From contig JAZKBT010000006.1 of NCBI GenBank assembly GCA_040388475.1, positions 314,262 to 346,261 of the forward strand: a stretch of 32,000 bases of DNA, written 5' to 3'. Below the pieces are notes generated by a model. The model had not been told where the DNA came from. It did not search any database and saw nothing but the letters and a program-made list of their open reading frames with translations. The stretch is from Bacteroidota bacterium (GTDB lineage: Bacteria; Bacteroidota; Bacteroidia; Chitinophagales; Chitinophagaceae). Position numbers and translations under genes: made by a program. Each line of letters starts with the position of its first letter. Within the stretch, counting starts at the first letter, position 1. Shown here one piece after another: positions 1 through 32,000 of this stretch.

Positions 1-152
1 CGCTTCTGACCAAAGAAGATTTCGTGCAAAAGCAAATCGTGGCAAAGTGGCATTAAAAGCGCTGATCAAAAATACGCAGGTCGATTCCTATTCCCTGCAG
101 ACGCCCTTTCACGCCTTTTAAGTTGCGATAGTCAGTGGGTAAATCATATTAA

Positions 153-190
153 GAAAATACGGTATGGTACATCCTATGCCGTATTTTTGT
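153..190 (+). terminator. Possible intrinsic terminator for a gene ending upstream (an open frame stops at 119-121)
   Basis: aaaatacggtatgg (153-166) can pair with ccatgccgtatttt-type arm (173-186). That gives about 14 bp including two G-U pairs, a 6-nt loop, and a T-rich run through 190. The stem is GC-poor and the next ATG lies only 5 nt downstream, so the call is tentative. Confidence 0.35.
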
Positions 191-194
191 TTCT

Positions 195-1844
195 ATGACT
201 GCTTACCATAACATTCCCAATTATAAATTGAAGGAAGACAAACCGGTAATAGAAAAGTATTCCCGCCGGATGCTTGCTACCATTCTTTCCTATTTCAGCC
301 ATACTGATTATGATGAGGTCTACAGCAAGAACCACATCAACTACTTGGACAAATATTTCAAGAAAAAAAACGTAATCAGCATACTGGTGGAGTATCCTTA
401 CATAGATAAGGATTACCTAGAAGACTATTCTGCCTATTACGCACGCAGCTATTCAGATTATAAGAAAAGAACGATCCGGCTGCATTTTTTCCGCAAGGGC
501 GTAACCATGAACGTGATCAATAACCACCTGAACCGTAAGCAGACAAATCATGACAGGTTACAGAAAGCCTATGTGGGTTATATGGTGGTCAGGCCTATTC
601 CGAAAACAATGATTGGCAAAACGGTTATAGAGACCTACCCTGACAAAAAAGAAGAAGGGCGGATCTACCCAGTCAAAAGAAAATACCATACGCATCTTTT
701 TGGTATCGAACTGCAGGTAGACACCATTGGCTACCAGGAACAGGATAACGCGGTGGCCGCCTGTGCAACCAGCGCACTCTGGTCTATTTTCCAGTCAACC
801 GCCTTTTTGTTCCAGCATAAGATCCCCTCGCCCGCAGAGATTACCCGCATGGCAACGGAACATTCCACCGTGCCTGCACGGTCCTTCCCTTCCAAGGGTC
901 TAACCATCGAGCAGATCGCCGGGTGTGTAAAACAACTACAGCTGGAAACACAGTACCACGATGCATACACTTATAATATCCTCAAGGGGTATATCAAAGC
1001 GTACTTAAATGCCCAGATCCCTGTGTTCCTCGGGGTCAGCCTTTTTGACAATATCAAAAAGGAATTCTTGGGCGAACATGCATTGGCCGTGAACGGGTTC
1101 AGCGGAACACTTGTCAAAAGCACCAATTACTTCGGCCAGGGATGCAGCGACCAGCGGCTCTACCTTCGCTCATCAAGGATCAATAAAATTTTCGTACATG
1201 ATGACCAAGTAGGTCCTTTCGCCAGAATGGAATTCGATGACCCGTTCAACAAGTTGGTATGCCTGAAAGGTAATGAGGGTACCGCATATTACTCATCGTT
1301 GTCTACAGACTGGAATCAGGTGGAGCAAAAACCTACCAGTGTAAGAGCAGTTCCCAATACCGTATTGATTACTCTTTATCATAAAATTAGGATCCCTTTT
1401 GATGAGGTACTGGAAATCGTTGCTGCAATAAATGAATATCTGAATGATTTTTCCCCGGTTGACCCACTGATCGATGAATGGGACATTCTCCTGGATAGGA
1501 ATAGTGAATACAAGAAAAAACTGCTCGGACAGGACCCGGGACATCCCTCCCTCAGCGGTGATTACGCTACTTCTATATTAACCAAATCACTTCCCCGCTT
1601 TTTCTGGCGCGCACTGGCCTACAAAGACGATATTCCATTGTTTGAGATTATCTTCGATGCCACCGATATCTCCGAAGGAAAACTTTTCCTGGATCTTGTG
1701 TGTTACGATTTTGAGTATTGCGATTTCTTCTACCGCTTCATGAAAAACAGGACCCGTTACTCAGTTATTGAAAACAGGCAAGCAAGACATTCAATAGGAC
1801 TAATGATGAATATCCTGAAGAAAATGTTTGGTTCTAGTAGATAA
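195..1844 (+). CDS. Hypothetical protein with a papain-fold (C39-like) cysteine peptidase-like domain
   Basis: 549-aa ORF. It has Q-x6-C in QDNAVAACATSALW (Cys codon 762-764), then GEHALAVNGF (His codon 1077-1079), then IFVHDDQVGPF. This is the Cys/His/Asp order of clan CA C39-like peptidases. The N-terminal ~180 aa is unassigned, and I see no signal peptide. Confidence 0.45.
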   Translation: MTAYHNIPNYKLKEDKPVIEKYSRRMLATILSYFSHTDYDEVYSKNHINYLDKYFKKKNVISILVEYPYIDKDYLEDYSAYYARSYSDYKKRTIRLHFFRKGVTMNVINNHLNRKQTNHDRLQKAYVGYMVVRPIPKTMIGKTVIETYPDKKEEGRIYPVKRKYHTHLFGIELQVDTIGYQEQDNAVAACATSALWSIFQSTAFLFQHKIPSPAEITRMATEHSTVPARSFPSKGLTIEQIAGCVKQLQLETQYHDAYTYNILKGYIKAYLNAQIPVFLGVSLFDNIKKEFLGEHALAVNGFSGTLVKSTNYFGQGCSDQRLYLRSSRINKIFVHDDQVGPFARMEFDDPFNKLVCLKGNEGTAYYSSLSTDWNQVEQKPTSVRAVPNTVLITLYHKIRIPFDEVLEIVAAINEYLNDFSPVDPLIDEWDILLDRNSEYKKKLLGQDPGHPSLSGDYATSILTKSLPRFFWRALAYKDDIPLFEIIFDATDISEGKLFLDLVCYDFEYCDFFYRFMKNRTRYSVIENRQARHSIGLMMNILKKMFGSSR

Positions 1845-2050
1845 ATTTCTTAGAAGGTTATCTATAATCCCATGCTTACCCCATTCCGAGTTTACCAAAC
1901 AGGATATGGCTACGGCTTCATATGCCAGTCCTTTACTGCTTGTCAAAAATTCAGCAGGTAATCAAGAGTCCACTTTTTATTTGCTTTTATCATAAATTTT
2001 CCTAACCTTAGCTATTCCCCCCTCATTTTAGCTAATACCAAAACTATCCA

Positions 2051-2734
2051 ATGGAATTTTATCTCCATGATGGCCAGGAACAGCATGGTCCATTCTCAGT
2101 TGATGAGCTGCGTAAACGTCCCGCGTTTAAACCTGATACCTTAATTTGGTATGAAGGGATTCCCGAATGGAAACCTGCCAGAAGTATCGAAGAATTAAAA
2201 GGTTTTTTCAAGACACCGCCTCCACTACCGATAAAGGCCAATCATAAATCCGAACCACCAAAAGCTAGTTCTTCTGAATTGCTCGGTACTGTAGCAGGAC
2301 GTACAGTGGCGAAGACATCTTCATATTTCAAGCCGTTATTAACCGCAATAATAGTTGTTGTATTAGTAGCTACAGCATATGGGCTTTATAATAAGTATCA
2401 AACCAATCAGGCAACAGAAGACAGACGAGTTCATATCAGAGACAATATTCGTTCTTACGTTACAATTGGCAACAGTGAATATAAAATACTTGGTCTTGGC
2501 GGTATTAATGGCTTATCCATCGAAGTAGCTAATAATACAGAATATCTCTTGGACAACGTGAGAGTTCAAATCCGATATATCAAGTCTAATGGGGAAACGT
2601 GGAAGGAGGAAGTGCTGGATTTTGCGCTTGTTCCACCCAACCGAAAGATGACTTTACGTGCGCCAGATAGCGACCGAGGAACTAGTATCGATTATAAAAT
2701 TGTATCGATCAAGTCATCAGCACTTGGATTGTAA
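2051..2734 (+). CDS. GYF_2 (DUF4339) domain membrane protein
   Basis: N-terminus FYLHDGQEQHGPFSVDELRKRPAFKPDTLIWYEGIPEWKPARSIEEL fits the GYF_2 pattern (GP...W..g...W.pa). It is followed by a Pro-rich linker, one hydrophobic helix (LLTAIIVVVLVATAYGLY) and a beta-rich C-terminal region. Confidence 0.6.
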   Translation: MEFYLHDGQEQHGPFSVDELRKRPAFKPDTLIWYEGIPEWKPARSIEELKGFFKTPPPLPIKANHKSEPPKASSSELLGTVAGRTVAKTSSYFKPLLTAIIVVVLVATAYGLYNKYQTNQATEDRRVHIRDNIRSYVTIGNSEYKILGLGGINGLSIEVANNTEYLLDNVRVQIRYIKSNGETWKEEVLDFALVPPNRKMTLRAPDSDRGTSIDYKIVSIKSSALGL

Positions 2735-2798
2735 ATAAAGAGGGTTTTACAAATATTCTCTTCAATCTTTAGAGGCAACACATACGATAAATGATCAC

Positions 2799-3668
2799 AT
2801 GAATGTCAACGAAACGAATGAAGTAGACCCTTTAGGAAAAAACGAGCGTATCCGCTCCAATTTCGTACGAGAATTAGTACACCGCTGTAATGAACCAGTT
2901 CTAAAACCCGCAGTGTACTTACTGACACCGCCACCAAAACGCATTGTGCAGTTCTGGGATGATCTTGACCGGTTGCCCCAAGATGTTAAGGAGTGCATGG
3001 CATCGTGGAAGAAACTTGAAGGATCCGGATTCGAACTTCAGATTTTTGACGAGAACTCAACGCGGGAATTTATACGAGTTCATTTGGGTTCACGATATGA
3101 GAAGGCTTTTGACAAGTGCTATCACCCTTCAATGAAGTCAGACTATTTCCGTTACAGCTATATTTATGTAAAGGGTGGCTTTTATATTGATGCTGACGAC
3201 GTTTATCATGGCAAGACAATAGATCACCTCTTCATTGATGGAAGGTTAAAACTTCAACCGTTCTGTTACGACATTGCAACGGCCCAAATGGTCCCACCTC
3301 CAGTTTTTGTCAATTCGGGGGCAGACAACAATAGCTGGATTTTCTACTTCAATACCACCCCAATGATCGCAGGTCCCAATCATCCTATAATAGAACGTGC
3401 ATTGCTAAACGCGACGGCAGCCCTTGAACAAGAATCAAACGGCGAGTTACCTGAAGTCCAGGCAACCACGGGCCCGGGTAATCTAACCAGATCGATATTT
3501 GAGGTGATGACCGAGGGAAGTTGCCAAGAGGAAGCGCTGCTAGTTTTGCACGATTGGGAGAAGACTTCTACCAGTGAATGGCCACTTAGTTACCGGAACG
3601 ATAAGAGAAACTGGAGACTATCAAATCAGCAAACCTATCAGGCGTCAAGGAGGGCGGAGGAACAATGA
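2799..3668 (+). CDS. Glycosyltransferase with DXD motif (Gly_transf_sug / OCH1-like family)
   Basis: IVQFWDD...LPQDVKECMASWKKL...GFELQIFDE...MKSDYFRYSYIYVKGGFYIDADDV matches the sugar-binding DXD glycosyltransferase pattern. The stop codon overlaps the next ATG (ATGA at 3665-3668). Confidence 0.7.
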   Translation: MNVNETNEVDPLGKNERIRSNFVRELVHRCNEPVLKPAVYLLTPPPKRIVQFWDDLDRLPQDVKECMASWKKLEGSGFELQIFDENSTREFIRVHLGSRYEKAFDKCYHPSMKSDYFRYSYIYVKGGFYIDADDVYHGKTIDHLFIDGRLKLQPFCYDIATAQMVPPPVFVNSGADNNSWIFYFNTTPMIAGPNHPIIERALLNATAALEQESNGELPEVQATTGPGNLTRSIFEVMTEGSCQEEALLVLHDWEKTSTSEWPLSYRNDKRNWRLSNQQTYQASRRAEEQ

Positions 3669-5905
3669 ACTTAATGCGCCCCTCTATAGCAGTTGTCGGT
3701 TATGCTTTCCGATTCTGGTTGAATCTTCGCCGGCTCCTGCCCAAGCGAAAGTGTAAAGTTTTCGCTGTCCGAGGTACGGGAACAGCCTCTTCAATTGGCA
3801 TGATCTATGTCATCAACCTCGATCGTGAACAGGGTCGTTGGTCCAAGATGGAGCAAGAGCTTAAGCGCATTTTGGATTCATCGGGAGCTGAAATTCTGAG
3901 GCTCACTGAGCGCCATGTCGCGGTCGATGCCAATAAATTCTCACAGGAGCCGGACAAGGACGCCGAAATTGATCCGTTTTATACGCTTGGAGATCAGCTT
4001 TTTGTAGAACCTCAACCGTTAGTTCTCCCTACGTCTCTCGAGTTAAATGCCCCAATTCAAATGAGCCGCGCGGAAATTGCAGTCGCACGGTCGCACATCA
4101 ATGTTTGGAAGAAAGTTGCCGCGGGTAATTATGATTACGTACTTATCCTTGAAGACGATACATGGTTTCATTCAAGGTTTGCCAAATATCTGGATCAGGC
4201 GTGGACCGAAATTGTGGCCGAGAATGATGTGAGAGGCAAATTCGACGTTCTTTATGTGTCGTATCTTGAAGTGAAACACGGAGCCCCAAAAAGCTTTCTT
4301 TCAAGTAATGTATTCCAGCCAACGCGCGGACTCTGGCATCTGTCGGGATATGTTCTCTCGCGTGAAGGTGCAGAGAAGCTCCTTCACCTGCTTCCTTGCC
4401 GCGGCCCCATTGACCTCTGGATAAATCACCATTTTAAAGGATTGGATGTACGTGCAACTAAAAGATCTCTTATTAATCAACGACGCGACTTTCGATCTAC
4501 CAACTCATATTCGATACTTCCTGCGCTCACTAAAATCGGCGCAATCAATAGTGAAGGGGCATCCTTATTCAATTACCGCCCAACTGAGCATCCTGTGTTT
4601 GCTTTTGGTCCAGAAGGTTCTGGCCACTCATCGCTTGCTATGGCCTTGTCCATGCTAGGATACAGATGTTGCAGTGATTTTAATAATTTACCGACTCCCG
4701 AGATGGAGCGACTTCTTGAAGGAAAAGAAGATCGTGTTTTTAACGCATATGTAAACATTGGATCTTTGAACGCAAAGGTTAATGAACTTCGAAGTTGCTA
4801 TCCAAACGCAAAATTTATAATTACAGCAGACAATGATATTACAGCAGATTACACTTTTCCTGGTCTTACGGAGGACATTAAAGGTGCCGACATCGCTGTG
4901 CTTCACTTGGGTGAATTAAATAAATGGCAAGTTGTTTGCAAACACCTCAGATGTGCTCCACCTACATGCTCTTTTCCGGTGCTGAAGGATCTCGGTCAAA
5001 GACCAATTCTTGACGAAATCATCGAAGCGAACCAGGTTCTAAAACGGAAAATACCCAGACATGATAATTCACCATGGCTAGCTGAACCCCGGAGTTGGTG
5101 GAAAGGTATTAACGTTGTTCCAGAAAAAGATAGGCAGGAAGAAAATGGAACCTTGGTTAAGATCACCGATTGTTTGGAAAATCTTGACACGCGACGCTGG
5201 CTTCTAAGGAGCGATACTTTCACAGACAATTTAGCATTGTTTCGACCTTCAAACGTAGAATTCCGTTCAGGGATCGGGGCAGTATTTTCAATTAAAAAAG
5301 AGTCACTTGGTGTTCGCGATTATTCCGCTGCATCGTTATGCAGTCTTGATCAATATTTGTTCGGAAAATTCGAAGTTACCATACAAGCGTCTAATGTGCC
5401 AGGTGTAGTTACCGGCATATTCCTACACCGTAATTCACCACGACAGGAAATAGATATCGAGATTGCAGGTAACCGGCCAGATCGCCTTTTAGTGAATGTT
5501 TTCTATAACCCAGGTGATGAAGGAGCAAATTTTGACTATGGCTATAGAGGTGCACCAACCTATATTGAACTTGGGTTCGATGCATCAAAAGCATGCCATC
5601 GTTTTGCTATAGAATGGAGCCCATGCGAGATCCGCTGGTTAGTTGACGATAAGCTGGTCCATAGGCGTGCAATCTGGGATCCGACACTAATCCCGAATCT
5701 TCCAATGACGTTCCATGTCAACAGCTGGCTAACTCGTTCTACCCAACTTGCCGGGCGAATAAATAACGGACGTCTTCCTGCAACTACAATAGTACGCGGG
5801 ATCGCTCTGGAGGCAAATTCCATTATTATCTGTTCCAGACCTAGTGATCAACAGCAATCACAAAACAGGTTGAGAAGTTTTAATTCAAGCCAGCTAGCAC
5901 AATGA
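3665..5905 (+). CDS. Three-domain fusion: GT25 glycosyltransferase + Sulfotransfer_4-like P-loop domain + GH16/ConA-like glycoside hydrolase domain
   Basis: GT25 region: IYVINLDREQGRWSKMEQEL, RAEIAVARSHINVWKKV, VLILEDDTWF. Middle region: FAFGPEGSGHSSLAMALSMLGYRC ... NAYVNIGSLNAKVNELRSCYPNAKFIIT, which resembles the Sulfotransfer_4 family. C-terminal region: FGKFEVTIQA...GIFLHRNSPRQEIDIEIAG (EIDIE at nt 5447-5461) ... FAIEWSPCEIRWLVDDKLV, the GH16 catalytic motif. The true start may be a later Met (MIYVINLD). Confidence 0.7.
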   Translation: MNLMRPSIAVVGYAFRFWLNLRRLLPKRKCKVFAVRGTGTASSIGMIYVINLDREQGRWSKMEQELKRILDSSGAEILRLTERHVAVDANKFSQEPDKDAEIDPFYTLGDQLFVEPQPLVLPTSLELNAPIQMSRAEIAVARSHINVWKKVAAGNYDYVLILEDDTWFHSRFAKYLDQAWTEIVAENDVRGKFDVLYVSYLEVKHGAPKSFLSSNVFQPTRGLWHLSGYVLSREGAEKLLHLLPCRGPIDLWINHHFKGLDVRATKRSLINQRRDFRSTNSYSILPALTKIGAINSEGASLFNYRPTEHPVFAFGPEGSGHSSLAMALSMLGYRCCSDFNNLPTPEMERLLEGKEDRVFNAYVNIGSLNAKVNELRSCYPNAKFIITADNDITADYTFPGLTEDIKGADIAVLHLGELNKWQVVCKHLRCAPPTCSFPVLKDLGQRPILDEIIEANQVLKRKIPRHDNSPWLAEPRSWWKGINVVPEKDRQEENGTLVKITDCLENLDTRRWLLRSDTFTDNLALFRPSNVEFRSGIGAVFSIKKESLGVRDYSAASLCSLDQYLFGKFEVTIQASNVPGVVTGIFLHRNSPRQEIDIEIAGNRPDRLLVNVFYNPGDEGANFDYGYRGAPTYIELGFDASKACHRFAIEWSPCEIRWLVDDKLVHRRAIWDPTLIPNLPMTFHVNSWLTRSTQLAGRINNGRLPATTIVRGIALEANSIIICSRPSDQQQSQNRLRSFNSSQLAQ

Positions 5906-7521
5906 AAATACTATCATTCAATCCGGGCCATGACGGCGCATTCGCTTATCTTGAAGATGGCAATTTAATTACCTCCATTGAGGCCGAGAAACACTCTCGT
6001 TATCGCCATTCACCACTGTCAATTCCAGATGTGTTCAGCGTTCTCGGCGAACTCAAAGAAGTTCCTGACGTGCTTTGCAGAGGTGGGTGGTGGCCTGCCG
6101 ATACACATCTGTCTGAACAGAGCTTTCATGCCAGATATCATGGCGTCAGCAACAGTGACATGATTGTTGGCCAACAACGCCTTTTGGGGAAGACGGTTAA
6201 ATACTTCTCATCTTCCCATGAACGTTCCCATCTTCTCTGTGCCTTTGGGATGTCTAATCTGCCCAAGGGTACCCCGTGCTATGCACTGCTTTGGGAAGGA
6301 GTAATTGGATCATTTTACAAAATCGATACTGCGTTGAACGTGATTAAGCTCGCCGATGTCATGCCTGAACCCGGACATCGTTATGCTCTGCTCTACGGTC
6401 TGGCAGATCCAACCTTTGATAAAAGCGGCGCCGAATTCTCTAGATTTTCTGATGCAGGAAAACTTATGGCTTTGGCTTCATTTTCGAAGAGAAGGAAGCC
6501 GTCGGATGACGAGGAGAAAATAATCGCATTTCTAATGCAGGATTGCTTGCACTTAAAGCCGAACGAATGTGAAACCCTAAGCCATTACCGACACTTCAAC
6601 GTGGGGCTTGATGATCAGGAGTTCCGCAACTTTGCAGGTATCGTCAGCGATAAAATATTCGATCGTTTTTATGAATATGCTAAGTCAAATATGAAAGAGG
6701 GCTTGCCGTTGCTGATTTCTGGGGGGTGCGGACTAAATTGTGATTGGAACACCAAGTGGAGAGAGACCAATTTATTTTCAGAGGTTTTTGTGCCACCTGT
6801 CGCAAACGATTCAGGATCGGCAATCGGCACAGCGATCGATGCCCAATTCCATTTTACAGGGAACCCTAAGATAGATTGGAATGTCTACTCTGGTCTTGAA
6901 TTTATTGCTACTGATTCATTCGAATCATCATTATATGATAAGTATGAAACGAACTACACAATGATTGCCGACATGTTGGCAAACAATCTAATCATCGGCT
7001 GGGTAAACGGAAAATACGAAATTGGACCACGTGCTTTGGGAAATCGTTCGATTCTTGCTTCACCATTCGAGGAAAAAACGAGGGTGCGATTGAATGAGAT
7101 CAAACAGCGCGAACAGTATCGTCCGATTGCGCCTGTGTGTCTGGAAGAAGATGCTGAAAGATGGTTTGGCTGCAACCACCCGAGCCCATATATGCTATAC
7201 ACGCAACTCGTTTCTACGGATGCGCTAGCTGCGGTGACGCATGTCAACCGGACGGCGCGCATTCAAACGGTGTCCTCTGCGACCAACAGCCATTTGTATG
7301 AATTGCTTGTTGCGTTCAAAGCACGTACCGGTTACGGCGTCTTGTGTAATACTTCTCTAAATTTTAAAGGAAAGGGATTCATAAACAGCATAGCCGATCT
7401 ATCGGCTTATACAATAGAACATAATTTGGATGGCTTTGTGATTGAAGGACGCAGCTATATGTTGAAATCATCGAAAAATTATCAAGCCTACTTGAATATG
7501 ACTAATTATGTGGCCAGCTAG
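5902..7521 (+). CDS. Carbamoyltransferase (NodU/CmcH family)
   Basis: MKILSFNPGHDGAFAYLEDGNLITSIEAEKHSR, GGCGLNCDWN and GPRALGNRSILASP are hallmark carbamoyltransferase N- and C-domain motifs. The ATG overlaps the upstream stop (5902-5905). Confidence 0.8.
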   Translation: MKILSFNPGHDGAFAYLEDGNLITSIEAEKHSRYRHSPLSIPDVFSVLGELKEVPDVLCRGGWWPADTHLSEQSFHARYHGVSNSDMIVGQQRLLGKTVKYFSSSHERSHLLCAFGMSNLPKGTPCYALLWEGVIGSFYKIDTALNVIKLADVMPEPGHRYALLYGLADPTFDKSGAEFSRFSDAGKLMALASFSKRRKPSDDEEKIIAFLMQDCLHLKPNECETLSHYRHFNVGLDDQEFRNFAGIVSDKIFDRFYEYAKSNMKEGLPLLISGGCGLNCDWNTKWRETNLFSEVFVPPVANDSGSAIGTAIDAQFHFTGNPKIDWNVYSGLEFIATDSFESSLYDKYETNYTMIADMLANNLIIGWVNGKYEIGPRALGNRSILASPFEEKTRVRLNEIKQREQYRPIAPVCLEEDAERWFGCNHPSPYMLYTQLVSTDALAAVTHVNRTARIQTVSSATNSHLYELLVAFKARTGYGVLCNTSLNFKGKGFINSIADLSAYTIEHNLDGFVIEGRSYMLKSSKNYQAYLNMTNYVAS

Positions 7522-7657
7522 AGTTAAGGTAACAAGTTGAAGTCCGACAATGGTTTCCAAAGAATTCAAGCTTTTTGATAGATAAAAAACAAGATGCTTT
7601 ACAATATTCCTGTTTATAGACCCCCCTTTATGCCTAATAAAACAAAAATGTTCGAAC

Positions 7658-9310
7658 ATGAAAATTTCCCGTATTAAAATTATGAACTTCAGATCTATTC
7701 ATGATACTGAATTCAATACTAGTGACTTTAACATCTTTGTTGGCCAGAATAACTGTGGGAAGACCAACTTTTTTGAGGCAATGGAGTTTTTCTTCAATGG
7801 ACTTAAAAAAGGTACAGCAATTGAGGAACTAAAATTTAGAAGAGAACCAGGAAATGAAATTCTTGTTGAGATAGAGTTCTCTGGAGCGATAGCAGGAGCA
7901 GCGAGTATGCAGAATGTAGCAAATCGTACAAAGATCCAAAACATTCTGCAAGAACATGATACAGTTGTTTTACAAAGAACGAGTCAGGTAATTAATAAAC
8001 GCAAAGTGTTCGTTAATGGCGGCGAAGTAGCGCCTGGTGTTGGTTTTGATGCTGCTCTCAATGACTTCCTGCCGAAATTTGAATATATCAGTACCAAGCA
8101 ATATTACGATTCGGTTGCAAAGTATACCAAAACTACACCGATCGGGATTATGTTATCGGGCGTGCTGACTACAATTCTTCAAAACAATGCGCAGTACCAG
8201 GATTTCCAAGATAAGTTCCGAGAACTTTTTGAAGATGAAGATTCAGAAATCAGGGAAGAGTTTGAGGCAATAGGTACAAAAGTTAAAGTATACCTGGAAA
8301 AACAGTTCCCGGATACGACTAAGGTTAAGTTCGAAGTGACTGCCCCTGCATTTGACGACCTACTCAAAAATTTTGAGACCTCAATAGATGATGGGGTTGA
8401 GACATCAGCGGAAGAGAAAGGTGACGGTATGCAACGAGCGCTTATGCTGGCGATCATTCAGGCTTATGCCGATTTTAGAAAAGCTAATGATGATTTGGGA
8501 AAATCTTTTTTATTTTTTATTGATGAGGCAGAGTTGCATCTGCACCCAACAGCACAGCGCAATCTTAAAAATGTACTGCACGCGCTATCGCAGGATACTG
8601 ACCAGGTATTTATTAATACTCATTCATCTGTATTTGTTGCGGACAATTATGACAGTCAATCTATTTTCCGGGTTGAAAAACAAAACGGTGAAACTGAAAT
8701 TGTGCTGACCGGGGATTTGGAGAAGCCCTATATCGTTTTTGAATTGTTAGGTGGAAGTCCCAGCGATCTGCTATTGCCAAGAAATTTTTTGATCGTTGAA
8801 GGGCAGTCGGAATTTGAATTATTGACAAGAGTTATAAAGCGGTTCTATCATGAGCGCAAAGTGATCCAGATACTCAAAGCAAATGGTGATATTGACCAAG
8901 TGGAACGGACGATCAACGCTGTGGAAAAATTATTTATGCCATTGAGTACTAGTATTTACGGTACACGGACTGTAATACTTCTTGATCAACCCAGCCAACA
9001 AACTCAAGGAGGGGTACAACAGTTCCGTGACAATAACCCCCATCTTGCTGCCAATTCACAATTGCATATTCTACCGGCAAGAGACATTGAGCAATATTAC
9101 CCGGACCAAGTTTGCCAGATATATGGCAACTGGCGGAAGACCCAGGAGGAACTTGATGCCGTAAACGGGCAAGGCGCTAAGATTGTTACCGGAAGAAAAA
9201 AGAAGCAGTTGGCAAAACATGTCGGTAATACTATCACACAGGCACAATTTGAAGAAGATCTACAGATCTGCTTTGAAGCTCTTGGTAGGTGTTGGGAGCT
9301 TGCATATTAA
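7658..9310 (+). CDS. OLD-family ATP-dependent nuclease (ABC-type ATPase + Toprim-like C-terminal domain)
   Basis: ATPase motifs: Walker A VGQNNCGKT, signature-like EEKGDGMQRAL, Walker B/D-loop FLFFIDEAELHLHP, H-loop INTHSSVF. C-terminal motifs: FLIVEGQSEFELL (Toprim Glu) and LPARDIEQYYP (IEnY-like motif of OLD/DUF4435 Toprim proteins). Confidence 0.7.
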   Translation: MKISRIKIMNFRSIHDTEFNTSDFNIFVGQNNCGKTNFFEAMEFFFNGLKKGTAIEELKFRREPGNEILVEIEFSGAIAGAASMQNVANRTKIQNILQEHDTVVLQRTSQVINKRKVFVNGGEVAPGVGFDAALNDFLPKFEYISTKQYYDSVAKYTKTTPIGIMLSGVLTTILQNNAQYQDFQDKFRELFEDEDSEIREEFEAIGTKVKVYLEKQFPDTTKVKFEVTAPAFDDLLKNFETSIDDGVETSAEEKGDGMQRALMLAIIQAYADFRKANDDLGKSFLFFIDEAELHLHPTAQRNLKNVLHALSQDTDQVFINTHSSVFVADNYDSQSIFRVEKQNGETEIVLTGDLEKPYIVFELLGGSPSDLLLPRNFLIVEGQSEFELLTRVIKRFYHERKVIQILKANGDIDQVERTINAVEKLFMPLSTSIYGTRTVILLDQPSQQTQGGVQQFRDNNPHLAANSQLHILPARDIEQYYPDQVCQIYGNWRKTQEELDAVNGQGAKIVTGRKKKQLAKHVGNTITQAQFEEDLQICFEALGRCWELAY

Positions 9311-9325
9311 AAACAGTCTGAGAAT

Positions 9326-10198
9326 ATGGAAAAAACAACTGCGCAACGCGTCGCATACCTCGAAAAGGAATTCAATCAGTATTACCGGTACCTAAGGGAC
9401 AGTTCGTCCTATATGTTTGAAATGATGAATTTCATGGATATTACGAACTATGACAAGAAAATATTTTCTGAATACTGGAGTTATGAGTACCTGTATAGGA
9501 TGTACAATATCCTGTGTGCTTATTTTGAAACATTGGGCCTGCCCCACTACCTAGAAAGATTTATTAAGGAGTTCCAACCTATTATTGACGACAAAAAGAA
9601 AGCGACTGATATTTTATCTATTCCACTCACATTTGGTGACAGCGAGGAAGACTTGACGTTGCTAATTGAATGGAAAAAATTTTTAGCACCATTTGATTTT
9701 TTCTGGACGAAACTCGATAAAAAAGAAATTCACAAGGTAAAGCAGCTTATAGAGTGTACAAATCAAATTCTAAAGTTGACGAAAACAAAAGTGTTCAAAG
9801 AGGATGACATCAACAGGATAATGCGAAGTGTGGCCAATTTTTATTTTAGTGATGTGAGCGCTTATTCGGAAGGCTATTTTGAGCACAATTTTAAACATTA
9901 CAAGCCTGACCTTATCATTAAGGAAACCGGTACCGCTATTGAATATAAGCTTATAAGGGATAATTCCGAGATTGGTACAAAGATGGATGAACTAATCATC
10001 GATGCCAAAAGATATGCAGGTAATCCACTTAACCGGGAATGTATTGCGGTTTTTTGCCTTTCGACAGCTGTCAATAAAACAATGAAGGAAATCAGGGAGG
10101 ATTGGGAGAAAATGAAATTTCCTTCCAATTGGGAACTAATCATTATAGATGACGTAATGATCGAGCCAAAGAAAATGAGGGTTACACAAAAAGCATAA
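9326..10198 (+). CDS. Hypothetical protein with putative C-terminal PD-(D/E)xK nuclease motif; operon partner of the OLD-family gene
   Basis: Starts 15 bp after the OLD-family stop. KPDLIIKETGTAIEYKLIRD gives PD-x10-E-x-K spacing typical of restriction-endonuclease-fold proteins. The N-terminal ~190 aa is unassigned. Confidence 0.4.
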   Translation: MEKTTAQRVAYLEKEFNQYYRYLRDSSSYMFEMMNFMDITNYDKKIFSEYWSYEYLYRMYNILCAYFETLGLPHYLERFIKEFQPIIDDKKKATDILSIPLTFGDSEEDLTLLIEWKKFLAPFDFFWTKLDKKEIHKVKQLIECTNQILKLTKTKVFKEDDINRIMRSVANFYFSDVSAYSEGYFEHNFKHYKPDLIIKETGTAIEYKLIRDNSEIGTKMDELIIDAKRYAGNPLNRECIAVFCLSTAVNKTMKEIREDWEKMKFPSNWELIIIDDVMIEPKKMRVTQKA

Positions 10199-10215
10199 GG
10201 ACACCACTACTAGTG

Positions 10216-11649
10216 TCAAAAAGGCAAATCGGGATCTTCGATAGTTGGAACGCTTCCGAACGGCTTAACTTTATCAATACCCGGAGACAAAAATTTATGC
10301 AGCGCTTTTAAGTTTCCCAACAGTTCATCAAAAGTTATGATCTGTACGTTTTTTGAATTGCCCCTGAACATTTCGAATGATTTGTGTTCGTCTGAATTTG
10401 ATAAAGATCTTCCGGCAATCAAAATACCTCTAACAGCGAAAGACTCGATAGTGTTATTCCGACTATCTACTTTTAGATGGTTAAAATTCTTTTGAAACAC
10501 ATAAATTTGGTCGAGTAACTGATTTACTGCCGCGCTAATTTCAGGGGCTGGGGCAAACACGCCAACCCGATATTCTTGCGCGGAAAGAAGTTTGAGGCTC
10601 GGTGTTTTAATTTCTACGAGTGCTGCATTTCCTGAAACACTATTTTGCATTAAGTAATCGGCAATTTTCCCGCCTGTTCCTGAAAATTTAGTACCTCCAA
10701 CCGAAGCCTGTTCCTCAACACTAATCACAGGCACACCGAACGCCATATTAAGAATGAACGGATTTTGATTCAGTAATTTCTGCCAGTGGTTTTCGCCTAA
10801 TTTTTTATTCATCATGTCTTCAAACCGCGCAATCAATTCTTCAAGTGTAACTAGTTCTATATCCTGACGAAGTTTAACAAGGACTTCGGGGTTTTCGCTG
10901 GCTATTTGCCTGCCCTGTTCTTTAATGATTTTAACGGCATTGGTTCGCTCTTCTTTATCGTCATTCGCTTTTCGAATGGATTTGTCTTTGATAAACTTCG
11001 TGATTGCGGCAGTGGATCTACCGTTATCCATTCCTAGCGGTTCGTAATCAAGCAAGTCAAAAAACAAGTCACCTACCAACTCCTTTTTTAATTTTAAGGA
11101 AATTCTTTGTGTGCGGGAAGTTAGGTTGTCAATAGCCTTGGTCATTTTATGCAGATCCTGCCGACTTATCACTGCTTTATTATTTGTAGGGTCCAGTGAC
11201 ATTTTGCCCGTCAGGGTAATATGCAATTGGTCCATTCCGAAATGTTCCAACATCGAAACTATTGACCGATAGCCTTTCTTGAATCCCAAACCATAATTAT
11301 GATCTTCAACAAATGCACCGGGGAGTATCGAATTAAAAAAGGCTTCAACGTTATCAGCTTTAAAGTAAGCTGCTTCTATATCTTTTAGATCCAGCCGTAT
11401 ACTTTCCAATACGTAATATTTTGGTTGCATACACCTCAATCCCCAAACCTGAAAAGGAAAAATGGTCAAACTTTTTTTTTCGACATCTACCTCAAAAATT
11501 CGTCTCTTAAAATCCTTTCTATCATAGCCCTCATGCGGAAGCGCCTCGTTTGGAGGTGTAAAATATCCCCAATAAACGCTTTCACTGATACTTTGAATAT
11601 CAAGATTGCCTTCTGGCATGATGGTATCTGATGGGAAAGGACGAGCCAT
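10216..11649 (-). CDS. sduA: Shedu defence nuclease (DUF4263 / SduA-like)
   Basis: C-terminal half: NPFILNMAFGVPVISVEEQASVGG...KIADYLMQNSVSGNAALVEIKTPSLKLL (D...E-x-K core), ILIAGRS and NVQIITFDELLGNLKAL. This fits the DUF4263 layout. The N-terminal domain is unassigned. An extra tail ends in EDPDLPF. Confidence 0.65.
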   Translation of the reverse strand: MARPFPSDTIMPEGNLDIQSISESVYWGYFTPPNEALPHEGYDRKDFKRRIFEVDVEKKSLTIFPFQVWGLRCMQPKYYVLESIRLDLKDIEAAYFKADNVEAFFNSILPGAFVEDHNYGLGFKKGYRSIVSMLEHFGMDQLHITLTGKMSLDPTNNKAVISRQDLHKMTKAIDNLTSRTQRISLKLKKELVGDLFFDLLDYEPLGMDNGRSTAAITKFIKDKSIRKANDDKEERTNAVKIIKEQGRQIASENPEVLVKLRQDIELVTLEELIARFEDMMNKKLGENHWQKLLNQNPFILNMAFGVPVISVEEQASVGGTKFSGTGGKIADYLMQNSVSGNAALVEIKTPSLKLLSAQEYRVGVFAPAPEISAAVNQLLDQIYVFQKNFNHLKVDSRNNTIESFAVRGILIAGRSLSNSDEHKSFEMFRGNSKNVQIITFDELLGNLKALHKFLSPGIDKVKPFGSVPTIEDPDLPF

Positions 11650-12103
11650 AGTATTAATTGAGTTTCAAAATATTTGCCCCATGTTTTTCAGTATTCTCCG
11701 GCTAAAATTCGCTCAAGGTAATATTGATGTTTTGCAAAAAATCCTATATCACCTGCGTATTTGGTCTACCCGCATATTGAGAAGAAATATTTACACTATC
11801 GTATTCGAAACGGCTTAAAAACACAATATTTAAATCTCTCCACTTGAATTTGTTGAGAAAAGGGCTTATAACTTCAGCAAATTCGGTGCATCTAACTTGC
11901 CTCGGAATTAACTTTATCCGTCTTAAAAGTAAGCTGTTTATAAATAGTAATTTTATGTCTTTTGACCCATCGATGACAATTTGGCAACCCATCCAAACAT
12001 CAAATATGCTGACTACCAACAAATTATAGTTGTGCAATAAAAGGCATAATTTTAGACAAGGTCCAATAACCATTGCACAAGCTGTTAACCAAAAACTGCC
12101 TAG

Positions 12104-13024
12104 ATGGAAAATGAGACCTTCATAGACATCAAACCTCTCTTGGATCGGATCGAGCCATTGATCCGAACCATGCAGCATGCGAAAATGGAAGTGGGTCTCT
12201 CACCCAGCAACGAGCATATTGTTACAGCTATCAAGTATCAGGGCATAAACCAGATGCGCCAGGAGTTCATCCAGCGCCTGACAAGTTCCATCGTTAAATA
12301 CGTCATCGAAAAATCAAAGTACCAGAGCCGAAAAGACGAACTGGAAGCAGACGGCTTTGACGAAAGTGATGCCGGTGCGGAAATCTTTCAGCAGGCAACG
12401 CATTATTTCAGGAAATCCGAAATCAAAGGACAATTTTCCGAACTGTTATTGTTCAATCTTCTGCAATATTATTTTGACGCGGTACCGGTGGTAAGAAAAA
12501 TGAAAATTACCACCAACCCAGAAATGGAGAGAAATGGTGCCGATGCCATTCACTTAGGCAAACTTTCAGACAATCAATATTGTGTTTACTTAGGAGAAGC
12601 CAAAACGTACGCATCAGGGTTTACCGGGGCTTTTACAAAAGCTATAAGCAGTATCATCAAAGCATATAATGACCACAGACAGGAACTTCATCTACACAGC
12701 TATTCAGATTTTCTGGAGACACCTGTAAGAGACTTGATGAAGAAATACCTCAGTGGTGCCATAGATCTGCCGGTGAAGCTGGTTGTGATCATCAGCTACT
12801 GCACCGGTGAAACCCCGCAGCAGGATTCAAAGGAAAACTACGAGCAATATTATATCGGTGAAGTTCTAAAGGCATGTAAAAAAATAACGGAGGATCATTA
12901 TAAAGACGAAGAAAAAAATAAAATTCATCCCGCACTCCTAAAAGAGATCCATTACATTTTGTTCCCGGTTAACGAGCTTGAAAAATTGCTCGCAGATTTC
13001 CAACTTAAACTGGGACTTAAATGA
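12104..13024 (+). CDS. hamA: Hachiman HamA (DUF1837, PD-(D/E)xK nuclease)
   Basis: 306 aa. SELLLFNLLQYYF, then GADAIHLGK...VYLGEAKTY (D...E-A-K). The stop overlaps the start of a large SF2 helicase gene (ATGA at 13021-13024), the canonical Hachiman gene pair. Confidence 0.7.
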   Translation: MENETFIDIKPLLDRIEPLIRTMQHAKMEVGLSPSNEHIVTAIKYQGINQMRQEFIQRLTSSIVKYVIEKSKYQSRKDELEADGFDESDAGAEIFQQATHYFRKSEIKGQFSELLLFNLLQYYFDAVPVVRKMKITTNPEMERNGADAIHLGKLSDNQYCVYLGEAKTYASGFTGAFTKAISSIIKAYNDHRQELHLHSYSDFLETPVRDLMKKYLSGAIDLPVKLVVIISYCTGETPQQDSKENYEQYYIGEVLKACKKITEDHYKDEEKNKIHPALLKEIHYILFPVNELEKLLADFQLKLGLK

Positions 13025-15549
13025 CTTTCTCGCCGCTAGAATATGAATTGTTCCACCATAACCTTCACCAGGTAGCCCTTAAATTCGGGCTGGTGGATGA
13101 GGGACCGCCGGCATTAGAGGAGGACACTGTCTGCCGGCTTCTGAACCGCGCAGAAGAATATTCTTTTGAGCCCACTAACGAAGAGCGATATAAGAGCCTC
13201 CTCATCTGTGCTTTGTTATGGGAAAATAAGCATGAGGCCTGGAGTGCGCTTGCGCCTTTTATTTCAAAAATATTGATTCGTTTAGGCCTGACAACGTCAG
13301 CTAAAATGGTCAATTGGAACAAGGACTTGGCGCTGTTTAATTCCTTCGGTAGTTTACTGGAAGAACTTTGCGCCACGGTGCAACTGATGGATAGCGAAGT
13401 TTCTATTGCAGATCAAAAATTGACTCTGTCTGATTTTCAAAAAAGGATGTGGGACAGTATTGATCAATATAGTCGCGTAGGGATTTCAGCGCCGACATCT
13501 GCAGGAAAGTCTTTTGTGCTGGTTAATAAGGCCATCCAAACATTAATAAACCAGGATGGAAAGATTTTCTTTATCGTGCCTACGATCAGCCTTATCACCC
13601 AGGTATCAAATGATATCCGCAAAAAACTAAAAGAGTTATCGATCTATAATATCGAAGTCGCCCAGACGGTAAACGATATTTCACTCTTTAAGTCAGCAAA
13701 AGCAATTTATGTACTCACGCAGGAAAGGGCTTTTTCTGCGATCAATCATCCGGACGCAGATTTTTCAGATGTAAGAATGCTGATCGTTGATGAGATACAG
13801 AATATTGAAAAAGTAGCTAACGAAAACGAAGAACGGGCCAAGATCCTCTTCGATGTAATTCAGATATTCAAAAACGACCTGAACCCTGATAAGATAGTTT
13901 TAAGTGGACCGCGACTCGACAAACTGCAGGGTATTATGAAAAAATGGTTTGGTGATGAGGCGCGAAGTGTATCTGAAGAACTGCCGGCAGTATTGAACCT
14001 CACGTATTCTTTCAAAAAAGGTCGGGGAACACTTTCTTTCGTGCAATATATTTCAGAAGATGTATATCAATCTATCCTGGTAGATGATCGCTTTAAGGTA
14101 AAAGCCAAAATGCTTGACCGCCAGAAGTTTGGTACAGAAGAAAATCAACTCTTAGCCGGCATCATCAACAGCACTAAAAAAGAAGGCAATATTATTTTTG
14201 CCGACAAATCAAAATCAGCTAATGAAATTGCCAGAGGCATTGCTTTACTTTTAAACGATAACGACCTGTCACCAGATACCGAAAGCTTCTCTGCATTTAT
14301 CGAATCAACCGTACATCCGAAATACGAGTTAATTCAAACTGTAAAAAAAGGAATTGCTTATCACCATGCAAAGATGCCTCCACATATCCGCTGTTTGGTT
14401 GAAAAGCTTTTTATCGGCAAGCATTTAAACACTGTAGTGGCTACCACAACGTTAATGCAAGGCGTAAACCTGCCGGCAAAAAATATCATTATTAAAACAC
14501 CTAAAGTAGGTCTTGGGGAGCTGACCGGTTATGAATTTTCCAATCTGAAAGGAAGGGCCGGCAGATTGATGCAGGATTTTGTCGGACGGGCGCTGATCAT
14601 CAATGAAGGGGCCTGCGAAGAAGTGGGTATTAAGCTTGGTGTATCACAGCAAAAGGAATTGATAATCGGGTATGCCGGTAAATTTGAGATGGATAAAAAT
14701 GTTATCCTTGATTGTCTTACCAACAATAAAGTGATGTCTAATGAGGTTTCCAATGACATCGTTACTTATATCCGCAATATGGTTGTGCGATACGGCCTAA
14801 GCGCAGACATAAGACTGGGTGAAGTAGGAATCGTGCTCGATAAGGCTGTTATTGATTCCATTACCGCTGGCCTCAATAACCTGGAAGTGCCGGCTATTAT
14901 CTGCCGCAATAATTTTTACTGGGATCCGCTGGTACTCGATCAGCTTTACAAACAGGTAAAAAACGATGAATGGCCCGACTTACCCAATACCATTATAGGT
15001 TCATCGGGTGCGATTCATGAATGCATTTTAAAAATGGCTGCGTTCGCGCCGATGTATTACGCGCGCTATATTCCCAAATTAGAAATCACGGAATTTAGTG
15101 TGAGGAAAGTACAGTCTTTATCTATTTATGCTGAAAGCTACGGGAGAGGAAGGCCGTTAAAAGATGTGATCAATCCAATCGGGTTTCCCATAGAATCACC
15201 AGAACAGATCGAAGAAAGGATCAATGATATTCAAACAAAGGTTGTTTATGGTATTCCTAAATTATTAAAACCATTGTTCCAGATATATGATCTGCTAAAA
15301 GAGCAAAAAACAGCGGCTATTCTGTCCTGTATTGAAGTGGGGGGACTTGAACAGCGATTACGCGCTCTTATTGAAATCGGTATCCCGCGTGAAACAGCCA
15401 TAGCATTGTTACAAAATGATCCTGACGATAAACTCATTGATGCCGATGACCGTATCAGTGAAACAGCATTAAAAGCATTTTTACGACGAGCCAAAGCATC
15501 AGTTCATTTGAATAAGTGGCATAAACTGATTATCCATGATATTCTTTAA
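13021..15549 (+). CDS. hamB: Hachiman HamB (SF2 helicase)
   Basis: 842 aa. Motif I GISAPTSAGKSFVL, motif II LIVDEIQNI, motif V-like VATTTLMQGVNLPA, motif VI NLKGRAGRL. Translationally coupled to the DUF1837-like gene. Confidence 0.75.
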   Translation: MTFSPLEYELFHHNLHQVALKFGLVDEGPPALEEDTVCRLLNRAEEYSFEPTNEERYKSLLICALLWENKHEAWSALAPFISKILIRLGLTTSAKMVNWNKDLALFNSFGSLLEELCATVQLMDSEVSIADQKLTLSDFQKRMWDSIDQYSRVGISAPTSAGKSFVLVNKAIQTLINQDGKIFFIVPTISLITQVSNDIRKKLKELSIYNIEVAQTVNDISLFKSAKAIYVLTQERAFSAINHPDADFSDVRMLIVDEIQNIEKVANENEERAKILFDVIQIFKNDLNPDKIVLSGPRLDKLQGIMKKWFGDEARSVSEELPAVLNLTYSFKKGRGTLSFVQYISEDVYQSILVDDRFKVKAKMLDRQKFGTEENQLLAGIINSTKKEGNIIFADKSKSANEIARGIALLLNDNDLSPDTESFSAFIESTVHPKYELIQTVKKGIAYHHAKMPPHIRCLVEKLFIGKHLNTVVATTTLMQGVNLPAKNIIIKTPKVGLGELTGYEFSNLKGRAGRLMQDFVGRALIINEGACEEVGIKLGVSQQKELIIGYAGKFEMDKNVILDCLTNNKVMSNEVSNDIVTYIRNMVVRYGLSADIRLGEVGIVLDKAVIDSITAGLNNLEVPAIICRNNFYWDPLVLDQLYKQVKNDEWPDLPNTIIGSSGAIHECILKMAAFAPMYYARYIPKLEITEFSVRKVQSLSIYAESYGRGRPLKDVINPIGFPIESPEQIEERINDIQTKVVYGIPKLLKPLFQIYDLLKEQKTAAILSCIEVGGLEQRLRALIEIGIPRETAIALLQNDPDDKLIDADDRISETALKAFLRRAKASVHLNKWHKLIIHDIL

Positions 15550-15776
15550 TGCAATCTTTCCATGAAATCGATGGGCTGATTTCAATCATTAATACATTAC
15601 TAACTATTTTTATTCCCAATATGTCAAAGAACTGTTTGCTCACACATAGCAGCCGCTGCAAGAAAGCTTTCAATTGTTTGGTAAAAATATAATGAAGACG
15701 GAAAATAAATTGAGCCTCCCCGTTTTTCGGGTAGGCAAATGACTAAGTAAAACGTCCTTTTATCTAATAAGAGCAA

Positions 15777-17369
15777 TTGTTTACTGATTTAGTAACTTTT
15801 GCTCAAAATATGATTAATACACAGCCAAATTCACTCTCCGCCATTTTATATGTCCGAGTAAGCACAGAAGAACAAGCTATCAGAGGCGGTTCTTTAAAAA
15901 CTCAAGAAGATACACTTCGCCAATACTGCAGTCTTCGAAATATTAAAATCAAACGAGTGTATGTCGAAGATCATTCAGCAAAAACATTCAACCGTCCTGA
16001 GTGGAAAAAATTAATTACAGAAATAAAAAGCACTAAGCCGCCGTCAGAGTTGGTGCTTTTTACACGATGGGATAGATTTAGCAGGAACACTGGTGACGCT
16101 TACTCCACTATTAAAGTTCTCCGAAACCTAGGAGTCGATCCTCAAGCCGTCGAACAACCCTTGGATTTATCAGTACCAGAAAATAAAATGATGCTGGCTT
16201 TTTATCTGGCAATTCCGGAAGTTGAGAATGACCGCCGCAGCTTAAATACAAAAATGGGTATGCAACGGGCGAGAGAAACCGGCCGTGTTCTAGGCCGTGC
16301 GCCAATAGGATATGTGAATTATTGTTATCCTAACGGTTTTAAAGGTATTGTTCTTAAATACCCGGAGGCCGCTATCATTGAAAATGCATTTACACGGTTG
16401 GCAAATTCGAAATGTAAAATCACAGATGCATATTCAGAGATATTAAAAGAAGGGCTCATCTGCAGTAGATCCAACTTCTGGAAATTATTACAGAATCCCA
16501 TTTATGCAGGTAACGTAAGAATTACCGATGATGCTAGTGCCAGCTCCTATATAATTCCGGGGCAACACAAAGGAATTGTCTCGGTGGAAACTTTTGATAA
16601 AATTCAACTACTATATTTCGGTAAAAAGAAAAGCAGATTAGAATTTCTTCTGGTCAATAACAGATTCCCTATGCGTGACTTTATGTCTTGTCCTATTTGT
16701 GGTAAACGCTTGACCGCAAGTGTTTCTTCGGGAAGAACGTATAAATATCCCTATTATCATTGTATATGGCCTTGCCGCTACAGGGTTAGAGCAGAAAAAA
16801 TATATGATAGATTTCTTCAAAAATTAACCGGCCTAATTCCTAAAAAAGAATATGTTGATCTGTATATAAGCATTGTTAATGAAAGTTATTCAAGAGAGAA
16901 CAAACGCTTGGCAACAAAGAAAATGAAAGCATTGACCAGTATTGAATTATTCACTGATAGAATTGCTAAAGCCAAGAATTTATTGCTGGATACTCATATC
17001 GATTTTGAAGGATACAATGATATCAAATCTGATCTGGAGAGTAAGATTCAGGTTTTAGGATATACTGTACAAGCCTATTCACAAAAGCAAATTGATCTTA
17101 CCGACAAGATTAAGGGAAGTGCGCGTTTTATTTCAAACCCTAAAAAACTTTTTCAAGCACTTGATGAAATGAACAGGCCTTCGTTACTAAATAGGATTTT
17201 AGTCCGGAGTCAAAATTGGGAGCAAGGAAATTCGAACCATATTTTCCAGCAATCGTTTCGCGCCATCTACGGTTTAGATGAACAGGAGATTGAAGCCAAA
17301 ATGAGCGAAGTTGATGTAAGATCTACTTTAGAAACAATGGCAAATCTTGAGTTATTACTCGTTCAGTAG
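15777..17369 (+). CDS. Large serine recombinase (resolvase/invertase N-domain + recombinase domain + zinc ribbon + coiled coil)
   Basis: AILYVRVSTEEQAIRGGSLKTQ (catalytic Ser), VLFTRWDRFSRN, zinc ribbon CPICGKRLT...YYHCIWPC, long helical C-terminus. The listed start is TTG at 15777. The ATG at 15810 (MINTQPNS) is a plausible true start. Confidence 0.85.
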   Translation: MFTDLVTFAQNMINTQPNSLSAILYVRVSTEEQAIRGGSLKTQEDTLRQYCSLRNIKIKRVYVEDHSAKTFNRPEWKKLITEIKSTKPPSELVLFTRWDRFSRNTGDAYSTIKVLRNLGVDPQAVEQPLDLSVPENKMMLAFYLAIPEVENDRRSLNTKMGMQRARETGRVLGRAPIGYVNYCYPNGFKGIVLKYPEAAIIENAFTRLANSKCKITDAYSEILKEGLICSRSNFWKLLQNPIYAGNVRITDDASASSYIIPGQHKGIVSVETFDKIQLLYFGKKKSRLEFLLVNNRFPMRDFMSCPICGKRLTASVSSGRTYKYPYYHCIWPCRYRVRAEKIYDRFLQKLTGLIPKKEYVDLYISIVNESYSRENKRLATKKMKALTSIELFTDRIAKAKNLLLDTHIDFEGYNDIKSDLESKIQVLGYTVQAYSQKQIDLTDKIKGSARFISNPKKLFQALDEMNRPSLLNRILVRSQNWEQGNSNHIFQQSFRAIYGLDEQEIEAKMSEVDVRSTLETMANLELLLVQ

Positions 17370-17556
17370 AGAAATGGTTCGATTTTCGAAAGGTCAACTT
17401 ATTGAACTTTTTGGGAAGAACGTGTATCGAATAGTGTAGGAGGGCTAAAGATCAAGCGGTTATAAACCCGGTAGGCGGTTCTAAATGAAATCGGCTTAGG
17501 AAGGAATCGATTTTTATTTTCTTGTAAAATCATCAGAATTTCATTTCAATGATTTT

Positions 17557-17627
17557 CCTGAAACCCAATACCACAAAGGGTTTCAGGGGTATAAAATGAA
17601 AAAGGAAAGTCGTATTAACTTTCCTTT
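17557..17627. repeat. Two adjacent perfect 10-bp-stem hairpins between convergent genes (possible terminators without U-tracts)
   Basis: cctgaaaccc (17557-17566) pairs with gggtttcagg (17578-17587). aaaggaaagt (17601-17610) pairs with actttccttt (17618-17627). They lie between the recombinase stop and the mobC stop. Neither strand has a T-run after them. Confidence 0.5.
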
Positions 17628-17807
17628 AACTAAGTAGGGATCCGGTAGACATTTCCGAGCATTTTATACCTGATTTAAAGCTATTAGCAACGATGCACAT
17701 TGATTAAAGTATTGATTGTTAGTATTTTAGATCACAATTTCGAAAAAAGCATCGATTCGAAAAATGCCAATTTGTACCGTATGGGAATCGAACCACTTTC
17801 AGCCGTT

Positions 17808-19793
17808 TTATGCATTGCCTGTATCTTGTTTTTTACGTTCTTTTTCTTTGATCAGACGCGCTACTTCGGTTTCAATTAAGCTACGTATTTCATATTTGAT
17901 CTGGAAAAAATTATCCATTACTTCCTGTCGAGAAACTTTTTTTATTACCGGTATGGAAGTAAAACCGTGCATTTCCTTGTTTACTGTTTCGGTGTTTTGG
18001 ATTATCTGAGAATGAAACATCTTAAGTGCGATTTTTTCATGTGGATCATCAGCAACCATTCCAACGAATTCGCCTGATGAAAGAGATGATATTTTACTGG
18101 GTGGAATTGCAGATTCTAATTGCTGTGATAAGCTGACGGAAGTATCCGTCCGATTAATCGACAGGCTTTCCCGATCCTGATTTATTCGACCAAACCGATC
18201 CGACAAGGTTTTTGCAGTGTCTCCCATTACCTGGCCACTGATAATGTTGCCGCAAATATTAATGATCACATCGGCCTGCTCCTTGCCATAATCTTTCCTA
18301 AGCTGGCTAAAATCCTGCATACCCAAAACGGTTGCTACTTTATTACTTCTCGCAGTTGCAATCAGTGAATCCATGTTATTAAAAAACAGTGTGGGGAATT
18401 CATCGAATACCAGAGCGCATTTCTGTTGCCCTTTTTTATTTACCAGTTTAACCAACCTCGAAACATACAGTGATATAACAGCGCCATAAATTCCTTGCTT
18501 TTCCGGGTTATTGCCAACACATACAATTTTGGGATCCTCCGGGTTATTGATGTCAAGCGTAAAGTCGTTCCCCGATAGAACCCAATAGAGCTGGGGTGAA
18601 GCAAGTCGCGCCATGCCAATCTTTGCACTCGCAACCTGTCCTTCTAATTGTTCCATCGCATCATTACGGAAAGCAGTAATAAAGGGGTTAATATAAACCT
18701 CTATTTCAGGAACTGTATTCAGCACCGGCAGCAGGTCATCGTATTCTGCCTGCATCAGTTCAATTGCATGTGGTAGCGTACAGTATTTCCCGTTTTCATA
18801 TCGGCGAAGAAACCAGATAATTGCAGTAACGAAATTGATTGGTGACTCGACAAAAAAATCACCTTGTTTTCTTATCCATTCCCTGTTCAATCCTAACAAT
18901 ATGGTGCGCGCGCTTTCAGTCGCATCTGTGATATCATGCATGCCCATTGGATCGAGCGGGTTACACCTGTGGGAGCTATCAAGGTCGTCAAAGTTGATGG
19001 TATAAAAAGTGGGTGCTTTTGAGAACCTTTTTTTGTTAGCCTGCAGCCAGTTATAAGCAGAACGGGAAAGGTCGTCATACTTAAAATCATAGACGAACAT
19101 TGCATATCCTTTCTCAATCATCTGGCGCATAAGCGGCAGGATAACAAACCAGGATTTTCCGGCACCTGGCGTGCCGCATACAATAGATCCCCGAAATGGG
19201 TTGGGTATGTTTATCCAACTGAATCGACTATTGTTTTTAAGCTGATACTTTGCACGAAAATTTACCGAGTATTCATTCTGAATCAGCCGCTCTTCCTGCG
19301 GAAAAGTTTCATTCATTACATTAAAAATGTCGGTGGCTAATTTCTGGCGAATGATCCTGCTCACCATAGTACCTCCAGCCATTACTAGCAGGAAGCCAAT
19401 TGTTACAAAAAATAGATACGCCTGCGTGATCGATTGCGGCGTTGAAAAGAGCCTGAATGCAAGAGCACTAACAAAGAATAACAGCAACCCTGCGGCAATA
19501 CAAATGCAGATAGAAATCCAGTTTTGGCTGACTTCCTTTTTACCCTGCACACCTGCCAGCCCTATAACCAATAGTAAAAGGCAAAACCACTTAGCACGGG
19601 TGAAATTGGCAAATAATCCAGTTGCAGCGATCCGCGCAAGTATCTTATCAGAGACTGACGAAGTAAAATGCCATTCCTGGAATGCAGCATAACATGAATA
19701 ATAGATATGCAATCCAAGCATTCCTACACTAGAAAATCTTGTCAGGTCCAGGATCTTTCGTAAATCCGTTTCATTCTCACCAGTAGATGACAT
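17808..19793 (-). CDS. mobC: Type IV coupling protein (Bacteroidota MobC / TraG-TraD family)
   Basis: 661 aa. N-terminal transmembrane helices, Walker A GTPGAGKSWFV, Walker B-like CALVFDEFPTLF. Sits directly downstream of the relaxase gene. Confidence 0.85.
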   Translation of the reverse strand: MSSTGENETDLRKILDLTRFSSVGMLGLHIYYSCYAAFQEWHFTSSVSDKILARIAATGLFANFTRAKWFCLLLLVIGLAGVQGKKEVSQNWISICICIAAGLLLFFVSALAFRLFSTPQSITQAYLFFVTIGFLLVMAGGTMVSRIIRQKLATDIFNVMNETFPQEERLIQNEYSVNFRAKYQLKNNSRFSWINIPNPFRGSIVCGTPGAGKSWFVILPLMRQMIEKGYAMFVYDFKYDDLSRSAYNWLQANKKRFSKAPTFYTINFDDLDSSHRCNPLDPMGMHDITDATESARTILLGLNREWIRKQGDFFVESPINFVTAIIWFLRRYENGKYCTLPHAIELMQAEYDDLLPVLNTVPEIEVYINPFITAFRNDAMEQLEGQVASAKIGMARLASPQLYWVLSGNDFTLDINNPEDPKIVCVGNNPEKQGIYGAVISLYVSRLVKLVNKKGQQKCALVFDEFPTLFFNNMDSLIATARSNKVATVLGMQDFSQLRKDYGKEQADVIINICGNIISGQVMGDTAKTLSDRFGRINQDRESLSINRTDTSVSLSQQLESAIPPSKISSLSSGEFVGMVADDPHEKIALKMFHSQIIQNTETVNKEMHGFTSIPVIKKVSRQEVMDNFFQIKYEIRSLIETEVARLIKEKERKKQDTGNA

Positions 19794-19820
19794 TCACACA
19801 CACATTTTCTGTTTAAACAA

Positions 19821-21026
19821 TCATCGTTTCCTCTTTCTTTTCTTCTTCTTCAATGCGAACGGCGTTGGATTAAATTCGTTCTCAGGCTGCATCAAGGACT
19901 CGACAGCCGACAACCCATTAAATTCTATCAACCCGGTTTTTGCTACATGGTGTATTTTATGACTAACTGGTTCGATCTGATTATTCATTTGTTTCAGAAG
20001 TCCGGCGATACTATACTGCCTGCCTAAATAAGAACCATTACATACCATTTTATTTTCGTTGTCAACAAACGTAATCCCGTACATTCTACCTTCTGCGTTC
20101 TGGCGTATAACCGTAGCGACATTCTTTGCCAAAAGCATCGCAGATAATTCATGAATTGAACCCGGATTATTTTGCATTACACTTGCAAGTTTTTGCTGAA
20201 CTTTTTCTTTCAATGCTTCCCGAAGCGTATGATTTTTTTCAAACCGCTTTTCGAGAGTTGTAAGCGTTGGATTTCCGGCCATCGAACTTGCTTTGATTGG
20301 GACACCAATTTTATTTCCGTTCCGATCAAGTACGTGGTATAACAATCCTTTTTTTAAATGGATAAATCCATCCTTTGCACCTGGATCGGCAATGACGTTA
20401 AACTGCTTTAGCACTGCGTTCAATTCCGGTAGTGAACAATAATTGTAGGTAGGCAATACCTGCTGCAAAACATTGGCAATCCCACGCTTTGTTTCAGATT
20501 TTCCATACAACAGTTTTGTGTTGTCAAATGGAACAACTAAGGCTTTATTGACTCCCGATTCTTCTGCTTTTATCAAGCCGTATTTTTGTTCAAGAAATTT
20601 CCTTGCGAGCTCGGATTGATTTCGTCCCATATTGTGTGTATTGATCCGCTCTCCGTTCGCACGAATTGTTGTCGATACAATATGGACATGCGGATGCCCT
20701 GCGTCGTAGTGGTGATAGACGAGAAAAGGCTGATCCCCGAATCCAATCAAAGCCATGTATTCACGTGCGATTTGCAATAAGGTTTCCGGTGCGCAGGAGT
20801 CCCTGGTGCTGAAATTGAGCGATACGTGAATGGTGTTTGTTTTTACGCCTTCTTTCAGCCTGTTCCTGTGTTCAAAATGGTCCAGTTTGTCATAAAAATT
20901 CATTTTTTTTAACGGCAATAAAAAGCCGTTTTCCCCAATGCATGTTGCGTTCCCTTTTTTTACTTTCTGTTCATTGTAATTCAATGTTTTTTGAAGGCTG
21001 TGCGGTGTTGTTATTCGTGCAACCAT
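19821..21026 (-). CDS. mobB: Relaxase / mobilization nuclease (Bacteroidota MobB type)
   Basis: MVARITTPHSLQKTLNYNEQKV N-terminus, and the histidine triad VYHHYDAGHPHVHIVSTTI typical of the relaxase/mobilisation nuclease domain. Overlaps mobA by 16 nt. Confidence 0.85.
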   Translation of the reverse strand: MVARITTPHSLQKTLNYNEQKVKKGNATCIGENGFLLPLKKMNFYDKLDHFEHRNRLKEGVKTNTIHVSLNFSTRDSCAPETLLQIAREYMALIGFGDQPFLVYHHYDAGHPHVHIVSTTIRANGERINTHNMGRNQSELARKFLEQKYGLIKAEESGVNKALVVPFDNTKLLYGKSETKRGIANVLQQVLPTYNYCSLPELNAVLKQFNVIADPGAKDGFIHLKKGLLYHVLDRNGNKIGVPIKASSMAGNPTLTTLEKRFEKNHTLREALKEKVQQKLASVMQNNPGSIHELSAMLLAKNVATVIRQNAEGRMYGITFVDNENKMVCNGSYLGRQYSIAGLLKQMNNQIEPVSHKIHHVAKTGLIEFNGLSAVESLMQPENEFNPTPFALKKKKRKRKR

Positions 21027-21415
21027 AACTGATAAACCTGGTTCGCAATTGAAATGAGCTGATCTGTCTTAGATAAAAACTGGTGGTGGGCAGTTTCATA
21101 TTTCACAGACCAATTTCTAAACTCTGGAATGCGGTCAAGCGTATGCAGTTTATGCACTGCCTGATTGAAGTTGTTTCCAATCGCATTCAGTTCCTGTTTT
21201 ATCAGAAGCATTTGTTCCAAAAAGTCATCTGCACTTGCATTACGATAAAACAATGTAACCGGCTGTTGAATCGCAACCCGGCGCAGGTAAGTGCTGATAT
21301 TTTTGTCAGTAGAATTTTGCTGGAACTTTTTCAGTTTCTCGTATTCACCTTCGTTCAATCGAACAAACACTCTTTTGTGTCTTACATAGGCTTCCTCTTT
21401 TTTCATTTGAATCAC
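21011..21415 (-). CDS. mobA: Relaxosome accessory protein (MobC-family Pfam domain; MobA in Bacteroides nomenclature)
   Basis: RVFVRLNEGEYEKL (RHH-like) and LNAIGNNFNQAVHKLH (the iGnNlNQ motif of plasmid mobilisation accessory proteins). First gene of the mob operon. Confidence 0.75.
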   Translation of the reverse strand: MIQMKKEEAYVRHKRVFVRLNEGEYEKLKKFQQNSTDKNISTYLRRVAIQQPVTLFYRNASADDFLEQMLLIKQELNAIGNNFNQAVHKLHTLDRIPEFRNWSVKYETAHHQFLSKTDQLISIANQVYQLWLHE

Positions 21416-21427
21416 TAATTCATTTCA

Positions 21428-21486
21428 CCCATGCGAGTCCCGAGCATGGGCAAGATGCCCAAACGTCTGACGTTTGTACATCTTGC
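21428..21486. promoter_or_regulatory. Candidate oriT: adjacent and nested inverted repeats upstream of mobA
   Basis: IR1 is cccatgc (21428-21434) with gcatggg (21444-21450). IR2 is a 37-bp near-perfect palindrome at 21450-21486, with outer arms gcaagatg/catcttgc and inner arms caaacgtc-t-gacgtttg. It lies in the 208-bp gap between mobA and radC. Confidence 0.4.
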
Positions 21487-21623
21487 CGCGCGCTGTTAAG
21501 GCCGCTGAAACGCGGATCGTGGCTAATGATCTTTAATTGATGGAGTAAAATTAGAGTGGAAGAATGAGCAGGGAAGAGCCTACCCGTTTTTTGGGAAGGC
21601 AGAATTTTGTTCGATTATTTTTC

Positions 21624-22097
21624 TTATAGCAACCCGTCATCTGCAAACGACATATAACCTTCACTGGTTAGTATGATATGATCGATCAATTTTATTTCCA
21701 TGAGAAGGGATGCCTGTTTCAGGTTTGCTGTCAAGGTCTTATCACGCTCACTGGGTTGCAGGTTTCCACTAGGATGGTTGTGGCAAATGATCATAGCCGT
21801 GGCTTTCAACTTCAGGGCGCCAGCCAGCAGAAGCCGCGGGTCGGCAACTGTTCCGGTGATACCACCTGTTGACATTTTCTTTATTGCAAGCACATGGTTG
21901 GTTGTATCAAGATAAATCACTTTGAATTGTTCAACTAATTGTATTCTTTTCCGGTTCCATGAACGCTTTAACAGCCACCAGGAATCAAGAGACTTCCTTA
22001 TCTGGAATCGTCTTGATGCCGGGACTTGCGAAACATACACCAATTCGATTTCGGATACAATGTTTAATGATGGCAGGGTTTGGTATTGGTCGATCAT
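21624..22097 (-). CDS. radC: RadC-like JAB/MPN+ metalloprotease domain protein
   Basis: FKVIYLDTTNHVLAIKKMSTGGITGTVADPRLLLAGALKLKATAMIICHNHPSGNLQPSERDKTLT...LIDHIIL is the classic RadC C-terminal JAB domain with HNHPSG..PS..D. Confidence 0.85.
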   Translation of the reverse strand: MIDQYQTLPSLNIVSEIELVYVSQVPASRRFQIRKSLDSWWLLKRSWNRKRIQLVEQFKVIYLDTTNHVLAIKKMSTGGITGTVADPRLLLAGALKLKATAMIICHNHPSGNLQPSERDKTLTANLKQASLLMEIKLIDHIILTSEGYMSFADDGLL

Positions 22098-22119
22098 ATA
22101 GTATTTTTTAGGTGGGGAT

Positions 22120-22914
22120 CTATTTTACTGGGATGGGTTGTGTTTTAAAATCTTTGAGATTGAGGAAAAAGCCGCGGTAGTGCGTCATTCCTTCCCTGAA
22201 CATTGACCATAGAAGGGAAGCACCGAGCGCCGACAAAGTTGTGTTGATGAACAGATCCTGTTTGTGTAAGGCTTCTGCCATTGAACAACTTGGCGAAAGG
22301 TCTTCCGGTTGGGATTTCAGGAGTTCTTTAAATTCATCAGTCAGGTATGGCAATTTGGCGTGGGTGAGATATTTTTCCGAGGCGGGTTGTTTTACTTCGC
22401 CAATGGTTGATAAAATTACCTGGCCCGATTGCCTGCTGTTACCAAAATCCATCCAGTACACCGGCCTGCTTCTTGATTGTGTTTTGGTATCCATTTTTTT
22501 AAGAACAGAAGCAATCTCGAATCTTGTTTTGATACTATCAACGCAGGAGATAATAATGTTGCCGCTCAACTCATTTTTGTCCGACCTGGATGATACTTTT
22601 TTGCAATGAGCCTTCCAGTTCGTACCGAAGAATCGGTTCAAACGGTTGATGAGAACAACAGACTTTGGAAAACCGATTTCATTTTTGGTGAAGAGTTGTC
22701 TTCCCATATTCGCAGAGGTGACCAAATCATCGTCAAAGAGCTTAACCGCAATTCCCGGATGACCGAGAGCTACAAGGGAAATATTGATCCGCCCAAGCGC
22801 CGTTAAGACCTGGCTGCCTGTGCCACCTGCACCGATCAGGTTTACGATCACCGGATTGGTAGGAGTAAGCAGGTATTTGTCAGTAAAATGAACGGAGGGT
22901 TTAGTCGATTCCAT
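22120..22914 (-). CDS. PRTRC-system ThiF-family E1-like adenylyltransferase
   Basis: Rossmann loop VNLIGAGGTGSQVL, and FDDDLVTSANMGRQLF...EIGFPKS, the ThiF/MoeB/E1 adenylation motif. Overlaps the upstream gene by 14 nt. Confidence 0.8.
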   Translation of the reverse strand: MESTKPSVHFTDKYLLTPTNPVIVNLIGAGGTGSQVLTALGRINISLVALGHPGIAVKLFDDDLVTSANMGRQLFTKNEIGFPKSVVLINRLNRFFGTNWKAHCKKVSSRSDKNELSGNIIISCVDSIKTRFEIASVLKKMDTKTQSRSRPVYWMDFGNSRQSGQVILSTIGEVKQPASEKYLTHAKLPYLTDEFKELLKSQPEDLSPSCSMAEALHKQDLFINTTLSALGASLLWSMFREGMTHYRGFFLNLKDFKTQPIPVK

Positions 22915-23635
22915 GTAATAATTGTTTTAGTTTTTTTCCTGACTTCAATAGCTCTACTTGTGGAAACTGTTTTTTAGAGCCTGAGAGTTTACTGAATAAC
23001 TGAATGATGTTTGATTTAACCGGGGATCGTTCCCCGAGAAGGTGAGAGAATTTGCTCTTGAAAAAATAGTTATGCCATTCGTCCATAAATTCTTCCAGAT
23101 CGCAATTTGCGCCGATGTCAATTTCTACGGTTCCCATGCATACCAAACCGCCTGTATGGATATTGAAAAATGGTGCATTGTATAGCAGTGTTTCCGTGGA
23201 TGGCCGCTCGTTATTTTTGAGTGCAAATATTTTCAGTTTGTCGCGGCTCGCCATCCATAGTAAAGGTGGAACTGGATAGACGCCATCGGCGATTTTCAAA
23301 TCCGGGATAAAATAGAGCTGTTTTTTCTGTGCCGGCGTGTACCAGATTACGTAACCATCTTTACCTGTTCGCAGGTATACAATGTTTTCAGGCAGTAAAC
23401 CGGAACCCTGAAAGCATCCTTTATTTTCTTCTTCATTATGTAATAGTATTTCCCCGAGTTCGTGGCTTTCCTGCAAACCCAATGGATGCGCGTTGATCAT
23501 TTTTCCATTGTCGTTTATATCAAACGATTCCACAAAAAAATTCTCATTGTTTTGCTGGTCAGCATAGATGACAATTCCCTTGATCGGGTGGTAGGGATCG
23601 GTAAACAATTTGGTTAGGTTATGCATATAGGTCAT
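22901..23635 (-). CDS. PRTRC system protein B-like, putative prokaryotic E2-like protein
   Basis: 244 aa. NAPFFNIHTGGLVCMGTV resembles the E2 HPN...C active-site arrangement. It sits immediately upstream of the E1-like gene, as in PRTRC cassettes. Confidence 0.55.
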   Translation of the reverse strand: MTYMHNLTKLFTDPYHPIKGIVIYADQQNNENFFVESFDINDNGKMINAHPLGLQESHELGEILLHNEEENKGCFQGSGLLPENIVYLRTGKDGYVIWYTPAQKKQLYFIPDLKIADGVYPVPPLLWMASRDKLKIFALKNNERPSTETLLYNAPFFNIHTGGLVCMGTVEIDIGANCDLEEFMDEWHNYFFKSKFSHLLGERSPVKSNIIQLFSKLSGSKKQFPQVELLKSGKKLKQLLHGID

Positions 23636-24716
23636 TTAAGATGTCAGCTAATTCATTAAGCAATTCGAGTAACTGTTTCTGGAAACTGAATTCGTGGATG
23701 ATTTCTGTATGTGGAGTTTCAAACTTTTGGATAGAGAATGGAACATCGAAAATTGTTTTCTCCTGTAGCTCACAGTTAACCCATTCGAGTAACTGATCCA
23801 TCATCCAGCCATCGGATGCCCAGCAAAACGAAAAGAACTGATCAATGTAGGCGCGGTCGTCTTCCTCGTCAGGATGGAGAAATTCACCAGCGTTGTTTGA
23901 TGCAAATTTTTCATCAGGGAACTGCCGCCACAGTGCATGGATTTTTTTTGAAAGGGAAAGCAGATTGGCATCGAAATCATCTGCCGGTTTGAATTGTTCA
24001 ATTCTGTTAATAAAATCTAACAGGTTGGTCGTGTTTGCAATATGCTTATTCAAAATTGACGAGTATCGTTTTGCTGCTGTAAAAACCTCCATGATGCCGC
24101 GATATTCTTGTTCCTCAAATTCATCCTCATTATCGGAATAAGACTGTTCCATCATGTCATATTCCCCTTGTATGTAGGAGGAAGTATTCAGGAGAGGCAT
24201 ACCCGCGATATGGTGCAGGTAGGAATAGACAGAGAGCAGCAGGTTGAATGTGTCGCCCTTTTCTCGTTGATGAAGGAAACGCAGCGCGTCAAGTGGCACA
24301 TAATACAGGGTTAATCCAATATCGATTTCTTTCACTGTTGCAATAACAGGGTAACCGTCATCTTCCTGAACGATTAACAATTCAACATTGGCGGAACGTT
24401 TTATCATTTCCGCCTGTGTGTTTGCAAAAAGTTCAGCAATACAAAAAGGATATTTTTTTATTGAGACCAGATTCGGTTTAAAACCATATAATGAAGCGAG
24501 ATTCTGTATGGAATTGATAAAGGATTCTTTTGCCTTTTTAATGACAACCCGGGAAGGGTTCATCAATGCTGTAACCGGCCTGAAGGATTGCTTTAGAAAA
24601 TCATGGGCGTGTTCGCCAATGGTGCGCATTTTGGCTTTATCTTTCTTACAGCTGATGCGTCCGGCAGATAATTTATGTTGCGGGCGAATTTTCCGAGCTT
24701 CTTGTATACTGTCCAT
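23619..24716 (-). CDS. Hypothetical protein embedded in the PRTRC cassette
   Basis: 365-aa ORF with coding-like composition. Overlaps the downstream gene by 17 nt. I recognise no motif. It has an acidic patch SYSDNEDEFEEQEY. Confidence 0.5.
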   Translation of the reverse strand: MDSIQEARKIRPQHKLSAGRISCKKDKAKMRTIGEHAHDFLKQSFRPVTALMNPSRVVIKKAKESFINSIQNLASLYGFKPNLVSIKKYPFCIAELFANTQAEMIKRSANVELLIVQEDDGYPVIATVKEIDIGLTLYYVPLDALRFLHQREKGDTFNLLLSVYSYLHHIAGMPLLNTSSYIQGEYDMMEQSYSDNEDEFEEQEYRGIMEVFTAAKRYSSILNKHIANTTNLLDFINRIEQFKPADDFDANLLSLSKKIHALWRQFPDEKFASNNAGEFLHPDEEDDRAYIDQFFSFCWASDGWMMDQLLEWVNCELQEKTIFDVPFSIQKFETPHTEIIHEFSFQKQLLELLNELADILNDLYA

Positions 24717-24768
24717 ATTTCGTCCTGTTTCTGAATGAATGAGTGTGTGGTATTTTTCTTTTTCATGG

Positions 24769-24987
24769 CTATCCTTTTGTACCGAGTGTTGTTACGAATT
24801 TGTAAGCCACTTTATCACCAGTGATTTCGGGCCCTTCAATTTTTGCGGTTGTCAGGATAGGGTAGGTTGCCGAGTAAAAATTCAGCACTGATTCAGGAGA
24901 AAATATTTCGTGCGGATCTGACAGTTCTACTTCTGTACCGGCATTGTCAAACCTAAATACACGAGGAAGTTCATTTGTAATTAGCAT
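24769..24987 (-). CDS. PRTRC system protein C-like ubiquitin-like protein (72 aa, C-terminal Gly)
   Basis: Using the Met at 24987 (MLITNELPRVFRF...) avoids overlap with the upstream gene. The protein ends ...KFVTTLGTKG-stop, an exposed terminal glycine as in ThiS/MoaD/Ub-like proteins. It lies next to E1- and E2-like genes. Confidence 0.6.
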   Translation of the reverse strand: MLITNELPRVFRFDNAGTEVELSDPHEIFSPESVLNFYSATYPILTTAKIEGPEITGDKVAYKFVTTLGTKG

Positions 24988-25012
24988 ATAGAGTAGTTTT
25001 TTAGAGTTTCGG

Positions 25013-25663
25013 TTATCTGTTTGGATCGAGATCATCTTCTTCCCCCGGTTCATCGACTTCGTCCGGATCTGTGTCTTCGTCAGGGTCAATGTCTTCGTCT
25101 GGATCTGTTACAGTTGTGTCTTCCTCCGGTTCGACAACAGTTTCGGTTGGGGTGTCCCCGAACAAAGAGAGTGTACCATGTTTACTACGCAATTGCTGCA
25201 TTTTATTTTTGATCTCGGTTTCAAATTCTGGATAGGTTTTTGTATCAGGCATTTGCCCAATCGCCTCACCGATCTTATTTAGTCTTTCGAGGTCAGATAC
25301 TTTCTTCATCTGTTCGTCAAACTTTTTTCGTTTGGCATCCTTACTGCCGACTGGTGCAGAACTTGTTTTGTTATTATTATTCTGAATATTTTTCAATGCA
25401 GCCTCATGTTCTTTCATATTACAGAGCAACTGGTTTGTTTTTTGAACGGGCACTTTGATCGTGTCGAAGAATTTTTGATCGAGTTCTTCAATACTTCCTT
25501 TCAGGATCAATGGCGGTATTTTGTTTGCCGATTTATCTTTTAAAGAATCATTGACAAGCAACAGCGAAACAGTCATTGTTGCATCATCCTGTGGCTGAAT
25601 GTTCAGCCTGATATTGCCTGTGAGATTCATCGCGGCGATCTGTTGGAAAAAGTTTGTTAGCAT
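25013..25663 (-). CDS. PRTRC system protein E-like protein with acidic repeat tail
   Basis: Its position directly upstream of the Ubl gene and the N-terminus MLTNFFQQIAAMNL... fit my memory of PRTRC protein E. The C-terminal tail reads EPEEDTTVTDPDEDIDPDEDTDPDEVDEPGEEDDLDP. Confidence 0.5.
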   Translation of the reverse strand: MLTNFFQQIAAMNLTGNIRLNIQPQDDATMTVSLLLVNDSLKDKSANKIPPLILKGSIEELDQKFFDTIKVPVQKTNQLLCNMKEHEAALKNIQNNNNKTSSAPVGSKDAKRKKFDEQMKKVSDLERLNKIGEAIGQMPDTKTYPEFETEIKNKMQQLRSKHGTLSLFGDTPTETVVEPEEDTTVTDPDEDIDPDEDTDPDEVDEPGEEDDLDPNR

Positions 25664-25684
25664 ACAATCAAATATTTTAGTTAT

Positions 25685-26464
25685 TTACAATTTGTTGTCG
25701 GTAGAGGGAGTGAGTATTTGTTTGGCGATATAGATAGCATAGTTTGTTATATGGCGCTGCCATGCTCCTTGTGAAGGTGACCACCTGAAACCGTTGGATT
25801 TAAGTTTTTTACGCATCTCTTCTGCAGGAATCGCATCGAACAGGATTTGCACGCGGTTTGCTTCGACATTCAGCACAATACGGGCATCGCCGATGCGTGT
25901 CTCAGTGCTGGTTAGCGCCTGAATTTTAGTCATCTGTTCAATACGTTCTTTTACACGCCTGATCTCTGCTGAATTATTGGCAAATTTGTAATGTGGGAAA
26001 CCCATTTCGTTGGGGCGGTTCAATTCTTCCCACATTTCTTCAGTGCCAGAATCAAGTGCCAGGAAGCCTTCTTTGTTCTTTTTACGAAGGCATTGGTTCG
26101 CAGCCTTCATAAATAACTGTGTCTTTCCCAAACTGACCAGCTTTTCTTTCAGCTTTACCAAAGCATCAGGGTCATCAGAGGAAATTGCTGTATTTGATTC
26201 GATGGTTTCGGCCTTTTCCTCATAATATTTTGCTTTGTCACCAGCTTCAAAAGCACGTCCGAATGTGTTGTGAATTTTATTCCTGTATTTGCGATCAGAT
26301 TTCTCGCTGTGGTGTCCTACCAGGATGGGTTGCCCAAAGGGAATTACAGAAGCCATTTTCTCGGCCTGGTTAAAGAGCTGTTCGGATAATTTTTCATTTT
26401 TTTCCGCCTGCTTTTTAGCATTAGCGATGCGGTTTGCTTTTCTATCGTGAAAGTTGTGTTTCAT
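25685..26464 (-). CDS. DUF3560 domain protein
   Basis: FGQPILVGHHSEKSDRKYRNKI and the C-terminal GFRWSPSQGAWQRH resemble DUF3560 proteins common on conjugative elements. This is a recollection, not a search result. Confidence 0.55.
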   Translation of the reverse strand: MKHNFHDRKANRIANAKKQAEKNEKLSEQLFNQAEKMASVIPFGQPILVGHHSEKSDRKYRNKIHNTFGRAFEAGDKAKYYEEKAETIESNTAISSDDPDALVKLKEKLVSLGKTQLFMKAANQCLRKKNKEGFLALDSGTEEMWEELNRPNEMGFPHYKFANNSAEIRRVKERIEQMTKIQALTSTETRIGDARIVLNVEANRVQILFDAIPAEEMRKKLKSNGFRWSPSQGAWQRHITNYAIYIAKQILTPSTDNKL

Positions 26465-26832
26465 ATCTCAGCTTTTTTGTCGTTGATAATTTTTATTGTA
26501 GTCTGGTTAATGGGATAGTAACCGTACTCGTAACAATACCAGATTGTCCTGTTGTCTTTTGACTTTATACCGGTGATGTAGTCAAAGTGAAAGCCATCAT
26601 TCACCAGCAGCAACCGGGAGCAGATCGTTGTTCCTTTATTTTCCAATCTTTTTTTAAGCAGGTACCTGTTGCGTGCCAGCGCATGATTCACATTCCTGAC
26701 CGTGATGTTATCAGTACGGCTGACTTTGTTATGGTAATCGTTTCTACAACCATCGTTACAGAATTTTTTGTCTGAGCGACCATGTACTGGCCGCCCGCAA
26801 TTGTTACAAGGACGATTAGTGATCGGTTCCAT
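26461..26832 (-). CDS. FCS/TRASH-type zinc-ribbon protein (paralog of 28949-29335)
   Basis: CNNCGRPVHGRSDKKFCNDGCRNDYHN (CxxC-x14-CxxxC). ATGA overlap with the downstream gene. Confidence 0.5.
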   Translation of the reverse strand: MEPITNRPCNNCGRPVHGRSDKKFCNDGCRNDYHNKVSRTDNITVRNVNHALARNRYLLKKRLENKGTTICSRLLLVNDGFHFDYITGIKSKDNRTIWYCYEYGYYPINQTTIKIINDKKAEI

Positions 26833-26849
26833 ACGTTTTTAGATTTGGA

Positions 26850-27227
26850 TTAGAATGGGAGATCGGGAATAGGTTCGGTGAGTTCATGCGGCTGCGGTTC
26901 TTTGGCAGGCTCTGCTTTTTTACCACGGATCAGTTTGATTGAATCTGCGTGGCAGTTAATGCTGGCTTTCGCATTCCCACTCATGTCATTGTAAGCATTG
27001 ATGAACAGGCGGCCATTGATGGTAACGATCGAACCTTTGGTAAGGATCTTTGCGATTCCAGTTCCCATCCACCAGGCGATGTTGATGAAGGTTGTAAATT
27101 CTTTTGCTTCCGTTGCACCTTTGGATTTGTAACGGTCGTTGATGGCAACGCAGAAGTTGACTACTTCTTTATCTCCTTTAACTGTGGAGACAGTTGCATC
27201 TGCTGTGATTGTTCCTGTGAATTCCAT
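26850..27227 (-). CDS. ssb: Single-stranded DNA-binding protein
   Basis: OB-fold pattern (VNFCVAINDRY...FTTFINIAWWMGTGIAKILTKGSIVTINGRLF) and the canonical acidic SSB tip ...EPIPDLPF-stop. Confidence 0.8.
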   Translation of the reverse strand: MEFTGTITADATVSTVKGDKEVVNFCVAINDRYKSKGATEAKEFTTFINIAWWMGTGIAKILTKGSIVTINGRLFINAYNDMSGNAKASINCHADSIKLIRGKKAEPAKEPQPHELTEPIPDLPF

Positions 27228-27259
27228 TTTTTAAAAGTTTTTATTGAAGAATAGATATG

Positions 27260-27316
27260 AGGATTTTCTTATCAATCCCCTAACGAGCGCGACGGAGGGG
27301 TTGATAAGAAAATCCT
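27260..27316. repeat. Long hairpin (21-bp stem with one bulge, 14-nt loop) immediately upstream of ssb
   Basis: aggattttcttatcaatcccct (27260-27281) pairs with aggggttgataagaaaatcct (27296-27316). The arms are complementary except for one extra T. No U-tract follows on either strand. Confidence 0.65.
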
Positions 27317-27387
27317 TAATTCGTCAATGATTTACTTCTTCAGCCTTTTGACCGAAAGATGAATGAAGCGTCGCAACGGATGATCCA

Positions 27388-27906
27388 TCAGGGAACAAAT
27401 GCTGGTAACACTCCTGTTCGTACAAATTGATCATAGGCGGCATCGGAAAATGGGGAAGTGTTCTGGAGCAACTTCATGCATGGTTTGTGACGCCAATCTT
27501 TTTGCTGCGACTGGATTGTTAGAAAATGTTGCCATTGGTCGTCTGTGAGTTTGATCTCAGCTTCGTTGACAATTTCGAATGACCAATCGTAACCGAACCG
27601 TTTAATATATTTTTCTGCAATCTTTTGGCGTTTGGTTTGGTCGTGATTGAATCCGTAAGGTTTTATTTCCACGAGTTTGGAATTTCCTGTTTTCCAATCG
27701 CGTACCAGGAAATCGGGACGGTAACAATGCACGTGTCCTTTGACACCGTTTGCGAGGCCATGCAGACCGTAATACATTTCGAGGCCATCACGTATCCATG
27801 CGTGTGTATGCTCTATACTTAAAATGTATTTTAATTCGAGTAAAGAATCGAGCTGACATCCATTGTAGAATATGCATGTTCCTTCAGAAGTATATGTAAA
27901 ATTCAT
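27388..27906 (-). CDS. TnsA-N-like PD-(D/E)xK endonuclease (paralog 2)
   Basis: CQLDSLLELKYILSIE, YRPDFLVRDWKTGNSKLVEIKPYGF, YDWSFEIV. This is the E...PD...E-x-K motif set of TnsA endonuclease N-terminal-type proteins. Confidence 0.6.
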   Translation of the reverse strand: MNFTYTSEGTCIFYNGCQLDSLLELKYILSIEHTHAWIRDGLEMYYGLHGLANGVKGHVHCYRPDFLVRDWKTGNSKLVEIKPYGFNHDQTKRQKIAEKYIKRFGYDWSFEIVNEAEIKLTDDQWQHFLTIQSQQKDWRHKPCMKLLQNTSPFSDAAYDQFVRTGVLPAFVP

Positions 27907-27918
27907 TTTGTTATTGAT

Positions 27919-28488
27919 TTAGAGTAAGCGCATTTGTTTCCAATGAGATTGTGTTCGGTGGGGTCCTGAAATGATAAGGTCCGAAAGCATGTTGTCGGGG
28001 AAAGCCTGGCCGGATCGTAGGCAGTAATCTTTGAACCAAAGTGCAAGCGATTTGTCTGATGTGATGGCTTTGACTTCTTCGAAAGATTTTAATTGCTCTT
28101 CATTTAATAGGATCAGGTCATCGAATACGATTTTGAAAATCCAGTCGAGGTTTTTACGCGCGATATAATTTTCTGCTACTGCTTTTCTTAATGCGAGCTG
28201 CGGATGATTTTCAAAGGCGCGTGGTTTTATTTCGACCAGGAAAGATTGATAAGTCTGTTTGTGCCGGATCAGGAAATCGGGTGTGTAGCGCAAATGACAG
28301 CGCCTGATCTTGTCAAGGGTGATTTTTGTCCCGGGATGGTAATAAATGGAAACCGGAGACCGAAGAAAATGGTATTTGTCCATGATAGAAATGGCGTACT
28401 TCAGTTCGGTGAGTGAATCGAACTGGCAATTCCATGCAGAGACTTTTCGCGATTGTTTGTAAGGAAAGGCGTTTTTTCTGGAAGGCAT
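27919..28488 (-). CDS. TnsA-N-like PD-(D/E)xK endonuclease (paralog 1)
   Basis: CQFDSLTELKYAISIM, YTPDFLIRHKQTYQSFLVEIKPRAF, LDWIFKIV. Collinear with the downstream paralog. Confidence 0.6.
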   Translation of the reverse strand: MPSRKNAFPYKQSRKVSAWNCQFDSLTELKYAISIMDKYHFLRSPVSIYYHPGTKITLDKIRRCHLRYTPDFLIRHKQTYQSFLVEIKPRAFENHPQLALRKAVAENYIARKNLDWIFKIVFDDLILLNEEQLKSFEEVKAITSDKSLALWFKDYCLRSGQAFPDNMLSDLIISGPHRTQSHWKQMRLL

Positions 28489-28503
28489 AGGTGTGGATTT
28501 GGA

Positions 28504-28833
28504 TTAACGATCGAGGTTGAGTAAATGATTGGCCTTGACCTCAGTGATCTTTTTGTATATCCCTTCCTTGTTTTTAAAAGTGCGATTAAGGGAGTAGCCA
28601 CGGATTAGGATGTGACTTCCCTTGCTAAAATTGTCCGGCACTTTTTCTGCCAACTGATCCCAGACCATTACATCGTGCCAGGTCGTTTTTTTAATAACGG
28701 TTCCGTCCGAGGTTCTTCTGAAATAATCAGTAGCCACCCGCAATCTTGTGTAGAGGGAGCCGTTATATGCTTTCTTCAAAGTTGGCTCGTGACCGAGATA
28801 ACCAATAAGCTGGATGCTGTTTTCTGTTTTCAT
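28504..28833 (-). CDS. SSB-like OB-fold protein lacking the acidic C-terminal tail
   Basis: IQLIGYLGHEPTLKKAYNGSLYTRLRVATD...TTWHDVMVWDQLAEKV...KGSHILIRGYSLNRTF fits the SSB OB fold. It ends ...HLLNLDR with no D-L-P-F tip. Confidence 0.6.
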   Translation of the reverse strand: MKTENSIQLIGYLGHEPTLKKAYNGSLYTRLRVATDYFRRTSDGTVIKKTTWHDVMVWDQLAEKVPDNFSKGSHILIRGYSLNRTFKNKEGIYKKITEVKANHLLNLDR

Positions 28834-28948
28834 ATTGCTATTCGTTTAGTGAACAGCAAAACTGGAATTCTCCAAGGAAACAAGCTGTTTCTATGCGTAT
28901 CCGTTTCGTGTAGTATACGTATCTGATACGGTTAAAAATTCGTATATT

Positions 28949-29335
28949 GTGGGTATGAAACCTGAAACTACCATTGATAGGAAATGCCTTTCATGCGACA
29001 AAACACTGGATGCAAAAAAGAGGAAAGACAGTAAATTTTGCAATGAATACTGCAGGGCTGCTTATCACAATCCAAAACGTGCAGGCATTGATCCGCGGGT
29101 GGTCAAAATAAATAAGATCCTTTACAAGAATCTGGAGATAATGGAATCTTTACTCGGGAAACGTCAGTATCTGTCTGTTGATACAGAGAAGCTGAATAAG
29201 AAGGGATTCAACTTTAATTTCTTTACTCAGGAGAACAGCGAATACCGTTATGTTTATTATATGTGCTATACAGCTAAAGGGGGTGGAAGCTATATAATCT
29301 CCAAGGGCTTTGAGAGTGTTCTGAAACTGGATTGA
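28949..29335 (+). CDS. FCS/TRASH-type zinc-ribbon protein (paralog of 26461-26832)
   Basis: CLSCDKTLDAKKRKDSKFCNEYCRAAYHN, plus shared downstream features (GFNFNFF, YRYVYYMCY versus GFHFDYI, WYCYEYGYY). It is the only clearly coding plus-strand gene in the 17.8-30.5 kb block. Confidence 0.5.
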   Translation: MGMKPETTIDRKCLSCDKTLDAKKRKDSKFCNEYCRAAYHNPKRAGIDPRVVKINKILYKNLEIMESLLGKRQYLSVDTEKLNKKGFNFNFFTQENSEYRYVYYMCYTAKGGGSYIISKGFESVLKLD

Positions 29336-29344
29336 ATCTTAAAT

Positions 29345-29896
29345 TTATGAGGTTGGGTTTGTCATAAATGCTTGAAAGCATTTGTGGGTTAGTTCATTAA
29401 ACCAGCCAGAGGTTTCTTTGCACTGAGCAATTTCTGAATCCGTTATAGTGAAGGAAGTGGAATCTTTCGGATGAGTTATTCTGTTTCTGATTTCTAATGT
29501 TTCGATAAAGTTGGTCCAGTTCTTTTTGCCTATTTCCAAATCGATGTTACACTTAAATAATTTATTCAGCATTTTGAAGGTGAATTTCAAGTTATCAGGA
29601 AGCCGGAGAAATTTTACTGCAGATTTTACATCGCCATTGTTTTTTAATTCAAAGGAAATCTCTTTTAACATGGTGTATTCAGCCACTGACATTTTTCTTA
29701 CTCCGGTTTGTGGTTTGGCGTTAAAACAAACATCTTTCAATATCCATATTGTCCCTTCAAGGCAAGAGAATATGCTCCGAATATAAGTTCTACGCGCGAA
29801 CTGAGAATCTTCGTTTTTGCTAAGCTCATTTTCGGCTTCAGCAGCGTCCTCAATTAGGGGCATTAATGAATTTCTTATATCACCAATAGTCATCAC
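29345..29896 (-). CDS. Putative HEPN-domain protein (Rx4H motif)
   Basis: 183 aa, predicted mostly helical. ETLEIRNRITHPKD contains R-N-x-x-x-H in the C-terminal third, the position expected for HEPN RNase domains. Confidence 0.45.
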   Translation of the reverse strand: MMTIGDIRNSLMPLIEDAAEAENELSKNEDSQFARRTYIRSIFSCLEGTIWILKDVCFNAKPQTGVRKMSVAEYTMLKEISFELKNNGDVKSAVKFLRLPDNLKFTFKMLNKLFKCNIDLEIGKKNWTNFIETLEIRNRITHPKDSTSFTITDSEIAQCKETSGWFNELTHKCFQAFMTNPTS

Positions 29897-29928
29897 GGCA
29901 GTTTTACTATTTTGAAATATTTATTTTT

Positions 29929-30495
29929 CTATTCTACATCCCATTCATCGAACAAGTAGTATTCTTTCGGGTTGGAAGGATTCACTTTTAGTTGTCTTAT
30001 TACAATTGAATAATCGCTGGAATATTTTTTTTCAGCGAATGCAGTTTTTGCTTCTTCCAGTGTGTCGTGCGTTGATACCGGTGGCACTTCTAACCCGATA
30101 GATTCATCATCCAGGGCGGCGGTATAATTTACAATTGCATAAAATTCTTTGATCGTCCAGTCCGGGTGTTCGTCCGCGACAAAATCGTTGTTTTCATTCA
30201 TCTCTGTTAGAAGGTCATCAACACTGGTGTCGGATAGTTCATTCACCTGAACGGATTCGACTTCTTCTTCGGGTACTACCTCCATGCTAGTAACTTCATG
30301 AATTTTCAGTTTTGAATCATATGTGCTGAAAACGCGAACGATGGCAATATCAGGCCCATCTTCTGTATACATTTCGACCCAGTTATCAACGGCCTCCTGC
30401 AGGGTATCATAATTTCCCATGGTGGGTCCAGGCTGTCCATCGGGTCCTATTAATAAAAGCGAAAAATGCGTAGATGGCTCTCCATGTTTGGGCAT
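29929..30495 (-). CDS. Highly acidic hypothetical protein with an internal duplication
   Basis: 188 aa. By my count about 41 D/E against 11 K/R. The motif repeats as NYDTLQEAVDNW and THDTLEEAKTAF. Confidence 0.5.
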   Translation of the reverse strand: MPKHGEPSTHFSLLLIGPDGQPGPTMGNYDTLQEAVDNWVEMYTEDGPDIAIVRVFSTYDSKLKIHEVTSMEVVPEEEVESVQVNELSDTSVDDLLTEMNENNDFVADEHPDWTIKEFYAIVNYTAALDDESIGLEVPPVSTHDTLEEAKTAFAEKKYSSDYSIVIRQLKVNPSNPKEYYLFDEWDVE

Positions 30496-30576
30496 ATCAT
30501 TTCATTTATTGACAGTATTAAATATAGGCAAACCAAGTCTCTTTTGCTAACTTAGGGATAAGGAAATCAGCCAGCC

Positions 30577-30816
30577 ATGAAAGTTGTTAATACCCAGTTT
30601 GATTTTATTTACGAACGAAGGAAATACCATGCGCATCTGTCGATGTTTACCCCGGTCAAGACGCTAATGCTCAGGGTCTGGCTGCGGTTGTCTGATAACA
30701 AAGAGCATGTGTTTGTATTTTATAAGAAGGAAAAGAACCAACTGTTCTGGTTTGACCTGCATGATGCATTCAAACAGGGTATGGCTACCACGCTCGCGAA
30801 TTTGCTTCTTGAATAG
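30577..30816 (+). CDS. Hypothetical small protein
   Basis: 79-aa ORF divergent from the acidic-protein gene. Composition is plausible, but I recognise no motif. Confidence 0.35.
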   Translation: MKVVNTQFDFIYERRKYHAHLSMFTPVKTLMLRVWLRLSDNKEHVFVFYKKEKNQLFWFDLHDAFKQGMATTLANLLLE

Positions 30817-30991
30817 CATCACCATTTATTACCGCCAGTTTCAGCTGGCCAATCTGCAGTCCACATTGAACCACTGACTGCATGAAGCCTTGGGGCAGGA
30901 GGTAACTGATTTTTTCTGCGCGCATTTTGATGCATTCATTGTCCTTTTCCATTTGGATCAATTTCTGCAGCATTTTAGTTTTCCATTTCAT
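30785..30991 (-). CDS. Hypothetical small protein (uncertain)
   Basis: 68-aa ORF overlapping the 3' end of 30577-30816 by 32 nt. I recognise no motif. Confidence 0.2.
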   Translation of the reverse strand: MKWKTKMLQKLIQMEKDNECIKMRAEKISYLLPQGFMQSVVQCGLQIGQLKLAVINGDAIQEANSRAW

Positions 30992-31126
30992 GGAAATAAA
31001 AATACCATTTCGCCCAAAATACTTCAGGTATTAGTACGCAGGCAAGTTGGGTGTTTTAACCCGACACAATAAAATAAACCGGCAGACGTTTTAATGTCAG
31101 TACTGACTAACCCTTCATGATATTGG

Positions 31127-31152
31127 CCCCGCTTTTTCGAGCGGGGTTTTTT
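31127..31152 (+). terminator. Canonical intrinsic terminator (plus strand)
   Basis: ccccgc (31127-31132), loop, gcgggg (31141-31146), followed by tttttt (31147-31152). Confidence 0.7.
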
Positions 31153-31212
31153 ATTTATCGGGCTTCCCATTTGCTGTTCTCCGGTCCCGAACACGCTCCT
31201 CCAACGGTGTCA

Positions 31213-31375
31213 TTTCATTGTCCTTTGCGGTTCAAACTGTCCCAAATGGCTTTGGAATCAGGCGGGGCCTTACCTGTCCTTTATCGTTTGATCCTCTCAA
31301 ATTAGGTTTGTCCCGGAAGGGTGATTTTCATTGTCCTTTCAAACCTGATTGGTTCAAAATAGCTTTGAAAGAACA
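31213..31375 (+). repeat. Direct repeats and five same-strand TGTCC motifs in noncoding DNA
   Basis: tttcattgtccttt occurs at 31213-31226 and 31326-31339, each followed by ggttcaaa and gctttg(g)aa. TGTCC starts at 31219, 31238, 31275, 31309 and 31332. Confidence 0.6.
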
Positions 31376-31391
31376 ATAAAAAATAGACCTT

Positions 31392-31583
31392 ATGGCGACA
31401 AATAATCCATTGAAATACAAGAGCGGGAAAACCGAGATAGAAGGCCCAAACAGTGCCGAGTGCAGGAAGTTGATCAGGTATGAACAGCGGCTACGAACCG
31501 CCAAATGGATCGCGGGGATCCTGGGTTTGGGTTCGATCCTGAAATACCTGGTTGATTGGATGCTGAGGTCGCTTTCAGGGTGA
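31392..31583 (+). CDS. Hypothetical small membrane protein (uncertain)
   Basis: 63-aa ORF with one hydrophobic helix (WIAGILGLGSILKYLV). A second small ORF follows 12 nt later. Confidence 0.3.
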   Translation: MATNNPLKYKSGKTEIEGPNSAECRKLIRYEQRLRTAKWIAGILGLGSILKYLVDWMLRSLSG

Positions 31584-31595
31584 TACCTTTGGCGT

Positions 31596-31817
31596 ATGGC
31601 CAATACCTCAACGGAGTTTACTAAACTCAGCGCGTTTTTTCAAAAAGTAAGCTTGCCTCCGAGCATAGAACTGGAGCCTGGAACGCATATTCCAGATGTA
31701 GCAAAGTTTGTCGAGAACAACCTGAAGGTTTTGGGGTCAGGTGAAATGGGAGAGGTTGCCGCAGCGGGAAGATGGTACCGAATGAACAAGCTGAAAGCGT
31801 TGCTGGAAAAACCATGA
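31596..31817 (+). CDS. Hypothetical small protein (uncertain)
   Basis: 73-aa ORF with plausible composition. I recognise no motif. Confidence 0.3.
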   Translation: MANTSTEFTKLSAFFQKVSLPPSIELEPGTHIPDVAKFVENNLKVLGSGEMGEVAAAGRWYRMNKLKALLEKP

Positions 31818-31828
31818 TGCCAGCCAGG

Positions 31829-32000
31829 TCAGTTTACACGCAAGTGGGCCAGGCGTTGGTTCACATCTTTGAGCTTGGCGAGGTAAAATTCTTCTGAAAC
31901 GGGGAGGATTTCCATGTCGAGGTCGCAATAGCATGATAGAACGGCTGAATTCAGGGGTAAGCCTGGCTCGTCCATCACGTACCTGTCCCCGATTTGTTTT
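31829..32000 (-). CDS. 3' end of a gene whose start lies beyond the window (partial)
   Basis: My own reverse-strand translation from 31999 is open: KQIGDRYVMDEPGLPLNSAVLSCYCDLDMEILPVSEEFYLAKLKDVNQRLAHLRVN-stop, with TGA as the complement of 31829-31831. It looks more protein-like than the Arg/Pro-rich ORF 31737-31934 listed in another frame. Confidence 0.3.
   Translation of the reverse strand, partial: KQIGDRYVMDEPGLPLNSAVLSCYCDLDMEILPVSEEFYLAKLKDVNQRLAHLRVN

Follow-up and report, generated by a model that had tools for sequence, protein, structure and literature searches.

An OLD-family nuclease gene and an orphan restriction-fold nuclease gene side by side in a Bacteroidota defence island

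The locus and its surroundings

The window, that is, the whole stretch of 32,000 nucleotides that was analysed, harbors two closely spaced genes, designated gene 1 and gene 2, in a defence island that also comprises Shedu and Hachiman genes and abuts mobile-element machinery with a serine recombinase and conjugative-transfer genes. The features are as follows (coordinates, strand, description and basis):

7658-9310, + strand: gene 1, OLD-family nuclease, ORF of 550 aa (PADLOC, Pfam, family alignment, AF2/PDB match)
8780-9307, + strand: Toprim domain of gene 1, about residues 375-550 (alignment invariants, translation, Foldseek)
9311-9325, + strand: intergenic spacer of 15 bp between gene 1 and gene 2 (terminator and promoter scan)
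9326-10198, + strand: gene 2, protein with a PD-(D/E)xK domain behind a helical N-terminus, ORF of 290 aa (Pfam PF18742, AF2 model)
9902-9949, + strand: catalytic motif of gene 2, KPDLIIKETGTAIEYK, D195 ... E206-x-K208 (translation, close and distant alignments)
10216-11649, - strand: Shedu SduA gene, facing gene 2 convergently across a gap of 17 bp (PADLOC SduA, 1.3e-134; Pfam SduA_C)
12104-13024, + strand: Hachiman HamA (PADLOC HamA, 6.5e-74; Pfam HamA)
13021-15549, + strand: Hachiman HamB helicase (Pfam DEAD and ResIII)
15777-17369, + strand: large serine recombinase (Pfam Resolvase and Recombinase)
17808-19793, - strand: T4SS coupling protein (Pfam YWFCY, T4SS-DNA_transf, TraG-D_C)
19821-21026, - strand: relaxase (Pfam Relaxase)

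Positions and sizes of the two ORFs and the gap between them agree with the original prediction, and the motifs it had quoted (GQNNCGKT, IVEGQSE and KPDLIIKETGTAIEYK) are translated as written. Homologs are numerous for both genes, which are thus real genes rather than chance ORFs. According to Pfam, gene 1 is flanked by a carbamoyltransferase gene and by gene 2. Shedu and Hachiman, which had been named as neighbours, were recovered with the SduA and HamA models and the DEAD/ResIII helicase domains; they are separate systems adjoining the two genes. A search for repeats that might mark a cassette or island boundary around genes 1 and 2 yielded short chance matches only, no Rfam RNA family reached the gathering score between positions 6500 and 18500, and no methyltransferase was present among the Pfam-scanned ORFs between positions 195 and 21026.

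Two nuclease genes and their families

Gene 1 encodes an OLD-family ABC-ATPase/Toprim nuclease, as had been predicted together with a full set of ABC-ATPase motifs. Its best PADLOC model is 'Old' (PDLC02358, E 1.1e-60), and the Pfam matches are AAA_15 (3e-33), AAA_21 (2e-17) and SMC_N. The N-terminal ABC-type ATPase that characterizes OLD proteins is present with its Walker A motif (GQNNCGKT, G29-T36 with K35, translated from 7742-7765), a signature-like motif (GDGMQR), a Walker B motif (FIDEAELHLHP with D289-E290) and an H-loop (T321-H322-S323), and all four elements are invariant in an alignment of 18 sequences of the family. Fused to the ATPase is a C-terminal Toprim domain, the second hallmark of OLD proteins, for which Foldseek matches and invariant residues speak, with the Pfam profile remaining below threshold and one motif being non-canonical. 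The residues that are invariant in the same alignment are E381 (in IVEGQSE, translated from 8792-8812), G410-D411, D443 and E478 (in RDIEQYY); D443 is part of a DQP sequence where DxD is expected, and the match to Pfam OLD-like_TOPRIM scores 15 bits versus a threshold of 23.2. The Toprim fold is nevertheless supported because OLD structures, namely 6P74, GajA and the OLD protein of retron Eco8, can be aligned with the entire AF2 model (E 1e-17 to 1e-18). The top PDB fold match is 6P74 (E 1.7e-18), followed by GajA and retron-Eco8 OLD, and 6P74, a Class 1 OLD of Thermus scotoductus, is also the best PDB match by sequence. Based on the PADLOC model, on 6P74 being best by both sequence and fold, and on its length, gene 1 is closest to Class 1 OLD.

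More than 1600 homologs of gene 1 were found, nearly all with a length of 550 aa, the nearest being 80% identical. Within the Bacteroidota clade identity amounts to ~73-80% across distant taxa, yet occurrence is patchy, and in the phylum the family was found in 4 of 401 genomes (about 1%). Most members of the family are solitary. In the tree this also applies to most of the nearest relatives of gene 1, the others being followed by a different downstream gene; in complete genomes of Polaribacter and Nonlabens the OLD gene stands alone amid housekeeping genes. At about 46 of 62 homolog loci no ORF on the same strand follows within 50 bp. The remainder (about 16 of 62) possess some gene at this distance, and these tightly linked genes encode DNA methylases, a 275-aa helical protein, an ABC ATPase, SIR2-like or Schlafen-like proteins. 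N6_N4 methylase genes directly after the OLD gene are a feature of one clade, and the 275-aa helical protein occurs in two independent close relatives, with 53% identity between the two. At one locus (L059) the OLD gene is located between the res and mod genes of a type III restriction-modification system. The neighbours vary, and at the family level gene 1 behaves like a single gene lacking a conserved partner, as is typical of Class 1 OLD; the window does have a gene 15 bp further on, yet one that does not accompany OLD homologs at the other loci examined. Given that a quarter or so of the homologs have a tightly linked downstream gene, this position could be a slot for exchangeable partners.

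Gene 2 encodes an orphan PD-(D/E)xK nuclease of the DpnII/MboI restriction fold. The predicted arrangement, a restriction-endonuclease fold behind a helical N-terminus, was borne out: a helical N-domain (about residues 1-150) precedes a C-terminal PD-(D/E)xK domain, which is recognized by Pfam PF18742 (REase_DpnII-MboI) at residues 150-259 with 31.1 bits versus a cutoff of 27. In the AF2 model (pLDDT 84.7) helices at residues 5-151 are followed by an alpha-beta-beta-beta-alpha-beta core, and D195, E206 and K208 are associated with strands 196-198 and 203-210. All members of the close family share P194, E206 and K208, and at least 90% of them also D195; in a distant alignment of 40 sequences K208 is present throughout, and conservation of D195 and E206 reaches at least 90%. 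A PD-(D/E)xK protein of this Pfam family is defined by a profile score that exceeds the gathering threshold together with a conserved triad on the core, and gene 2 shows both. The only other family match is a weak one to PADLOC Aga_Helical-REase. Foldseek comparison of the AF2 model gave best E values of 0.067 in PDB and 0.007 in BFVD, neither of them significant, most of the weak matches being PD-(D/E)xK nucleases. Likewise, a profile search of PDB sequences gave no match, and the helical N-terminal half had no match in Pfam, NCBIfam, PDB or BFVD.

The family of gene 2 comprises 40 close homologs, of which the nearest is only 63% identical; a homolog search with the profile of distant relatives returned essentially the same close family, and viral contigs contained no relatives. 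The family is rare, confined to neighbourhoods of the defence type and absent from PADLOC v2. Its members are solitary or, at 4 of 13 close loci (L007, L009, L012 and L110), located just downstream of genes for large N6-adenine methylase proteins of the Eco57I/MmeI type. Some relatives clearly form a transcription unit of their own, for example those of L112 and of the Edwardsiella plasmid, and one (L013) is split into two ORFs. Taken as a whole, the family qualifies as a reasonable candidate for a defence or restriction enzyme of a new, single-gene kind.

Relationship between the two genes

Genes 1 and 2 probably are co-transcribed, judged from the DNA sequence, because they lie on the same strand with a gap of 15 bp and no terminator is predicted. 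Specifically, no terminator-like hairpin was predicted in the 15-bp spacer, and no obvious internal promoter was found between the genes in a sigma-70 scan, whose scores were at the level of shuffled sequences and which does not model promoters of Bacteroidota. A short same-strand gap without a terminator is the usual arrangement of true partner genes.

The original prediction regarded the two genes as a candidate two-gene system, and named lack of conservation of the partner beside OLD homologs as evidence against it. This is what the survey revealed. Relatives of gene 2 were found downstream of OLD homologs in 0 of 61 distinct loci, each with at least 900 bp of downstream sequence, using HMM (E<1) and tblastn (E<1) searches. 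Conversely, OLD homologs were found at 0 of 17 loci of the gene 2 family. These consist of 13 close loci, 8 of them found by searching about 185,000 species genomes and 5 further independent ones, and of 4 distant loci located on plasmids; around the 8 loci from the genome search no OLD gene was present within 6 kb. Since neither family accompanied the other at any further locus examined, the two genes appear to be mutually independent. In line with this, they differ in GC content (0.405 for gene 1, 0.364 for gene 2) and in identity to the nearest relative (80% and only 63%, respectively). We therefore consider it fairly likely, with a probability of roughly two in three, that gene 1 and gene 2 represent two autonomous single-gene defence modules placed side by side in a defence island that adjoins genes of a conjugative element. 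A broader association of ABC ATPases with nucleases of the gene 2 type was also considered. ABC-type ATPases of other families adjoin gene 2 relatives in 2 of the 17 other loci; they are of different families and located on opposite sides, a Ppl-like ATPase downstream in L007 and PDC-S06 upstream in L105, which points to the background of defence islands.

Could the two genes nevertheless form a locally assembled functional pair, in which phage DNA is sensed or processed by the OLD protein, which in turn activates the gene 2 nuclease or cooperates with it, the position behind the OLD gene being a slot for interchangeable effector or partner genes? The gap of 15 bp, the shared strand and the lack of a terminator would fit, as would the genes that follow within 50 bp at about 16 of 62 OLD loci and the two recurring kinds of partner among them, the N6_N4 methylases of one clade and the 275-aa helical protein. 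Moreover, Gabija, PARIS and retron Eco8 demonstrate that OLD proteins can act with partners (PMC10568477). We regard such a pair as unlikely, however, in view of the complete lack of co-occurrence in either direction (0/61 and 0/17), the solitary state of the majority of the OLD family, and the unrelated nature of the downstream genes, which include whole separate systems such as the type III restriction-modification genes that surround the OLD gene in L059. A more far-reaching version holds that the 550-aa OLD clade is a modular system with a downstream slot for interchangeable partners and that the OLD and PD-(D/E)xK pair is a working, undescribed variant in which OLD licenses the second nuclease. 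Among the loci examined, a DpnII/MboI-fold nuclease occupies this slot in the window only, and we hold the idea to be quite improbable. Its weaker form, according to which the gene 2 family represents a single-gene defence nuclease that is new and so far lacking from PADLOC, is more likely.

Another view of gene 2 is that it represents a leftover or detached restriction component rather than a defence gene in its own right, either the nuclease of a restriction-modification system that has lost its methylase or encodes it elsewhere, or a modification-dependent, Type IV-like enzyme, its place after OLD being incidental. Pfam indeed assigns it to the DpnII/MboI restriction-enzyme fold family, four of the 13 close relatives lie just downstream of Eco57I/MmeI-type N6-adenine methylases, and the division of the L013 relative into two ORFs indicates that the family can decay. 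Yet gene 2 is full length with intact, well-conserved catalytic residues, which as a sequence feature argues for a working protein; no methylase is adjacent in nine of the 13 close relatives or encoded among the Pfam-scanned ORFs at 195-21026, and a classical enzyme cutting unmodified DNA would be lethal without its cognate methylase. This explanation therefore strikes us as very doubtful.

As two autonomous modules, both proteins are probably anti-phage nucleases, and their modes of action may be outlined as follows. By analogy with P2 Old, the Thermus scotoductus OLD and Vc OLD of Vibrio cholerae, gene 1 would be expected to act as a dimer regulated by its ABC ATPase. After activation of the protein by phage infection, its Toprim residues E381, D411/D443 and E478, together with metal ions, would then nick or degrade nucleic acid. 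The gene 2 product would cut DNA with the triad D195/E206/K208, and its family-specific helical N-domain probably would serve in target recognition or regulation.

If the genes were a true pair, the classification of OLD proteins would gain a fifth genetic context. The evidence speaks instead for an incidental adjacency, which teaches caution in that a 15-bp gap within a defence island is not sufficient to call a system. The clade of gene 1, conserved yet patchy and endowed with a non-canonical Toprim motif, would make a good test case of whether a lone Class 1 OLD can defend.

Comparison with known systems

With regard to restriction enzymes of the DpnII/MboI fold, gene 2 resembles PF18742 members in its C-terminal PD-(D/E)xK core, which scores above the gathering threshold, and in that some relatives lie beside DNA methylase genes. 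It differs in that the match is limited to residues 150-259, no methylase adjoins the gene, and the majority of its relatives occur as orphans within defence islands. A Type II restriction-modification system was rejected on the grounds that no cognate methyltransferase is present among the Pfam-scanned ORFs (195-21026) and that a methylase is adjacent in only 4 of 13 relatives.

The systems in which OLD-type proteins act with partners were likewise compared. In agreement with the original prediction, gene 2 is none of the known partners GajB, PtuB or AriB/DUF4435, and neither is it a retron reverse transcriptase, its matches being confined to REase_DpnII-MboI and, weakly, Aga_Helical-REase. 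Gabija (Class 2; GajA plus UvrD-like GajB) shares with the locus an OLD-type ATPase/Toprim gene followed closely by a second gene, and GajA models and structures match gene 1. However, GajA models score 1e-22 on gene 1 versus 1e-60 for 'Old', and a UvrD/PcrA/Rep-like GajB helicase is found on neither side of gene 1, gene 2 being a REase_DpnII-MboI protein rather than a helicase. PARIS, Septu and retron Eco8 also possess OLD-related ABC ATPases, and AriA, PtuA and the retron-Eco8 effector partially match gene 1, with every NCBIfam match far below its cutoff. Retron Eco8 (Class 3 OLD) was dismissed as there is neither a reverse transcriptase nor an Rfam RNA (6500-18500) and retron_eff_Eco8 scores 72 bits versus a cutoff of 250. 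PARIS (Class 4) and AbiL were discarded because gene 2 has no DUF4435 or Toprim match and AriB is missing, and Septu because gene 2 has no HNH match, hence no PtuB, and NCBIfam PtuA scores 36 bits versus a cutoff of 500.

Class 1 OLDs are characterized by a length of about 500-600 aa (PMC12392090), into which gene 1 fits, and are able to defend alone, as exemplified by Vc OLD (PMC12392090) and P2 Old (PMC10568477). A further trait of the class is that Toprim lacks the helical insert of Class 2. According to a review their genes are not near other defence genes (PMC10568477), unlike gene 1, which belongs to a defence island and is tightly linked to the gene that follows it. Gene 1 further departs from this class by being only about 14% identical to 6P74 in the structural alignment and by its divergent Toprim domain (Pfam sub-threshold, DQP for DxD). 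The features in common are its length of 550 aa, the PADLOC 'Old' assignment, 6P74 as best match and a family mostly without a fixed partner. As to whether the locus corresponds to a named system, the pair fits none of Gabija, PARIS, Septu or retrons, whereas gene 1 by itself corresponds to Class 1 OLD, the 'Old' of PADLOC.

Architecture and neighbourhood of the locus

The locus comprises an OLD-family ATPase/Toprim gene (gene 1) followed on the same strand, after a 15-bp spacer, by a gene for a PD-(D/E)xK protein (gene 2). Coordinates, sizes and spacing of both reading frames are exactly as originally predicted, the translation agrees with the quoted motifs GQNNCGKT, IVEGQSE and KPDLIIKETGTAIEYK, and the predicted neighbours Shedu and Hachiman were recovered with PADLOC.

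Features of the locus (window coordinates)
7658-9310, + strand, gene 1, ORF of 550 aa
9326-10198, + strand, gene 2, ORF of 290 aa
10216-11649, opposite strand, 3' of gene 2, Shedu SduA (PADLOC, 1.3e-134)
12104-13024, beyond Shedu, Hachiman HamA (PADLOC, 6.5e-74)
13021-15549, Hachiman helicase (Pfam DEAD/ResIII)

The genes 5' of gene 1 are glycan-modifying and encode a GT25/GH16 fusion and a carbamoyltransferase. Past Hachiman, Pfam identifies a large serine recombinase, a T4SS coupling protein and a relaxase, and thus the defence genes abut mobile-element machinery. The window starts with a 549-aa ORF (195-1844) without a Pfam match at E<1e-4, and the next ORF (2051-2734) has GYF_2 as its sole domain. 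No DNA methyltransferase was present among the Pfam-scanned ORFs of window 195-21026, and neither flanking repeats around genes 1 and 2 nor RNA families at their locus were found. The convergent stop codons of gene 2 and SduA are 17 bp apart (10199-10215), and this gap is bridged by a hairpin with a 7-bp stem (10200-10217) which may serve both genes as a shared bidirectional terminator.

Association of the two families in other genomes

The original prediction that genes 1 and 2 form an undescribed two-gene defence system is not supported. OLD homologs in other genomes are not accompanied by the partner, a finding that the prediction itself had named as refuting it, and this holds in both directions. 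Starting from gene 1, we gathered 89 OLD loci (79 distinct), and none of the 61 that extend at least 900 bp past the stop codon carries a gene-2 relative (partner-family HMM E<1, tblastn E<1). In about 16 of 62 loci, OLD is followed within 50 bp by an ORF on the same strand. These tightly linked ORFs are of unrelated kinds and include N6_N4 DNA methylases, a 275-aa helical protein, an AAA_21 ATPase, SIR2_2 and Schlafen/AlbA_2. Based on the tree, gene 1 groups with OLD loci mostly devoid of a tightly linked downstream gene. In the complete genomes of Polaribacter and Nonlabens OLD stands alone between housekeeping genes, and in that of Flavobacteriaceae 3519-10 it is located near AbiTii.

OLDs linked to a methylase fall into one main clade, 62-69% identical to gene 1, with a tightly linked methylase of about 640 aa immediately 3' (metagenome loci L059, L101, L065, L071, L073, L075 and L086). 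Since a 963-aa ResIII-type gene stops 3 bp before OLD in L059 and L101 and the methylase follows, OLD is flanked by the res and mod genes of a type III-like restriction-modification operon (L059:606-7073: ResIII-type gene, OLD, methylase). In the other five loci OLD is preceded by a related gene of about 150-270 aa, whose L065 copy is a DUF4391 protein (Pfam). A different arrangement was observed at L021:5684-6511 and L109:3253-4086, where a conserved all-helical protein of about 275 aa is encoded 31-32 bp after OLD genes that are independent close relatives of gene 1 (77-79% identity). The two helical proteins are 53% identical to each other, have no Pfam or PADLOC match, and are unrelated to gene 2 (hhalign); they could represent a real partner of this OLD sub-lineage.

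In the converse search from gene 2, a pattern scan that covered a single genome of each of about 185,000 species yielded eight loci with a relative, and exact-sequence look-ups added five independent ones of the close family. An OLD homolog was found within 5-6 kb in none of these 13 close loci (tblastn with the OLD protein; OLD-family HMM), in none of the gene tables of L110-L112, and alongside none of four distant plasmid-borne relatives (Edwardsiella, Methylocystis, Agrobacterium, Klebsiella). Four of the 13 (L007, L009, L012, L110) lie directly 3' of a large Eco57I/MmeI-type N6-adenine methylase gene; the remaining ones are solitary, amid genes of defence type (KwaA, Mrr fusions, AbiC, McrB, a STAND NTPase, SMEK_N and PLD). 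ABC-type ATPases of other families adjoin the gene-2 relative in two loci. In L007 a Ppl-like ATPase is encoded downstream. In L105 (positions 2468-5672; Methylocystis parvus plasmid pMpar-2) a 764-aa AAA_13 ATPase gene is located 77 bp upstream of a distant relative (277 aa; PF18742, 33.5 bits), its product matching PDC-S06 (7e-68), a separate defence candidate in PADLOC; an Eco57I-type methylase and a PaeR7I endonuclease are encoded further upstream. The distribution of gene 2 is that of a mobile orphan nuclease, sometimes associated with a methylase and otherwise alone.

It is conceivable that the two genes became a functional pair only locally. Their 15-bp spacing, the absence of a detectable terminator between them and of a clear internal promoter before gene 2 in a scan with a sigma-70 model, which does not represent Bacteroidota promoters, make co-transcription likely as judged from sequence. 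We nevertheless consider such a pair unlikely because the families are not neighbours in the other loci examined, whichever gene is followed. Unequal identity to the nearest relatives (80% for gene 1 versus 63% for gene 2) and GC content (0.405 versus 0.364) weakly fit separate origins of the two genes. We conclude that the locus consists of genes of known kinds, namely an OLD nuclease of the Class 1 type and an orphan nuclease with a restriction fold.

The restriction-fold nuclease encoded by gene 2

The predicted restriction-endonuclease fold was borne out, as residues 150-259 match Pfam PF18742 (REase_DpnII-MboI; 31.1 versus a gathering score of 27) and D195, E206 and K208 are conserved both within the close family and among relatives of 21-39% identity. 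The confident AF2 model (pLDDT 84.7) shows helices up to about residue 150, again as predicted, and then an alpha-beta-beta-beta-alpha-beta nuclease core. In this core D195 is situated at strand 196-198, and strand 203-210 carries E206 and K208. Gene 2 thus encodes a helical domain joined to a PD-(D/E)xK core. No recognisable relative of the N-terminal half was found. Foldseek searches of PDB and BFVD returned nothing significant, the weak matches being mostly PD-(D/E)xK proteins (Can2, R.BspD6I small subunit, McrC, Mus81, viral 'restriction endonuclease' proteins).

The 40 close homologs in a set of 5.8 billion proteins are 42-63% identical, all named ones belonging to Bacteroidota, and 181 of 1.84 billion representatives match at E<1e-3. 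One relative, in a Tannerellaceae MAG (L013:5992-6858), is broken into ORFs of 118 and 161 aa, probably because of a frameshift in a pseudogene or an error in the assembly. There was no NCBIfam match, and the sole PADLOC match was a weak one to Aga_Helical-REase (5e-6). Because the family is uncharacterised and absent from PADLOC v2, it offers a modest lead to a possible single-gene defence system.

Gene 1 and known OLD nucleases

More than 1600 homologs of gene 1 were matched; the best 120 are almost all exactly 550 aa long and 72-80% identical. Most of the named homologs belong to Bacteroidota and one to Ignavibacteria. The family is patchy, occurring in 4 of the 401 genomes sampled across the phylum (about 1%) and in none of 21 other Chitinophagaceae genomes. 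Such uniformity combined with rare carriage suggests a tightly constrained single gene that is often transferred horizontally. Defence genes are not usually conserved to this degree.

In the 18-sequence family alignment the ATPase motifs are invariant, as are Toprim E381, G410-D411, D443 and E478. The Toprim domain spans about residues 375-550 (window 8780-9307), and the separate G410-D411 pair lies only 30 residues past the catalytic glutamate. The textbook DxD is missing, D443 being followed by Q/H/E/K/C/A and then by P in nearly all sequences; the residues that bind metal in this clade may not be the same as in Ts OLD or GajA.

The predicted OLD-family membership was confirmed by the top PADLOC model, 'Old' (PDLC02358; E 1.1e-60), followed by AriA (2.5e-35) and then, at about 1e-22, by the models for GajA. 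Pfam identified AAA_15, AAA_21 and SMC_N, with OLD-like_TOPRIM at 15 bits falling under its 23.2 threshold, and all NCBIfam matches (retron Eco8 effector, MAD3, PtuA) were well under their cutoffs. Among PDB sequences the closest is that of the Thermus scotoductus Class 1 OLD (6P74), to which the AF2 model (pLDDT 77) aligns over its full length (E 1.7e-18), followed by GajA and the retron-Eco8 OLD. Class 1 OLD proteins are defined by context as products of single genes of 500-600 aa (PMC10568477; PMC12392090), and one Class 1 OLD-type protein, Vc OLD, is able to defend alone (PMC12392090). Gene 1 encodes an OLD-family nuclease which is nearest to Class 1 and falls within this context-based definition.

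What the first reader, a model, noticed from the sequence alone, without database searches (positions are those of the whole stretch)
21624..25663. Complete ubiquitin-like conjugation cassette (Ubl, E2-like, E1-like, JAB) encoded next to oriT on a mobile element
Transcription runs right to left, and the genes appear in this order:
- a PRTRC-E-like protein;
- a 72-aa protein ending in …LGTKG-stop, with an exposed C-terminal Gly;
- an unassigned 365-aa protein;
- a 244-aa protein with NIHTGGLVCMG, an E2-like HPN…C arrangement;
- a ThiF/E1-like adenylase (GAGGTGS; DDDLVTSANMGRQ);
- a RadC-type JAB metalloprotease (HNHPSG..PS..D).

Several of these genes overlap by 14-17 nt.

This is the PRTRC (ParB-related, ThiF-related cassette) family, which is known only from comparative genomics. 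To my knowledge its substrate and role are not established. Related bacterial Ubl systems, the Bil type, were recently shown to conjugate a Ubl to phage proteins. A version carried on a conjugative or mobilizable element beside oriT may instead modify element or recipient-cell proteins during transfer. No ParB-like component (PRTRC protein D) is present in the window.
Basis: partly seen in the sequence, partly recalled or inferred. Interest (0 to 1): 0.7.

Follow-up and report, generated by a model that had tools for sequence, protein, structure and literature searches.

The report
JAB-less PRTRC ubiquitin-like cassette beside oriT
This is a real but already catalogued gene cassette (PRTRC) that encodes a small ubiquitin-like protein and the two enzymes needed to attach it to other proteins. 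It sits in the backbone of a Bacteroidota transferable element, next to its transfer origin, and its biological role has never been tested.

Summary
On the minus strand at 21624-25663 lie PRTRC_E, a 72-aa Ubl ending GTKG-stop, an unassigned 365-aa protein, a Prok-E2_D/PRTRC_B protein, a PRTRC ThiF-type E1 and a RadC-type JAB. The 14- and 17-nt overlaps are as described.

NCBI already annotates this exact E2-like protein as PRTRC system protein B. Relatives occur in 380 species-level genomes and 405 plasmids.

In the 80 best Bacteroidota loci the conserved unit is E-Ubl-X-E2-E1, preceded by SSB and DUF932. RadC is present in 1 of 80, so it is a neighbour, not the cognate deubiquitinase. The Ubl is encoded already mature (77/77 end in Gly). 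In proteobacterial loci that carry the dedicated JAB (protein A), 4 of 5 Ubls have a C-terminal extension.

E1 Cys210 and E2 Asn158-x7-Cys166 are invariant across phyla. The 365-aa protein fills the fast-evolving "F" slot. Its model is confident (pLDDT 89) but has no PDB match.

A conserved, covarying hairpin element upstream of mobA supports the oriT call. Gene orientation fits a leading-region module.

Best reading: a thioester Ubl relay that acts early after transfer. This is inferred, not shown. It is a new member of a known, uncharacterised family.

The parts
25013..25663 (-). PRTRC system protein E (216 aa). It has a conserved N-terminal domain, a Lys-rich middle and an acidic tail specific to this lineage.
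   Evidence: PF19556 E=3.4e-45 and TIGR03741 above cutoff. Present in 75/80 related loci, median 34% identity.
24769..24987 (-). Ubiquitin-like protein PRTRC_C / Prok_Ub (72 aa), encoded in mature form with a C-terminal Gly.
   Evidence: PF14454 E=1.2e-22 and TIGR03738 above cutoff. All 77 homologues in related loci end GTKG-stop, and 73 are exactly 72 aa. The terminal Gly is kept across phyla.
23619..24716 (-). 365-aa 'X-slot' protein. It is the positional counterpart of PRTRC protein F and a candidate specificity subunit or substrate.
   Evidence: No family match. Present in 78/80 loci between Ubl and E2 and is the fastest-evolving member, median 28% identity. 415 cluster representatives, all about 360 aa. 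AF2 model pLDDT 89.1, pTM 0.81, with residues 1-50 disordered. No PDB match. One BFVD match at E=8.8e-9. hhalign against PRTRC_F is not significant.
22901..23635 (-). E2-like protein PRTRC_B / Prok-E2_D (244 aa; NCBI start gives 241 aa).
   Evidence: PF14460 E=1.4e-33. The identical protein is named PRTRC system protein B by NCBI. N158-x7-C166 is invariant in 27 Bacteroidota and 11 cross-phylum sequences. H198 is invariant in the 27 and kept in 10 of the 11. The motif aligns to HPN...Cys of classical E2s (hhalign pairwise P=0.0015). Foldseek against the PDB was inconclusive.
22120..22914 (-). E1-like adenylating enzyme, PRTRC ThiF family (264 aa, single adenylation domain).
   Evidence: TIGR03736 242.6 bits against a cutoff of 144.75. 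Invariant across phyla: the glycine-rich nucleotide loop (GAGGTGS here), the conserved Asn..Arg-Gln motif (DDDLVTSANMGRQ here), D126 and S-C210-S. Weak match to E. coli ThiF and Cap2 structures.
21624..22097 (-). RadC-type JAB metalloprotease (157 aa, JAB domain only). It is a neighbour gene, probably co-transcribed, and not a conserved cassette member.
   Evidence: PF04002 E=1.7e-36. A homologue follows ThiF in only 1/80 loci, and a JAB motif scan finds the same single locus. Absent in the closest relative L001. A 22-nt gap separates it from the ThiF stop.
21434..21484 (-). Putative oriT core. It consists of nested inverted repeats (GGCAAGATG..CATCTTGCC around CAAACGT..ACGTTTG) followed by a hairpin that presents CTCGGGACTCG.
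   Evidence: Read directly from the sequence. Aligned just upstream of mobA in 8 related loci (A4), with compensatory changes in the inner stem. A strict motif search finds exactly one copy in 8 loci and in the window, on the mobA strand and downstream of ThiF. The nick site and transfer direction were not determined.
17808..21415 (-). Mobilisation operon: MobA-like accessory protein (21011-21415), MobA/VirD2-family relaxase (19821-21026) and type IV coupling protein (17808-19793).
   Evidence: NF041324 and PF19514/PF21983 for MobA; PF03432 for the relaxase; PF14293, PF02534 and PF10412 for the coupling protein.
25685..27227 (-). Co-oriented upstream genes of leading-region type: DUF3560 (25685-26464), a zinc-ribbon protein (26461-26832) and SSB (26850-27227).
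   Evidence: PF12083 E=3.7e-42 and PF00436 E=3.9e-14. 69 of the 80 loci hold at least 5 kb of upstream sequence; SSB lies upstream and co-oriented in 68 loci and DUF932 in 65. SSB, DUF932/YubP and DUF3560 are among the top leading-region families in PMC11541004.

Best explanation
What it is: a Bacteroidota-type PRTRC cassette (Iyer et al. 2006 operon type '6d') reduced to five genes, PRTRC_E - Ubl - X (365 aa) - E2 - E1. It has no dedicated JAB and no ParB. It is a backbone module of conjugative or mobilisable elements, not variable cargo.

Proposed chemistry (inferred):
1. The ThiF-type E1 adenylates Gly72 of the ready-made 72-aa Ubl.
2. E1 takes the Ubl as a thioester on invariant Cys210.
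3. The Ubl passes to Cys166 of the E2-like protein, with Asn158 in the position of the E2 oxyanion Asn.
4. The Ubl is then transferred to an amine on a target.

The fast-evolving X protein is translationally coupled to E2 by a 17-nt overlap. PRTRC_E also evolves fast. These two are the best candidates for the specificity subunit or the substrate.

In most lineages no dedicated deconjugating enzyme is encoded, so the tag would be effectively one-way.

Proposed setting (inferred): the cassette belongs to a co-oriented gene train, SSB - DUF932 or DUF3560 - PRTRC, that here runs into oriT and the mob operon. That geometry matches plasmid leading regions. I therefore propose that it is expressed early in the new host and helps establishment, by tagging either element proteins or host defence and repair proteins. 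RadC is an independent neighbour of the same region.
For: Identity:
- HMM matches for E, C, B and ThiF.
- NCBI names the identical E2-like protein PRTRC system protein B.
- Gene order matches pHG1 ParB-E-C-F-B-A-ThiF and Iyer Table 1 row 6d.

Core composition:
- In the 80 best of 380 genome loci: E2 80, ThiF 79, X 78, Ubl 77, E 75, RadC 1.
- JAB-less E-C-X-B-ThiF also occurs in Parabacteroides, Salinimonas, Aeromonas, Deinococcus and Pseudomonas plasmids.

Chemistry:
- The terminal Gly is universal. 77/77 Bacteroidota Ubls end at it.
- E1 Cys210 and E2 N158-x7-C166 are invariant across 11 loci from several phyla.
- The active-site motif aligns to classical E2s.

JAB as processing enzyme:
- 4 of 5 loci with protein A have a Ubl extended beyond the Gly.
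- No JAB-less locus does.

X as a variable subunit:
- Median identity is 28% for X, against 58% for ThiF.
- X-slot proteins of 7 other lineages have no Pfam match. Only the Burkholderiales type is alpha-hel2.

Setting:
- Conserved covarying oriT element upstream of mobA.
- SSB in 68 and DUF932 in 65 loci, upstream and co-oriented; 69 loci have enough upstream sequence.
- PMC11541004 says relaxases are typically lagging and that the anti-defence, methyltransferase, SSB and toxin-antitoxin genes of the leading region all lie on the T-strand orientation. It keeps MOB_B among the leading-enriched types. It lists SSB, DUF932/YubP, ParB and DUF3560 as top leading families. It lists PRTRC B and E under 'Other unknown leading families'.

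Not a known defence system: no PADLOC match except generic E1 similarity.
Against: - No experiment exists for any PRTRC system in the library searched. No component has a solved structure by sequence search.
- The E2 fold was not confirmed. Foldseek against the PDB gave no hit at E<=0.001. Ube2S and Rad6 appear only at E=1.6-3.2.
- The beta-grasp fold of the Ubl was not tested directly, and a crude profile comparison failed.
- Mob genes lie within 10 kb in only 10 of 80 loci. In 3 loci mob genes lie upstream of the module rather than downstream.
- The nick site and transfer direction are unknown for this relaxase type. 'Leading' therefore rests on a general rule.
- 205 of 405 plasmids carrying a PRTRC ThiF are typed non-mobilisable. 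That fits poorly with a strictly transfer-linked role.
- No target is known.
Confidence: 0.5

Rival explanations
1. One reading: a complete four-part system in which the adjacent RadC-type JAB is the cognate protease or deubiquitinase for the Ubl.
For: RadC starts 22 nt after the ThiF stop on the same strand. It has an intact JAMM site. Canonical PRTRC and Bil systems do include a JAB. L002 shares the arrangement.
Against: RadC or any JAB motif is present in 1/80 related loci and is absent from the closest relative L001. The PRTRC JAB is a different family, DUF2016+Prok-JAB. The Ubl needs no C-terminal processing. From general knowledge, not tested here: RadC-like JAB genes are common, without any Ubl system, beside DUF932, antirestriction and DUF905 genes in enterobacterial islands.
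Confidence: 0.1
2. A Bil-like defence system carried by the element. It would tag proteins of phages or competing mobile elements to protect the host and the element.
For: The characterised bacterial Ubl pathways (type II CBASS, Bil) function in anti-phage immunity, and genomic context suggests the same for Bub. NCBIfam names a '6A-MBL' anti-phage system. Mobile elements often carry defence genes, and this window has OLD-like, Shedu and Hachiman genes 5-14 kb away. A fast-evolving X subunit would suit recognition of a target in an arms race. PRTRC also occurs on plasmids typed non-mobilisable.
Against: No PADLOC model matches the Ubl, E2, X or E. The cassette keeps fixed neighbours (SSB, DUF932) and a fixed orientation in the element backbone, rather than sitting in variable cargo. 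All related E. anophelis ICEs carry it. PRTRC B and E appear among leading-region families.
Confidence: 0.18
3. A housekeeping regulator of the resident element. Ubl tagging would control the stability or activity of partition, replication or excision proteins (for example the PRTRC ParB in Proteobacteria) in the established host, unrelated to entry.
For: Proteobacterial cassettes are fused to a dedicated ParB, and sometimes sit next to DnaN or ParAB. Half of the plasmids are typed non-mobilisable. B. thetaiotaomicron homologues BT2645-BT2649 are detected in ordinary culture transcriptomes. Iyer et al. speculated that the cassette maintains itself through opposing activities.
Against: Bacteroidota versions have no ParB in the window or in the examined flanks. 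Most lineages have no deconjugase, so reversible regulation is unlikely. The association with SSB, DUF932 and DUF3560 points to the single-stranded entry phase.
Confidence: 0.14
4. Not a protein-tagging system. The E1 and Ubl would act as a ThiS/MoaD-like sulfur carrier or acyl-adenylate ligase for a small molecule, and the 'E2' would be a non-catalytic partner.
For: The nearest solved relatives of the E1 are ThiF proteins. The E1 is a minimal single-domain enzyme of 264 aa. The E2 fold is unconfirmed.
Against: Scores for the ThiF and MoeB equivalog models are far below cutoff, 37.5 against 275. There are no sulfur-metabolism neighbours. The E2-like Asn-x7-Cys is invariant across phyla and aligns with the E2 active site. 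The Ubl ends in a single Gly after Lys rather than GG.
Confidence: 0.05

Closest known systems
PRTRC, ParB-related ThiF-related cassette (TIGR03734-03742); Iyer, Burroughs & Aravind 2006 operon type 6d. Reference locus: Cupriavidus necator pHG1.
   Same: Same gene order, E-C-(F slot)-B-ThiF. HMM matches to E, C, B and ThiF. Terminal Gly on the Ubl. The E2 lacks the HPN His but keeps Asn, Cys and a downstream His. The E1 Cys is invariant. It is carried on a mobile element.
   Different: No ParB. No protein A (DUF2016+Prok-JAB). The F-slot protein is not alpha-hel2 (PF14456) and shows no detectable similarity to it. The Ubl has no C-terminal extension. It is preceded by SSB plus DUF932 or DUF3560 rather than by ParB.
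Bil (BilABCD) anti-phage Ubl conjugation systems
   Same: A free-standing Ubl, an E2 and an E1 with catalytic cysteines. No E3 is encoded. In Bil the E2 is proposed to choose targets.
   Different: No PADLOC match for the Ubl or E2. The E1 here is one 264-aa adenylation domain, whereas BilD is IAD-AAD-CYS. No conserved JAB. The context is an element backbone, not a defence island.
Bub (6E/DUF6527) pathways
   Same: A diverged bacterial E1/E2/Ubl set. Type II Bub also typically lacks a JAB.
   Different: Bub E1 and E2 lack catalytic Cys and use Tyr and Ser oxyesters. Bub also encodes the DUF6527 serine protease and uses fused proteins. Here both Cys are invariant and there is no DUF6527.
Type II CBASS Cap2/Cap3
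   Same: The E1 adenylation domain is distantly similar (NF058523 and PADLOC E1-E2 models at E about 1e-6; Cap2 structures at E about 0.009).
   Different: Cap2 is an E2-E1 fusion that conjugates the CD-NTase itself, with no Ubl gene. Cap3 is a JAB. No CD-NTase or effector is present here.
Leading-region anti-defence and establishment islands of conjugative plasmids (Samuel et al. 2024, PMC11541004)
   Same: It lies on the side of oriT opposite the relaxase. All genes are co-oriented with the relaxase operon, so the transferred strand would be the template. It contains SSB and DUF3560, or DUF932 in relatives. PRTRC B and E are listed among 'Other unknown leading families'.
   Different: No known anti-restriction, anti-CRISPR or PsiB gene was recognised here. 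The transfer direction is unproven for this element. Most related loci have no oriT within 10 kb.

Membership tests
PRTRC (NCBIfam/TIGRFAM) | ThiF-family E1 matching TIGR03736 above the curated cutoff | tested here: met
   242.6 bits against a cutoff of 144.75
PRTRC (NCBIfam/TIGRFAM) | Small protein C (Prok_Ub) with a C-terminal Gly | tested here: met
   TIGR03738 59.5 bits against 45.95; PF14454 E=1.2e-22; ends GTKG-stop
PRTRC (NCBIfam/TIGRFAM) | Protein B (Prok-E2_D) with conserved Cys and downstream His | tested here: met
   PF14460 116.5 bits against 25. TIGR03737 E=9e-33 but 113.5 bits, below 131.45. NCBI names the identical protein PRTRC system protein B. C166 and H198 are invariant in 27 Bacteroidota sequences.
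PRTRC (NCBIfam/TIGRFAM) | Protein E | tested here: met
   TIGR03741 40.5 bits against 37.95; PF19556 154 bits
PRTRC (NCBIfam/TIGRFAM) | Protein F (alpha-hel2, PF14456) | tested here: not met
   No HMM hit even at E<=1. hhalign of the family profiles gives prob 0.35%. An unrelated-looking 365-aa protein occupies the slot.
PRTRC (NCBIfam/TIGRFAM) | Protein A (DUF2016 + Prok-JAB) | tested here: not met
   There is no gene between B and ThiF; they overlap by 14 nt. The nearby JAB is RadC family PF04002.
PRTRC (NCBIfam/TIGRFAM) | Dedicated ParB-family protein | tested here: not met
   No ParB_N domain in the window ORFs of 90 aa or more scanned
PRTRC (NCBIfam/TIGRFAM) | Conserved gene order E-C-F-B-(A)-ThiF | tested here: met
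   The window has E-C-X-B-ThiF. The same order is seen in pHG1 and in 9 other plasmids.
Classical E2/UBC superfamily | UBC fold with an active-site Asn about 8 residues before the catalytic Cys | tested here: inconclusive
Ubiquitin-like beta-grasp | Beta-grasp fold | tested here: inconclusive
   The assignment rests on Pfam family membership and on threading reported by Iyer et al..
Bil (BilABCD) | BilA/BilB/BilC/BilD homologues, with an E1 of IAD-AAD-CYS architecture | tested here: not met
   No PADLOC hit for the Ubl, E2 or JAB. The E1 is a single 264-aa domain.
Bub (6E) | Cys-less E1 and E2 (oxyester chemistry) plus the DUF6527 protease | tested here: not met
   Invariant Cys in both enzymes; no DUF6527
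ThiS-ThiF / MoaD-MoeB sulfur transfer | Equivalog-level match to ThiF or MoeB, and cofactor-biosynthesis neighbours | tested here: not met
   37.5 bits against 275 for ThiF and 19.5 against 266 for MoeB. The neighbours are mobile-element genes.
Plasmid/ICE leading region | Lies next to oriT on the side opposite the relaxase, with genes oriented so that the transferred strand is the template | tested here: met
   The order is mobABC, oriT-like element (21434-21484), RadC, PRTRC, DUF3560, SSB, all on one strand. The rule comes from PMC11541004.
Plasmid/ICE leading region | Enters the recipient first (nick strand and direction) | not testable with these tools
   The nick site is not mapped. The literature search gave no direction for this relaxase type.

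The most novel reading that the evidence does not exclude
PRTRC would be a counter-defence or establishment ubiquitin-like system. Conjugative elements would express it from the first DNA to enter a new cell. Its hypervariable X-slot protein would act as an E3-like recogniser that directs irreversible Ubl tagging of host defence or repair proteins, or of the incoming relaxosome and SSB-coated DNA complex. This would be the mirror image of Bil, in which bacteria tag phage proteins.
Probability: 0.3. Interest if true: 0.8.

Novelty: new member of a known kind. Interest (0 to 1): 0.42.

Why it matters
Other bacterial ubiquitin-like pathways (type II CBASS, Bil and Bub) have recently been worked out, the first two as anti-phage systems and Bub biochemically. 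I found no experimental study of PRTRC/6d in the library searched, and none of its specific components has a solved structure by sequence search.

PRTRC is common: 380 species-level genomes matched one pattern scan, and 405 plasmids carry the E1, including Pseudomonas resistance megaplasmids. It rides on conjugative elements.

If it acts during entry into a new host, it would be a post-translational weapon or establishment device of mobile DNA, and a possible lever on the spread of resistance.

This window does not reveal that function. Together with its relatives it sharpens the question:
- The minimal unit is five genes with no deubiquitinase.
- The Ubl is pre-matured.
- The catalytic Cys and Asn residues are defined.
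- The variable subunit is identified.
- A homologous set, BT2645-BT2649, exists in the tractable Bacteroides thetaiotaomicron.

Tried and rejected
- Homology of the 365-aa protein to PRTRC_F: hhalign against one sequence and against a 23-sequence profile was not significant. A Pfam rescan at E<=1 found nothing.
- Fold of the 365-aa protein: Foldseek against the PDB gave no match, and a profile search of PDB sequences gave nothing. BFVD gave one uncharacterised phage protein, whose sequence I could not retrieve.
- E2 fold: Foldseek against the PDB was not significant, and a profile search of PDB sequences gave nothing.
- The E2 scan of IMG/VR gave 21 contigs with the same gene order. I did not establish whether they are phages or misclassified ICEs.
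- Rfam gave no hit and ARAGORN found no tRNA in the window.
- Promoter and terminator scans were no better than shuffles.
- Literature on the transfer direction of Bacteroides conjugative transposons was not decisive.
- Full-text searches for Pfam names and for ubiquitin-like/ParB/ThiF combinations found no functional study.
- I considered RadC as a substitute for the lost JAB and rejected it on co-occurrence (1/80).

Full report
**Observation**

Family searches give:
- PRTRC_E at 25013-25663 (PF19556 E=3.4e-45).
- Prok_Ub/PRTRC_C at 24769-24987 (E=1.2e-22; 72 aa from the ATG; ends LGTKG-stop).
- Nothing for the 365-aa protein at 23619-24716.
- Prok-E2_D/PRTRC_B at 22901-23635 (E=1.4e-33).
- PRTRC ThiF at 22120-22914 (242.6 bits against a curated cutoff of 144.75).
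- A RadC-type JAB at 21624-22097 (E=1.7e-36).

The 14-nt and 17-nt overlaps are exact. The window comes from a Bacteroidota MAG contig of 511 kb. NCBI already names the identical E2-like protein 'PRTRC system protein B' and calls the 365-aa protein hypothetical.

**Surroundings**

Downstream on the same strand lie a MobA-like protein, a MobA/VirD2-family relaxase and a type IV coupling protein (17808-21415). Upstream, still co-oriented, lie DUF3560, a zinc-ribbon protein, SSB, two TnsA-N-like proteins and a second SSB. A large serine recombinase (15777-17369) and a defence island lie to the left. The island holds an OLD-like ATPase with a DpnII-like nuclease, Shedu, and Hachiman HamA with its helicase.

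**The oriT call**

The 208-nt gap between RadC and mobA contains nested inverted repeats. Aligned with the region just upstream of mobA in eight related loci, a block of about 60 nt is conserved. The inner stem changes by compensatory substitutions: CAAACGT/ACGTTTG in some loci, CGGTTGT/ACAACCG in others. A second hairpin presents a conserved CTCGGAACTCG. A strict motif search finds exactly one copy in eight loci and in the window, always on the mobA strand and always downstream of ThiF. That is good comparative support for an oriT at about 21434-21484. The nick site and the direction of transfer were not determined.

**What the cassette consists of**

A pattern scan of one genome per species found 380 loci encoding a relative of the E2-like protein. 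I examined the best 80 with 10-kb flanks. Counts by tblastn:

| Gene | Loci out of 80 |
|---|---|
| E2 | 80 |
| ThiF | 79 |
| 365-aa protein | 78 |
| Ubl | 77 |
| PRTRC_E | 75 |
| RadC | 1 |

A direct scan for the JAB metal-site motif finds the same single locus. The closest relative, L001, runs ThiF, oriT, mobA with no RadC. Sixty-nine of the 80 loci hold at least 5 kb of upstream sequence; SSB lies upstream and co-oriented in 68 loci and DUF932 in 65. The conserved Bacteroidota module is therefore SSB - DUF932 - (DUF1281) - E - Ubl - X - E2 - E1. RadC is an occasional neighbour, and the 'unassigned' protein is a core member.

**Comparison with canonical PRTRC**

On pHG1 the annotated order is ParB - E - C - F - B - A - ThiF. 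Protein F is Pfam alpha-hel2. Protein A is DUF2016+Prok-JAB. This matches row 6d of Iyer et al. 2006 in four respects:
- The components are a Ub-like protein, a JAB, an E1-like protein, an E2-like protein and a 'rapidly diverging' alpha-helical protein.
- The E2 lacks the classical His.
- The E2 has a conserved His after the Cys.
- The JAB carries an extra N-terminal domain.

The 365-aa protein sits in F's slot and is of similar size. Profile-profile comparison with a PRTRC_F alignment is not significant (prob 0.35%). That is not peculiar to this window. The slot protein has no Pfam match in seven other PRTRC lineages, and only the Burkholderiales type is alpha-hel2.

Within Bacteroidota the slot protein evolves fastest. 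Median identity to the window is 28%, against 34% for E, 44% for E2, 53% for the Ubl and 58% for ThiF. Its AlphaFold model is confident (pLDDT 89.1, pTM 0.81), with a disordered, basic N-terminal 50 residues. It has no match in the PDB. It has one match to an uncharacterised phage protein in BFVD (E=8.8e-9). Its near-invariant residues include no Cys or His. I therefore read it as an adaptor or substrate rather than a thiol enzyme.

**JAB and Ubl maturation**

Five plasmid lineages lack protein A altogether: Parabacteroides, Salinimonas, Aeromonas, Deinococcus and Pseudomonas megaplasmids. All of their Ubls stop exactly at the terminal Gly, as do 77/77 Bacteroidota Ubls.

Of five loci that have protein A, four encode a Ubl extended past the Gly. 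The extension is 5 aa in pHG1, 3 aa in B. cenocepacia and about 60 aa in Rhodanobacter and Xanthomonas. Sphingomonas has none. The simplest reading is that the dedicated JAB matures the pro-Ubl, and that JAB-less systems dispense with it by encoding the mature form. The Ubl of the window has nothing to remove. That is a further reason not to link it with RadC.

**Catalytic machinery**

Across 11 PRTRC loci from Bacteroidota, Beta-, Gamma- and Alphaproteobacteria and Deinococcota, the following are conserved:
- E1: the glycine-rich nucleotide loop, the Asp and Asn..Arg-Gln adenylation motifs, Asp126 and an invariant Ser-Cys210-Ser.
- E2-like protein: Asn158, Cys166 and Gly168.
- His198 in all but one.

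This supports a thioester relay.

The fold itself is unconfirmed. The E2 model (pLDDT 81.5) gives no significant Foldseek hit in the PDB, and Ube2S and Rad6 appear only at E 1.6-3.2. The more sensitive libraries were unavailable. The beta-grasp fold of the Ubl rests on the Pfam family and on Iyer et al.'s threading. My own crude test failed.

**Likely role**

No PADLOC model matches the Ubl, E2, X or E. The cassette has fixed neighbours in the element backbone. It therefore does not look like variable defence cargo.

The neighbours are the hallmark families of plasmid leading regions. Samuel et al. 2024 report the following:
- Relaxases are typically on the lagging side.
- The anti-defence, methyltransferase, SSB and toxin-antitoxin genes of the leading region all lie in the orientation that makes the transferred strand the template.
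- MOB_B elements were retained among the types enriched in the leading region.
- DUF932/YubP, SSB, ParB and DUF3560 rank among the largest leading families.
- A supplementary sheet of 'Other unknown leading families' lists PRTRC system B and E, five members each, without comment in the text.

The window reproduces that geometry. I therefore favour early expression in the recipient and a role in establishment or counter-defence.

Four caveats apply:
- Mob genes lie within 10 kb in only 10 of 80 loci, and three loci have mob genes on the other side.
- Half of the PRTRC-bearing plasmids are typed non-mobilisable.
- The transfer direction is assumed.
- No target is known.

**Novelty and value**

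The family has been known from comparative genomics since 2006 and is named by NCBI's pipeline. A 2024 preprint still states that very little is known about it and that its function is unknown. I found no functional or structural study. The window is a new member of that known kind.

What this analysis adds is modest but usable:
- The five-gene JAB-less core.
- The exclusion of RadC.
- The pre-matured Ubl and its correlation with JAB loss.
- The defined catalytic residues.
- The hypervariable slot protein with an unmatched fold.
- A conserved oriT motif.
- The consistent company of leading-region genes.

Noticed in passing
window 7658-15549: A defence island beside the serine recombinase. It holds an OLD-family ATPase (PADLOC Old E=1e-60) with a DpnII/MboI-like nuclease (9326-10198), Shedu SduA (10216-11649, minus strand), and Hachiman HamA (12104-13024) with a DEAD-box helicase (13021-15549). 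Whether it lies inside the mobile element was not determined.
   Followed up: partly
window 27388-28488, and L001/L002: Two tandem paralogous TnsA-N-like (endonuclease-fold) proteins sit between two SSB genes (26850-27227 and 28504-28833). The same pair is conserved in the two closest relatives. Their function in a presumed leading region is unknown.
   Followed up: no
window 26461-26832 (-) and 28949-29335 (+): Two paralogous zinc-ribbon proteins share a C-x2-C ... FC-x3-C-R-x2-YHN motif, and one lies on the opposite strand. There is only a weak DUF2116 treble-clef hit (E=0.0023).
   Followed up: no
window 29929-30495 (-): A 188-aa strongly acidic protein with no family match at the far end of the co-oriented gene train. 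Its composition recalls DNA-mimic anti-restriction proteins. This was not tested.
   Followed up: no
window 22901-23635, residues 1-75 of the E2-like protein: An extra N-terminal beta-beta-beta-alpha domain has residues invariant in Bacteroidota (E36, D39, N48, H50, P51 in an 'INAHPL' motif). These residues are not conserved in proteobacterial PRTRC_B.
   Followed up: partly
L082, L087, L088, L089, L090 compared with L081, L083-L086: PRTRC loci with the dedicated JAB (protein A) encode a Ubl extended beyond the terminal Gly in 4 of 5 cases. In two of them the extension is about 60 aa. JAB-less loci never do.
   Followed up: partly
L091-L111 (IMG/VR contigs): 21 contigs classed as viral carry the same E-C-X-E2-ThiF order, and some also have SSB and DUF932. 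The 365-aa model matches one 'uncultured Caudovirales' protein in BFVD. They may be misclassified ICEs or true phage copies.
   Followed up: partly
window 2051-7521: A glycosyltransferase, GH16, sulfotransferase-like and carbamoyltransferase gene cluster, preceded by a GYF_2-domain membrane protein. It is unrelated to the finding.
   Followed up: no
L084 and L086 (Aeromonas and Pseudomonas plasmids): A plasmid-borne DNA polymerase III beta subunit (dnaN) gene lies within or next to the PRTRC region, and large 'helicase-related' proteins flank several proteobacterial cassettes.
   Followed up: no
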